Origin: a virus | Lineage: Duplodnaviria; Caudoviricetes | Virus record (IMG/VR): IMGVR_UViG_3300030095_006840 | Location: 39,159-103,158 of that record | Strand: one strand, 5' to 3' | Length of the DNA stretch: 64,000 nucleotides | Shown: positions 1 to 64,000 of the stretch, one piece after another | Position numbering within the stretch: position 1 is the stretch's first letter | How the letters are laid out: each line of letters begins with the position of its first letter | Notes under the pieces: generated by a model | Database searches by the model: none | What the model saw: the letters and a program-made list of their open reading frames with translations, nothing else | What the model was told of the DNA's origin: nothing | Translations under genes and position numbers: made by a program

Positions 1-2
1 AA

Positions 3-1361
3 GGATCAATCCGAGATCGTATACAGACAGAAAAAAAATTAAGCTCCCTACTAGAAGACTATAAAGGACGCAAATGTCAGGTCTACTTACTGCACGGAGA
101 TATGTCGGAAAGTGAAATAACATCCCTCTATCAACATCCAAAAGTTAAAGCATTTGTCAGCTTAACTCACGGTGAAGGTTTCGGTTTGCCGTTATATGAA
201 GCAGCATATAATGGTCTTCCGATTCTTGCTCCTGATTGGGGTGGTCATATTGATTTCTTGTATATGAAAACAAAAGATAAAAAAGGTAAGATTAAAAATA
301 AACCGATGTTTTCAACAGTTTCCTATGATATTAAGCCAGTTCAAGAAGAGGCTGTGTGGGACGGAATCATTCAAAAAGATTCTATGTGGTGCTTTCCCAA
401 AGAATGGCATTATAAAAAGACCCTAAAAACTGTTATTAAAAACTATAACACTTTAAAATCACAAGCTAAGAAACTTCAAAAATACTTAATTAGCGAATAT
501 GGTGGTGAAACACAATACAAGAAGATGGCAGAATCTGTTTTAGGTGAAACCATTACAACTATTGATGCGTCAACACTACCTAAAGTATCTATTATCACCT
601 CTGTTTATGATGGTGATGAGTATATTGAGCAATTTCTAGAAAATATCACATCTCAAACTATCTTTAAAGATAAATGTGAGTTGCTGCTTATTGATGCAAA
701 TTCCCCAGGTAATGAGGAAAAGGTTATTCAAAAGTATATCAAAAAGTTCCCAGACAACATTATCTATAAAAAACTTGATGAAGATCCTGGTATTTATGGA
801 GTTTGGAACATTGGTGTAGAACTGGCGACAGGAGAATACTTGACAAATGCTAATTTAGATGATCGTAAGAGTGGTGATTCTCTAGAGAGACATGCAGCAG
901 CACTTATGATGGCGGAAGATGTTGATTTGGTATACTCTGATATGTTGATTACCGAATTACCAAACGATACTTGGAACAATTCTTCCAAACCACGTCAAAA
1001 ATATAATATGGCAGAATTTTCTTTTGATAATTTATTAAGAGGAAATATGCCACATGCGGCCCCTATGTGGCGCAAATCAATGCATGACAAGTATGGAACT
1101 TTTGACGCCTCTTATAAATCAGCAGGCGACTGGGAAATGTGGTTGCGTTCAGCATCACAAGGGTCACAATTTAAAAAAATAAATGTTGTTACAAATCTTT
1201 ATTATTTTAATCCCAAAGGTATTTCTACTAATCCTGAAAACTTTGCCTGGAAAAGAGAAGAGGAAAAATCTGTATTTAAAAAGTATAAGAAAATTCATTC
1301 TGAGTTGCAAAAATCACAAAAAGAAGAGCCCCTTCGTAATGCTGGTGGCTTAGTGTTATGA
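3..1361 (+). CDS. Glycosyltransferase fusion (GT4/GT-B C-terminal part + GT2/GT-A domain), 5'-truncated by window edge
   Basis: Frame is open from base 3 (…KCQVYLLHGDM). GT4 motif HGEGFGLPLYEAAYNGLPILAPDWGGH, then GT2 signature PKVSIITSVYD…LLIDANS…NANLDDR…SAGDWEMWLR. Confidence 0.85.
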   Translation, partial: GSIRDRIQTEKKLSSLLEDYKGRKCQVYLLHGDMSESEITSLYQHPKVKAFVSLTHGEGFGLPLYEAAYNGLPILAPDWGGHIDFLYMKTKDKKGKIKNKPMFSTVSYDIKPVQEEAVWDGIIQKDSMWCFPKEWHYKKTLKTVIKNYNTLKSQAKKLQKYLISEYGGETQYKKMAESVLGETITTIDASTLPKVSIITSVYDGDEYIEQFLENITSQTIFKDKCELLLIDANSPGNEEKVIQKYIKKFPDNIIYKKLDEDPGIYGVWNIGVELATGEYLTNANLDDRKSGDSLERHAAALMMAEDVDLVYSDMLITELPNDTWNNSSKPRQKYNMAEFSFDNLLRGNMPHAAPMWRKSMHDKYGTFDASYKSAGDWEMWLRSASQGSQFKKINVVTNLYYFNPKGISTNPENFAWKREEEKSVFKKYKKIHSELQKSQKEEPLRNAGGLVL

Positions 1362-2185
1362 TTTTACCCGTCGCTTCGGTTGTCACTGAAAAAACCCTGA
1401 AAGAGTTTGAACTTTTAAAGTATTCTATTGAACTTTTTCACGAGTGTGATTGGTCGATTTCATGCGACAAACATGTTTACGACAGACTGGATAAGATTGC
1501 AAACGTCACATGTTTGCAACTTATTGAAACAGATGATTGTGATCACAACATTCAGGATGCAATAAAACAACAAAATTGGATGAAAGTTATGATGACCAAG
1601 TTTGACGCTGTTGAGTTGCACCTAAATAAACACAAACATTGTTTATTTCTCGATTCGGACATGCTGTTTGTGGGTCCGATTCAAGAAGAGTTTTTAGAGC
1701 TTTTTTTAAATTCAAATGTAGATGCAACTATCTCCCAGCATATGACAAATAATTGGCCAGTTGAAGCAAAGCACGGTCTTTTTAACGCTGGCATGTTTCA
1801 CATTCGGAGTAAAGATTTTTTAAACAGTTGGAAAGCTTTATCCAAAGACTATAAAAAGTATAATTTTTACTTTGAACAACAACCATTAGAATTTGTTCAG
1901 AGAAATTTCGTGTCGGTAAATTTTCCTATTAACTACAATATTGGTTGGTGGAGGTTTAACACCTCACAAACCCGTTCAAGGTTAAACAGTTTACACCTCA
2001 AAGATGATAAGGTTTACTTTGGAAATCGCCCAGCCGTTAATTTCCATGTTCATACTGTTAGGGAGTTAGAATATGAAAATTTTGGACAATTTTTGGTAGA
2101 CAAAGTAATGGAAATGTTTAAAAACTCCCAAAACAAAGATTATGAGTTGATAAGTAAAAAATATCAGGAGTTGAAAGGTGGATAA
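1358..2185 (+). CDS. Putative glycosyltransferase (GT-A, GT8/GT77-like)
   Basis: KFDAV…CLFLDSDMLF (DxD), FNAGMF, EQQPL, NYNIG motifs. ATGA overlap with the previous gene. Confidence 0.65.
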   Translation: MILPVASVVTEKTLKEFELLKYSIELFHECDWSISCDKHVYDRLDKIANVTCLQLIETDDCDHNIQDAIKQQNWMKVMMTKFDAVELHLNKHKHCLFLDSDMLFVGPIQEEFLELFLNSNVDATISQHMTNNWPVEAKHGLFNAGMFHIRSKDFLNSWKALSKDYKKYNFYFEQQPLEFVQRNFVSVNFPINYNIGWWRFNTSQTRSRLNSLHLKDDKVYFGNRPAVNFHVHTVRELEYENFGQFLVDKVMEMFKNSQNKDYELISKKYQELKGG

Positions 2186-3098
2186 TTGGGCACTAATAAC
2201 AACATACAAAATCGTTGATCCTCCTGAAACTCATTTTAGATTTATGGAGACATTCGTAAATTTTTATGAAAAAAAATGGAATGTAACCAAAACCATCTTA
2301 TTGGTGGGTATAGCAACAGAAGTTGTTACTGATATGGGTGCAAATAAAATCCTTTCTCGGGTTTATGATATGAACGAGGGTAAGGTTAGTGGCCCCTATC
2401 GTATAGGGGTTGTAAATTGTCCCGATTTCTGCAAAAATCTGACCTACTATGAAGGTTTAAAAACAGATATACTTTTTTATGATACAAATTTTTCCACTTC
2501 ACACGACGAATGGAATCAGATTAAAGACGTGTTATTTCAAGTTTGTGACAACGTACTGGATCCTCGATATAATAAGGTGATCAATATCGACAATGATGAG
2601 TTTTTATGTATGCCCTCGTGGAAGAAACCTGTCGAGAGGATGGGATTTCATTTTTTAGAATTTGTTCCTCCCAAAATTGAAGAGGAATTTTCATGGGATA
2701 AAGATATGACTTGGTGCGAGAAAGGTTGGTATTACACTGGAGCTTCTCGTGGAAAAAATAAAGTATCACATGGAATTTGTAAAAAATACAAGTTTGACAG
2801 ATATAACGGGGCAATGGGAGTTTCCTGTATCCATACTGGACAGACGGAAACATCCCCAGCATGTATGAATTTTGACCCCAAAAATATTCACAAAGATAAT
2901 ATATGCTTTCATCTTGGAGTTTTAGACTACGAACATTACTACAAAGGTAAAGCAACTAATCATGATGGAAATCAAATGGGTGAAAAACACGAAGAAGCTT
3001 TGAAATCCGCGAAAGATAATTATATCAATTTTTACTCAAATCCACATAGCAATTTCAAACTCATAACTGATAATTATATAAAAAAGTATAAAATATAA
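2178..3098 (+). CDS. Putative glycosyltransferase (GT-A-like)
   Basis: VINIDNDEFL DxDE motif and C-terminal CFHLG; located in the glycan cluster. Confidence 0.45.
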   Translation: MDNWALITTYKIVDPPETHFRFMETFVNFYEKKWNVTKTILLVGIATEVVTDMGANKILSRVYDMNEGKVSGPYRIGVVNCPDFCKNLTYYEGLKTDILFYDTNFSTSHDEWNQIKDVLFQVCDNVLDPRYNKVINIDNDEFLCMPSWKKPVERMGFHFLEFVPPKIEEEFSWDKDMTWCEKGWYYTGASRGKNKVSHGICKKYKFDRYNGAMGVSCIHTGQTETSPACMNFDPKNIHKDNICFHLGVLDYEHYYKGKATNHDGNQMGEKHEEALKSAKDNYINFYSNPHSNFKLITDNYIKKYKI

Positions 3099-3109
3099 AA
3101 GGAGAAAGT

Positions 3110-3724
3110 ATGGAATTTTTAGGAACCGATTATGGCGGCTGGCTATTGAATTTAGATTTGGTCCCACAAAACTCAACAATTATATCAGCAGGTATTGGTG
3201 AAGATATAAGTTTCGATCTTGAACTCATCCGGCGCAAAAACTGTCAAGTTGTTGGTGTAGATCCAACATTAAAAAGCCATAAATTTATTGAAGCACAATC
3301 CGATTTAGTCAATTTTAGTTTGTTAAAAAAAGCACTCGATAAGAATGAAGATGATGTTGTTTTTATGTATGAGAATACTAATCCCAATTACGTTTCAGAG
3401 TCTATATTGCCAACCCATCATTCAGTAGGAAAAAATTATTATTGTGCAGAAACAATAACCTTACCAGAAATCTTTAAACAATATGAAAACATTTCAGTAG
3501 TAAAGATGGACATCGAAGGTTCGGAGTATGATGTTTTAGAAAACTTAATTTTTATACCAGATTCTGTGAAACAAATGTGCATAGAATTTCATCATTTTTG
3601 CACCGAATATGATTTGGAAGATTCTCAAAAAATCCTTGAACATCTTAAAAATCTTGGATTTAATCAAATTTATAGCAATAAGCCAAACTCGATTGAGGAA
3701 GTAACACTGGTGAGGAATAGATGA
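3110..3724 (+). CDS. FkbM-family SAM methyltransferase
   Basis: LGTDYGGW, ISAGIGEDISFD, GVDPT, VKMDIEGSEY, QMCIEFH. AGGAG RBS upstream. Confidence 0.85.
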   Translation: MEFLGTDYGGWLLNLDLVPQNSTIISAGIGEDISFDLELIRRKNCQVVGVDPTLKSHKFIEAQSDLVNFSLLKKALDKNEDDVVFMYENTNPNYVSESILPTHHSVGKNYYCAETITLPEIFKQYENISVVKMDIEGSEYDVLENLIFIPDSVKQMCIEFHHFCTEYDLEDSQKILEHLKNLGFNQIYSNKPNSIEEVTLVRNR

Positions 3725-4560
3725 ACGTATTCTTTTTTCATTCTGGAAACCAGGCATATTTAGAAACTGCTGTAAAACACGCATCTTATAAAAATAATGT
3801 TATTCTAATTGGGGATAAAACCAATTCTCATCTAGGAAATATACCCAAAGTTCAACACATTGAATTAGATAATTGTCGGAATGATGTAGACAGATTTTTG
3901 TCGGCATATAAACACTTACATACAGGTGGGCAAAAATTTGAAGAATGGTGTTTTATTAGGTGGTTTGCAGTAAGAAATGTGGCGAAACAATTGGGGTTGG
4001 AAAGTGTTTTCTATAGCGATTCAGATAATTTAATCTATTCTGACTTAAATGAAGTTTATGAAGAGATCGACAAGCCTGATTTAGCCCTCTCAGTTCCGGC
4101 ATACCAACCACCATATCGCCATGCAGCAACTGGAGAGGTTTCATATTGGAGTTATGATAAATTAAATGAATTTTGTGATTTTATTTTAAACATTTATGAG
4201 GACGAATTTGACTTCTCTCGTCTTTTAGATAAGTGGTCTTATCATGTGGAAAATAAGTTGCCTGGGGGCATTTGTGACATGACTGTTCTGTGGCATTTTT
4301 GTAATGAAAATTCTCCTGAAATTATAACAAAAATCTTACCTAGTGACACCACTTTCGACCATAGTATCAATAATTCTTGCAACCATGAAAATGATGAATA
4401 TTTGATGGAAAATGGGCTTAAAAAAATCGAGTTTATTGATGGCGAGCCATATGGGTTTAATGTATTGCAACAAAAAAAAGTCCGTTTTCACAATTTGCAA
4501 TTCCAAGGAAACACAAAGCATTTGATGGATAATTATGTTAGATATAATAACAGTAAGTGA
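3721..4560 (+). CDS. Putative glycosyltransferase
   Basis: CFIRWF, FYSDSDNLIY (DxD), ICDMT, LQFQG motifs; cluster context. Confidence 0.5.
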   Translation: MNVFFFHSGNQAYLETAVKHASYKNNVILIGDKTNSHLGNIPKVQHIELDNCRNDVDRFLSAYKHLHTGGQKFEEWCFIRWFAVRNVAKQLGLESVFYSDSDNLIYSDLNEVYEEIDKPDLALSVPAYQPPYRHAATGEVSYWSYDKLNEFCDFILNIYEDEFDFSRLLDKWSYHVENKLPGGICDMTVLWHFCNENSPEIITKILPSDTTFDHSINNSCNHENDEYLMENGLKKIEFIDGEPYGFNVLQQKKVRFHNLQFQGNTKHLMDNYVRYNNSK

Positions 4561-5353
4561 TTTTAAGTCGGCATCAGATCCTGTTCGCACCGAGGAAACA
4601 ATTTACAAACAACTTGTTTCAAATAAAAATAAAATTGATTCAATATATTCTTATGCTGCGTTGCCTCTAGCAGAAACAATAAATTCCAGAGGACTTCCAG
4701 CCACGCAAAATTTAATTGACTCAATTTGTGAAAATTATAAAGATAAAAAACTTTTTTTTGTGTGTCAACATATCTTAGTTAGAGCTTTAAATTTTCACAA
4801 CCATCTAGTTTTCACCCCACATGCAACTATTTTAGATTCTTTTATCCCAATTCCCCATTATTCGTGCAATTATGATTTGAATTATGTTAAGCCGTGGGAA
4901 GAAAGAAAGTATTTATTTAGCTTTATGGGTTCGTTTAAAACGCACCAAACCAGATTGAGTGCTTGCGAAAAATTGAAAAATGAACCAGACTGTCTTTTCA
5001 TTGATACAGGTGATTGGCACTTTTATCATGACTCTTCTAAAAAAGCAGAAAACAAGAGAAAATATATTGAGCTTTTGGGCGACACAAAATATAGTCTTTG
5101 TCCGAGAGGCACTGGTCCGTCAACAATTAGAATGTGGGAATCAATGGCAATGGGGTCGTGTCCTGTAATTTTAAGTGATTATCTGAAGTATCCTTTAGAA
5201 TTTGATTTAGATTCCGACTTGTGGACTTCAGTGAAAGAAGATTTTACTCTTAGCGATATAAAAGGTGCATTGCCAGAAGACTATGACAACACAGAATATT
5301 TCAAATATTTTAGCAATGATAAACTTTATGAATCAATTTTGAGCGAAATATAG
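4535..5353 (+). CDS. Exostosin-family (GT47) glycosyltransferase
   Basis: RKYLFSFMGS…KYSLCPRGTGPSTIRMWESMAMGSCPVILSD…LP-type exostosin C-terminal motif. Confidence 0.8.
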   Translation: MLDIITVSDFKSASDPVRTEETIYKQLVSNKNKIDSIYSYAALPLAETINSRGLPATQNLIDSICENYKDKKLFFVCQHILVRALNFHNHLVFTPHATILDSFIPIPHYSCNYDLNYVKPWEERKYLFSFMGSFKTHQTRLSACEKLKNEPDCLFIDTGDWHFYHDSSKKAENKRKYIELLGDTKYSLCPRGTGPSTIRMWESMAMGSCPVILSDYLKYPLEFDLDSDLWTSVKEDFTLSDIKGALPEDYDNTEYFKYFSNDKLYESILSEI

Positions 5354-5384
5354 TGTATAATACATTTTATAACCAGGAAGAAAC

Positions 5385-6728
5385 ATGTGCGGAATCTTAT
5401 TAACTCATAGAAAAAATCAGAACGTAGAAGAGATCGTCAGCCCCCTCCTGACCAATCGCGGACCTGATAATACTTCTTTTGTTGAAAATGGTGATTACTT
5501 GTTTTTACACACACTACTTTCGATGACTGGAGATTTCGTAAAACAACCAATCACTCAAGATGACAACATTTGTATTTTCAATGGAGAGATCTATAATCAT
5601 AAAGATTTCGGAGATTACAGCTCAGATGTTTTTTCCATTTTAGAATCTTACAAACACAACAAGGCACGATTTGCCTCCCATCTGGACGGAGAGTTCGCGA
5701 TTGTATTAGCAGACTTTAAAGAGAAGAAGATAAATTTCTGTACTGATGTGTTTGGAATTAAACCTCTTTACTACTCTGTTGATGACGGACACCTATCAGC
5801 CTGTTCCTATAAAGAGATTTTATACTCTCTAGGTTGCCGAAACATCTTAAAAGCGGAACCTAATAAGGTTTTTACTTTTTGTTTAAATAAAAAACAAATA
5901 ATTAGTGAGCAATCAATACATGATTTTAATTTAAATCAATTTGAAACATCTTATGATAAGTGGTCAGAACTGTTCCTTGAGGCGATAAAAAAGAGGTTTT
6001 TAAACACTCAGCATGACATAATCTTACCATTAAGTAGTGGACATGATAGTGGTGGTATTTCTTGTGCATTGAATATGTTGGGTGTTGATCATTACACCTT
6101 TTCATTTTTAGGAAATGAACACAAACAAATCTTACAACAGCGTTTTGAATTTTCCAAAAATAAAGATAAAATATTTATAAAAGACAACCTTTCAGCGGAA
6201 GAAAAACAAAAAGCCTATAGTCTTCTATATGAGAATAGTGGCCACTTCACCTATGGAAAAGATATTTTAGCACAGAACCAATCACATGATGGGTTTAAAG
6301 ATGCTGGTGCTTTGGGACTAACTATATTATTGTGGAAAATGAAAGAAATGTTTCCCACAATTCGTATTTTAGCTTCCGGCCAGGGCGGGGATGAGGTCAT
6401 GTCTACAATCCAAGGATACGGTTTTGGGGATAAATTCAATCCACCAATATTTCCAGAAGAACTAAACACGGTTTTTCCTTGGAACAATTTTTATTATGGG
6501 GCGCAATCTTCATATTTATCGAAAGAGGAGAGTGTCACCGGAGCTTTTGGTATTGAAGGAAGATTTCCTTTTCTTGATGTTTCACTGGTTCAAAGTTTTT
6601 TAAATTTAGTTCCCGAGTTAAAAAATAAAGAGTTTAAAGCTCCTTTGACTAATTTTATGAAAGAGAATTCTTATCCTGTGTTGGTAGGAGAAAATCCTAA
6701 AGTTTATAAAAGAGGTTTTAATGTCTGA
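5385..6728 (+). CDS. asnB: Asparagine synthetase B-like glutamine amidotransferase (likely sugar amidation)
   Basis: N-terminal MCGI, RGPD, FNGEIYNH, DGEFA, DVFGIKPLYY, LSSGHDSG, SGQGGDE, EGRFPFLD. Confidence 0.85.
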   Translation: MCGILLTHRKNQNVEEIVSPLLTNRGPDNTSFVENGDYLFLHTLLSMTGDFVKQPITQDDNICIFNGEIYNHKDFGDYSSDVFSILESYKHNKARFASHLDGEFAIVLADFKEKKINFCTDVFGIKPLYYSVDDGHLSACSYKEILYSLGCRNILKAEPNKVFTFCLNKKQIISEQSIHDFNLNQFETSYDKWSELFLEAIKKRFLNTQHDIILPLSSGHDSGGISCALNMLGVDHYTFSFLGNEHKQILQQRFEFSKNKDKIFIKDNLSAEEKQKAYSLLYENSGHFTYGKDILAQNQSHDGFKDAGALGLTILLWKMKEMFPTIRILASGQGGDEVMSTIQGYGFGDKFNPPIFPEELNTVFPWNNFYYGAQSSYLSKEESVTGAFGIEGRFPFLDVSLVQSFLNLVPELKNKEFKAPLTNFMKENSYPVLVGENPKVYKRGFNV

Positions 6729-7395
6729 TAGTGTGATAATTTGTGGCTCTAAACCTTATGAGAATTTAAACTTGAACCATATCGTTGACACCTTTGATAC
6801 AATTGTTAGGAATAATATGCTCATAAATACGAATGGTTACGGAAAAAAACCATCGTCAATTCAGGTAATGAACTGTCATGTATATGAGAGATATAATAAT
6901 AAAATAACAGAAGATGAGTGGTGTAGTTTTTACAAAAACGAAAACATTGAGAAAGAACATGTTAAAAATTTCGTTAAATATATAAACCAAGATAATGGAA
7001 CCAATTATGTTTTTTATCAAGACAACAATAGTCTTTTAATGAATGCCATTTTAAACCACTACAAAATACCAGTACAAATGAAGCGTGTATTAAGATGTGG
7101 CATGGGACACGTGGCAGAAGCGTTGAAGTATCAACAAATACCCTTTTTGATTGGTTTTTCACTTCATGAAGAGGACAATATTAAACATTGTTACAGTAAT
7201 AAGGACGAGTTAGACTCCTATCATGATCGAGCCACTGAAGCAGAAATAATTATAGCACTTCATGAGCGAGGTCTGGTCGATGCGTCTTTTTGTGCATTGT
7301 TAGATCAAGAAAATATAAGTTTTGATAAATCACTCTTAAAACCAACTCAAAAGTCTGTTAAAATTCTAAATGAGTTGGGATATAGAATCGAATGA
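6721..7395 (+). CDS. GT29 sialyltransferase-like protein
   Basis: Sialylmotif L-like VIICGS…VDTFDTIVRNN, S-like RCGM…LIGFS, VS-like HDRATE (HxxxxE). Adjacent to KdsA and a CMP-sugar synthetase. Confidence 0.55.
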   Translation: MSDSVIICGSKPYENLNLNHIVDTFDTIVRNNMLINTNGYGKKPSSIQVMNCHVYERYNNKITEDEWCSFYKNENIEKEHVKNFVKYINQDNGTNYVFYQDNNSLLMNAILNHYKIPVQMKRVLRCGMGHVAEALKYQQIPFLIGFSLHEEDNIKHCYSNKDELDSYHDRATEAEIIIALHERGLVDASFCALLDQENISFDKSLLKPTQKSVKILNELGYRIE

Positions 7396-7730
7396 TAGTA
7401 TTTGTAGACATAGATGAAACAATATGCATAAATGATGATGGTGACAAGTCAAAAGCAAGAGATTATGAAAAAGCAAAACCAGTTGAAGCTAATATCCAGG
7501 CAGTCAACAAGCTTTACGATGAAGGTCATCACATAACGTATTGGACTGCTCGCGGCGCTAGAACTGGAATAGACTGGACTGAAGTAACCAGAAAACAATT
7601 AAATAAATGGGGTTGCAAATATAACGATTTAAAACTCGGTAAACCTCACTACGATATTTACATTGATGATAAATCAATCAATACGCGAAGATGGGAGTCG
7701 TTGGATAGATGCTTACCAGAACTGTTATAG
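7392..7730 (+). CDS. HAD-family phosphatase (capsule-biosynthesis type)
   Basis: VDIDETI, WTARG, GKPHYDIYIDDK. Confidence 0.8.
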   Translation: MIVFVDIDETICINDDGDKSKARDYEKAKPVEANIQAVNKLYDEGHHITYWTARGARTGIDWTEVTRKQLNKWGCKYNDLKLGKPHYDIYIDDKSINTRRWESLDRCLPELL

Positions 7731-8575
7731 GAATCCCAGCATCATTTGATGTTGATGGAAATTTAGAAACTAATTCCACTGAAAATTACTTAAAATATCT
7801 TGAAGACAAAGGTGTAAATACTGTTATGACAACAGAAGGCACTTCAACTTTTAACTTATTAACAGAAGACGAAATTCATAGACTAAATGAGAGTGTGGTT
7901 TCAAACTTTTCTGGATTTAAAATAATAGGAGTTCCTAACCTTTCTTTAAGAGGAGTGTTGGAATTTGTTAAGAAAGCAGAAGATTATCTTGATGACAAAT
8001 CCAATCTTATGTTTCTTTACCCTGAAAGGTTTTATAATGAGAAAATAATTGTAGACTTTTTCAAGGAAATAAGAAACCAAACAAACTCAAACATTTATGT
8101 TCATGGTAAAACAATCAGAAATGGAACTGGCGGAACATGGGATTATAATAGCTCAGTTATAAACGAATTGTTTGATAAAAATATCCTTAAAGGTATTAAA
8201 GAGGAGCACCCTAATTTGTTAAAATCTTATGATTTTGTGAGCAAATTAGACAAGAAAATTGATGTTATTGTAGCGGGTGGAAGTATGCGTAGATATGAAT
8301 ATTTGCGTTCTGCTGGTGCTAATAGTTTTCTCTCTGGTGTTGGAAATTTATTTCCAGAAATTGAGCAAGCATATATTGATGGCTACAAGGATGAAGCACT
8401 AGAAGTAGAGAAAAAATTGTTTACAGTTTTTATGAAAAACGGTTGGCACAAATCTCTTAGAAATGGTTTAAAATATTTAAACTTAACATGTTATAATAAT
8501 AGAAAACCTTGGCCCGAAACATCTGAAGAAGAAATGTTAGAAGTAGGGAATGTGATAGAGGAAATTAAAATATGA
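7709..8575 (+). CDS. DapA/NanA-family class I aldolase
   Basis: P…FDVDGNL, TTEGTSTF (variant of GTTGE), KGIKEE Schiff-base Lys, GANSFLSGVGNLFP. Confidence 0.7.
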   Translation: MLTRTVIGIPASFDVDGNLETNSTENYLKYLEDKGVNTVMTTEGTSTFNLLTEDEIHRLNESVVSNFSGFKIIGVPNLSLRGVLEFVKKAEDYLDDKSNLMFLYPERFYNEKIIVDFFKEIRNQTNSNIYVHGKTIRNGTGGTWDYNSSVINELFDKNILKGIKEEHPNLLKSYDFVSKLDKKIDVIVAGGSMRRYEYLRSAGANSFLSGVGNLFPEIEQAYIDGYKDEALEVEKKLFTVFMKNGWHKSLRNGLKYLNLTCYNNRKPWPETSEEEMLEVGNVIEEIKI

Positions 8576-9342
8576 AAAATAAAGTTTGGATACTTGGACC
8601 ATGTGCCATGGAAAGTGAAGAGATGTTTTTACAATCTGCCGAAAGCATCAACAATGTGATGTCAGATACAGACGAATGGTATATGAAAGCTAGTTTCGAC
8701 AAGGCTAATCGAACCTCTTTACATGGTGAAAGAGGAATTGGCTTAAAAGAAGCTGTCCGGATATGGGAAAAGACCAAAGCTAAGTTTCCTCAAATGAAAT
8801 TTATCACTGATGTTCATGAATGTTGGCAAGTAGAACAACTTTCAGAAGTTATTGATGTTATTCAGATTCCTGCGTTTCTCTGTCGCCAAACTGATTTAAT
8901 TGTAGAAAGTGCAAAACATTTCAACAAGATAAATATTAAAAAAGGTCAATGGCTGGGTCCGAACAATCTTGTTAAGTCTGTTGACAAAGTGAAAGAAACT
9001 AACCCCGATTGTGAAGCATGGATTTGTGATCGTGGAACCAACTTTGGTTACAATGATTTATTTGTAAACTTTGGAATTGTGGATGAGCTGAAGCAGCATT
9101 ATGATAGAGTTATTCTTGATTGTACACACTCAATTCAAAGATCAAGAGCAATTTATGGCACCCAAGGCGACAGAAAACTTGCCGAAAGATATTTTATTGC
9201 GGCAGATATTTTTAATTATGATGGTGTATTTGCCGAAGCCCACCCAAACCCTCCTGATGCTGTTTCCGATGGTGATTGCCAACTATTCTTATCCGAGTTA
9301 GAAGGTTTGGTTAAAAAAGCTAAGTCTGTTGGAGAGTTGTAG
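8572..9342 (+). CDS. kdsA: 3-deoxy-8-phosphooctulonate (Kdo8P) synthase
   Basis: GPCAMES, KASFDKANRTS, ITDVH, QIPAFLCRQTDL, NIKKGQ, RGTNFGY, DCTHSIQ, EAHPNP…SDG. Confidence 0.9.
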   Translation: MKNKVWILGPCAMESEEMFLQSAESINNVMSDTDEWYMKASFDKANRTSLHGERGIGLKEAVRIWEKTKAKFPQMKFITDVHECWQVEQLSEVIDVIQIPAFLCRQTDLIVESAKHFNKINIKKGQWLGPNNLVKSVDKVKETNPDCEAWICDRGTNFGYNDLFVNFGIVDELKQHYDRVILDCTHSIQRSRAIYGTQGDRKLAERYFIAADIFNYDGVFAEAHPNPPDAVSDGDCQLFLSELEGLVKKAKSVGEL

Positions 9343-10013
9343 TGAAAAAATTGGCTGTCATTCCGGCTCGCGGTGGTTCAACCAGGCTTAAAGATAAAAA
9401 TATCTATCCATTAGGTGGAAAACCCCTTATTCGATGGACAGCCGAAGCAGTTGTCAATTCTGGGTGTTTTGATAAGATTTTAATCTCAACAGATAGTGAT
9501 AAAATATTCGACACAATAAAAGACTTACCCGTCCAGCGCCATAATCGTCCCCAAGAACATGCAACCGTAAGGGCGACCGCTTTAAATGCGATGATTAATT
9601 TGATGGAATCACAAGAAGAGGAATATGATATTTTTTCATATTTTTTACCGACTTGCCCATTTGTTGATGCTTCTGACATTCGATTGGGGATCGAAAAGTT
9701 AGATAATAAAACAGACGCAGTTGTAAGTATGACAGAAATCCCCGAAACAATCCAGCTCGCTTGTGTTATGAAAAACGATATGGTTGTCCCTATTTTTGAC
9801 AATCTCACATCCGGCCTCACAAATAGCAAGTTTATACAGAAATACCACAAACCCTCTGGTGCATTTTATATGGGTTGGTGGGACAAAATTATACAAAACA
9901 AGAACTTTTTTAAAGGTGATGTAAAAGGTATTATAATTCCAAAAGAGCGTTCGGTGGATATTAACGATATTAGTGATATGGAATATGCTGAGAGCATTTT
10001 AAAAGGGGTGTAG
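9342..10013 (+). CDS. Acylneuraminate/ulosonate cytidylyltransferase (NeuA-type)
   Basis: IPARGGSTRLKDKNI, ISTDS, LPTCPF, GAFY, SVDINDISD. GTG start. Confidence 0.85.
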   Translation: MKKLAVIPARGGSTRLKDKNIYPLGGKPLIRWTAEAVVNSGCFDKILISTDSDKIFDTIKDLPVQRHNRPQEHATVRATALNAMINLMESQEEEYDIFSYFLPTCPFVDASDIRLGIEKLDNKTDAVVSMTEIPETIQLACVMKNDMVVPIFDNLTSGLTNSKFIQKYHKPSGAFYMGWWDKIIQNKNFFKGDVKGIIIPKERSVDINDISDMEYAESILKGV

Positions 10014-10094
10014 TGTCTACTTCCAAGAATCCTCAATCTCACCACCTTCTTCCTCAAAGGATCAGGGGTCAATCTGGGTTGAGACAATAAAGAT

Positions 10095-10760
10095 ATGATT
10101 TTTGAGAATAACATTAAAAAGGCTTGCGCCACCTTAAAAGAGGAAGGTCTTTATCTCTTTAAAACACCAGTTTATTCTGTAGGTGAACTTGAAGAAGTGA
10201 TTGAAATTCAAGAACAAAGTTTTAGACCGAATGACAACTCTTATGAATTTGGACGAGCTTCAAGAATCGGGTCAAGAGAAAAGTGGTTTAACACTCCGAT
10301 TTATTCCCTTTTTAATCACCCAGTTGTACATCATATAAGTGATGATTTTTACAGTTGCAAACCTTCTTTTAATGAAATTTTTTGCACTCATGATTATCAA
10401 TCTAACCGAGGTTTGGCAAGGAACGGGTATTTACATTTTGATAGAATACCAACATTAAAATTTTTTGTATATCTGACTGACTGTGATGAAACTTCTGGAC
10501 CTTTTCGATATGTTCCAAACAGTTATAAGCTAGGAAAAGAATTAAGAATCAAGGCCAACAATCAGACAAATCTTTATGAAAGTGTTCCCAACCGATTAGA
10601 GCTAGATTATCCTGAATTAGAATACAGTGCAGAGGATACAATCCCCCTTGTTGGACCGGCAGGGACCATGTTTGTGTTTCATAGTGATTTATTTCATATG
10701 GGTGGAATTATTTCGCCATCAAAATCACGTAGAGTAATGAGACTGCATTTGAGGTTATAA
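10095..10760 (+). CDS. PhyH-family 2OG-Fe(II) dioxygenase
   Basis: LHFD…KFFVYLTD…GPFRYVPNS…GTMFVFHSDLFHMG…R. Confidence 0.8.
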   Translation: MIFENNIKKACATLKEEGLYLFKTPVYSVGELEEVIEIQEQSFRPNDNSYEFGRASRIGSREKWFNTPIYSLFNHPVVHHISDDFYSCKPSFNEIFCTHDYQSNRGLARNGYLHFDRIPTLKFFVYLTDCDETSGPFRYVPNSYKLGKELRIKANNQTNLYESVPNRLELDYPELEYSAEDTIPLVGPAGTMFVFHSDLFHMGGIISPSKSRRVMRLHLRL

Positions 10761-10761
10761 A

Positions 10762-11481
10762 ATGGTATATGGTGTTAATTTAGGTTCTGGTGATGGTTGG
10801 AGTCATCCTGGTTGGCAAGGTTTAGATACGATAAACGGTCTTTTTTTAGACGAAAATTCTATTTTACCTTTTGAAGACGAACAATTGTCTTGTGCTTTTT
10901 CTGCTCATTTTTTTGAGCACATATCTAACGAAGTATCGGAACAGTTGTTTCGAGAAATATTCCGAATCCTTAAGTCAGGCTCTTCGTTTCGAATTATTGT
11001 TCCTCATGTAGAACTGATGTTAGAAAAGTATAAAAATAATGATGTTAATTTTTTTACACAAACGATAGGTTTTAGCGGAAGACCAGAGTGGAAGAGTCAA
11101 GGAGTAGAAACTTCATTTACCAATATTTTTCTTCATTGGATTGCAAATTATGATGAGCTTGATGAAGAGAGATTGGTCTATAGAGGCCCACCAAAATTTC
11201 TCCCAACTAATGACGTTCGTCAGAAAGCAGAATTATGTGACGTAGGAGATTTTTGCGATTGGGTTATTAATTTTATACCCGAAGAAAACAATATTCAGAC
11301 TCAACATATAAACTGGTGGACATTTAAGAAGTTTAAAAAACTTTTGAAAAAAGCAGGGTTTGCTAAGGTAGTTGAGTCAAGTCATATGAATTCAAGTATA
11401 TCAGACGTTTTAACAACTCAAAAATTTGACAACTGGAAAGATCGTAGTAATTTTAGTTTATATGTGGAGGCAACAAAGTAA
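10762..11481 (+). CDS. Class I SAM methyltransferase
   Basis: NLGSG, LPFEDE, AHFFEHI, EIFRILKSG…RIIVP, SLYVEATK. Confidence 0.8.
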   Translation: MVYGVNLGSGDGWSHPGWQGLDTINGLFLDENSILPFEDEQLSCAFSAHFFEHISNEVSEQLFREIFRILKSGSSFRIIVPHVELMLEKYKNNDVNFFTQTIGFSGRPEWKSQGVETSFTNIFLHWIANYDELDEERLVYRGPPKFLPTNDVRQKAELCDVGDFCDWVINFIPEENNIQTQHINWWTFKKFKKLLKKAGFAKVVESSHMNSSISDVLTTQKFDNWKDRSNFSLYVEATK

Positions 11482-11482
11482 A

Positions 11483-12271
11483 ATGAAACTTGCTATTTGC
11501 TTATATGGCAACCTAGGGCATCACCTAGATCCTTCTCTAAGGAAAGAAAAAACACTAGTTGATGAATCTCGTAATGCTAATAAAGATTTTAACAACTCTT
11601 TAAACAATCTTAATAGGTTGTTTGTGAAAAATTATGATGTGGACATTTTTATCCATTCTTGGTCTGAGTCCCAAAAAGATAAGATTCTTGAAGCGTACAA
11701 GCCTAAGTCACATATTATCGAGGAGCAAATAGTTTTTGAAAGAACACTAGAAGAATATGGGATCGTAGGTGACGATATTAAAGAATGGGACATAAGTCAG
11801 GCAGCAAAAATTGGATATGAATTATTACTACCAAGTCGAAAATCAGTATCAGCTATTAAAGAAGAGATGTCTAAGGAGATTTTCAGAACTCACAGTCGGT
11901 GGTATAGTACCCAACAATCTATTAAATTAAAAAAAGAATATGAAGAAGAAAATGGCTTTGTGTACGATTTTGTTTTAGCCACCAGGTTTGATAATGTTTT
12001 TTATAAATTTCCTAAACTGGAACAGATGCCAACTGACAAGTTTTATGCATCCCCAAGAACCGGTCGCCCAGACATAGAATTGGCATTTTTTGATTATTGG
12101 TTTATGTCAAATTCACAAAATATGAATAAATTTGGTGATTTATACAATAATATTACTGATTACTGTATTAGACCAACTTTTTCTTGCCGTGAACACGTAA
12201 ATAAAGTTATTGGAAATGAAAATGTTTTGATGTGGGGCGAACATCACCAAGATTATTCCCTGGAAAGATAG
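11483..12271 (+). CDS. Putative glycosyltransferase-like protein (KxAxCxxG…DIFIHSW…RFD family)
   Basis: ATG at 11483 just after the upstream stop. MKLAICLYG, DIFIHSW, YDFVLATRFD, DYWF. Confidence 0.5.
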   Translation: MKLAICLYGNLGHHLDPSLRKEKTLVDESRNANKDFNNSLNNLNRLFVKNYDVDIFIHSWSESQKDKILEAYKPKSHIIEEQIVFERTLEEYGIVGDDIKEWDISQAAKIGYELLLPSRKSVSAIKEEMSKEIFRTHSRWYSTQQSIKLKKEYEEENGFVYDFVLATRFDNVFYKFPKLEQMPTDKFYASPRTGRPDIELAFFDYWFMSNSQNMNKFGDLYNNITDYCIRPTFSCREHVNKVIGNENVLMWGEHHQDYSLER

Positions 12272-13099
12272 ATGAGTAGCGATAAGATATTAAATTCTTA
12301 TAGAACAAACGGTTTTTATATATGGAAATCTTTTTATGACTCAGAATATTGTATAGAGTTAAAAAAATACCTTTCTTTTCTACCTGCCAAACTCACTATT
12401 CCCTACACTAATATTCCATGGGGGTATGGTAATCTCCTGCGCCAAGGACCATTCAAGAACATAACAGAAGACGCAAGGATAAACCAGATATGTAAAGATG
12501 TTTTTTCCGATTCATATATTTTCAACCATTTATATGTTCACAACAAGGTTAAGTGGATCGGCAAGGGAATAGAGTGGCATCAAGAGTTGTTTAACATTGA
12601 TACATATGCTCCCGGATATGATTCTGAAAAAGACTGGGAGAAGTTTATTCAATTTTATGTTCCACTTGACCATCAGAATTTAAAAAATGGTTGCATCAAG
12701 GTTTTTCCTGGTTCACATAAATTGGGAATTTTAGACCACGAAGATGTGATGGATGAAAATTTTGGACACAAAAGAAGAGTAACCTATGAGGTAATGAATC
12801 AACTTCAGGAAAAATGTGGTGTAAAAAATTGTATCTTAAATCCTGGAGATTTATTAATTTTTAACCACCGGTTGGTTCATGGCTCTCCATCAAACAACTC
12901 ACCTTACGATAGAAAAGCAATTGTTTTGCAAGCGAGAGAAGACTCAATTGTTAAAAATGATGAAGTTTTTCAAAAAGAAAAAAAATATCGTCGCAATTTT
13001 GTTCTTGAGGGGTTAAACAATAAGTTGAAAGAAATGAACTCACAAGATTTATATAATGATTTTAAAGTAAAGAAGAGAAAAGAAGATGAAGATAAATAA
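12272..13099 (+). CDS. PhyH-family 2OG-Fe(II) dioxygenase
   Basis: WHQE, VPLD…NGCIKVFPGSHK, LNPGDLLIFNHRLVHGSPSNNS…R. Confidence 0.85.
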   Translation: MSSDKILNSYRTNGFYIWKSFYDSEYCIELKKYLSFLPAKLTIPYTNIPWGYGNLLRQGPFKNITEDARINQICKDVFSDSYIFNHLYVHNKVKWIGKGIEWHQELFNIDTYAPGYDSEKDWEKFIQFYVPLDHQNLKNGCIKVFPGSHKLGILDHEDVMDENFGHKRRVTYEVMNQLQEKCGVKNCILNPGDLLIFNHRLVHGSPSNNSPYDRKAIVLQAREDSIVKNDEVFQKEKKYRRNFVLEGLNNKLKEMNSQDLYNDFKVKKRKEDEDK

Positions 13100-14204
13100 C
13101 TGGATCTCAAACGTTGTTCGTATGCAAATATCTCGCTCTAGCCGAGAACCTAACAAGCGTTACGATTGCGCTGAAAGAACTTTAAATTTTGAACAAAAAC
13201 TTTATGATGAATTTTTAAAAAGTTTAACACAAGAAGACTTTATAACTTATCCCTCATACAAACAATACTGGGATATAAAAGAACGTATTGCCGATTTACA
13301 CAACGAGTATGATGGGTCTAATTTTTCACGCGAAAATGTCTATATTGATGCAGGCTCTGATGCTTGTATCAAGTCACTTATTCAAATAACTTGTCAAGAA
13401 GGCTCCGAAATAGTATCTTCTTTCCCCTGCTTCCCAATGTATTTTGTTTATGGAGAAACCTTTGGGGCCAAATTTACACCTGTTAAGTATGATGAGAACT
13501 TAAATTTTGAGTTAGAATCGATTATGGAGTCCATATCTCCTGAAACCAGGCTTGTTATTCTCACTAACCCCAACAGTCCTTATGGAGACTATAGAACACC
13601 TGCTGATATTGAAAAATTGTGTAAATATACACAAGATAAAAAATTAATTCTTTTAATTGATGAAGCTTATGCTGATTTTGCACCTGATAATTGTGTTAAA
13701 TTAGTGCAAAAATATGACAATGTTGTGGTTTCGAGAACCTTCTCGAAAGGTTGGGGAGGAGCAGGAACCCGAGTGGGCTATTTGTTGGGAAATAAAAATT
13801 TGATTGAGAATGTATCAAAAGTTGGACTCACTTATCCCATCACCGGACCCTCTTTAAAATTTGTCAATTTTCTACTCGACAATACCACAGATATTAAAGA
13901 TTATATAAGTAAAACTATTGTCGAACGAAATAATTTGTGCGATGCTCTTGAAGTTGCGAATTTTGATGTTGTTAGGTCACACACGAATACTATACATTTT
14001 CACGAGAAAAGTGGGGACAACACAAAATCAATCGAAATCTTGCAGAAACACGGCATATCCTTCAAGTGTGGTCAACAAAAAACAGGCACCGCAGTTAGAG
14101 TTCCAGGCGATAAACGTGAAACCTGGATTAGATTATCGATTGGGCCGAATATGCTTGAGAGTGAATTTGTCAAAGATTTACTACACCAAAGAGGGATGAA
14201 GTGA
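13086..14204 (+). CDS. PLP-dependent class I/II aminotransferase or decarboxylase (HisC/CobD-like)
   Basis: AGSD, LTNPNSPYG, LIDEAYADF, SRTFSKGWGGAGTRVGY, WIRLSIG. Confidence 0.85.
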   Translation: MKINNWISNVVRMQISRSSREPNKRYDCAERTLNFEQKLYDEFLKSLTQEDFITYPSYKQYWDIKERIADLHNEYDGSNFSRENVYIDAGSDACIKSLIQITCQEGSEIVSSFPCFPMYFVYGETFGAKFTPVKYDENLNFELESIMESISPETRLVILTNPNSPYGDYRTPADIEKLCKYTQDKKLILLIDEAYADFAPDNCVKLVQKYDNVVVSRTFSKGWGGAGTRVGYLLGNKNLIENVSKVGLTYPITGPSLKFVNFLLDNTTDIKDYISKTIVERNNLCDALEVANFDVVRSHTNTIHFHEKSGDNTKSIEILQKHGISFKCGQQKTGTAVRVPGDKRETWIRLSIGPNMLESEFVKDLLHQRGMK

Positions 14205-14314
14205 ATAAGCTTAAAATTGCTCTCTGTTTGTCAGGGGAATTGAGAGGGTGGCAGATTTGTTGCGAAGGTATATTTAAATATTTAGAGAATACTATCCCCT
14301 CAAATAAAACTTAA
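14201..14314 (+). pseudogene. Truncated N-terminal fragment of a KIALCLSG-family (GT-like) gene
   Basis: GTGA overlap with the upstream stop. Translates as MNKLKIALCLSGELRGWQICCEGIFKYLENTIPSNKT*, resembling the N-terminus of the 11483 protein but only 37 aa long. Confidence 0.55.
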
Positions 14315-14331
14315 AAAGGAACAAATATTTG

Positions 14332-14697
14332 ATGAGAAAAAATTTACCAAAAACTATTTTTTGTGATATTGATGGAACCCTCATAAAGCATGAGCCTCCC
14401 CATATGAGCTGCCAGGATGATTATTCCCCACAACTTTTAGAGGGTACTTTGGAAAAAATAAAAGAATGGGACCAAAAAGGGTATAGAATAATTTTAACAA
14501 CCGGTCGCCGTGAAAGCTCAAGGAAAATGACCGAAAAACACATCAATTCTTTAGGTATTATTTATGATTATTTGATTATGGGAATTGGTGGTGGTGATAG
14601 GGTAGTTATAAACGACAGAAAACCAGATTCTGAACGAGATACATGTTATGCCATTAATCTAACTCGTAATGTAGGGATAAAAGACGTAGACATCTAA
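14332..14697 (+). CDS. HAD-family phosphatase
   Basis: FCDIDGTL, LTTGR, RVVINDRKP. Confidence 0.8.
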   Translation: MRKNLPKTIFCDIDGTLIKHEPPHMSCQDDYSPQLLEGTLEKIKEWDQKGYRIILTTGRRESSRKMTEKHINSLGIIYDYLIMGIGGGDRVVINDRKPDSERDTCYAINLTRNVGIKDVDI

Positions 14698-14719
14698 TTA
14701 TGGTTAGGGGTAATTTAGT

Positions 14720-15370
14720 ATGGCTTGGGTTAAACAATTAAAAGAATTTTTATCTCACAAAGATAATGAAAAGTATGATATTTTTATTGAAACAGGGTTT
14801 TTGAAGGGTCAAACCCTACATAATGCGTCGAAGTTGAAACGTGAAACAGGAGACGAAACAGGAGAGTATGTATTCAAAAAACTTTACTCTCTTGAACTTC
14901 ATGAAGAATATTTTACAGAAGCCTTATCTTTACAACGCCCAAATATAAAAGCACTTGTAGAATCGGGACGAGCAATATTAGTTCCCGGCGATTCCGCAGT
15001 CACTATGCCACAAGTGTTAGAAAATATAACAGACCCATCAATGTTCTACCTGGATGCCCACGGACATAATGATGTTGGGCAAGAAGTGCCAAACAATCCC
15101 CTTTTTAAAGAACTGGAAGCAATTGCCGCTCATCATATCAAGGGGCACTTAATCGTCATAGATGATGTGGGTTTTATTGAACATGCAGTGGAGAACCCAG
15201 ACAGGGCACCGTGGGCTACTTTAACGGGTGGAATTGATAAACTGAAAGAGTATATTGAACATGTTTTCGGCAAACCTATTAAGTTTGAAAAAATAATGTA
15301 CCCCTCCAGAAATGAGTATTCTCCCTTACCGGGAGTAAAAACAAATTATTTTTTAACTTTTAAATCTTAA
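14720..15370 (+). CDS. Putative SAM methyltransferase
   Basis: FIETGFLKG, YSLEL, GDS, FYLDAH, IVIDD. Confidence 0.65.
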   Translation: MAWVKQLKEFLSHKDNEKYDIFIETGFLKGQTLHNASKLKRETGDETGEYVFKKLYSLELHEEYFTEALSLQRPNIKALVESGRAILVPGDSAVTMPQVLENITDPSMFYLDAHGHNDVGQEVPNNPLFKELEAIAAHHIKGHLIVIDDVGFIEHAVENPDRAPWATLTGGIDKLKEYIEHVFGKPIKFEKIMYPSRNEYSPLPGVKTNYFLTFKS

Positions 15371-15378
15371 AAATTTCG

Positions 15379-15387
15379 TGCTATAAT
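15379..15387 (+). promoter_or_regulatory. Extended -10 sigma70-type promoter
   Basis: TGCTATAAT in an intergenic gap, with TTTAAA at 17-nt spacing (15359-15364). Confidence 0.5.
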
Positions 15388-15407
15388 CACTTAAAAGGGT
15401 GATAAAA

Positions 15408-15770
15408 ATGTTAAACGATAAATCTAGAGGTGAAGAACGACCTTGGGGAAGATACGATAATCTTTACGAAGATGACAACTGTAAGGTTAAAAAAATAACC
15501 ATTAAACCGCACCAAAACCCCTCATACCAGATGCATTTTAAAAGGAGTGAAGTGTGGGTTGTAATCTCTGGAACAGGTCAATTACGACTGAACGATGTTT
15601 ACACTGATCTCACCCCTGGTTCTGTGGCCAACATTCCTTTACAAGCCAAACATACAATTATCAATACTGGTGATGAAAACTTGGTCTTTATAGAGGTCCA
15701 AACCGGAACTTATTTTGGCGAAGATGACATTGTGAGATTAGAAGATAAATATGGCAGACAAGACCCATAA
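15408..15770 (+). CDS. Cupin, mannose-6-phosphate isomerase type II C-terminal-like
   Basis: ERPWG, VKKITIKP, SYQMHFKRSEVWVV, IEVQTGTYFGEDDIVRLEDKYGR. Confidence 0.85.
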   Translation: MLNDKSRGEERPWGRYDNLYEDDNCKVKKITIKPHQNPSYQMHFKRSEVWVVISGTGQLRLNDVYTDLTPGSVANIPLQAKHTIINTGDENLVFIEVQTGTYFGEDDIVRLEDKYGRQDP

Positions 15771-17310
15771 AGTTCTTGTAACAACAAGTGGCCTCGGCAG
15801 CCGATTAGGGAACTTAACAACATATACTAACAAATCTTTGGTAAGAGTGGGTGCAAAGCCAGCCATTTCGTATATTATAGAACAATACCCTGAAAATACC
15901 GAATTCGTGGTGACACTAGGTCACTTTGGAGAACACGTTCGTGGCCTACTGGAGCTTTTATACCCCTCTCGAAACATAGCTTATGTTGAAGTAGAAAAGT
16001 ATGCGGGAGAAGGGAGCAGCCTCGGTTGGTCAATGTTGTGCACCCAAGAACACTTACAGTGTCCATTTATTTTTCATACTTGTGATTCTATCTTGCAAAA
16101 CAATCCCCCACCTCCTGAAGAAAATTGGATTGGAGTCAGCAATGTCAAAGACTCATTTCAATATCGTACCGTCAAAGTTTTGAATAATCAGGTGGTTTCT
16201 TTTCAAGAAAAGGGTGAGATAAATTACGATTATGCTTATATAGGTGTTTGCGGAATAAAAGATTATAAACCTTTTTGGGATAATTTACAAAAAGTATATG
16301 ATTCAAACCCCAACAATTCATCCCTTTCAGATTGTCATGCGCTTCAGAAAATGATTACTAGTGGTATTAAGTTTGGGTTTGTTGAATGTGATTGGCATGA
16401 CATCGGAAACATAAACGACTTGCGCAAAACTAGAGAAAATATTGGTGAAGACATTTGCGTCCTAGATAAAGAGGAGGAAAATACATACATCTTTAATGAT
16501 TCGGTGGTAAAATTTTTTTATGACCCTGAAAAAGTCACGCAAAGAGTTTCACGAGCAAACCTACTTAACCCCTTAACTCCCAATATATTGGGATCTTGTG
16601 ATAATTTTTATCGCTATGAATTTGTTGAAGGAAAAACATTTTCCGAAAATACTAAGTTAAGTGTATTTAAGCAGTTTTTAGATTGGTCATCTTTACAACT
16701 ATGGAAAATGAATGGGGAAAACATTAGGGATTTGTGTGAAAAATTTTATTTTGACAAGACCGAGAGTCGAATTAATCAATTTCTTAATTCGTATGAAGAA
16801 TCTCATTTACCCATTAATGGGTTAGATTGTCCACCAGTTCTAGAGCAGGTTAAAAAAATAGATAAAGAGTGGATGTGTGATGGGCTTTCAAGTTACTTTC
16901 ACGGAGATTTTATATTAGACAATATAATTTGTGATGTAGATCAATTTAAATTAATTGATTGGAGACACAACTTTGGAGATAATGCACTAGAGTACGGCGA
17001 TCTATATTATGACCTATCTAAATTAAACCATAGCTTAAGCTTTAATCATAGTCTTGTGAATCAAGAATGTTATACCATTGATTTTAGTGATGATAATATC
17101 ACTGTAGATATTTTGAGAAAAAATACGCTAGTGGAATTCCAGAGAGCATTTGAAAATTTTGTTAGACAGAATGGTTGGGATCTGAAAAAGATTAAAGTTT
17201 TAACATCTTTAATTTGGATAAACATGAGTCCGTTGCATGAATATCCATTAAATATTTTTCTCTTTTATTTTGGAAAATACAATTTATGGAGAAGTATTAA
17301 TGAACAATAA
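15751..17310 (+). CDS. Nucleotidyltransferase fused to an APH/choline-kinase-like phosphotransferase
   Basis: N-term TTSGLGSRL…NKSL, WHDIGN. C-term FHGDFILDNI, LIDWR, GDLYYDLSK. Confidence 0.75.
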   Translation: MADKTHKVLVTTSGLGSRLGNLTTYTNKSLVRVGAKPAISYIIEQYPENTEFVVTLGHFGEHVRGLLELLYPSRNIAYVEVEKYAGEGSSLGWSMLCTQEHLQCPFIFHTCDSILQNNPPPPEENWIGVSNVKDSFQYRTVKVLNNQVVSFQEKGEINYDYAYIGVCGIKDYKPFWDNLQKVYDSNPNNSSLSDCHALQKMITSGIKFGFVECDWHDIGNINDLRKTRENIGEDICVLDKEEENTYIFNDSVVKFFYDPEKVTQRVSRANLLNPLTPNILGSCDNFYRYEFVEGKTFSENTKLSVFKQFLDWSSLQLWKMNGENIRDLCEKFYFDKTESRINQFLNSYEESHLPINGLDCPPVLEQVKKIDKEWMCDGLSSYFHGDFILDNIICDVDQFKLIDWRHNFGDNALEYGDLYYDLSKLNHSLSFNHSLVNQECYTIDFSDDNITVDILRKNTLVEFQRAFENFVRQNGWDLKKIKVLTSLIWINMSPLHEYPLNIFLFYFGKYNLWRSINEQ

Positions 17311-18313
17311 ATTACCTAAAATTTATTTCGGACCTATGACAAAAAACATTGTAGATGTTCTATTGAAATATTCTATCGATCAAAATGCCGCTATTGGTTT
17401 TATCCCTTCTCGCCGCCAAGTTGAGCATGATGGTGGATATGTGAACAGTTGGAAGACTAAAGATTTTTATGAGTATGTAAAGAAAATAAATTCAAATGCG
17501 CTGGTGTGCAGAGATCATGGCGGAAGAAGCCAGGGCAAAACACTTGATGACGGTAAGGTTTCCTTTCAAGAAGACGCCAAAACTGGCTTTGACATTATAC
17601 ACATAGATCCATGGAAAAACTTTACGTCGCTAGATGAAGTGGCAGAAACTACATGTGACAACATTGAACGTTGCTTGTCTATTAACCCAAATCTTAGATT
17701 TGAAATCGGAACAGAAGAGGCCATCCACCCCTACACACCAGAAGAGCTAGATTACTTTTTATATAAAACACAAAACCAACTCGGAGATAAATTTGAAAAA
17801 GTTTTATATGCGGTGGTTCAATTTGGCACAGCGATTGTTGGAACAAAGAACGTAGGTGTGTTTAATCGTCATCGCTCAAAACAAATGATAGATGTTTGTA
17901 AGAAGTATAAGGTTCTCTCAAAGGAGCATAATGGTGATTATTTAACCAAAGCAGAGATCGAAGATAGGTTCAACATTGGTTTGGATGCCATAAATATAGC
18001 ACCTGAATTTGGCGTACTGGAAACCTCTACTGTAATTGAACACATGCTAGACAATATGGATTTTGAAAATTTAGATAAATTTTTTGAAGTTTGTTACGAA
18101 AGTAAAAAGTGGGTGAAATGGATTCCACCAGAAGTTGCGTCTCTGGAAACATCGCTAGTCTCTTTATTTATCGCCAGGGTATGTGGTCATTACGTCATGA
18201 ATAGTCCATTTGTTTTAGATTATAAGGCGAAAAATCCAAAACTTGACACTTTGATCCAAGAAAGCCTGCGTGTAAAAATATCTGACACCATGTCTTTGTG
18301 TAAAAACCAATGA
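17300..18313 (+). CDS. Class II aldolase/GatZ-KbaZ-like TIM-barrel enzyme
   Basis: SRRQVE…GGY, CRDHGG, IIHIDP, FEIGTEE, KEHNGDYL, INIAPEFG. Confidence 0.6.
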   Translation: MNNKLPKIYFGPMTKNIVDVLLKYSIDQNAAIGFIPSRRQVEHDGGYVNSWKTKDFYEYVKKINSNALVCRDHGGRSQGKTLDDGKVSFQEDAKTGFDIIHIDPWKNFTSLDEVAETTCDNIERCLSINPNLRFEIGTEEAIHPYTPEELDYFLYKTQNQLGDKFEKVLYAVVQFGTAIVGTKNVGVFNRHRSKQMIDVCKKYKVLSKEHNGDYLTKAEIEDRFNIGLDAINIAPEFGVLETSTVIEHMLDNMDFENLDKFFEVCYESKKWVKWIPPEVASLETSLVSLFIARVCGHYVMNSPFVLDYKAKNPKLDTLIQESLRVKISDTMSLCKNQ

Positions 18314-19236
18314 AAAAAATATTAATCACTGGTGGTTCTGGCATGGTCGGCAACTCACTACAAGAATATTTACCGGAAGCTTATTATGTCTCCTCTAAAG
18401 AGTGTGATCTTCGTATGTACGACGGGGTAAAATACCTATTCAATTCAATAAAGCCAGATTATGTTATACATTTGGCCGCGAAAGTTGGTGGTGTAAAAGC
18501 AAACAGTGATTATTTAGGTGACTTTTATTATGATAATATCACCATGAATAATAATATCTTAGAAGTATCTCGTCAAAAGAATGTTAAAAAAGTAGTGTCT
18601 CTTTTGAGCACTTGTATTTACCCCGACAAAGTAAACTATCCACTGACAGAAGATCAGATCCATGCTGGCCCACCTCATAAATCCAACTATGCCTATGCTT
18701 ATGCCAAAAGGATGTTAGACATCCAGTCACAAGCCTATCGGGACCAGTATGGTTGCAATTTTATAACAGCAGTTCCAAATAATTTATTTGGAGAACATGA
18801 CAATTTTCACTTAGAAGAATCCCATTTAATCCCAGCAATTATTAGAAAAATGTATGAAGCAAAGCAGGACAATAAAGATGTTGTTTTATGGGGTGACGGA
18901 AAAGCAAAAAGAGAGTTTACTTACGCTAAAGATTTGTCTAAAATTGTGTTATTATTACTTCAAGAATATAACGATAAAGAGCCAATTAATGTTGGCAACA
19001 CAAACGAGTATACTATAAAAGAAGTTGCAGAAACAATAGCAGATATTATGAATTTTAAGGGTGAAATAGTTTGGGACGAATCCAAACCAAAGGGTCAACA
19101 TAGAAAACCATCCGATAATTCTAAGTTGTTGAGCATGGGATGGGACAATGAAGACTACACACCATTTAAAAAAGCACTTAAAAATACTTGCAATTGGTTT
19201 ATTGAGAATTATCCAAATGTAAGAGGTGTGGGTTGA
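18310..19236 (+). CDS. fcl: GDP-L-fucose synthase
   Basis: [43 protein letters not shown]. Confidence 0.92.
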
Positions 19237-20198
19237 GAAAGGCAGTAATAACGGGAATTACCGGTCAAGACGGCTCATATCTGGCAAAATTTTTGCTGAA
19301 TAAAGGGTATGAAGTCCACGGTTTAAAGCGAAGAACATCACTCATCAATACAGACCGAGTAGATGAGATATATAGTCATCCAAATTTCCACTTATCTTAT
19401 TTCGACTTAAATGACACATCTGCTATATGGGATACTCTAATAAGGATTAAGCCCGACGAGATTTATAATTTAGCAGCACAATCTCATGTTCGCGTATCTT
19501 TTGATATTCCAGAAAACACCGTTGATGGTATTGCGATGGGAACATTAAGAATTTTAAATGCTATGAAAACCGTTGTTCCTCAAGCCCGCTTTTATCAAGC
19601 ATCATCATCGGAAATGTATGGCGATAATCCTAATTATCCATTTGACGAGGAATCAAAATTGATGCCCGCATCACCTTATGCGTGTGCAAAAACTTTCGCA
19701 CATAATCTTGTAAGAAACTATCGTGAAAGTTATGGACTACATGCATCTAGTGGAATACTTTTTAATCATGAATCCCCTTTGCGAGGCGAAACATTTGTTA
19801 CACGTAAAATTACTTTAGCCGCCGCAAGAATTAAATTAGGATTACAAGATAAGTTATTTTTGGGAAATCTGGATGCAAAACGAGATTGGGGCTTCGCAGG
19901 TGATTATGTTGAGGCAATGTGGCTAATGCTACAGCAAGACAATCCGGATGATTACGTAATCTCCACCGGAGAAACACACACAGTACAAGAATTTTTAGAA
20001 AATGTATTTGAACATGCAGGTCTGAGCATTGAAAAGCATGTTGAAATCGATTCAAGACTTTTTCGCCCACAAGAGGTTCCTTATTTGTTGGGAAATAGTG
20101 ATAAAGCAAAAAAAATATTAAAATGGGAACCAAAAATTAAATTTAAAGAACTTTGCAAACTCATGTATGAGGCAGATTATGCAAGTGAAAAGGAGTAA
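19233..20198 (+). CDS. gmd: GDP-mannose 4,6-dehydratase
   Basis: [70 protein letters not shown] start. Confidence 0.95.
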
Positions 20199-20200
20199 AA

Positions 20201-20389
20201 ATGAAACATAAATTATCAAATCAAGCTGTAGGAGCCCTAATGATGGCTCTTCAAAAGTGTTTGCTAGAGCAATCAGATATTACAGAAATCTTAAAGGAGT
20301 TTGATTTTATTGTTGCTGACGAAGGATTGGTTGTAGAGAACCCACCATCATTTCATGTACAAGAACCAGCAGTAAATGAACTTGCTTAA
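20201..20389 (+). CDS. Small hypothetical protein
   Basis: AAGGAG RBS; tight packing with neighbours. Confidence 0.6.
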   Translation: MKHKLSNQAVGALMMALQKCLLEQSDITEILKEFDFIVADEGLVVENPPSFHVQEPAVNELA

Positions 20390-20661
20390 TGCCTAAGTAT
20401 GTTTATTACTGCCACTCTTGTGACCAATCTTACGAAATAAGACACTCTCTATCAAAAGTACATAAAATATGTGAAATTTGTAATGTTGAGGGAGAGCTGG
20501 AGAGAAAGCCTGCTGGGTTTTTTTTAAATAAAAAAGTTGTGGAATTACATACAAATTCCAAACCTGGAAAGGTTGTAAAGGCAACTATAGAAGAGGCAAA
20601 AGAAGAATTGAAACTGGAACAAGCTAGACTAAAAAGTCGGGAGTATACTAACAATGATTGA
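20389..20661 (+). CDS. FmdB-family zinc-ribbon protein
   Basis: MPKYVYYCHSC…CEIC pattern. Confidence 0.75.
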   Translation: MPKYVYYCHSCDQSYEIRHSLSKVHKICEICNVEGELERKPAGFFLNKKVVELHTNSKPGKVVKATIEEAKEELKLEQARLKSREYTNND

Positions 20662-21019
20662 TACATTTACCGTAGTGTTGATATTTTTAACCGCTGCCTC
20701 AATAGCACTTAATGTGATTTTATTTTTGTATTCTAGGCGTGTGCTTGTACGAGTATTTAATGCTGCCGAAGAACTATCGGCATTATTCACAAGAATGGAT
20801 GCCTATAAAGAACATATAGAATCAGTCTATGAAATGCCCGTGTTTTATGGTGATGATACGTTAAAAAGTTTATTAGACCATTCAAATGACATGATTGACA
20901 ACCTGAGAAAGTATGAGGATGTATATTCCTTTACACAACCAGATTTATTGGAGCAATTAGCGGCAGCCACAGAAGAAACGGAGGACTCTTATGAAGAGGA
21001 AACGCCGCAAGAAAGGTAG
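20654..21019 (+). CDS. Membrane-anchored hypothetical protein
   Basis: N-terminal hydrophobic helix (VVLIFLTAASIALNVILFLY) followed by a coiled/acidic region. Confidence 0.6.
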   Translation: MIDTFTVVLIFLTAASIALNVILFLYSRRVLVRVFNAAEELSALFTRMDAYKEHIESVYEMPVFYGDDTLKSLLDHSNDMIDNLRKYEDVYSFTQPDLLEQLAAATEETEDSYEEETPQER

Positions 21020-21674
21020 TAATCAATATTTTACCAAGGTTCACGAGAATGCAATTCTCGAATATCAAAAATGCACAACTCAAAAAGAACGCAATGAACT
21101 TTATAGGGACATAATACGCCCAGCGTTTTTGGAAATGATCAACAAGATTGTTTTTACTTATAAGTTCACCAATTTGCCAAATGTTGACTCATTGAAGGAT
21201 GAGTGCGAGATTCATCTTATTACTATTTTAAGTAACTTTGATCCTAGCAAAGGCTCTAAGGCATTTTCTTATTTTAGTGTGATTACAAAAAATTGGTTTA
21301 TTGCGAAAGTTAAAAAAACTGCTATTCAATTAAAAAGAGAAGCCGGTTATGAAGAAATCTCTAAACGAGTAGAAATGGACAAACTTGCAATCTATAATCA
21401 ATATGATTACGAAAGAGAAAGAAAAGAGTTTATGGAGCATTTATGGATGCAAATTAGTAAGTGGGAAAAACAAAATCTTAAAGATAATGAAAAAAAAGTA
21501 TTAGAAGCTATAAAGATACTATTTCGTGATGCCGACTCCATTGAAATTTTTAACAAGAAAGCTATTTACTTGTATATTAGAGAGATTACGAATCTAAACA
21601 CAAAACAGGTTTTAAACAATCTCCACCGTTTTAGGTTTGAATATGGTAATTTCAAGAAGAAGTGGAACGAATGA
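20991..21674 (+). CDS. Phage sigma-factor-like protein (region 2; gp55-like, probably late sigma)
   Basis: LSNFDPSKGSKAFSYFSVITKN resembles sigma region 2.3 (FDPxKG-F-Y). Helical C-terminal region with possible HTH (REITNLNTKQV). Confidence 0.65.
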   Translation: MKRKRRKKGSNQYFTKVHENAILEYQKCTTQKERNELYRDIIRPAFLEMINKIVFTYKFTNLPNVDSLKDECEIHLITILSNFDPSKGSKAFSYFSVITKNWFIAKVKKTAIQLKREAGYEEISKRVEMDKLAIYNQYDYERERKEFMEHLWMQISKWEKQNLKDNEKKVLEAIKILFRDADSIEIFNKKAIYLYIREITNLNTKQVLNNLHRFRFEYGNFKKKWNE

Positions 21675-21964
21675 AAAAAGATTTTGAGTCATTAACCGAA
21701 GAGGCTATTGGGAATATAAGGGATGATCGAGAACAGACTAAACAGCTTCTAAACGATCTCATAAAATATTTATCCAGCGACGAACACCGGCACAAAGAAG
21801 TTGGCATCACTGCTGCCAAATATGTTGAAACTCTTCAACGATCAAACGAACAATTAGTTAAAATCGCTTCTTTGAAACAGAAAAGCCAAAAAGAAGATAG
21901 TAATCTCTCAGAAGAAGAAAGAGATGAAATTTTCAATCAGTTTCAAAATAGCGGTGATGACTAA
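21671..21964 (+). CDS. Hypothetical helical protein
   Basis: ATGA overlap with the sigma-like gene; coiled-coil character. Confidence 0.6.
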   Translation: MKKDFESLTEEAIGNIRDDREQTKQLLNDLIKYLSSDEHRHKEVGITAAKYVETLQRSNEQLVKIASLKQKSQKEDSNLSEEERDEIFNQFQNSGDD

Positions 21965-23502
21965 TGAGTGATGTTAAAGAATTTTTAGATGTTTTAAATA
22001 GCCAATACGTAAAGTCAGAAAATCTTAAAAAACTAGGAATGGCTCCTGGAACTTATGATTATGTAGCTAGAGTGTTAAAAGTAACTGATCTCGATCAAGA
22101 GTTCCTAAGTGTAATGGAACAAAGCGATAGAGCTGCACAACAAAGTGATAAATCTAAAAAAATTAAGCCTGAGTATTTTTATAAAGCAAAATATCAAATA
22201 AGAGCTAGAATTTTAACTGAAGCTACACAAAATGGCCTGAATGAGGGCAAACCTGAGACAAAGAAAAACCCTGACATACTTCTACCAGATCCGTGTAACC
22301 TTGATGAAGAAGAAGCCGCCCAAATAATCGGAATGCACCCTAAATATTATCCACTACGAGAAGATCTCAAAAAACCTCATGTAGGTGACATCATTAGAGT
22401 TCGCCGGTCAGTTGATGGAGATGAGTCCCAAAATTTTGGTATTTATGTCGGCTTTGCGATTGAAGCACCTCCCATAGCCCTTCCTAAGCCCAAAAAGCGA
22501 AGAAGACCTCGATTTAATTATCGAAAACCCAGAAAGAAGGTTACAAAACAACAGACAACACCACCAGTGCAATATAAAGGTCAACAATTGGCAGAGGTCG
22601 CAGCCCAAGCAGCAGAAGCCATTAATAACTATAATGCTCCAAAATCGACATCTTCGGTTGTTCAACAGCAAGGCCCATCCGACCCAAACCGCACCGGATT
22701 AGCGACCCCCGGTTTCGGATTGGCCCCGATAGACCCTAGATTAAACGTAGAGTTTGTGCAACCCCCCAATAAATCCATCTACAAAGGAATCCCTGATAGT
22801 TGGACCACAGTTGGAAGTGATAATTTTATTATATTGGAGAATTTCATATTAGATAATGCTGAGGGCTTTCCAGGAATGCCCAATGGGAATACAAGGTTGT
22901 TTTTGAACAATGAAATAAGAAAAGATCTTGTCCAGGTAAAAGACGGAACTATTAAAAATGAGGTTGTAAATTTCCCACCATCTCCCATCGAGTTTTCAAA
23001 ACAGAAAAAATATTGGGAGTTGTGGTGGAATGGGTTAGGAAGTGGTCCACGAAGAAACATATCACCCCAGTACCGTGCAATCATAAAAAACGGTATACCA
23101 CCAGAGCTTGGAAACACTAGATTTGGTTTTGGATCTTTCGAGTTTGATGATATAGAAAAATATTTTCCAAACAAAGAAATGAAAGAGTATGGCATCAACC
23201 ACACAGGTGTTGAATGTATTGGAGATGCAGCATGTGAGATGTACGCACTAATGATGTTTATTAAAATAAATTTTGGCACTATGTATCAATTCTCACAGAT
23301 GATAGAGCAAACAAGAAATGGAAAACGCTCATTTGGCGATAGTCTTAAAAAATGCCAAACAGTATTAACAAGTAGACACAACACAGGAGCAACATTTCCA
23401 GAAACAATTGGAGATTATGTAATCGATTATACAGTTATGCCAACAGCAAGTCAATTCAAATTTGGAATGTGTGGACCATATCCACCCGACGAAGATATAT
23501 AA
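21964..23502 (+). CDS. Putative baseplate hub/gp5 N-terminal-like protein with linker and unknown C-terminal domain
   Basis: ARVLKV…IRARI…PHVGDIIRV OB-fold-like pattern, Pro/Lys/Gln linker, position upstream of the spike-like gene. Confidence 0.4.
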   Translation: MSDVKEFLDVLNSQYVKSENLKKLGMAPGTYDYVARVLKVTDLDQEFLSVMEQSDRAAQQSDKSKKIKPEYFYKAKYQIRARILTEATQNGLNEGKPETKKNPDILLPDPCNLDEEEAAQIIGMHPKYYPLREDLKKPHVGDIIRVRRSVDGDESQNFGIYVGFAIEAPPIALPKPKKRRRPRFNYRKPRKKVTKQQTTPPVQYKGQQLAEVAAQAAEAINNYNAPKSTSSVVQQQGPSDPNRTGLATPGFGLAPIDPRLNVEFVQPPNKSIYKGIPDSWTTVGSDNFIILENFILDNAEGFPGMPNGNTRLFLNNEIRKDLVQVKDGTIKNEVVNFPPSPIEFSKQKKYWELWWNGLGSGPRRNISPQYRAIIKNGIPPELGNTRFGFGSFEFDDIEKYFPNKEMKEYGINHTGVECIGDAACEMYALMMFIKINFGTMYQFSQMIEQTRNGKRSFGDSLKKCQTVLTSRHNTGATFPETIGDYVIDYTVMPTASQFKFGMCGPYPPDEDI

Positions 23503-23514
23503 GGAAATGTAATC

Positions 23515-24591
23515 ATGGTAAAACCACCCAACAAACCAAATCCAACAAAACCAGCAATGGAAGCAGAATTGTGTGATAAGATCAGCAATTACCTGGATTC
23601 CAATGTAGATTCACAAGCTGCAAAAAATTGGAAAGATGGCATTGGTGGTTCACAATTGCCAGAAGCATTGCCCACATTTATTGAACTGCCATGTGAAGAT
23701 GTTTGGAAAGGACAAAACAATTCTTATATTGTTTTAGGGCGCGATAGACCTGGCGCACCTACAACAGGCTACAATGCTCATACACAAGCTGGAGCCATTG
23801 ATATTGTGGTCGGTCGCATGGGTTCTGGCGTAGTAGCTTGTGCTGCTCCAAAATCAGAGTCGGGCGCAAGTAAAACGAAATCAAAAACAGCAAAAAACGC
23901 ATCTAAAGATTATCCAAGTATTGGGCAAAAAACAGTGTTTGTACATCCAATGTTCAAAGACGACGCTGCAAGAATATACATCAGTCAAAAATCCGATGTT
24001 GATGAAAATTTTAGTTTAGTTCCTGGGAATATTGGGTTTGTAGGACAAAAGACTCAAAAAATGGACTGGGGTCCAGCAGCTTGTATAGCAATGAAAGCTG
24101 ACGATGTTAGACTTATTGCTCGAAGAGGCATCAAACTTGTCACAATGGGTCCAGGTTCCGAAACAACATCTCAAAGTGAACAACCCATTAGAAGTGTTGC
24201 TGGTATTAATATTATTGCCGGAAACAAAACTGATGACAAATACTTTTCTTTACAACCCATGATTAAAGGTGACAACCTTGTTGAATGTTTAAACGAGATT
24301 GTTGCTAAAATAAATTCATTATCAGGTATTGTTGGTTCTTTTTTGACCTTCCAACATGCCTTCAATAAAGAGATTGCCGCACACACTCACGTAGGTATGG
24401 ATGGAAAAACCATATTACCAGCCAATCACGTTCTTGAAATGTTTGCTGGTCCGCGCTGCTCCTCTGCACTTTCAGTAAATGTACAGGAAGGTCTTGAAAA
24501 TTTTAAGAAAAATATTGGTGCATTAAAACTAAATACATTATCACCAACGAATGAAAAATATATCTGTAGTAGATGGAATTACGTTAATTAA
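23515..24591 (+). CDS. Putative baseplate central spike (gp5 C-terminal/gpV-like)
   Basis: Beta-rich repeats (SYIVLGRD, AIDIVVG, ARIYISQ, KADDVRLIARRGIKLVT), KGDNL, HTH metal-tip motif (AAHTH). Confidence 0.55.
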   Translation: MVKPPNKPNPTKPAMEAELCDKISNYLDSNVDSQAAKNWKDGIGGSQLPEALPTFIELPCEDVWKGQNNSYIVLGRDRPGAPTTGYNAHTQAGAIDIVVGRMGSGVVACAAPKSESGASKTKSKTAKNASKDYPSIGQKTVFVHPMFKDDAARIYISQKSDVDENFSLVPGNIGFVGQKTQKMDWGPAACIAMKADDVRLIARRGIKLVTMGPGSETTSQSEQPIRSVAGINIIAGNKTDDKYFSLQPMIKGDNLVECLNEIVAKINSLSGIVGSFLTFQHAFNKEIAAHTHVGMDGKTILPANHVLEMFAGPRCSSALSVNVQEGLENFKKNIGALKLNTLSPTNEKYICSRWNYVN

Positions 24592-24592
24592 T

Positions 24593-27500
24593 ATGGCTGA
24601 CAATAAAAAAGTAAAATCACTAGTAACAGTAAATTGGACTAGTTTAGACAACACCAGTGAGCCATTTTACCAGGCCGCTTCTGGTAGTCATCCAGATAGA
24701 TATTCGGTTACAGTTGTATCAAAACATGAAACAACAGGTGGTCCACATCTACAAAACAGAATGAACCAAGCCAAAGAGCCTGGACTTTCTCGTATTTTAA
24801 AATATTATAGTAAAGTAGGAAACGACAAGCTTCATGAAGATGTAATAACAGAAGATTATTATGTCTCTTCACGACCCAAAGCTAAAATGAAAATCCTGAT
24901 CTCTTTGCCGTGCTCGACACTGGATGGGTTAGGGACTCAGACAAAACAAAAAAATCTAGACTCTTTAGGGCCAGTAACAAGCCAAATTGATCTAAACACG
25001 TATGATTTAAGTGAAAAGGTAGAATCTGCTGTAAGTTTGATCAATAAATACAGTGCTGAAATTAATCAATTCTATGGCCGAGTTTATGGCATTGATTTTA
25101 CAGAAGAGACAACCAGTTTACAGGGCTTTATTCCTGCTCTTTCAACCTTTATGGCCGACAATAACATTAACTATTCGCGGTCAAATTCAGATCTTATTTC
25201 CCTCTACATTAATGATGATTATAAAGTGTTGATGTCTAAAGTGAATCAAGGCTCGGGATATGTTGACTTAATTAAGGGGTATGAAAATTTTGTTGAAAAT
25301 GATAGTGTAAATAATGATAGAACAATATTCTTCTTATCCAAACTGGATGAAATGCAAAAACTTGCCATTCAGAACACACCCTTATCATGGTCTAAGTTCT
25401 TAAAGGAATACGTATACAGAACCCCAGAAATTGACTTTAGCCAACCACCACCTCGCTCATATTGGACTAAAAAACCTGTTCATGACAGAATCATGAAAGA
25501 AGAGAGAGCAAAGGTTCAAACCAAAGAAGAAGTTACAAACTTTAGATTTTTCTTGAACACACCAGAAGTTAGACAAGAGATTCAGGCGCAATTAGACGTA
25601 GCAAATTCGTTCGTAGGCGATACAGTATTGGCGAATCTTAATAGCTTATCAAGTAAAACACGTGAAATCGAGGCCATGTACAATGAATTTTTTGATAAGC
25701 TTGGATTGAATGGTCTTATTAATTCTGCTATTCAGTGTTTAGATTTGCCAAGGATTGGTGTTTTTGATGTCCCAACAGACGTACTAGACACTTTAACGGA
25801 AGCAACAAAAACAATACAGTCTATTTTTGACCCCCCAAACATCTCTTTACCTAGTGATTATCCTATTGCGGACTTTATGCTTGATTTGTTTGCGAACATA
25901 ATCGAGACAATAGTAACCACTATTGTACAAGCCTTGTGGCAGTTACTAATTGAGATAATTAAATCATTGTTTGATTTTTGTAATGATTGTGCAGGTGCTG
26001 GCGGAAGCGAAGTTAATTTCGGCGGCCAAGGAATTACCGACCTTATTGGTAAATCTATTGGAGCAAACTTAGCAGCGAGCGGTCCCTCGATTGTCTTGGG
26101 ATCTTTTTATAGTGCCGTTCAAGATAATGCAATCGGAGATGCAGAATTATTGGCACAAACTGTCTTAAAAAATAGCGTCAAAAGCCGAGAGAAAATTTAT
26201 ACTTTAGAAGCCGCACAGGTATTTCAAAAATATCAATCGGGAGAGATGTCAAAACCAAATCGTTTGGCGTTAGAGAAAAAAGTCGAAGAAGCAGCATTAT
26301 CAGGAAATTACTTCATAGCAGAAGCTCAAAAAGTTGTTCCAACTCGGGTTACTGAAGAAAGAATTAAAATTCTGTTGGAAAAAGATGAGCCATGGGAAAG
26401 AACTGAAGTTTTTAAGAGCGCATCTGACGAAATCACTGAATATCTTGAAACTGTTTCAACAGTTTTGACACCTAGTGAAGTGGGCAACGCATTGCTTGGT
26501 TGTAATCTTGGTGACGAACCGAAACAAGTAATGCGTGATGTGTTGCCACAATTTCCTAATTTGCAGCTAGTTTTGTCTGGAATGTCTCCAAAAGAGACAG
26601 ACGACAATGTATCTAGATTTATGGGAGGATTTTCAAGCATCCTTCCAGAAAAATCAATCGTCGATAATTTAGCTGCAACTTTAAACACAATTCCTGAAAA
26701 GTTTGACTGTCTGTGTGATGCAGACGATAGTGCGTTAAGAGAGCAAATATTAAGCAAAAAAGACCCAGAAATGACTCCACAACAGGTGAAAGAACAGGTT
26801 GCAAAGTCAAAACAGCGCAAGAAACAGCGTATTACTGAGTTTGCAAAAATGCTCAATAATGATAATATTTTAGATGGTGTTGTGCCACCTCTAGTGTGTA
26901 GTGGAACTTACGACGAAAATGGAAACGCCATAATCACAAGAGGTGTTTTACCAGTTTCTCATCCCGTAACACAGTTGATGATTAACCAAACCATTGACAC
27001 AATTTATGATCCTCTTCATACAACATTTTCAAGAGATCTACAGGGAATGATTCCTGCTTTTTCACAGCGTCCACTTTTGCACGAAGAGGTTGATAGAACT
27101 GTTGAGATTGAAGTTGATGGAGAAGAAATTAGAATTTTAAATCCATCATTTGTTGATATGGTCAACAAGGGTATGGCATCTTGGGGTTCATTACCTAATG
27201 GATCTGCAATTCCTGGCTCTAAAAAACCCAAAGACGATGGTTTCGATCCAGCCGATCCTGACGAGGAATATACGAAAGGTACAGAAGTTAAAGAGTATAA
27301 TAGGTTTATTGGTTTTTTTGACAGCGATTATTTAAACCCTTATGGTGCGGGAATGTGGGATGAAGGCCAAAGCAGGCCAACTCCAGAACAGGAATATGAA
27401 TGGGAAAGGGTTAATAAATTATACAACACAGGTGGAAGAACAATTTCTAGTACAAACGAATCCGCCCAAGTTACTTTGGAAAACGGTGGCGTACAATCAA

Positions 27501-30500
27501 CACGCACCGTTGAGTTTGGTGAAAAATATAATTCTGCGGGAAACACAGTTCCTGCAACCATTTCTGATTACGCAAAAGCTTTTGGCGAGTCGCCCATTCC
27601 TGTAAAAGACTATAAGTTCGGAGAATTAGACTATGCACCAGGACTGAAAAACTCTTACGTGAATATGTGTAGAAACCTAAATACTTCCAATTCGACTGTT
27701 AGTACAGACATATTTAAAATTCAACCCAAACCTGATCACACAAAGACAGATTACAGCTTTAAGATGCCAAACCTTTTTAAATCATATGGGGTTGATTTCG
27801 ATAAAATAGCTGACAACGTGGGTAAACTTAGTGGAGAATTAAGTCTTGGTGGTGTCAATCGAACTATAAATGGAGATTCTTTGGGCCAAGTCGCTAATCA
27901 ACTTAAAGCGTTGGCCGCCTCTGAGCTTAATTTTGTTTACAGCCCAAACAATAATGATGGAACTTCTAATTTACAAAAAGATGAGTTTTCTTTAGACTTA
28001 AACATCTTATCAACACCTGCCAATAATTCTTCTGGTTCGGCTCAAAAACTAGATTCTGCAATAAATTTTTCTGGACCTCCAACAGCAGCCCAGATCAACA
28101 CAAAGGCAGTTAAAGTTATAGAATCTAAAGAACTTGCATCCACAAGAAAGCCAGCCGATACGTCAAAACCAGTCCAACCTCAAGAAGGTTATTTTTATGA
28201 TTTTGCAAAAGATGCAATGATTAACGCCAACACTGTTTATCGTAATGGCCAACCAATACAAAGGCAAAGAAACGAATCAGTTCCACCATCTCTTCAAGAT
28301 GGATTTTTACATTCTACTGAAGAAAATACTTATGTTAATTTCTTGTACGATGAGGAGACATATAAAAATATTTTTGTAGATCTGTTCTGTGCTTTTACTA
28401 ATCAAATTAGTGAGTCACCTTATTTCAATCTAAAACCAGATGATTTGGGGCGCGGATTAAAAAATGTTAATTTAACCCCAACAAGAATCGTGGGCAATGA
28501 CGCTCTATGCTATAGAACATTGTTGGATGTTGATTTAATAAAAGATAGAATTTTTGATGAATATGAATATGTAAAGTGTTTTAAAGATGCGTTTGGCTTA
28601 AACAATGTTGATTTTGACCCAACTGGATTGATTGGAAACAGAAACAGTGCTTTTGAAATTTCTAATCGAGCAGGTTGTATATTGTTGACAATTCGACTAT
28701 ATGTTGTTGAATATCTGCTAAGATCTATAAGCACTTTTCACTACTTTACATTAGGGAACAAAACAGACATCGATGCAACCTCTGTTTACTATTTGTATCA
28801 TCAAATCGTAGACGGTTTAATAAGTCGTTCTGTAGGCACTGAATACTACAGAGCATTCCAAACAGAAACGATAGAACTCTATAACAGAAACAATCAGACT
28901 TCAAAACTTTCTTTAGAATATGAGGTTAGAGATCATCCACAAGTTCCTGAATATAAATTATATGTTTATAAAGATTTCCGAACTGCTCTTGAGTATTTTA
29001 TCAAAAACCAAATGGCGTCGGTTTCCCGTAGACTCTCTAAACATGTCAAACTCAAAGGTGATGGTTCTCCACACTCAATTTTAATTGAAAAATGGCTTCC
29101 GACCGTAGAACCTCCTCAAGAAGAGGGTGAAATCCGGTTCGCTGACCCTGTAACACTAGAGAATAAAACTTTAGGAAATTACATGGAAGTTGCGGATATA
29201 CAAGAACTTTCTGGAGATATTTTAGCAGCACTTGGCCCAAATGGTACTTTAACTAAAAAGAAGATTGAATTTATCCGTGGAACACCAAGTCCGACTGGTG
29301 GTTTTTCTGGAATGCTTTATGAATATCCGACTGGGTATTTTTTCAGAGAGTATTTTGGTCTTAACCCAACGAACGACAAATCTTTACAAACACCAGCACT
29401 AGAGGGTAAAAATTACAAAGAAGCTCGTTCTGCAATGGATCGAGCAAATAATGCATTATGGCCAAGTAATGTGTGGTCGAACATTGGGTGGGTTAAAACC
29501 GGAAACCCAAGTTTTAGACCAATCCAGGCATGGCGTGAAGCAATAAACTTAGGCTACGATAGATCTCCTTATTATTCGAGGTCTGATGAGATGGATGAAG
29601 TCAATAATAATAACAGAATGGGCAATATGGGCAAGGCTGGATTTCCTTATGATTTTGCGGCAAATGTGTCCCCCGCAAAAACAATAACCCCAGGAAAAAC
29701 AGTAAAACAAGGTGCCTTCCCATTTGGCGTATCACAAGCCGAAAAAGAAGGGATGGTTGGAAATGATGGTGGTTTGTTAAGGTTTTTTGAAGCTGCAAAA
29801 AATTGGACTCTAGGTCCAATTCCCTCTGCAAACCGACCAAGGTACAACGATCCACAAGATCAAGGCAATGAAGTACGTGCTCTGGGAATAGAATCTGAAG
29901 AAGGAACATTGAGGACAAAAAATCCTGAATATTGTTTGTGGCGTCCTAATAATCTTCCATGGTGGTGGGACCAGGATTATCACCAACCCAGCTCGGTGAC
30001 AAGTGAGGCAAATCGAGCAGCATTCCTTCAATCAGCTAGATATTATGGACCAGGAAGTTTATTATGGGCAATGTCAAAAGAAAGGGAAGCATCCTACAGT
30101 ATCTTCGGCAACGGGAGAGATCAGGGTGGGAGGTCTAATGGTGTTGGCGCATTTGGCATGGTTAATGATTTGCAAACTCGTGGAACTGACCTAGCAGGTT
30201 CAGTCGATTGGCCGGAAGAATACAAAAGAAATATTCCAACAATTGATGGCCGAATAATTCCAGGACAAACTTACAAGACAAACTCGTTTAATGGTTATTT
30301 AATCCCATTTATGGTTGATTGGCACAATTATGTTCTAGGGAAAGCAGGAACACCAGGAATCTCTCCTGAACAGCCAGACTATACAGAATGTGGAACATGT
30401 GGTTGGACAAGAAATACAGAGTCAGCTTTGCGAAGACTTGAACTAAATGAAATCCCATACATCAGTTTAATGGATTTAGATGTTACTGCCATCACAAGGA

Positions 30501-32620
30501 CACTGGAGTGGGAAAAGAAACAATATGAAGATTTTATAGCCGATATAAATTTAATCTTAACAAAAGCAGGATATGCACTTTCGGGAACTGGCCCTCAACA
30601 ATATGGCAACCCTACAGTGGCAGAAAAAATTGATGCTCTTTTAAATAATGTTGATTCTAGCGAATTAAGTTCATTTTGCTTAAAAGTTTTGAAAAATGCA
30701 TATGATTCGTTAGTGGCCGCAAATGGCCCACCCGAAAGAATAAGAAAAATTCAAACCGCTCTAGAAGCTTTTGCAAAACAAGACTTTGTAGCCAATAAAG
30801 AGTTGTATGGAGAAATAATCGAAAAATATGAAACAGATTGGATTCCAGAAATGCGAGAAATCAAAAAAAGCTTTGAGTTGGCTGAAGAGCAAAGAAACTG
30901 CATGGTCGAACCAGCCAAAGCAATCGCAGCAAATGGTAGAGAAAAAAGAAATGATATGCTTGTTCCGCCAACTTTGGATGTTTCAAATGGAAACATTATC
31001 TTAGAGCCATACATTCGTGTAGAAGATTATGGCAGAACAGAGAATTTTGAACTTATTCCGAACAAAGAATACATCGAAATAGATCGTGATGATTCAACAA
31101 GAGGTGTTGTGAATATCGATAAGTTCGATAAATTCATGAAGGAAAAATTTGAAGGTAAACTGAATACATTACCAGTTATAAAACCTGCAACATCAGTTGA
31201 AGAACAGCAAAACTTATTCCAAGAAGATTGCGGAACCGGTCTTCCATCCAGAACAGAAGCTACACCCGAAAATACAACTCAATCACAAAAGCATCAATTA
31301 AGAGATTATTTCAAGAATCTTCATTTTGGCTTGCGAGTATCTTTACTTTCAAAACCAGAAGATTTTTCAGATCCACTTAAGCGTCCAGAAGATTTTGTTG
31401 ATGGAGGTGATCGCACTAATGCTAAATTAGAAAAAACATATTATATGAAGGAACAAAAAGGTGCTCAAGAGAGGAATATATATTTGACACCGCTTACCTC
31501 CGTGGAGATCCCAATTGGTATGCTCACAGACATCGAATCTTTGTTCCCAGAAGGTGGATTTTCTATTGTTTCTCCAGAAAAATTAGCAGAACAAGTGTGT
31601 GGCCAAGCATCGCCTACCGAACAAGAACAAGTTCAAAAAGTTGGCTATTTTAGGTATTTATTCTCTCAACCTAAACAAAGGGATGGTGAGGTCGTACCCC
31701 TATCAAGCCCACAGAATGTCCTGCAAAGACAAATGCAAGAAACTGATGATTATGCTTTACTGTTTAAGTATATATTTTCTCTGGACAGGATGTTGTCCTT
31801 GACTAATTTATATTCAGCTTCATATTTGTCAACGTTGCCTGATATAAATAATTTATTTGCCCCCTCCAAAGAAAGTGTGATGTATATCTTCTTGAATTCC
31901 TTAAGGAGTGGAAAATGGGCAGACGCATGTCAAACAGGAAACAAAGACTTATTGGATGCGCTTCTTAATGGGATTACCCCTCCTTGGGCTGCATTACTTA
32001 ATTTAACTTTGAAATTCCCACTTAAGATATTCAAGGCATATATTGAACAAACAGACATAAACATTGCAATTTCTCAAAATATTAAAAAAGCCATCCAAAT
32101 GATGAACTCCATAATTGCGACTTCTCAACGTCAATTGAACGCTCTTAATCAAGCTGGTGCAGCAGCAATTGCACAAGGTGAGTCGCTGTTGGGGACTGAA
32201 ATAAGTACAACAGAGTGTGGTTTTGGAATTCATTCGCCGGAATCAACTCGTAAACCACCAAATGATTGGTTTAATCCAGTTCGTGAGACATTTATATACG
32301 AACCAGAAACTTGGATGATTGGTTTAGCACTGCTTCCTGCCACAATTTTTGCGCCTTGGCTTTGGGGTCCACCTGTTGGAACAACACCAGGCGGTTTTCC
32401 TGGAGTCCTGTATTGGGTCTTAGATGATAGTAATATTAATTGGCTAGATTCATATGTGGACGATTTCACCAAGCAACTGGCAAACAATCCAGATCCCGAT
32501 TATAATGAACAAATTGATGAACCTTGCGATGTTGATTACCAATTAGAATTTGGGATTGGTGATGATATGGCCAATAACAACAACAATGGTTCTGGTAATG
32601 ATGGAGGTTCAACTTATTAG
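24593..32620 (+). CDS. Giant (~2,675 aa) putative virion protein
   Basis: Uninterrupted ORF between the spike-like and gp25-like genes, with amphipathic/hydrophobic helices. Start placed at ATG 24593, after the upstream stop. Confidence 0.7.
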   Translation: MADNKKVKSLVTVNWTSLDNTSEPFYQAASGSHPDRYSVTVVSKHETTGGPHLQNRMNQAKEPGLSRILKYYSKVGNDKLHEDVITEDYYVSSRPKAKMKILISLPCSTLDGLGTQTKQKNLDSLGPVTSQIDLNTYDLSEKVESAVSLINKYSAEINQFYGRVYGIDFTEETTSLQGFIPALSTFMADNNINYSRSNSDLISLYINDDYKVLMSKVNQGSGYVDLIKGYENFVENDSVNNDRTIFFLSKLDEMQKLAIQNTPLSWSKFLKEYVYRTPEIDFSQPPPRSYWTKKPVHDRIMKEERAKVQTKEEVTNFRFFLNTPEVRQEIQAQLDVANSFVGDTVLANLNSLSSKTREIEAMYNEFFDKLGLNGLINSAIQCLDLPRIGVFDVPTDVLDTLTEATKTIQSIFDPPNISLPSDYPIADFMLDLFANIIETIVTTIVQALWQLLIEIIKSLFDFCNDCAGAGGSEVNFGGQGITDLIGKSIGANLAASGPSIVLGSFYSAVQDNAIGDAELLAQTVLKNSVKSREKIYTLEAAQVFQKYQSGEMSKPNRLALEKKVEEAALSGNYFIAEAQKVVPTRVTEERIKILLEKDEPWERTEVFKSASDEITEYLETVSTVLTPSEVGNALLGCNLGDEPKQVMRDVLPQFPNLQLVLSGMSPKETDDNVSRFMGGFSSILPEKSIVDNLAATLNTIPEKFDCLCDADDSALREQILSKKDPEMTPQQVKEQVAKSKQRKKQRITEFAKMLNNDNILDGVVPPLVCSGTYDENGNAIITRGVLPVSHPVTQLMINQTIDTIYDPLHTTFSRDLQGMIPAFSQRPLLHEEVDRTVEIEVDGEEIRILNPSFVDMVNKGMASWGSLPNGSAIPGSKKPKDDGFDPADPDEEYTKGTEVKEYNRFIGFFDSDYLNPYGAGMWDEGQSRPTPEQEYEWERVNKLYNTGGRTISSTNESAQVTLENGGVQSTRTVEFGEKYNSAGNTVPATISDYAKAFGESPIPVKDYKFGELDYAPGLKNSYVNMCRNLNTSNSTVSTDIFKIQPKPDHTKTDYSFKMPNLFKSYGVDFDKIADNVGKLSGELSLGGVNRTINGDSLGQVANQLKALAASELNFVYSPNNNDGTSNLQKDEFSLDLNILSTPANNSSGSAQKLDSAINFSGPPTAAQINTKAVKVIESKELASTRKPADTSKPVQPQEGYFYDFAKDAMINANTVYRNGQPIQRQRNESVPPSLQDGFLHSTEENTYVNFLYDEETYKNIFVDLFCAFTNQISESPYFNLKPDDLGRGLKNVNLTPTRIVGNDALCYRTLLDVDLIKDRIFDEYEYVKCFKDAFGLNNVDFDPTGLIGNRNSAFEISNRAGCILLTIRLYVVEYLLRSISTFHYFTLGNKTDIDATSVYYLYHQIVDGLISRSVGTEYYRAFQTETIELYNRNNQTSKLSLEYEVRDHPQVPEYKLYVYKDFRTALEYFIKNQMASVSRRLSKHVKLKGDGSPHSILIEKWLPTVEPPQEEGEIRFADPVTLENKTLGNYMEVADIQELSGDILAALGPNGTLTKKKIEFIRGTPSPTGGFSGMLYEYPTGYFFREYFGLNPTNDKSLQTPALEGKNYKEARSAMDRANNALWPSNVWSNIGWVKTGNPSFRPIQAWREAINLGYDRSPYYSRSDEMDEVNNNNRMGNMGKAGFPYDFAANVSPAKTITPGKTVKQGAFPFGVSQAEKEGMVGNDGGLLRFFEAAKNWTLGPIPSANRPRYNDPQDQGNEVRALGIESEEGTLRTKNPEYCLWRPNNLPWWWDQDYHQPSSVTSEANRAAFLQSARYYGPGSLLWAMSKEREASYSIFGNGRDQGGRSNGVGAFGMVNDLQTRGTDLAGSVDWPEEYKRNIPTIDGRIIPGQTYKTNSFNGYLIPFMVDWHNYVLGKAGTPGISPEQPDYTECGTCGWTRNTESALRRLELNEIPYISLMDLDVTAITRTLEWEKKQYEDFIADINLILTKAGYALSGTGPQQYGNPTVAEKIDALLNNVDSSELSSFCLKVLKNAYDSLVAANGPPERIRKIQTALEAFAKQDFVANKELYGEIIEKYETDWIPEMREIKKSFELAEEQRNCMVEPAKAIAANGREKRNDMLVPPTLDVSNGNIILEPYIRVEDYGRTENFELIPNKEYIEIDRDDSTRGVVNIDKFDKFMKEKFEGKLNTLPVIKPATSVEEQQNLFQEDCGTGLPSRTEATPENTTQSQKHQLRDYFKNLHFGLRVSLLSKPEDFSDPLKRPEDFVDGGDRTNAKLEKTYYMKEQKGAQERNIYLTPLTSVEIPIGMLTDIESLFPEGGFSIVSPEKLAEQVCGQASPTEQEQVQKVGYFRYLFSQPKQRDGEVVPLSSPQNVLQRQMQETDDYALLFKYIFSLDRMLSLTNLYSASYLSTLPDINNLFAPSKESVMYIFLNSLRSGKWADACQTGNKDLLDALLNGITPPWAALLNLTLKFPLKIFKAYIEQTDINIAISQNIKKAIQMMNSIIATSQRQLNALNQAGAAAIAQGESLLGTEISTTECGFGIHSPESTRKPPNDWFNPVRETFIYEPETWMIGLALLPATIFAPWLWGPPVGTTPGGFPGVLYWVLDDSNINWLDSYVDDFTKQLANNPDPDYNEQIDEPCDVDYQLEFGIGDDMANNNNNGSGNDGGSTY

Positions 32621-32639
32621 GTAATAATGTGACGATGCT

Positions 32640-32647
32640 CTAATTAT
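32640..32647 (+). promoter_or_regulatory. Putative phage late promoter CTAATTAT
   Basis: Intergenic, 25 nt upstream of the ATG. Same motif at 14694, 33051 and (as CTATTTAT) 53575, 55722, 63075. Confidence 0.5.
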
Positions 32648-32664
32648 TACAAGAGGAACACAAC

Positions 32665-33054
32665 ATGTCTTTTTTGACCCCCAAACTGCCACTCACAAGA
32701 AACAAAACAACTGGATACAAACTTATTGATGACTATGTTGCTCTGGTAAAGCAAAATTTTAAAAATCTTTTGTTGACAGTTCCTGGCGAAAGAATAATGA
32801 ATCCAAATTTTGGAGTGGGGTTGAAAAAATTTTTATTTGAAAACGATAATCCTCTCATATATGATTCTGTAGCAGAGCAAATTTATAATCAAGTAAATAA
32901 ATATTTGCCGTATCTTCGTATAAACGATATTATCTTTAATTCATTTGAATATGACGATAGTTTACCACCAAACACTTTGGCTGTGAGAGTAGAATATCGT
33001 ATCGTTCCTTTGGAATTAGATGATGCTATTGATATTACGGGCGTTATTAACTAA
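32665..33054 (+). CDS. Baseplate wedge protein, T4 gp25/GPW-like
   Basis: QNFKNLLLTVPGERIMNPNFGVGLKKFLFE…YLPYL. Confidence 0.88.
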   Translation: MSFLTPKLPLTRNKTTGYKLIDDYVALVKQNFKNLLLTVPGERIMNPNFGVGLKKFLFENDNPLIYDSVAEQIYNQVNKYLPYLRINDIIFNSFEYDDSLPPNTLAVRVEYRIVPLELDDAIDITGVIN

Positions 33055-33058
33055 TTAT
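33051..33058 (+). promoter_or_regulatory. Putative phage late promoter CTAATTAT
   Basis: 27 nt upstream of the gp6-like ATG, followed by a GAGGA RBS. Confidence 0.5.
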
Positions 33059-33077
33059 TGATAGAAGAGGAAGTAGA

Positions 33078-34880
33078 ATGACAAGAAAAAAACAATATCC
33101 CGCAATCAAGTACACATCCAGAGACTTTAATAGCATCAAGCAAGACTTGGTGGAATATGCTAAGAGATATTATCCTCACACATTTAAAGATTTTAGTGAA
33201 TCGGGCTTCGGCTCCATGATGCTTGATACGGTGGCTTATGTGGGCGACATTCTTTCATTTTACTTAGATTATGAAGTCAATGAAACTTTCTTGGATACAT
33301 CCATCGAATATAATAATGTTTTAAGACTTGGAAAACAAATGGGCTTCAAATTTAAGGGAGTGCCCATTTCCCGAGGTCTGGCAGAAATGTTTATAATTAT
33401 CCCAGCAAACTCTCGCGGAGATCAGCCAGATCCGGATTACATACCTATCCTTAAAAAAGGAAGCGTGTTTTCATCTGATGATGGGATCGCATTTACACTC
33501 AATGAGGATGTAAATTTTGCAGATCCTGACAACGAAACAGTTGTTGCGGCAGTTAATTCTGATAATGGAAACATTATTTCATACGCAATCAAGGCAGTGG
33601 GCGAAGTAATTTCAGGACAAAGATATGAAGAAAAGGTCATTGTTGGAGATTTCCAAAAGTTTTTACGAGTAAAACTAGCTGGCTCAAATATTTCTGAAAT
33701 TTTATCGGTTGAAGATGATCTTGGGAATGAATATTATGAAGTCGATTATCTTTCTCAAGATGTTGTTTATCGAGATTTAATTAACAATGGAGCTAATAAA
33801 AAAACAACACCAAATGTTTTGAGGCCATTAGCAGTCCCCCGAAGATTCACATCAGAGCTTATGGAAGGTGAAACCTATTTACAGTTTGGTTTTGGTTCTG
33901 AAAAAGACGTTACAGTAGATCCACTTTTGGATCCGAGCAAGACTATATTAAAAGTTCATGGAAAAGATTACTTTTCTGATGTTTCTTTTGATCCATCAAA
34001 TCTTGTAAGTACGGATAAATTTGGAGTTGCTCCGAGTAATACAACCTTGACAATAGGTTACTTAGCGAATACTTTATCAGAAGTCAACATCGCAGCCGGT
34101 GGTTTATCAAATGTTGTTGGTCCCCTGTTTGAATTTGGGAACATTAATACTTTGGTAAATTCAAAAGTTTCGGATGTTATTAATTCAATGGAAGTAAACA
34201 ATCAAGAAACCATCACAGGGGATGTCACCTATCCATCTATTGATGAATTGAAAGAACGAATATATAATGTTTTTGCATCTCAAAATCGAGCAGTGACAGC
34301 ACTAGATTACAAGTCAATGTGCTATGCAATGCCTACAAAATATGGAGCGATTAAGCGAGCAAATGTGATAAAAGATCCGGGCTCACTTAAGAGGAATCTG
34401 AATGTTTATGTTTTATCTGAAGATGTAGATGGTAATTTTATAACTGCAAACTCTACGATAAAAGAAAATTTAAAACACTGGCTAAATCAAGGTAGGATGA
34501 TAAATGATACGGTTGATATTATAGACGCAAAGGTAATAAATGTCGGCATCGAGTTTGATGCGATTTCAACTCCCGAATCAAACCCATTTGAAGTTCTTAA
34601 TGAGGCTGCGGCGAGTTTAAGTGTTTATTATGAAAGAAAGTTTGAAATTGGTGAACCTTTCTATATAGGGGAAATATTCTCCCACTTGAATCGTTCGCCT
34701 GGGATTTTAGACGTAACCCGCGTAAAGGTTACACAAAAAACAGGTTTGGGGTATTCAAACAGCGTCTTATTTAATGTAGATGACAATATGTCGGTAGATG
34801 ATCGCTACATTGTGGTCCCTAATAATGCAGTTTTAGAAATCAAATATCCATCACAAGATATTAAAGGAAGTATTCGATAA
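33078..34880 (+). CDS. Baseplate wedge protein, T4 gp6/baseplate J-like
   Basis: YTSRDFNSIK…DFSESGFG…AYVGDILSFYLD…ETFLDT, LQFGFG, SQNRAVTALDY. Confidence 0.88.
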   Translation: MTRKKQYPAIKYTSRDFNSIKQDLVEYAKRYYPHTFKDFSESGFGSMMLDTVAYVGDILSFYLDYEVNETFLDTSIEYNNVLRLGKQMGFKFKGVPISRGLAEMFIIIPANSRGDQPDPDYIPILKKGSVFSSDDGIAFTLNEDVNFADPDNETVVAAVNSDNGNIISYAIKAVGEVISGQRYEEKVIVGDFQKFLRVKLAGSNISEILSVEDDLGNEYYEVDYLSQDVVYRDLINNGANKKTTPNVLRPLAVPRRFTSELMEGETYLQFGFGSEKDVTVDPLLDPSKTILKVHGKDYFSDVSFDPSNLVSTDKFGVAPSNTTLTIGYLANTLSEVNIAAGGLSNVVGPLFEFGNINTLVNSKVSDVINSMEVNNQETITGDVTYPSIDELKERIYNVFASQNRAVTALDYKSMCYAMPTKYGAIKRANVIKDPGSLKRNLNVYVLSEDVDGNFITANSTIKENLKHWLNQGRMINDTVDIIDAKVINVGIEFDAISTPESNPFEVLNEAAASLSVYYERKFEIGEPFYIGEIFSHLNRSPGILDVTRVKVTQKTGLGYSNSVLFNVDDNMSVDDRYIVVPNNAVLEIKYPSQDIKGSIR

Positions 34881-36412
34881 TGGCACTTAGAAGATACACT
34901 GCAACAAAAGATAATGTAATTACAAACGCATTTAAATCTAATTTAATAACTCGTGGAACAGGAAGCAATATGGGGCTTTCAGATTCTGTTGAGGTGTTTT
35001 CGATCTATGCTCAAGCAAATTCTTCCTCTAATGAGCAAGCTAAAACATTAGTTCAGTTTCCAGTCCTTACGAGCGACACTACTACCCCTAATAGTCTTTA
35101 CACGATTCAAGGTGATCGAAACAATAATAAAATTCCTGCAAGTGGAAGTGTTGATTTTTATTTAAGAGTCTTTAATGTTGCAACTGATCAAACTTTACCA
35201 CGCGATTTTACCATGGTTGTTTCGCCAATTTCACAATCTTGGCAAGAAGGTTATGGTTTGGACATGGAAAATTATTCGGACCTAACTTATGATGGAACCG
35301 GTTCAAACTGGATTAATGCATCTGCTCACACAAAATGGCAACATGGTGGTGGAGTAACTCTTGAGGGTGGCTCATTTCTGAGCGCATCGTGGATGGGAGC
35401 AAATTCATCGCTTTATGATGAATTTAACTTTACGCAAAATTTCGTCGATGGAACAGAAGATTTAGAGATAAAAATTACTGGTTTGGTAGAAAAATGGTTG
35501 AAGGGCGAGTATTCAAATTATGGCGTCGGCCTTATGCTCACATCAAGCCAAGCCAGTGGCAGCCGATCATATTACAATAAACGGTTCTCTGCGCGAGAAA
35601 GTGAATATTTCTTTAAACGACCCATTATTGAGGCAAGGTGGGATAATTCCACACAAGATAATAGGGGAAATTTTTATCTCTCAAGCTCTGTACTGAGTGG
35701 AGAAAACAATCTTAACACCATTTATCTCTACAATTATTACAGAGGTCAACCCACCAACATCAATGGTATTGGAACTGATGCCATTTATCTTTCAGTCTTC
35801 ACATCGGCCAGCGGAGGCGAAGAGCTTACTGTAACACCACAAAGCCCTGTTACAGGAGGTTATGTTTCTACAGGAGTCTATAGTGCGTCTTTCGCCCTAA
35901 ATACAACCGCATCACTAGTGCATGATCGTTGGTTCAGTGCTTCTGCAAATAATGGAATCGATGCGGCAAGCTCAATCGTTTATCATACAGGATCATTTAG
36001 GCCAAAACAATTTGTGGCTTCTAATGTGTATTCTATTCCTCGATACGTTACTACAATCACTAATTTGACAGATGAGCTTTCCAACAATGATATTGCAAGA
36101 TTACGACTCTTTACACGATTAAAAGATTGGAGTCCAACTATTTACACTATAGCATCTCAAGAGATTGAAAATGATTATATTGAAAATGCTTACTATAAAG
36201 TTTATCGAGAAGTTGACAACTATGAAGTTATTGCTTACGGAACTGGAAGTGAAAAGCACACAAGATTATCATACGATGCGACAGGAAGTTATTTTGATTT
36301 AGATGTACGAATGTTGGAACCCGGTTATTCTTATGGTATTAAATTTCTTTATTATGTAAATAATGCATATGAAGAACAACCAGAATCTTTTACATTTCGT
36401 GTAGTAGAGTAA
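34880..36412 (+). CDS. Virion structural protein with DNRLRE-like domain
   Basis: ATKDN…TLVQF…SQSWQEG…W…GG…IKITGLVEKWL…NYGVGL…FSARES…PIIE pattern. Confidence 0.55.
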   Translation: MALRRYTATKDNVITNAFKSNLITRGTGSNMGLSDSVEVFSIYAQANSSSNEQAKTLVQFPVLTSDTTTPNSLYTIQGDRNNNKIPASGSVDFYLRVFNVATDQTLPRDFTMVVSPISQSWQEGYGLDMENYSDLTYDGTGSNWINASAHTKWQHGGGVTLEGGSFLSASWMGANSSLYDEFNFTQNFVDGTEDLEIKITGLVEKWLKGEYSNYGVGLMLTSSQASGSRSYYNKRFSARESEYFFKRPIIEARWDNSTQDNRGNFYLSSSVLSGENNLNTIYLYNYYRGQPTNINGIGTDAIYLSVFTSASGGEELTVTPQSPVTGGYVSTGVYSASFALNTTASLVHDRWFSASANNGIDAASSIVYHTGSFRPKQFVASNVYSIPRYVTTITNLTDELSNNDIARLRLFTRLKDWSPTIYTIASQEIENDYIENAYYKVYREVDNYEVIAYGTGSEKHTRLSYDATGSYFDLDVRMLEPGYSYGIKFLYYVNNAYEEQPESFTFRVVE

Positions 36413-36416
36413 TAAT

Positions 36417-39400
36417 ATGGCTGATATTAAAAAACTTTTTGAAAAAAATAAAGTAGGCGGCATATTGTCCGATGCTACTGTAAAAGAAGTTGGCAAAAAA
36501 GTAGAGTCAGCCGATTATGTAGTCAGCAATCTTAAAGAAAAAAACCGATTCATTCCTTATATAAATTTTGCATCAGCCTCTAACTTCGCTAGATATGGTT
36601 CTGCTCAAAAATATTATCAAGATGCAATACATCACATCATCAATGAATATCCTTATGATGGTTCGTTGAGAGAAAGGATTGATTGGAGACTTAGCGCATC
36701 TTATTTAGACCTCCATATGTTTGATTATGAATATCCTCGAACAAATGGGTATATTTTATTCGGAAAAACTTATGGAACACCAGTGGCCGATGGTGGTGGT
36801 TATGATACATTTTCTGCAACACAACAAGAATATATTTTTATTAAAGGCTCTCCACACCCATCAACTGGTTCAGGGGACTTAAGATCAAATTGGAAAGAGT
36901 ATAATATCTATAACACTTCAAGTTTGGGTCGATATAATCTTGAAATTGATGGAAATAATGGATTAACGCTTGAATTTTGGCTGAACAAAGAAGATTATAG
37001 TAGCGCCAACGAATCGGCAAAAGAGGTTGTTTTTGATTTATGGAATAGTGGTGCATATGGAACTAATAATTATGGCCGTTTTCGTGTTGAATTAACCGGT
37101 GGAGCCACCACCAATGTGCTGGAGCCTGTCTTCAACATCGAACTTCGATCAGGCTCAACAGGATTTTCATATAGAGATGATCTCCTTGGCCCACACAGCA
37201 CAACTGTTTCCCTAAGCTCTAGCACACCATTAACAGGTGCTTGGAACCATTTTGCTTTATCTTTCAAGAACAGTGGCGCACAAATGCAAGGACAGTTATT
37301 TCGAAATGGCATCCTTGAACATACGTTATTAACAGGTTCCAGCATTGGCTCAGTTACAGGTTCAATGATCGCAACTATTGGTTCTTTGGTTGCGAATGTC
37401 TCGGGAACATATGGAGCAAAAAGCGCGGCCAAACTATCAGCATCTTTAGATGATTTCAGATATTGGCGAAGGGTTCGGTCAACAGAACAAGTTAAAAAGT
37501 ATTGGTTTACCGATGTTGGTGGCGGAACCAACAGTGATATTCAGAATGCAGCAACTGCATCTACAAAATATAGCTACGAAAACCCACTAGATCTTGGTCT
37601 TTATTATAAATTTAATGAAGGTATTATAAACGATACACAGACAGACTCGCAAGACTCTGTTGTACTCGATTATTCCGGGCGAACCACAAATGGAGGCTGG
37701 ACAGGATATTCTGTGGGGTCTAGATTTACTGGCTCGGCTATAGTGCTTTCTAACGCTGCAACAAAAGAGTTTAAGGATCCTATTATTTATGCTAATCATC
37801 CCGAAGTTACAAGCCTAAGCGTTACAAAAAGTGCTGAAGGTTTTGCTTATGATCAGCAAAATAATGCAAGCGTTTACAATTCTTTTCCGTCATGGATTAT
37901 AGAAGAAGACGAGGCTAATAACGCTAATGTGTTAAAAGATTTAACACAAATAATGGGAAGTTATTTTGATACACTTCAACTTCAAATCGAGTCTATCCCT
38001 AAATTAAAAGATGTTATATATCCTAGCGGCAGTTATAAACCTTATCCATTTGCCAATCGATTAGTTGATAATTTAGGTCTTGTATCTTCAGAAGTTTTTG
38101 AAAATGCAAATGCTTTAGAGTACCTGGCATCAAGAGATGAACACCGTTTATATAATGAAAAATTAAATGAAACAAAAAATCTTATATATCAAAACATTTA
38201 TAATAACTTAATTTACATCTTTAAAACCAAAGGTACAGAAAAGTCATTCCGTAATCTAATAAGATGTTATGGTATTGATGATGAGCTTGTTAAGTTAAAC
38301 CTTTACGGCAGCAATATCACTTATGAACTTAGGAACAATGGTAATGATAGGGTTGTAAAAAAGAATTACGTTGATTTTCACAAATCAACCCGATTCCATG
38401 CCACAGTTTTCCAACAAACTTCAAGTGCAAACTCTAATAGTAGATCTTATGTAAGTTCAAGTAACCAAGTCACCTTCAGAGGGAATACATACGAAGCTGA
38501 GGCAATTTTTCCAAAACCGTTAAACCCTGCAAGTAAAAATTATGTAGAAAATGACTTTCTTGTTTCCTCACTTTACGGATGTCACACTCTTGGAACTTCA
38601 AACAATTGGGCAACATCTGATGTCGGAAATTTTCAAGTCGCAGCCGTTAAGCCCAAAATAGGCTCTTCCGATGCTTATTTTCAATTAACGGGAACCGCAG
38701 GAGGCTATTTCCCACTATTAACCAGTAGTTTATTTACAAACGTTTACAGTGATTCAAAGTGGAATTTTGCTGTTAAAATCAAGCCTATGAAATATCCATT
38801 AGCCGATGGTGTTAGTGGGAGTGATACGGGCAATTATGATGTAGAATTTTGTGGCTATAATTATATTTCTGATATTTTACAAAACAGCTTTGAAGTAAGC
38901 ACAACTATGAGTTCTGATGGTGCTGCCAAGTTTTTAACTGCAAATAAAAGATTTTTCGCTGGCGCACATAGGACAAATTTTGATCGAGCAGTGTTGCAAC
39001 AAGCAGACACTCGAATCTCATCTGTTCGTGTTTGGATGGATTATTTAAAGAATGAGACAATTCAAGCACATGCAAAAGACGTTGAAAATTTCGGCTCAGA
39101 GTATCCTTATAAAAACGCTTACATATCACAATTAAGCAAATCTTTAGGGGATCAATTTGTTCAAATACCACAAATGGAAACCCTTGTTCTTGATTGGAAC
39201 TTTGATACTCTAACTGGCTCAAACCCATCAGGCGAATTTATAGTTCAAGATTTTTCTTCTGGCTCCACTAACTTGACAAGTAGGTGGGGATGGCTAGGTC
39301 CAATCGCAAAATATCAGCACACAGGTTTTGGCTATGATTTTGAAGCCAACGACACTGGTTCCATTAGTCGAGAATCCCTGAATTCCTTCAAACAACAATT

Positions 39401-42400
39401 ACCTGAAACCTTGAATAGTTCAGACATGGTTTCAATTATTGATGACACCACAAACCAGATTTTCTCTCGTGAATCACGTCCTATAGACTACTTCTTCGCT
39501 TTTGAAAAAAGTATGTATGGGATTATTTCTGAACAAATAATAAATTATTTTGGCACCATTATTGCATTCAACAATTTAATCGGTGAGCCAGTCAATAAAT
39601 ATCGCCAAAACTACAAGGACATGGAAAAATTACGCTCTCTCTATTTTGAGAGAGTAGGAAACACTCCTGATTTTGAAAAGTTTGTTCAGTATTTTAAATG
39701 GATCGATACAAGTCTAGGAACTATGTTAATTCAATTAGCACCAGCATCCTCAGATTTTTCCGAAAAATTACGAAACATTGTTGAAAGTCATGTCCTAGAA
39801 AGAAACAAGTATTGGACAAAATTTCCAACATTGGACAGTAAAGCGACAACTCCCGAAGCTGGCCTTCGCGGAATTAGCGAGATGCTTTATTCCGCTAAAC
39901 GAGGAATTGCTCCAAACCCCACGACATCTACGGACACCAATTGTGAGTGGTGGCAAGATCGCACAAATCGCACAAATCCAAATATTTCTTCTGGTGTAAC
40001 AAGTGTTGATGATGCTCGAAATACTGTACGCAAGTCTGCCAATTTCCGTAGTGGCTCAGGTCCAACACTCGCAGTTTCTAGGGCATCAACCTCGACGACC
40101 ACAACTTATGAGGGCAGCACATATGCCATAAGGAATTTCACAAAACCTTATAAACTGTCTTTTGAAGAGTCTGTAGAGATACATGGCGGCAGTAATTTTC
40201 CAAGAGGAAAAAGATTAGATTTCACTCATGAAGAGTTGAAAACTCGCTCCAGGTTCGATTCAAGTGGTTTAAAATTACGAGTACCAGCATCAAGTATTGA
40301 CGCTGATAAGGAATGTCTAGATGTTATTGATCCTAATGCTAAAAATCGCCTGAATGGTACATTTGCTGATACAACAGACTTGTCATCTGACTCTAAAACA
40401 GCTATTAATTATAGAGGTGGAGGAAAAACTTCAATTTTCGCTCCATTCAGTTTATTTAGTTCATCGGTAAATCCGTCATATCTTTCTAGTTTTAGAACTA
40501 ACACGCAACTTGCAAACTATCATGATGACGCTTACGGCGATGACAATGAAGTCCCGATGCAGGGTCCATTTACCAATGCTCATGTTGGTGGGTGGCAATA
40601 CCGTCACCAAAACATCAATTCAGGTGCAACTGACACATCTCTTACCCGCGCCGAGGCTTGGGAACTTGATGCAGGCAGTAGCCGCATCCAAATTGGCTCC
40701 CGAGTTGTTAAAAGTGAAAACCCTCGTGCGACTATGTTGCGTGGAACTTCCGCAAAACGACCACTTAATATTGCCAACATCAAATGGGGAACATCTTCGG
40801 CAACAGTAGGCAATTACCAGCATGATTACCAGATGTTGCAAACTTCTGGAAGAAAAATAAATAACCGCTACTTTGTTGACTCTGAAGGTTTTGTTCCTGC
40901 TGTCAATTTAATTACAGCTTCATCTACTTACATTTCTGGCACTACAGATTTGGCAATGCCAAGACGAGATTTGACAGGCAGCAATAAATTCATATTTGTT
41001 GAAAAATTCTCTGCTCCAGGCGGCCCAGAAGTGTCAAGAGGCAGTTTGGATTTTGAATCTGAAGAGTTTGGCGTATACAATAATTTAAATTACAGAAACC
41101 TGATTGTAAGAAAATCTCTTGATGGGTGGTATGAAAAATATTCTGGAAAATTCGGAATCAGCCCAACAGGAACCGCAGGCGACGGAACAACCCCAAATCA
41201 ACATATGATCAACCCGCAATCATATGAAGGTGTAATCGCATCTTATCACAAAGTCAGTAGAAATTCTGGACCAACAATTCTTGATAAGCCACTTTATAAC
41301 CGCTATGTCAATTGGGTTAATCTTGTCGGTGACATAAAGTTTGATCGCAACACATCAATCATATCAAAACCAGCAGGTTCATCTGCGTGGAATGCCTCTG
41401 CGATTGGAAATCAAAAAATTCCACGCAATGGATATATGTCCTTCAAAGTAACTACTGTTTCTTATGACCAACTTATTGGCTTAAATTCTAGCCCTCCAGC
41501 GGGTTCATCCTACACGGACATGGACTACGCAATTCAAATATCCGCAACTGGGACAGGAAATGTTTACATATGGCAAAACGGCTCAAATGTTCACACATCA
41601 GCAGGTTTTGCTGCTGTGGGGAATATTTTTAGAATATTGCGTACAAATGATACGGTCGAATATCAAAAAAGTACGGACGAAGGAAAAAATTTCACCACTT
41701 TTTACACTTCATTAATAAAATCAACGACAGATTTATATCCCGACATCACCCTTTACAGTGCGGGTGCAAGCGTATCGGATGTGAAAATTTCTAATCCACA
41801 ATTTGACAACTGGTATGTCCAACACGCAATACCACAAAGTGAGTTGCAATATGCATGGATAAACTCCTCTTATGACAATACTAAGATTCAACCAGCAGGA
41901 TATGCTTCAAATTATTCTGTTCCATCTTCAGGGAGTACATCAACCACAGCATCGGCAGTCCAATTTATTCCAAGTGCTGATTTATTGATTGGACATCCAG
42001 ATTCTGGCATAACATCTCGCGTAACTGCTTCTTTTAATGGGCTTTTTACAATCATAGCAGGCCAATACGCCAATTTTGAGCAAAATTATGTCAATGATTT
42101 TTCTTCGAGTATAAACACCATTCAACCTGGTGTTAATTTTAGAAACACTGCTGTTGCAAGAGATATTTCTTATTATTTCCTAAACCTCAATGGACCTTAC
42201 CAATATCCATCTTGGAAACAAATTAGGACAGGTGAAACTCCTATTGGCCGATATAATGCACGAAATAATATACTCTCTGTCATGGAATCTCCACGCACAG
42301 TTGAACTTTCAAATCCAATTGGCACAGGCAAATCTGGCCCGCACTTGGTAAACAATCCTAGTAACATCAGGAACTTTATTGAACCACCAGTTACGTTCAA

Positions 42401-45400
42401 ATATCGTCCACTACAGACAGTAAACATATCAGACGACAACTCGTTTACATTGCGACACACATATGGCAATAATATGTGTTTGTTTTCGCAAGGACCATCA
42501 AACGATGGAACAAGTGAGAGTGGCTCAATATACAACTTTTTAAATATTGATTCCACCAAAAATGAAAAACAAACCTACGATTATATGACTGAAGATGCCG
42601 ATTTGTTTGAAACAATCGATTCTGTCAGATATAAAGAGGTAATTTATCCAAGAGGAACAAACACAGGTCTTGCACAAACTCGTGGTCGAACAAATTATGC
42701 AGAAGTCGCAAATGGGACGTTGAATCCTGATGGAACAATTTCTGCTTCGATTTCAAATGGAAGTAACGGAATTGATCGCGGCCCACTTGAAAGAAGAACT
42801 TTTTGGAGAAACCAAGCTAAAAATCGTAATCGTAGAATGGGCTATACTCTTTCTGGCAACGCCAACCCGCAGATTGGTTCTGATGGAAAATATTATTGGA
42901 TTACCGGAGCACTACCAAATTCGCAAGGCTATTACGATGGTTATGCTACAAGTATTTATGGTTTAGGTCAAACCCCAATACAAGGTGCCAACAGTGATAG
43001 TTTTAAAATCGGGATGAATTATATAGGTTTAGGTGAGCGTATAAGTGGTAATTTATCTATTAACAGTTTTCCTGATATGGGTGAGTTAAACTCTGCAAAT
43101 GTATGGACTTGGGGCGGCTGGACCGGTGTTTTGCCGAGCAGCAGTGTTACGGTGCCAGCAGCAGTTAGATCATTGCCATACAATGTAACGCATTATCCCA
43201 CTGCTTCAGCTTATTACTATCATTTTCCAAATTTGTTTGCAGTAGATATTCCATCGGTGAAGGGCGGCGGCAGTCAAGGACTCGGTGCGAATGTTCCTTT
43301 AAGGTGGCGCACCCCTGAGCTGTCAGGAAAGAAGCCATTTTTTGACTCTTACGAAGAGTATGCCAAAGATATTCGAGGCACAGGAAAAAATCTTACAGTT
43401 GTGCCCGAATTTAAAATTTCAGAACAGATGCCTTATTATTTGAAGAACAACTTCCGAAGTCAGAATGATAAGATTCTATCTTTACCAGGTGGAAATATCA
43501 CATCTAGTGCAAATGCGGAAGGCGGATTGAGAGTTCAGTCTGGTGCTGGATTCACTGTGTTCACCGACGAACGTGTTTTTGATGAGAAATTCTTTAATGA
43601 TTATTCAAATTCTGACTTTCAAAAGTATTTTGGAAAGTTTGATGGATATACGGAAGAATCTGCGGAAATTACTTTACGATGTAACGGTATTAAGAAACTG
43701 CTCCCATATAATGGTTTTTATCCACAACAACGAACATTGCAACTTGCTTCACTATTTTCACAATCTATTGCTCCATATATTAATGGCATTGGGTGGTCTA
43801 AAGGAACTCAAGTGGCGGCAGATTCACAATTTTCCGGAGCACTAGCAACCCAAGCAATTTTACAACCATACTATGCTCCAGGAATTATATATAATACAAT
43901 CAAATCGGGTATTTCGGTTGACTGGGCAGCTTTCACAGGCTCACAGTTAGGTGTCACATCCTTTGGCACCTCTTATGGAGGTAATAACGGTTTTCTTTCT
44001 GCTTCTTCCAACTATAGAATACCTTTTGAATCGGTTCTGGATCCTTTGGGGAATATTGGTTTGCCACAAAGTTCATCTGTTGCATCTAAAATGTTTTTAT
44101 TATTGCCTACTTGGGCAACCGGTTCAGACTCAAATTTGAGAACTAACTTCTTAGCTCAAAATAATTATTCTAGCCCTCGCCTACCGTGGGCATCGATAGA
44201 GCGCCCTCAAAGAACTAAAGCTCGTTCAAGTGACTCTTATGGACTATATAAGTCTGCTATTAATAATTTTCTCGCCGAGGTTCCTAACTTTTTCTTAGAA
44301 AATAATAAATTGACAACAATATACTCCGCAAATCAAGAGAATGTAGGCGACAAGATATTGACAGGTCATGATTATTACATGAACATCTCTTTAGAAAAAA
44401 CGCCAGATTTGATCATGATGGAAGAAGATAATACGGATAATTATATTTACCTTACTTCTTCTTTTCCGGGCGTTAGAGATATGCCTCTTTTTGATGGCCG
44501 TCTGTTTGGCCCCCCACTTCAAGCTGGCGATGGTTCAAAGTGGGGTCGTATGGTTGGTGCTGCAACAGATTTAAAACTCGCAGCACCTGCATACGCACCT
44601 TATACACCACCATATTTTTATGGAAAATCTACTATGACGCTTAAATTTTCTGCTAATGAAACAAACAGTGGTGAAAATTTCACTTGGGACAAGTATTTCA
44701 ACCAAGTTACAATGAGTTTCTCAAATGAACGAATGGATGCTATGTTTACATCGATTAGAGGTGCTTCCACTTCATCAGCGCAAAATTCTGCCATGCAAAT
44801 CACTTCTTCAATTAAATGGAACGGGATTGCTGTTGAGCGAGAGACTATCAGAAATGAAAGAGGAAAGGTCATAGAGATTAGGGAAAAAAATACTAAAAAC
44901 AATAAATGGGTTATTAGTCCGTTTATGGAAACCCCTGTCTTAGATTTTAAAGACAATCCACAAGAAACTGGAATGCTTCCTGGACCTCGCGGCATGTGGT
45001 CTGGCTATGGGTCTATACCAGCAGATAATCGGGGAATTTCAATTTCTGTAGAAGAAAGTTTAGAGCAAATACAATTTAGCCCAACCGCAAAAGACTTCAC
45101 CGCTCTTGCATTCCCTGATACAAATGCTCGTTCACAAAATATTGGACAAGTAAACACAAGTGGAAAAGATATTTCAGAAGCTATTGTTGCAATTCCATAT
45201 ATCAAGCGAAAATCAGAAAACGAAGAAGCATTCACAACAGAAAAGCCATTCCTTGATGATAGGTATTTCTTTTCCTTGAAAGCACAACCGTTTGAACGTT
45301 ATGAGCTTGATGCTCTTGAAGTTTATGATCTGATAAAAGAAAGTCTAGATGGAAGTGATGGAACATTAGCTGCCACCGAAGATGTTGCTGCGAATCAATT

Positions 45401-45941
45401 TTTTGGCTTATGGCAAGACAAATATCTTGGCGAAACCGTCAGAGCGGTTCCAACAAGTGAATCGTCTGTCGCCAGAATGATTAACAAAATGAATGATTAT
45501 GTGATTCCACCTGAATTAGATTTTAACACATATAATGGTGGCAATGATCGAATTGAGCCATTTGCAATGTATATCATGGAATTCAAACACACTCTAAGTC
45601 AACAAGATTTGTCTGATATTTGGCAAGGTTTAATGCCTAAAATTTCTACAACAGCCGAACTTGAATCGGTGGCCGAAAGTCATAAAAGGTTGCCAATTAT
45701 TGAATTTTTTGGAGATAGAAAGCTTCCTGACGACATACGTTGGATGGTTTTCAAGGTTAAGAAAAAAGCAAACAATGATTACTTTAAATTGACTGCCGAT
45801 ACAACAGATGATGAAAAGTTTGCTCAAGACTTTTTTACAACTAAAAATGGTGAAGTGCCATATAGTTATAACTGGCCGTATGATTATTTCTCGCTAGTAG
45901 AATTGGCAGAATTAGAAGTAGAGAAGAAGAATAAAAAATGA
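36417..45941 (+). CDS. Giant (3,174 aa) baseplate/tail protein with LamG (concanavalin-like) domains and a gp7/gpI-like segment
   Basis: TLEFWLN, WNHFALS, LDDFRYW, LYYKFNEG (LamG). IFKTKGTEKSFRNLIRCYG (baseplate wedge KGT motif). Confidence 0.7.
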   Translation: MADIKKLFEKNKVGGILSDATVKEVGKKVESADYVVSNLKEKNRFIPYINFASASNFARYGSAQKYYQDAIHHIINEYPYDGSLRERIDWRLSASYLDLHMFDYEYPRTNGYILFGKTYGTPVADGGGYDTFSATQQEYIFIKGSPHPSTGSGDLRSNWKEYNIYNTSSLGRYNLEIDGNNGLTLEFWLNKEDYSSANESAKEVVFDLWNSGAYGTNNYGRFRVELTGGATTNVLEPVFNIELRSGSTGFSYRDDLLGPHSTTVSLSSSTPLTGAWNHFALSFKNSGAQMQGQLFRNGILEHTLLTGSSIGSVTGSMIATIGSLVANVSGTYGAKSAAKLSASLDDFRYWRRVRSTEQVKKYWFTDVGGGTNSDIQNAATASTKYSYENPLDLGLYYKFNEGIINDTQTDSQDSVVLDYSGRTTNGGWTGYSVGSRFTGSAIVLSNAATKEFKDPIIYANHPEVTSLSVTKSAEGFAYDQQNNASVYNSFPSWIIEEDEANNANVLKDLTQIMGSYFDTLQLQIESIPKLKDVIYPSGSYKPYPFANRLVDNLGLVSSEVFENANALEYLASRDEHRLYNEKLNETKNLIYQNIYNNLIYIFKTKGTEKSFRNLIRCYGIDDELVKLNLYGSNITYELRNNGNDRVVKKNYVDFHKSTRFHATVFQQTSSANSNSRSYVSSSNQVTFRGNTYEAEAIFPKPLNPASKNYVENDFLVSSLYGCHTLGTSNNWATSDVGNFQVAAVKPKIGSSDAYFQLTGTAGGYFPLLTSSLFTNVYSDSKWNFAVKIKPMKYPLADGVSGSDTGNYDVEFCGYNYISDILQNSFEVSTTMSSDGAAKFLTANKRFFAGAHRTNFDRAVLQQADTRISSVRVWMDYLKNETIQAHAKDVENFGSEYPYKNAYISQLSKSLGDQFVQIPQMETLVLDWNFDTLTGSNPSGEFIVQDFSSGSTNLTSRWGWLGPIAKYQHTGFGYDFEANDTGSISRESLNSFKQQLPETLNSSDMVSIIDDTTNQIFSRESRPIDYFFAFEKSMYGIISEQIINYFGTIIAFNNLIGEPVNKYRQNYKDMEKLRSLYFERVGNTPDFEKFVQYFKWIDTSLGTMLIQLAPASSDFSEKLRNIVESHVLERNKYWTKFPTLDSKATTPEAGLRGISEMLYSAKRGIAPNPTTSTDTNCEWWQDRTNRTNPNISSGVTSVDDARNTVRKSANFRSGSGPTLAVSRASTSTTTTYEGSTYAIRNFTKPYKLSFEESVEIHGGSNFPRGKRLDFTHEELKTRSRFDSSGLKLRVPASSIDADKECLDVIDPNAKNRLNGTFADTTDLSSDSKTAINYRGGGKTSIFAPFSLFSSSVNPSYLSSFRTNTQLANYHDDAYGDDNEVPMQGPFTNAHVGGWQYRHQNINSGATDTSLTRAEAWELDAGSSRIQIGSRVVKSENPRATMLRGTSAKRPLNIANIKWGTSSATVGNYQHDYQMLQTSGRKINNRYFVDSEGFVPAVNLITASSTYISGTTDLAMPRRDLTGSNKFIFVEKFSAPGGPEVSRGSLDFESEEFGVYNNLNYRNLIVRKSLDGWYEKYSGKFGISPTGTAGDGTTPNQHMINPQSYEGVIASYHKVSRNSGPTILDKPLYNRYVNWVNLVGDIKFDRNTSIISKPAGSSAWNASAIGNQKIPRNGYMSFKVTTVSYDQLIGLNSSPPAGSSYTDMDYAIQISATGTGNVYIWQNGSNVHTSAGFAAVGNIFRILRTNDTVEYQKSTDEGKNFTTFYTSLIKSTTDLYPDITLYSAGASVSDVKISNPQFDNWYVQHAIPQSELQYAWINSSYDNTKIQPAGYASNYSVPSSGSTSTTASAVQFIPSADLLIGHPDSGITSRVTASFNGLFTIIAGQYANFEQNYVNDFSSSINTIQPGVNFRNTAVARDISYYFLNLNGPYQYPSWKQIRTGETPIGRYNARNNILSVMESPRTVELSNPIGTGKSGPHLVNNPSNIRNFIEPPVTFKYRPLQTVNISDDNSFTLRHTYGNNMCLFSQGPSNDGTSESGSIYNFLNIDSTKNEKQTYDYMTEDADLFETIDSVRYKEVIYPRGTNTGLAQTRGRTNYAEVANGTLNPDGTISASISNGSNGIDRGPLERRTFWRNQAKNRNRRMGYTLSGNANPQIGSDGKYYWITGALPNSQGYYDGYATSIYGLGQTPIQGANSDSFKIGMNYIGLGERISGNLSINSFPDMGELNSANVWTWGGWTGVLPSSSVTVPAAVRSLPYNVTHYPTASAYYYHFPNLFAVDIPSVKGGGSQGLGANVPLRWRTPELSGKKPFFDSYEEYAKDIRGTGKNLTVVPEFKISEQMPYYLKNNFRSQNDKILSLPGGNITSSANAEGGLRVQSGAGFTVFTDERVFDEKFFNDYSNSDFQKYFGKFDGYTEESAEITLRCNGIKKLLPYNGFYPQQRTLQLASLFSQSIAPYINGIGWSKGTQVAADSQFSGALATQAILQPYYAPGIIYNTIKSGISVDWAAFTGSQLGVTSFGTSYGGNNGFLSASSNYRIPFESVLDPLGNIGLPQSSSVASKMFLLLPTWATGSDSNLRTNFLAQNNYSSPRLPWASIERPQRTKARSSDSYGLYKSAINNFLAEVPNFFLENNKLTTIYSANQENVGDKILTGHDYYMNISLEKTPDLIMMEEDNTDNYIYLTSSFPGVRDMPLFDGRLFGPPLQAGDGSKWGRMVGAATDLKLAAPAYAPYTPPYFYGKSTMTLKFSANETNSGENFTWDKYFNQVTMSFSNERMDAMFTSIRGASTSSAQNSAMQITSSIKWNGIAVERETIRNERGKVIEIREKNTKNNKWVISPFMETPVLDFKDNPQETGMLPGPRGMWSGYGSIPADNRGISISVEESLEQIQFSPTAKDFTALAFPDTNARSQNIGQVNTSGKDISEAIVAIPYIKRKSENEEAFTTEKPFLDDRYFFSLKAQPFERYELDALEVYDLIKESLDGSDGTLAATEDVAANQFFGLWQDKYLGETVRAVPTSESSVARMINKMNDYVIPPELDFNTYNGGNDRIEPFAMYIMEFKHTLSQQDLSDIWQGLMPKISTTAELESVAESHKRLPIIEFFGDRKLPDDIRWMVFKVKKKANNDYFKLTADTTDDEKFAQDFFTTKNGEVPYSYNWPYDYFSLVELAELEVEKKNKK

Positions 45942-47029
45942 AATTCTTTAACAAAAAAGAGCAAGTCATGGACATCCAATTGACTCAATTTGGAAAACGT
46001 CTTTTGTCAAAAGGTCGATTTAAGCCAGTTTATTATGCTTTTTTTGATGATGGCGTCTTATATGATTCACAATATGGTGGTGTGTCCGAAACACAAAACG
46101 CAGCACAAGATAGAATCATCAAAGACACGCCACAACTTGAAACCCAATACGTGTTTGCTGGCATTGAATCGCAAATAAAAAGAGCAAATGAATTTATTCG
46201 CTCAACACCGGAAGAAAAATCAAACCAACCGGGTGTATTAAACACGATTGATCAAGGGCAGTTTTTTCAAAATTCAGATGACAAGCAGTATTCTTTAACC
46301 TATATGCTTGGAACGTCAGAACCCACAAGCACAAAGATTCCAGCTTGGAGGGTTGAATTTTTGAGTGGAGAAATTTCATCATCAGTTCAGTCACAAAATA
46401 CAGCAAGTTGTACAAATCAAGTAATAAACATTCCCGAAATTACACCAAAACCAATAACTTACAAGACAAGGATTGATAATGTTCCACCTACAGAATTGCA
46501 AGGATATAGTCCGAATTCACCAGCATTAGCAAATGTTTATGGCTCAACCCCGGCTCAAGTGATTAAAGTATTTGAAGTCAACTCATCACTACTACTACAG
46601 GTTGAAGAAAAGAATTCTGAATTTCAAAATGAAAACTTTGATATAGAAGTATATGAAATAAAAGAAGAACAACAAGAAGGAGTTTCTTTGTGTGATGGCG
46701 TAACAAAGAGAGAAAATTTAATTCCGTTATTTTTTACAAAAAAACCATCACTAATCGAAAATGGCATCATTAAAGACGCACCACCACCAACTTATGAAAA
46801 TCAAGAATTAAGTTTGGATTCTAGTTATGTGGAATATTATATGAACATTCAGGTTGATAATGAAATTCCAGATCAAGTTATATGTGATAAAACAAAAGAT
46901 GTGGGTGAAGGATTTTATTCTCAAAGAGTTTTGGCTTGTAAAACTGCCGAAAAAGAAAATAGAGCAGGTGCAAGAAGTTTGTTTGACACAACGGTTAAGC
47001 TAGAAGATGTCGAAGGGTGTGACGATTAA
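45938..47029 (+). CDS. Virion structural protein (LTxxG N-terminal motif; paralogous N-terminus to 53602)
   Basis: DIQLTQFGKRLLSKGRFKPVYYAFFDDGVLYD…TPQLE. Confidence 0.55.
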   Translation: MKFFNKKEQVMDIQLTQFGKRLLSKGRFKPVYYAFFDDGVLYDSQYGGVSETQNAAQDRIIKDTPQLETQYVFAGIESQIKRANEFIRSTPEEKSNQPGVLNTIDQGQFFQNSDDKQYSLTYMLGTSEPTSTKIPAWRVEFLSGEISSSVQSQNTASCTNQVINIPEITPKPITYKTRIDNVPPTELQGYSPNSPALANVYGSTPAQVIKVFEVNSSLLLQVEEKNSEFQNENFDIEVYEIKEEQQEGVSLCDGVTKRENLIPLFFTKKPSLIENGIIKDAPPPTYENQELSLDSSYVEYYMNIQVDNEIPDQVICDKTKDVGEGFYSQRVLACKTAEKENRAGARSLFDTTVKLEDVEGCDD

Positions 47030-50000
47030 TGATGACTGAAGAAGAAATCTTTGGAAAATTTGTTCCAAGACCAACAGTAACCAAGATCACATTGCAGTCT
47101 TCGGGCGTTGCGCCAAAAAGATTGAATCCGCATATTGATGATGAGTTAGAAAGTAGTGGTGAATATGTTGTAGAAGGTACAGAAGACGCAAATCGAACTC
47201 GCGGCAATCTGAAGATTGTCCTGAACTTAAACATTAAAGATAAGATTAGGGGTGGTCAAAATTCGTGGTTTGCAAATGTGGACCCTCTCCTGAAACCGAT
47301 CTCTAACAATAATGAAGATTTTGATCTTAAAAATTATGTTAAAATTTATGCTGTACAGATCAGTAATTCAACAATAAGAAACGACATATTATCTTCAGAA
47401 GACCCTGCCGCAGAACTAAAAGCCATCAAAAACGGTGAGAGAGAAGAATATGGTTATGAATTAGACTCCAACAACTGGAAAGAGATTCAACTGTCTGACT
47501 TAAAAGACCCTAATGATATTGAAGTAACCAAACAAGAAGCTTCATCAGCCATTGGTGGGCCATCAAATATGGTTGGTTTATATGATATACCATATGAAAT
47601 AACCTGTACATACCCCACAAAAAACCCACGATATTTATGTTATTTTGTTTGGGGCGAATTGGATCTTTCAACACTCGCAGACAAGTTTGAATTTGATTTA
47701 ACTGAACTAGATGACTTGAATTTGTTTGAGAATATGAAGTTTAGTTCTCAAATTTCTGATTATGTCGTTATTTCTTCTGGTCGTCTTAATGAAAATCCAG
47801 ACATCAACATACAAGACTTCAGAGCAGTAGAAAGATTAAATAAACTTCAATTAGACTTCTCTATTGTTCAAAACATGTTGAAAAGCAATCTTCAGCTTGC
47901 CTCTAAAATGAGAACAGCAAATTTAAATTTAGATCCTTCTAGCAAATATTATAGTGAAATGTGGCTTGCTCGCGACAATACAAACAGTTGTAGATTTACG
48001 TTTGCGGCAGACATGGGTGCAATCATGACAGCGAACTCACCATTCGGGCAACTTTTTGTAAATGAAAATACAAAAGAAGAATGTTTGGAAAATACAGAAA
48101 TCTTATCCATGAAATTGCATCGCGTTCGTCTAAAAGGAAGTCCAGAAATAGGATCAAAACCAATGTATGGGCCGCCAAGACCAGGTAAACGTCAGCCAAA
48201 ATTATTTAACGAAAACAACGAATATCTTGCAAGTTTTCCTAATAATTCTTTAGTTTCTGAAAATGAAGAACTTATTGTATTTGCTAAAGAGGTTGGTGGA
48301 ACTTTTAATTCAACGCCAATGGATGTTGCTGGATCAGTTATTGAAAACATAACCTCTCTTTATGAGCAAGAAACAAAAACAGGTGTAAGATATTTCGGTG
48401 GCATTGATAAATCTATTAAATTCAAAACAGACGGATATTATCAATATAAAGTTGAGTTTGAGTTAAAAGACGGCGCAATCGCAGTATTGAGTCGATATTT
48501 GCGAGAGTTAATAGATGCAAAATCAAATTTGTCCGACTATTATGAAGAAGCTTCAAAGTTGGGAACAAAAGGTTTTATAAATCCTTATAATAATCCACAC
48601 GCATATAACCCAGAACTTCCACAATCTAGCTGGAATGTGATGCATGGAGGCACTCGTCCTGGCAACTTTAATGTTTCCGCAAACAGATTTACAAAAGATT
48701 TTATGCGAAAAATGGCTCGACAATATCCAAGTGATAAGCCATGGGAATCATCAGCCACAACTTATGTAACAATAATGAAAGATCTTTCACAAGTTGATGG
48801 TAGTGATGCTACTATTCTAGAAGAAGCACTAAAGAACTATATGAGTCCTGAAACTGGCAACATCGAAGGTATTTTGATGGTTTTTAATTTGATTGATAGT
48901 TTGGAAAATATCTTGTCTCAAGCCATTGGTCGCATCGTTTCTCCACCAGCAGGTTCTGCAAGGATGTCACAAAATCAAAATCCAAATTTACTTCTTAGTG
49001 GAAAAACTGTCGTTGAGAGCAATGTAAGAAATAAAAATAACATAAAAACAGTTCAAGTCGCTCACATGTTTGGGAATAGGTTTAATGCGAGTATTCCTAA
49101 TAATAGTGGGATAAGTGTATTTCCAAAAGAAACAGATGACTCCGGCAACAGCCTTTTAAGATTTGATGATAGTAAGTTTAATTATGTAAGAGAAAATGAA
49201 TTACAAAAGTTTTTTGATGTTAATTTCTTAAATGGCGGAAACCCAGAACTTTATCTCTCAATTATACGCAATCGAAACGCTCGCACCTTTTCAGTGAGAG
49301 AAACTGCTTTCACATATTTTACCCCCTCTTATATCGGTGATAAAGCACAAAAAATTAACATGATTCCATTTTCTCCCAATGACGCAAATTCTCCTGCTGA
49401 AAGTTTGCGAGGAGTTCTTCAAACCGCACAAATGCCACGTATAGATGAATTCGGTCGCGTTGGAATATCAGAAGATCTCACATCAGAACAAAAAAATGAT
49501 GCAAAAATGTCTTTATCGCAAAAACTTGCCTCTCTCATAAATAACGAATATGACGTAGCAGTCTTTAAAACAGGTACAGAAAAATTATTCCGTGCAACTT
49601 CTTTTGAAAAAGCGATTGGCCCAAACGAAAGTCGATATACTTCTGGTGATTACATAGATCAAGAAGGTTACAATGAAACTTATGAAAACTTAAAAAATGA
49701 TTCTAAAAACACATATAATGATGCTTACAATCTTATGTCTTCTATCATATCAAGTATCAAGAAGGAACCACTTTCTGAACTAAATGTATATCGAGATGGC
49801 AATGATAGTTATTTGCAACAAATAAGTTTCGATCCTGAGAAAATCAGAGCTTTACCAAACCCAGTTAAAGCCTTATTATATGCTCTTAACGAAGGCGACA
49901 GATCAACTGGAACCACAGAAGAAGGCACACCAACAGGCCAAAAGCTTTCAGACTATATTAGGCCAATTTTGCAGCAAGGTGGTTTTGATGGAGATGATGT

Positions 50001-50244
50001 TGTGTTGTCTGCAATGAAATATTTATTTCAAACAATATACAAGATTGAAGTTTTTGTTGGTTGGCAAGAAAACAAGATGATTCCGGATTGGCAAGAACTT
50101 ACAACAGATTATTATAATATTGCTGACGGTGAACTGATGTGTAGATTTCGATTATATGAAAACCCCGAACTTGGATTAACTTACAATAATGCCAGTTCGT
50201 TGCCACTTTTCAATGAGTATTTTATATTAAAGGCGGGTACATAA
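47029..50244 (+). CDS. Large hypothetical virion protein
   Basis: 1,071-aa ORF in the structural operon; beta-sandwich-like segment (DGYYQYKVEF). Confidence 0.55.
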   Translation: MMTEEEIFGKFVPRPTVTKITLQSSGVAPKRLNPHIDDELESSGEYVVEGTEDANRTRGNLKIVLNLNIKDKIRGGQNSWFANVDPLLKPISNNNEDFDLKNYVKIYAVQISNSTIRNDILSSEDPAAELKAIKNGEREEYGYELDSNNWKEIQLSDLKDPNDIEVTKQEASSAIGGPSNMVGLYDIPYEITCTYPTKNPRYLCYFVWGELDLSTLADKFEFDLTELDDLNLFENMKFSSQISDYVVISSGRLNENPDINIQDFRAVERLNKLQLDFSIVQNMLKSNLQLASKMRTANLNLDPSSKYYSEMWLARDNTNSCRFTFAADMGAIMTANSPFGQLFVNENTKEECLENTEILSMKLHRVRLKGSPEIGSKPMYGPPRPGKRQPKLFNENNEYLASFPNNSLVSENEELIVFAKEVGGTFNSTPMDVAGSVIENITSLYEQETKTGVRYFGGIDKSIKFKTDGYYQYKVEFELKDGAIAVLSRYLRELIDAKSNLSDYYEEASKLGTKGFINPYNNPHAYNPELPQSSWNVMHGGTRPGNFNVSANRFTKDFMRKMARQYPSDKPWESSATTYVTIMKDLSQVDGSDATILEEALKNYMSPETGNIEGILMVFNLIDSLENILSQAIGRIVSPPAGSARMSQNQNPNLLLSGKTVVESNVRNKNNIKTVQVAHMFGNRFNASIPNNSGISVFPKETDDSGNSLLRFDDSKFNYVRENELQKFFDVNFLNGGNPELYLSIIRNRNARTFSVRETAFTYFTPSYIGDKAQKINMIPFSPNDANSPAESLRGVLQTAQMPRIDEFGRVGISEDLTSEQKNDAKMSLSQKLASLINNEYDVAVFKTGTEKLFRATSFEKAIGPNESRYTSGDYIDQEGYNETYENLKNDSKNTYNDAYNLMSSIISSIKKEPLSELNVYRDGNDSYLQQISFDPEKIRALPNPVKALLYALNEGDRSTGTTEEGTPTGQKLSDYIRPILQQGGFDGDDVVLSAMKYLFQTIYKIEVFVGWQENKMIPDWQELTTDYYNIADGELMCRFRLYENPELGLTYNNASSLPLFNEYFILKAGT

Positions 50245-50247
50245 TAA

Positions 50248-59509: not shown

Positions 59510-59908
59510 GTGAAAATAACAAAACAAAAGCTCCAACAGATTATTTCGGAAGAGCTAGAAAATACCGAACTTAATGAATTCGGCGAAAGAGCACGAAAAC
59601 AGGCAGAAGAGGACGCAAAACAATTTCCTGAAGTTTGGGAAGCTGTTCAAGCAGGAATTGAAAAACTGTCAAAAATTCATCCTGGATTAAATATGGGATA
59701 CATGTCGGGGATGCCAAATACTGATGAAATTAATGCTGCTGTGCGCGATGGTCTAGAGTCGTTACGACAACTTGAGGACAGCGAGCAACAATATATGGCG
59801 GCTTATCAAATTTTAATGAACATGTCAGCTATGATGTCTAATCGGCGTTCTAGTGGTCCAGCGCGATATTACGCTGAAAAAGAACCTGGACAATATACTG
59901 GCGATTAA
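59510..59908 (+). CDS. Hypothetical protein with MKITKxxLxxIIxEEL leader
   Basis: Intact ORF with GTG start; leader shared with 63521. Confidence 0.6.
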   Translation: MKITKQKLQQIISEELENTELNEFGERARKQAEEDAKQFPEVWEAVQAGIEKLSKIHPGLNMGYMSGMPNTDEINAAVRDGLESLRQLEDSEQQYMAAYQILMNMSAMMSNRRSSGPARYYAEKEPGQYTGD

Positions 59909-59916
59909 TTTTCTCC

Positions 59917-59945
59917 TTGACATTCATATTCTAGTGTAGTATAAT
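59917..59945 (+). promoter_or_regulatory. Consensus sigma70 promoter
   Basis: TTGACA (59917-59922), N17, TATAAT (59940-59945), intergenic. Confidence 0.85.
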
Positions 59946-59953
59946 TCTATTAT

Positions 59954-62900
59954 ATGAAATTTGCTCACATTGCGGATACGCATATCCGCAACCTAAAATA
60001 TCATAAAGAATACAAAGAAGTATTTGAGAAAATCTACGAATCTTTGAAGAAAGACAAGGTAGATTATATTATTCATTGTGGTGATATATGTCACACAAAA
60101 ACGCAAATTAGTCCAGAATATGTTGAGATGGCATCAAACTTCCTTTCGAGTTTGGCAGACATTGCTCCAACATATGTTATATTGGGAAATCATGACGGGA
60201 ATTTAAGAAATGGAAACAGACAAGATTCTATTACTCCAATCGCTGATGCGTTGGATCACCAAAATTTATACCTTTTAAAAAACTCTGGAGAGACAGTCCT
60301 TAATAATGACTTTGCTCTAAATGTTCTTTCGGTATTTGACACCGACAATTGGGCCAAACCAACGAACAAAAAAAGAGTAAACATTGCTCTTTATCATGGT
60401 TCTATCAGTGGATGTACAACAGACATTGGTTGGAAGATGGAACATGGCGAACATGATATGTCTATCTTTAAGAATTTTGATTATGCAATGTTGGGAGACA
60501 TTCATCTTGAAAATCAAATTCTCGATAAGGATGGTCGAGTTAGATATGCTGGTTCCACAATTCAACAAAACTTTGGTGAGGCCACCGACAAGGGTTATTT
60601 GCTGTGGAACATCAAAGACAAAAAGAATTTTTATTGTAAACCAGTTCTGTTCACAAACCCAAAACCTTTTCTGTCAATCCCTTTAACAGAAGAGGGTAAG
60701 GTTCCAACAGACGAAAAATACCCTGAAGGAGCAAGACTAAGACTGGTAATTCAGAATAGCATCTCATCTAATGCTCTTAAAAAAGCAGTTGATGTTGCTA
60801 GAAAAACCTATAAGCCAGAATCTATCTCGGTCATCAACAAATCCTCAACAGTAGACGGGGTTACAGTTTCAGAAGATTTCAAGAAAGAAGACCTTCGCGA
60901 CATTGCGGTTCAAGAAAACTTAATTCGTGAATATCTTAAGGATTATAACATTAATGAGGAGTTGGATAAGCGAGTTATTGATCTCAACAAAAAATATAAC
61001 GAGATTGCTGAGAAAAATGATGAGACTTATCGAAATACTAACTATGAAATTCTTGAACTTGAGTGGGATAATCTCTTTAATTATGGTGAAGGTAATCGTC
61101 TAAATTTTACAAATTTTACTGGAATTACTGGTATTTTTGGAAAGAACTTTTCAGGCAAGTCAAGTATTGTTGATTCTCTTTTGTTTACAATTTATAATTC
61201 AATTTCAAAGAATTCACGCAAAAGTCTTAATATCGTCAACAACAATAAGACCGAAGGTTATGGGCATGTAAAAATCCGCCGTGGAAATAAAGTATATTCT
61301 ATTCATCGAAAAGTGGAGAAGTACCTTAAAAAGTTAAAGGGTAAAGAAACAATAGAAGCCAAAACAATTGTAGATTTTAGTTGTACCGATGCTATTACAG
61401 AGCAAACTGAATCCTTAAATGGATTAACTCGCGCCGACACTGATCGTAATATAGTTAAATATTTTGGAACTCTTGAAGATTTTTTACTAACTTCAATGTC
61501 ATCCCAGATGGGGGCACTCAATTTTATTAGCGAAGGCTCCACGAAACGAAAAGAGATTTTAGCTAAGTTTTTAGATTTAGATTTATTAGAAAAGAAATTT
61601 AAAGGTGCAAAAGACGATGCAGCCGAATTAAAAGCTGCGATCAAACACTTGGAAAATGTTGACCACGAGTCGGAACTGAAAAAATATGAAAAAGAAATGT
61701 CCGACAATGAAGCTGTGACAGAGGCTCGTAAAAGCCAGTGCGAAAGATTGAGAGAAAAAATTTCTGCAACAGAAGAACAGATTCAATCATTGGAAACAAA
61801 GATAAACTCAGCTCCAACAGAAATAATAAATATAAATGAAGTTCGTGATGATATTAGTGGTTGTAAAACTAGCATTACAAATCTAGAGCATGAAATTCAA
61901 ACTACAACGGAAGAAAACGAAAAAAATAAAGATAAAGTAAAAAAAGCAAAAGACTTTATCGGCGTATTTGATGTTGAGAAATTAAAAGAAAAGCAAGTTA
62001 ATTATGAAAATAGATTAACAAATATTGAAAAATTAAAAGAAGAATTGGTGCAAGCGGAAAACAAACTAGAGCTTCTTTCCAACGATGAGTGTTATACTTG
62101 CGGACAACAAATTACGACAAAAACTAAAAAACAAATTCAACAAAAAGTTGAAGATAAAAAGAACACGCTTAAGGTTCAGACTGAAGGTGCAATTAATAAT
62201 TCAATAACAGAAAATGATCTAAACAAGGTCATTCAAGAGATTAATAAATTTGACGAATTAGTTAAATTAAAAAACAATCTTGAGAGAAAAATACCAAACC
62301 AAATTTTAATGATTGAAAATCTTGCGTCACGCAAAAGCTTGGCAGAACACGAGTTAAAAGATTTTCAAGATAAGGAAAGGGTTTACGAAGAGAACAAAGA
62401 AGTTATTGAAAATATAAATGAAATTATTGCCGAGACTGGTAATAAACAAAAAGAATTAAAAGGATATAAAACAGAACTCAAACAGTGTGAAAAAATTCTT
62501 TTAGATCTTTATAAATCTCATGGATATTATGAACAAAAAATAGAAAACCTAAGAGAACAAAAAGCACAAAAAGAACAATCTCAGAATGAGTATGAAGCTT
62601 TTGATCTTTATATGCGAGCAATGCACCCAAATGGAATTGCCTATGACATTATTAAAAAAAGCTTGCCAGTCATCAATTCAGAAATTTCAAAGGTGTTGGC
62701 AAATGTAGTAGATTTTGAAGTGTTTTTCGAAACAGAAGACAACCGTTTAGACATCTACATCAAACACCCCGATCGAGATCCGAGCCCTCTTGAGATGGCA
62801 AGTGGTGCCGAAAAAACTGTGTCTGCAATGGCTGTTCGTTTGGCATTCATTGCCGTCTCTACTATTCCGCGAAGTCAACTGTTTGTGTTGGACGAACCAG

Positions 62901-63070
62901 GAACTGCACTAGACGAAGAACGAATGGAAGGATTTACACGAATTCTTGAGATCGTAAAATCTGTTTTCAAAACAGTGATGTTGATTTCTCACCTTGACAA
63001 CCTTAAAGATTCGGCAGATTCAGTTATTACCATTGAAAAGAAAGATGGTTACGCGAATGTTAATGTCTAG
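59954..63070 (+). CDS. Fused Mre11-Rad50 (SbcD-SbcC, T4 gp47-gp46-like) nuclease/ATPase
   Basis: Phosphoesterase motifs ADTH, HCGD, GNHD, LYHG, GDIH, YAGS. Walker A GKNFSGKS, coiled coils with CYTC zinc hook, signature ASGAEK, Walker B LFVLDEPGTALD, H-loop ISH. Confidence 0.92.
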   Translation: MKFAHIADTHIRNLKYHKEYKEVFEKIYESLKKDKVDYIIHCGDICHTKTQISPEYVEMASNFLSSLADIAPTYVILGNHDGNLRNGNRQDSITPIADALDHQNLYLLKNSGETVLNNDFALNVLSVFDTDNWAKPTNKKRVNIALYHGSISGCTTDIGWKMEHGEHDMSIFKNFDYAMLGDIHLENQILDKDGRVRYAGSTIQQNFGEATDKGYLLWNIKDKKNFYCKPVLFTNPKPFLSIPLTEEGKVPTDEKYPEGARLRLVIQNSISSNALKKAVDVARKTYKPESISVINKSSTVDGVTVSEDFKKEDLRDIAVQENLIREYLKDYNINEELDKRVIDLNKKYNEIAEKNDETYRNTNYEILELEWDNLFNYGEGNRLNFTNFTGITGIFGKNFSGKSSIVDSLLFTIYNSISKNSRKSLNIVNNNKTEGYGHVKIRRGNKVYSIHRKVEKYLKKLKGKETIEAKTIVDFSCTDAITEQTESLNGLTRADTDRNIVKYFGTLEDFLLTSMSSQMGALNFISEGSTKRKEILAKFLDLDLLEKKFKGAKDDAAELKAAIKHLENVDHESELKKYEKEMSDNEAVTEARKSQCERLREKISATEEQIQSLETKINSAPTEIININEVRDDISGCKTSITNLEHEIQTTTEENEKNKDKVKKAKDFIGVFDVEKLKEKQVNYENRLTNIEKLKEELVQAENKLELLSNDECYTCGQQITTKTKKQIQQKVEDKKNTLKVQTEGAINNSITENDLNKVIQEINKFDELVKLKNNLERKIPNQILMIENLASRKSLAEHELKDFQDKERVYEENKEVIENINEIIAETGNKQKELKGYKTELKQCEKILLDLYKSHGYYEQKIENLREQKAQKEQSQNEYEAFDLYMRAMHPNGIAYDIIKKSLPVINSEISKVLANVVDFEVFFETEDNRLDIYIKHPDRDPSPLEMASGAEKTVSAMAVRLAFIAVSTIPRSQLFVLDEPGTALDEERMEGFTRILEIVKSVFKTVMLISHLDNLKDSADSVITIEKKDGYANVNV

Positions 63071-63074
63071 CTGA

Positions 63075-63082
63075 CTATTTAT
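63075..63082 (+). promoter_or_regulatory. Putative phage late promoter CTATTTAT
   Basis: Intergenic, upstream of an AGGAGG RBS and the membrane-protein genes. Confidence 0.5.
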
Positions 63083-63106
63083 ATTTACACAGGAGGACGT
63101 GTAAAT

Positions 63107-63337
63107 ATGAAAGAAATTTTAGATAAATTGAACGAAGGGGTTAGTGGCGTCACTAGCCTTGTTATGAGCTTGCTCACTCTGGGCATTCTTGTTGAAGTAA
63201 TTTATGGTGCTGGCATTTTCGGAATGGGAATTGTTGGCAATGTTGTAAAAATTATTGACTCCGTTGGTCAAAGCGGTTTTGTTGGGCTTTTGTCTCTCAT
63301 TGTTTTGTTGACCTTGTTTAAAGGTAATGGGAAATGA
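63107..63337 (+). CDS. Small membrane protein (2-3 hydrophobic segments)
   Basis: AGGAGG RBS; VTSLVMSLLTLGILVEVIYG and GFVGLLSLIVLLTLF. Confidence 0.7.
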   Translation: MKEILDKLNEGVSGVTSLVMSLLTLGILVEVIYGAGIFGMGIVGNVVKIIDSVGQSGFVGLLSLIVLLTLFKGNGK

Positions 63338-63519
63338 GTGCGGTAGTAGACCAAGCACTATCTAAAGTAGTATCACGAAAATTTACAGTTTTTGCCCTTT
63401 CGACCCTGTTTTTATATTTGGGTCAACTTAATGGTGATCAATGGGTTGCCATCTCTTTAGGCTATATTGGCATTCAAGGTATTGCTGATATTGCATCTAA
63501 ATGGAAGCATGGAATGTAG
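63334..63519 (+). CDS. Holin-like small membrane protein
   Basis: SRKF followed by two hydrophobic helices and a basic C-terminus. Confidence 0.5.
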   Translation: MSAVVDQALSKVVSRKFTVFALSTLFLYLGQLNGDQWVAISLGYIGIQGIADIASKWKHGM

Positions 63520-63520
63520 A

Positions 63521-64000
63521 ATGTTGAATATAAGCGAAAAAGAATTACAAGCAATAGTTTCTGAAGAGTTGCAAAAGGTGTTGAATGAATCTCAACTTAA
63601 TGAAGGGTTTTTTCAATCTGTCTTTGGAGCATTGTCAAACTTAGTTGGGACTGGTGTTGTTCAAAATGTGAAAGAATGGATCGCAATGAAAGTTTTGGGC
63701 TTTATGGGCATCGAACGCGGTGGTCTTCTTTCAAAGATTATCACAAACATGTTTGGCAACTTAACTCTTGAAGATTTGTCCAACATAATGAGTGGAGATC
63801 GACAATGTATTGCGGCGACTAGCGAAATCGCGGGAGGTGTAACTGAAACAATTGCTGAACAAATCCCGGAGATACTGGGCATCAAAACTGATAGTTGGTT
63901 TGCAGGTGCAGCCCGAGAAAGTTTTGGCGAAACCTTTTTAGAAGGTATTAATGTGGCGGTTGCGGAAACTGTTTGTGAGTTCGATTTTGCATCTTTGTTT
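63521..64000 (+). CDS. Hypothetical protein with ISEKELxxIVxEEL…LNE leader, 3'-truncated by window edge
   Basis: Open frame from ATG 63521 to the window end: MLNISEKELQAIVSEELQKVLNESQLNEGFFQSVFGALSNLVG…. Confidence 0.7.
   Translation, partial: MLNISEKELQAIVSEELQKVLNESQLNEGFFQSVFGALSNLVGTGVVQNVKEWIAMKVLGFMGIERGGLLSKIITNMFGNLTLEDLSNIMSGDRQCIAATSEIAGGVTETIAEQIPEILGIKTDSWFAGAARESFGETFLEGINVAVAETVCEFDFASLF

What the first reader, a model, noticed from the sequence alone, without database searches (positions are those of the whole stretch)
6721..10013. Self-contained ulosonic-acid module: GT29-like transferase + HAD + NanA/DapA aldolase + KdsA + NeuA-type CMP synthetase
Seen: five overlapping genes covering synthesis (KdsA), dephosphorylation (HAD), CMP activation and transfer. 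The cytidylyltransferase has NeuA-type motifs (GGSTRLKDKN, PTCP, SVDIN), not KdsB-type (GKPL, QGDEP), yet it is paired with KdsA rather than NeuB. Established: GT29 is the animal sialyltransferase family, and plant GT29s have been linked to Kdo/Dha transfer; bacterial LPS Kdo transfer uses WaaA (GT30). Inference: the phage caps a glycan with Kdo or a non-canonical ulosonic acid via a eukaryote-like transferase. The aldolase, with an altered GTTGE motif, may make or modify the precursor.
Basis: partly seen in the sequence, partly recalled or inferred. Interest (0 to 1): 0.7.

Follow-up and report, generated by a model that had tools for sequence, protein, structure and literature searches.

The report
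Phage Kdo-type sugar cassette with mini-GT29
An uncultured marine T4-like phage carries a tightly packed gene set that most likely makes an eight-carbon acidic sugar of the Kdo type, activates it with CMP and attaches it with a stripped-down, soluble relative of animal sialyltransferases; one conserved enzyme of the set (an aldolase) has no known role in such a pathway.

Summary
Five overlapping genes at 6721-10013 encode a 224-aa GT29-type transferase, a 112-aa HAD phosphatase, a DHDPS/NAL-family aldolase, a metal-type KDO8P synthase and a NeuA/PseF-like (not KdsB-like) cytidylyltransferase.

The key test was passed. The transferase has no Pfam hit itself, but its model (pLDDT 95) matches animal GT29 sialyltransferases best in two independent fold searches. 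Its family is homologous (hhalign 97%) to small phage proteins scoring 95 bits on PF00777, and the H-x4-E catalytic motif is invariant.

Gene neighbourhoods from ten independent metagenomic clusters support one pathway:
- The transferase family always travels with a CMP synthetase plus KdsA, NeuB or an HMGL-like synthase.
- KdsA-linked CMP synthetases form their own clade (62-87% identity, versus 21-28% to NeuB-linked ones).
- The aldolase directly precedes KdsA in all seven other KdsA-type clusters sampled, as in the window.
- A PhyH dioxygenase (10095-10760) belongs to the unit and is found fused to the transferase elsewhere.

The cassette is not self-contained: no KdsD is present. "Eukaryote-like" is also misleading, because bacterial and viral GT29 are known. 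The exact sugar, the aldolase's role and the acceptor remain unknown.

This scan has noted the same module in at least 13 other genomes. I found no paper describing it.

The parts
5385..6728 (+). AsnB-like glutamine amidotransferase (447 aa) with N-terminal MCGI (Cys2 nucleophile). Its end overlaps the transferase start by 8 nt. It is a possible amidating or tailoring enzyme; membership of the unit is tentative.
   Evidence: Pfam GATase_7 E 1e-14 and Asn_synthase E 3e-6; N-terminus; overlap. Not conserved in the other cassettes sampled.
6721..7395 (+). Minimal soluble GT29-type (sialyltransferase-fold) glycosyltransferase, 224 aa, P0001. It is the predicted CMP-ulosonic-acid transferase. Motif L lies at residues 5-53, motif S at R125-G127 through G145-F146-S147, motif III-like at H156-x-Y158, and motif VS at H168-x4-E173.
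   Evidence: Model pLDDT 95; GT29 structures top both fold searches; hhalign 97.3%, E 2e-11 to phage proteins scoring 95 bits on PF00777; 23 of 116 family members weakly hit PF00777 and one passes its cutoff; H168 invariant and E173 in 112 of 116; no membrane span.
7392..7730 (+). Capless mini-HAD phosphatase, 112 aa, P0002. It is the predicted sugar-acid phosphate (Kdo-8-P) phosphatase.
   Evidence: PF25109 E 7e-5; TIGR01689 capsule phosphatase weak; phrog_1238 E 4e-29. DIDET (DxDxT), WTAR and GKP..DDK motifs are conserved in the homologs of L001 and L012.
7709..8575 (+). DHDPS/NAL-family class I (Schiff-base) aldolase-like enzyme, 288 aa, P0003. Its role in the pathway is unknown, and it is a constant upstream partner of KdsA.
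   Evidence: PF00701 38.8 bits. Model pLDDT 95, TM about 0.8 to both DHDPS and N-acetylneuraminate lyase. K164 is invariant and aligns with the Schiff-base Lys; GTTGE is altered; R194 and R195 are invariant. It lies directly upstream of KdsA in the seven other KdsA-type clusters sampled.
8572..9342 (+). Metal-dependent 3-deoxy-8-phosphooctulonate (KDO8P) synthase, KdsA, 256 aa, P0004.
   Evidence: NF003543 256 bits (cutoff 242), while DAHP synthase models score 61 bits or less. It scores 200 bits to A. aeolicus KDO8PS 1fwn, residues 5-251 on 5-251, with the GPC(11)A, KANR(T)S, FLCRQTDL, THS(I)Q and E.HP...SD blocks kept.
9342..10013 (+). NeuA/PseF-like CMP-ulosonic-acid synthetase, 223 aa, GTG start, P0005. 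It belongs to a clade found only in KdsA-type cassettes.
   Evidence: PF02348 95.6 bits; PseF model 124 bits full length versus KdsB 53 bits or less, N-terminal only. It shares 62-87% identity with six other KdsA-linked enzymes and 21-28% with NeuB- or HMGL-linked ones. It is the only CTP_transf_3 gene on the contig.
10095..10760 (+). PhyH-family Fe(II)/2-oxoglutarate dioxygenase, 221 aa. It is the predicted tailoring hydroxylase of the sugar or of the sugar once transferred.
   Evidence: PF05721 E 6e-11. A PhyH gene lies beside the transferase or CMP synthetase in L006/7, L008, L013, L015 and L016, at 37-40% identity in the KdsA-type ones. Eight of ten long family members are transferase::PhyH fusions. 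The window PhyH aligns to the fused domain at E 4e-6.
4535..5353 (+). GT47 (exostosin-type) glycosyltransferase, 272 aa. It is a recurrent neighbour and probably builds the acceptor glycan.
   Evidence: PF03016 E 7e-15. GT47 is also found in the clusters of L006/7, L012, L015 and L016.

Best explanation
The region is a translationally coupled phage cassette for a CMP-activated octulosonic acid of the Kdo type. The proposed steps are as follows. (1) KdsA, a metal-dependent KDO8P synthase, condenses PEP with host-supplied arabinose-5-phosphate to give Kdo-8-P. (2) The mini-HAD removes the phosphate. (3) A dedicated NeuA/PseF-like cytidylyltransferase makes the CMP-sugar. (4) A minimal, soluble GT29-type transferase uses His168 of its H-x4-E motif as catalytic base, as in sialyltransferases, to transfer the sugar with inversion onto an acceptor. 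That acceptor is probably built by the neighbouring soluble GT2, GT4, GT47 and GT77-like enzymes. The DHDPS/NAL-family enzyme and the PhyH dioxygenase are integral parts. They most likely make, epimerise or hydroxylate the sugar, so the final residue may be a Kdo derivative rather than Kdo itself. What is shown: the family or fold of every protein, the gene coupling, the conserved co-occurrence, and the KdsA-specific CMP-synthetase clade. What is inferred: all substrates, the order of steps, the acceptor, and the biological purpose (virion decoration or host-surface remodelling).
For: Enzyme identities. GT29 fold and homology. The H-x4-E motif with a catalytic His is defined in PMC8433944, and H168 and E173 are conserved in the family. 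Cassette conservation: transferase, HAD, aldolase, KdsA and CMP synthetase occur in the same order in L001. Aldolase, KdsA and CMP synthetase occur with a GT29-type transferase in L008, L012, L013, L015 and L016. The transferase family also sits next to NeuB plus a CMP synthetase (L003-5, L015/16) or an HMGL-like synthase plus a CMP synthetase (L010/11). It therefore tracks CMP-ulosonic-acid supply in general. The syntenic cluster L006/7 keeps the same upstream glycosyltransferases and the transferase but swaps the KdsA set for a NeuB/NeuC set. The CMP synthetase clade is specific to KdsA cassettes, even where a NeuB-linked paralog lies in the same cluster. The contig has only one CMP synthetase, no NeuB and no other GT29. 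Precedent for GT29 using CMP-Kdo: plant RCKT1/MGP2 by genetics (PMC11288761), and a predicted GT29-GT107 poly-Kdo enzyme in the E. coli K6 capsule locus (PMC13171606).
Against: There is no biochemical evidence for any step. The activating enzyme is not KdsB-like, and I know of no NeuA-type enzyme shown to accept Kdo. The aldolase has no place in the canonical Kdo pathway, so a product other than Kdo is quite possible. P0001 itself fails PF00777 (no hit at E 0.1 or below). The HAD is absent from four of the seven other KdsA-type cassettes; three of those four carry DUF6356 after KdsA instead. KdsA misses the stricter TIGR01362 cutoff (250 versus 314 bits). No KdsD is found on the contig, which is only 57% complete. 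No acceptor is identified.
Confidence: 0.65

Rival explanations
1. The transferred sugar is made by the DHDPS/NAL-family aldolase from pyruvate plus an aldose (a Kdo-aldolase or NAL-like synthesis). KdsA only supplements it, or boosts the host Kdo pool for LPS. The two enzymes would then be parallel routes, not successive steps.
For: The Schiff-base Lys is invariant. The fold equals NAL, including NAL variants evolved into KDO aldolases (PMC6009289). Kdo aldolase activity (EC 4.1.2.23) is known (PMC12199768). Distant cassettes (L010, L011) have an aldolase-type HMGL-like synthase and no KdsA or NeuB.
Against: The aldolase was never seen without KdsA in the seven other KdsA-type clusters. KdsA is more conserved (69-77% identity) than the aldolase (45-61%). 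Aldolase equilibria favour cleavage. There is one CMP synthetase for both enzymes.
Confidence: 0.15
2. The KdsA homolog has shifted substrate specificity (another aldose phosphate), so the product is not an octulosonic acid but a 7- or 9-carbon ulosonic acid. This would explain the NeuA/PseF-type activator.
For: The activator is nearest to nonulosonic-acid enzymes. KdsA falls below the TIGR01362 cutoff. A mannose-6-P isomerase and GDP-mannose branch lies nearby.
Against: KdsA passes the NF003543 equivalog cutoff. It aligns without net indels to A. aeolicus KDO8PS, and the KANR(S/T)S A5P-binding block and all metal ligands are kept. Known 9-carbon synthases are NeuB-type, and the phages use NeuB when they make those sugars.
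Confidence: 0.1
3. The cassette makes ordinary CMP-Kdo to feed the host's own LPS or capsule machinery (the 'lock-out' host-surface remodelling proposed for the related Tara virus). P0001 would act on a host lipid-linked or LPS-core acceptor rather than on a phage-built glycan or virion protein.
For: PMC5332604 interprets KdsA and NeuA of the related 179-kb aceBA virus in this way. Cyanophage S-SCSM2R carries KdsA with KdsB (PMC12801897).
Against: The cluster encodes at least six further soluble glycosyltransferases but no flippase, polymerase, initiating transferase or WaaA. It sits at a fixed locus next to the structural genes, with a variable sugar cassette. That pattern fits a phage-specified glycan better. 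This rival concerns the target, not the chemistry, and is not excluded.
Confidence: 0.25

Closest known systems
Canonical bacterial Kdo pathway (KdsD, KdsA, KdsC, KdsB, then WaaA GT30 or KpsC/KpsS GT107 or WbbB GT99)
   Same: KdsA here is a bona fide metal-type KDO8P synthase. It is followed by a HAD phosphatase step, CMP activation and transfer, which is the same overall logic.
   Different: There is no KdsD. The phosphatase is a 112-aa capless HAD, not the KdsC/YrbI type. The activator is NeuA/PseF-like, not KdsB. The transferase is GT29-type, not GT30, GT99 or GT107. An extra DHDPS-family enzyme and a PhyH dioxygenase are integral parts.
Eukaryotic GT29 sialyltransferases (ST6GalNAc2, ST3Gal1, ST8SiaIII, ST6Gal1) and plant GT29 RCKT1/MGP2, the putative RG-II CMP-Kdo transferase
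   Same: They share the GT-A variant fold, the order of sialylmotifs L, S, III and VS, and an invariant H-x4-E. RCKT1 gives genetic precedent for a GT29 using CMP-Kdo (PMC11288761).
   Different: P0001 is 224 aa and starts directly at motif L. It has no stem, membrane anchor or conserved disulfide cysteines. Motif III is degenerate (H-x-Y). It has a C-terminal extension of about 40 aa with invariant H181, D187 and C191. It does not reach the PF00777 threshold.
Bacterial and viral small GT29 proteins (23 bacterial sequences in PMC5811610; about 222-aa phage proteins in L015/L016; GT29-labelled giant-virus and Caudovirales proteins in BFVD)
   Same: They have the same size and soluble architecture. 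In L015 and L016 they occupy the same cassette position next to PhyH, a CMP synthetase and KdsA.
   Different: P0001 shares only 24% identity with them. It belongs to a separate subfamily (169 clusters at 50% identity) that Pfam does not recognise and that has no member in 50,697 deposited phage genomes.
Bacterial CMP-nonulosonic acid systems (NeuB/NeuA, PseI/PseF, LegI/LegF with GT42 Cst or Maf transferases)
   Same: The CMP synthetase is closest to this group. Sister phage clusters use exactly such NeuB sets with the same transferase family.
   Different: The condensing enzyme here is KdsA (C5 + C3), not NeuB (C6 + C3). The KdsA-linked synthetases are a separate clade, 21-28% identical to the NeuB-linked ones.
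KdoO, the Fe(II)/2-oxoglutarate Kdo 3-hydroxylase that converts Kdo to Ko after transfer (from my own knowledge of the literature, not checked here)
   Same: It is a 2-oxoglutarate dioxygenase functionally tied to a Kdo transfer step. The PhyH fusion to the transferase suggests a comparable post-transfer hydroxylation.
   Different: It belongs to a different dioxygenase family than PhyH. No activity is known for the phage protein.

Membership tests
GT29 (CAZy) / Pfam PF00777 Glyco_transf_29 | GT-A variant sialyltransferase fold | tested here: met
   The model has pLDDT 95.1. The Foldseek top 14 are all GT29 (best E 7e-6). The VIA-align wide top 4 are all GT29: Z 9.8 (161 aa, 3.5 A), 9.4, 8.8 and 7.8. 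GT42 Cst-I scores 7.6 and Maf 6.3.
GT29 (CAZy) / Pfam PF00777 Glyco_transf_29 | Sialylmotif VS, H-x4-E with catalytic His (PMC8433944) | tested here: met
   P0001 has H168-DRAT-E173. H168 is present in 116 of 116 family members and E173 in 112 of 116. It aligns with HDFLKE of a protein scoring 95 bits on PF00777.
GT29 (CAZy) / Pfam PF00777 Glyco_transf_29 | Sialylmotifs L and S | tested here: met
   IICGS...VDTFDTIVRNN...GKK...NCH aligns with SVVGSS...IDSHEEVMRFN...GKK...NNH. RCG...LIGFS aligns with SCG...CYGFN. The PF00777 C-terminal part maps to P0001 residues 120-184. The disulfide cysteines are not conserved, as reported for bacterial GT29 (PMC5811610).
GT29 (CAZy) / Pfam PF00777 Glyco_transf_29 | Sialylmotif III, (H/y)-Y-(Y/W/F/h)-(D/E/q/g) | tested here: inconclusive
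   P0001 has H156-C-Y158-S. In the family, H occurs in 53 of 116 and Y in 76 of 116. The L015 GT29 has the canonical HYFE at the aligned place.
GT29 (CAZy) / Pfam PF00777 Glyco_transf_29 | Score above Pfam's gathering cutoff (23 bits) | tested here: not met
   P0001 has no PF00777 hit at E 0.1 or below, and PF00777 finds nothing on the whole contig at E 1 or below. However, 23 of 116 family members give weak hits, P0121 scores 24.1 bits, and hhalign of the family against 95-bit phage GT29 gives 97.3% probability, E 2e-11. It is therefore a divergent relative, not a member by the Pfam criterion.
GT29 (CAZy) / Pfam PF00777 Glyco_transf_29 | Inverting transfer from a CMP-activated ulosonic acid | not testable with these tools
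   The only evidence is association: a CMP synthetase is encoded within 7 kb of the transferase in all loci sampled except L006/7, where the fetched stretch ends. A CMP-activating gene was seen with nine of the ten independent clusters.
KDO8P synthase (KdsA) | NCBIfam equivalog score | tested here: met
   NF003543 scores 256.1 bits against a cutoff of 242. The older TIGR01362 scores 250 bits, below its cutoff of 314. DAHP synthase models score 61 bits or less.
KDO8P synthase (KdsA) | Metal ligands (Cys, His, Glu, Asp) and the KANRS A5P/PEP-binding blocks | tested here: met
   Alignment to A. aeolicus 1fwn covers residues 5-251 on 5-251. The blocks GPCA, SFDKANR(T)S, IQIPAFLCRQTDL, D.THS.Q and E.HP.P..A.SD are kept. 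The residue roles come from my own knowledge of the A. aeolicus structures.
KdsB (CMP-Kdo synthetase) | Equivalog score and full-length match | tested here: not met
   TIGR00466 scores 28.8 bits (cutoff 155.2) over residues 5-65 only. The best KdsB subfamily model scores 53 bits (cutoff 193). PDB KdsB chains match only the N-terminal 60-80 residues.
NeuA / PseF CMP-nonulosonic acid synthetases | Equivalog score | tested here: not met
   TIGR03584 PseF scores 124.5 bits over the full length (4-218), below its cutoff of 205.7. The PF02348 superfamily is met at 95.6 bits. The protein is nearest to this group but forms a separate clade.
DHDPS / N-acetylneuraminate lyase family (PF00701) | TIM-barrel fold with Schiff-base lysine | tested here: met
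   PF00701 scores 38.8 bits (cutoff 22.1). TM is about 0.8 to DHDPS and NAL structures. K164 is invariant on the GIKE lysine.
DHDPS / N-acetylneuraminate lyase family (PF00701) | GTTGE / GSTGE pyruvate-binding motif and dapA or NAL equivalog score | tested here: not met
   The motif reads TT(A/E)GTS. dapA TIGR00674 scores 37 bits (cutoff 206). No NAL model matched. The protein is therefore neither DapA nor NanA proper.
KdsC (Kdo-8-P phosphatase, HAD IIIA) | Family model match | tested here: not met
   No KdsC model hit. Only a generic HAD (PF25109 at 23.4 bits, below its cutoff) and TIGR01689 at 24.6 bits (cutoff 162) matched. The HAD catalytic motifs are intact.

The most novel reading that the evidence does not exclude
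The conserved core of aldolase, KdsA, dedicated NeuA-like synthetase, PhyH and mini-GT29 makes and transfers a so far undescribed Kdo-derived sugar, not Kdo itself. One possibility is a C4-epimerised or hydroxylated (Ko-like) octulosonic acid. It would be made by a route in which a DHDPS/NAL-family enzyme acts on a KdsA product. Marine phages would use interchangeable KdsA, NeuB and HMGL cassettes at one locus to vary an acidic cap on a phage-specified glycan.
Probability: 0.35. Interest if true: 0.8.

Novelty: new variant of a known kind. Interest (0 to 1): 0.62.

Why it matters
No GT29 enzyme has yet been shown in vitro to transfer Kdo. The plant candidate RCKT1 rests on genetics because the protein could not be expressed and CMP-Kdo is unstable (PMC11288761). 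A 224-aa soluble phage GT29 with no disulfides is encoded next to its own sugar-synthesis and CMP-activation enzymes. That offers a tractable system for testing what GT29 enzymes outside animals do.

The constant pairing of KdsA with a DHDPS/NAL-family enzyme and a KdsA-specific NeuA-like clade points to an undescribed branch of ulosonic-acid metabolism. This branch is abundant in marine phages: the aldolase family alone has more than 176 clusters at 90% identity.

The cassette swapping at a fixed locus beside the tail genes suggests that acidic sugar caps are a variable trait in phage-host interaction. Whether they sit on the virion or on the infected cell is unknown.

Tried and rejected
- Sequence searches of P0001, and of its 12- and 116-sequence profiles, against PDB gave nothing meaningful.
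- Megablast of the region and tblastn of P0001 against 50,697 phage records gave no match.
- A profile search of the 5.8-billion-protein set with A2 did not reach proteins annotated as PF00777. The link to canonical GT29 came only from cassettes found through the aldolase.
- KdsB identity for P0005 was rejected.
- GT42 (Cst) and Maf-type transferases were considered for P0001. They score lower (Z 7.6 and 6.3) than GT29, and the sialylmotifs fit GT29. Thiamin pyrophosphokinase, HPPK and SteA matches at Z 6-7 are shared Rossmann-like cores without the motifs.
- Folding the aldolase did not separate DHDPS from NAL: TM is about 0.8 to both.
- The scan of 185,579 species genomes with aldolase peptide patterns returned one locus only, an uncultured Haliscomenobacter MAG with the aldolase-KdsA-CMP synthetase trio. 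No organism with known glycan chemistry could be tied to the cassette. That scan uses exact peptide patterns, so it is not evidence of rarity.
- No KdsD (SIS), WaaA, NeuB or second CMP synthetase was found on the contig, which is 57% complete.
- Host assignment was not attempted beyond noting that the published relative also has no assigned host.

Full report
**Setting.** The window is the 3' 64 kb of a 103-kb IMG/VR virus contig that CheckV estimates at 57% complete. Its baseplate wedge protein is only about 33% identical to those of Flavobacterium phage immuto and Microcystis phage Mel-JY01, so it is a distant T4-like myovirus. The contig also carries malate synthase and isocitrate lyase. 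It therefore resembles the 179-kb aceBA Tara virus TARA_ERS478052_N000008. [quoted passage not shown]

**Observation.** Successive genes overlap by 4, 22, 4 and 1 nt, and the preceding AsnB-like gene overlaps the first by 8 nt.
- The HAD, DHDPS-family, KdsA and cytidylyltransferase assignments hold.
- KdsA scores 256 bits on NF003543 (cutoff 242) and 200 bits on the metal-dependent A. aeolicus enzyme. It aligns position for position, with the Cys11, KANR(T)S, His, Glu and Asp blocks intact.
- The cytidylyltransferase matches PseF and NeuA over its full length. It matches KdsB only over the N-terminal nucleotide-binding part.
GKPL is also present, so only the absence of QGDEP distinguishes it from KdsB.

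**The transferase.** P0001 has no hit in Pfam, NCBIfam, PHROGs or PDB by sequence.
- An exhaustive search found 169 relatives at the 50% cluster level, all from metagenomes and none in deposited phage genomes.
- With a 116-sequence alignment, AlphaFold gave a model with pLDDT 95.1 and pTM 0.92.
- In Foldseek against PDB, the 14 best hits are all animal GT29 sialyltransferases: ST8SiaIII, then ST6GalNAc2. Campylobacter CstII (GT42) comes next.
- In an independent all-against-representatives VIA-align search, the four best chains are ST6GalNAc2 (Z 9.8), ST3Gal1 (9.4), ST8SiaIII (8.8) and ST6Gal1 (7.8). Cst-I follows at 7.6.
- PF00777 is the only Pfam family that recurs among the members (23 of 116). 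One member passes its gathering cutoff, and that match maps to P0001 residues 120-184.
- The decisive link came from loci found through the aldolase, not the transferase. In two Tara contigs the equivalent cassette ends in proteins of 222 and 223 aa that score 95 bits on PF00777.
- P0001 aligns to the L015 protein at E 1e-7, and the family profile aligns at 97.3% probability, E 2e-11.
- The alignment places the motifs as follows: motif L (IICGS...VDTFDTIVRNN) on SVVGSS...IDSHEEVMRFN; motif S (RCG...LIGFS) on SCG...CYGFN; motif III (HCYS) on HYFE; motif VS (HDRATE) on HDFLKE.
- H-x4-E with a catalytic His is the published definition of motif VS (PMC8433944). H168 is invariant and E173 is present in 112 of 116.

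P0001 is thus a divergent, minimal GT29-type enzyme. It starts at motif L, has no membrane anchor and no conserved disulfide cysteines. Both features were reported for bacterial GT29 (PMC5811610). It does not meet Pfam's threshold itself, so I file it as a GT29 relative rather than a member by that criterion.

**Context as functional evidence.** I read ten independent clusters that carry a GT29-type transferase, plus one bacterial locus that carries only the aldolase-KdsA-CMP synthetase trio.
- KdsA-type cassettes: L001/2, L008, L012, L013, L015, L016 and a Haliscomenobacter MAG (L018), besides the window. In every one of them the DHDPS-like gene lies immediately upstream of KdsA, with a CTP_transf_3 gene nearby. 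A GT29-type transferase is in the same cluster in all but the MAG, where I did not look for one.
- NeuB-type cassettes: L003-5, L006/7 and the second sets in L015/16. These pair the same transferase family with NeuB; a CMP synthetase is also encoded within the fetched stretch in all but L006/7.
- Distant members at about 25% identity sit next to a CMP synthetase and an HMGL-like aldolase or synthase. In L011 these are fused with a HAD in one 711-aa protein.
- L006/7 share the window's upstream gene order (GT4, GT4-GT2, GT77-like, FkbM methyltransferase, unknown, GT47, transferase). They replace the KdsA set with NeuB, a NeuC-type epimerase, a radical-SAM protein and HisH/HisF-like genes. The cassette is thus exchangeable at a fixed locus.
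- That locus begins after PIN-PhoH and a PD-(D/E)XK nuclease, both here and in L001.

**The activating enzyme tracks the synthase.** The seven KdsA-linked CMP synthetases share 62-87% identity. They share only 21-28% with NeuB- or HMGL-linked ones, including the paralog in the same cluster of L015 (28%). The transferases are about equally distant (36-40%) whichever synthase accompanies them. The contig has no other CMP synthetase, no NeuB and no canonical GT29.

**Additional members of the unit.** A PhyH-family dioxygenase follows the cassette here (10095-10760). One lies next to the transferase or the CMP synthetase in L006/7, L008, L013, L015 and L016. Eight of ten family members of about 425 aa are transferase::PhyH fusions. 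The window's PhyH aligns to the fused domain at E 4e-6. This suggests hydroxylation of the sugar at or after transfer. That is analogous to Kdo-to-Ko conversion by KdoO, an analogy drawn from my own knowledge and not tested here. The AsnB-like amidotransferase upstream is intact (Cys2) and translationally coupled, but it is not conserved elsewhere.

**The aldolase.** P0003 belongs to a large, mainly viral marine family: more than 176 clusters at 90% identity, and an ESM Atlas cluster that is 90% viruses. Its model (pLDDT 95) superposes equally on DHDPS and N-acetylneuraminate lyase, at TM about 0.8. K164 is invariant and aligns with the Schiff-base lysine. The GTTGE motif is replaced by TT(A/E)GTS, and an invariant GGSMRR with two arginines follows strand 7.

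A Schiff-base enzyme acting on a 2-keto-3-deoxy acid could do several things. It could make Kdo from pyruvate and arabinose (Kdo aldolase activity is known, and the NAL scaffold converts to a KDO aldolase with few mutations; PMC12199768, PMC6009289). It could epimerise C4 by retro-aldol and aldol steps. It could dehydrate, as KdgD does. I cannot decide among these. This is the main unexplained part, and it is the reason the product may not be plain Kdo.

**Acceptor and purpose.** The glycan cluster runs for about 22 kb, from contig position about 37,140 to window position 20,198. It encodes the following:
- GT4 and a GT4-GT2 fusion
- a GT77-like PF03407 protein
- GT47
- methyltransferases
- two PhyH proteins
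- an aminotransferase
- a second mini-HAD
- a GDP-mannose / GDP-deoxyhexose branch

None of the 24 proteins in the window part has a predicted membrane span. There is no flippase, polymerase, initiating transferase or WaaA. The chemistry is therefore cytoplasmic and soluble. Whether the product ends up on virion proteins or on a host carrier is open.

**Comparison with what is known.** The logic is that of the Kdo pathway, but three of the five canonical enzyme families are replaced: KdsC, KdsB and WaaA. Two extra families are added. GT29 use of CMP-Kdo has genetic precedent in plants (RCKT1; PMC11288761) and a prediction in the E. coli K6 capsule locus (PMC13171606). Bacterial and viral GT29 sequences are known (PMC5811610). 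Searches of the paper library that combined GT29 with phage or bacteriophage, or KdsA with phage, returned no description of a phage GT29 linked to KdsA, of the aldolase-KdsA pair, or of the transferase::PhyH fusion. Notes from this scan report the same module in at least 13 other genomes, with the same reading. My tests agree with them and add three things: the CMP-synthetase clade analysis, the PhyH fusion, and the finding that this window's transferase belongs to a subfamily Pfam does not recognise.

**Verdict.** This is a real, conserved and abundant phage cassette. It is a new variant of known ulosonic-acid systems. Enzyme families are assigned with confidence, and the chemistry is inferred. 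The identity of the sugar, the aldolase's role and the acceptor are unresolved.

Noticed in passing
metagenomic proteins P0037, P0074, P0075, P0115, P0119, P0132, P0141, P0168 (about 420-430 aa): These are natural fusions of the P0001-type transferase domain (N-terminal) with a PhyH Fe(II)/2-oxoglutarate dioxygenase (C-terminal). This is a Rosetta-stone link between the two genes, which are separate in the window.
   Followed up: partly
L010:7001-10478 and L011:1761-4625: Distant members of the transferase family (about 25% identity) sit next to a CTP_transf_3 gene and an HMGL-like (pyruvate-aldolase / 2-oxoacid-synthase type) gene. In L011 a HAD, CTP_transf_3 and HMGL-like domain are fused in one 711-aa protein. 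This may be a third kind of CMP-activated acid-sugar synthase, besides KdsA and NeuB.
   Followed up: no
L006:1-15369 and L007 versus window 1-10760: This syntenic phage cluster has the same upstream glycosyltransferases and transferase. The KdsA set is replaced by PhyH, NeuB, a methyltransferase, a B12/radical-SAM protein, HisF/HisH-like proteins and a NeuC-type epimerase. It shows cassette exchange of the acidic sugar at one locus.
   Followed up: partly
L015:1-12563 and L016:1-12545: Large Tara phage contigs carry two complete ulosonic-acid sets in one cluster. One is NeuB-type and one KdsA-type, each with its own Pfam-positive GT29 of about 222 aa and its own CMP synthetase. A pyruvyl transferase, a Capsule_synth (KpsS/KpsC-like) gene and sulfotransferase-like genes are also present.
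   Followed up: partly
window 1-20198 plus contig 37,137-39,158 (L014:10138-13520): This is a glycan cluster of about 22 kb and about 26 genes with no predicted membrane protein. It combines GT77-like (PF03407), GT47 (exostosin/RXYLT1) and GT29-type enzymes with Kdo synthesis. That repertoire is reminiscent of plant pectin (RG-II) enzymes. It also has two PhyH proteins, an FkbM and other methyltransferases, a class I/II aminotransferase and GDP-mannose 4,6-dehydratase with an epimerase/reductase.
   Followed up: partly
window 15751-17310: This 519-aa protein has weak nucleotidyltransferase and APH-type kinase matches, and sits next to a mannose-6-P isomerase-type cupin (15399-15770). It may be a fused sugar kinase / nucleotidyltransferase feeding the GDP-sugar branch.
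   Followed up: no
window 14329-14697: A second mini-HAD phosphatase (122 aa) lies in the same cluster. Which sugar phosphate each HAD serves is unknown.
   Followed up: no
window 24551-32620 and 36417-45941: Two giant ORFs (2689 and 3174 aa) flank the baseplate wedge genes directly downstream of the glycan cluster. They are presumably fibre or baseplate-associated proteins and possible glycosylation targets.
   Followed up: no
contig G000:C1:19087-21426 (upstream of the window): Malate synthase (359 bits) and isocitrate lyase (190 and 173 bits) lie adjacent to each other. The contig is an aceBA-carrying T4-like marine virus like TARA_ERS478052_N000008 (PMC5332604).
   Followed up: partly
L018:6944-9212 (Haliscomenobacter sp. 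MAG, JADJHZ010000016.1): The aldolase, KdsA and CTP_transf_3 trio also occurs in a Bacteroidota MAG at 33% identity, in a region of short, possibly degraded ORFs. The core is therefore not restricted to phages.
   Followed up: partly
L013:999-1358, L015:9635-9817, L016:9626-9805: A small DUF6356 protein (60-119 aa) follows KdsA in the cassettes that lack the mini-HAD. Its function is unknown.
   Followed up: no
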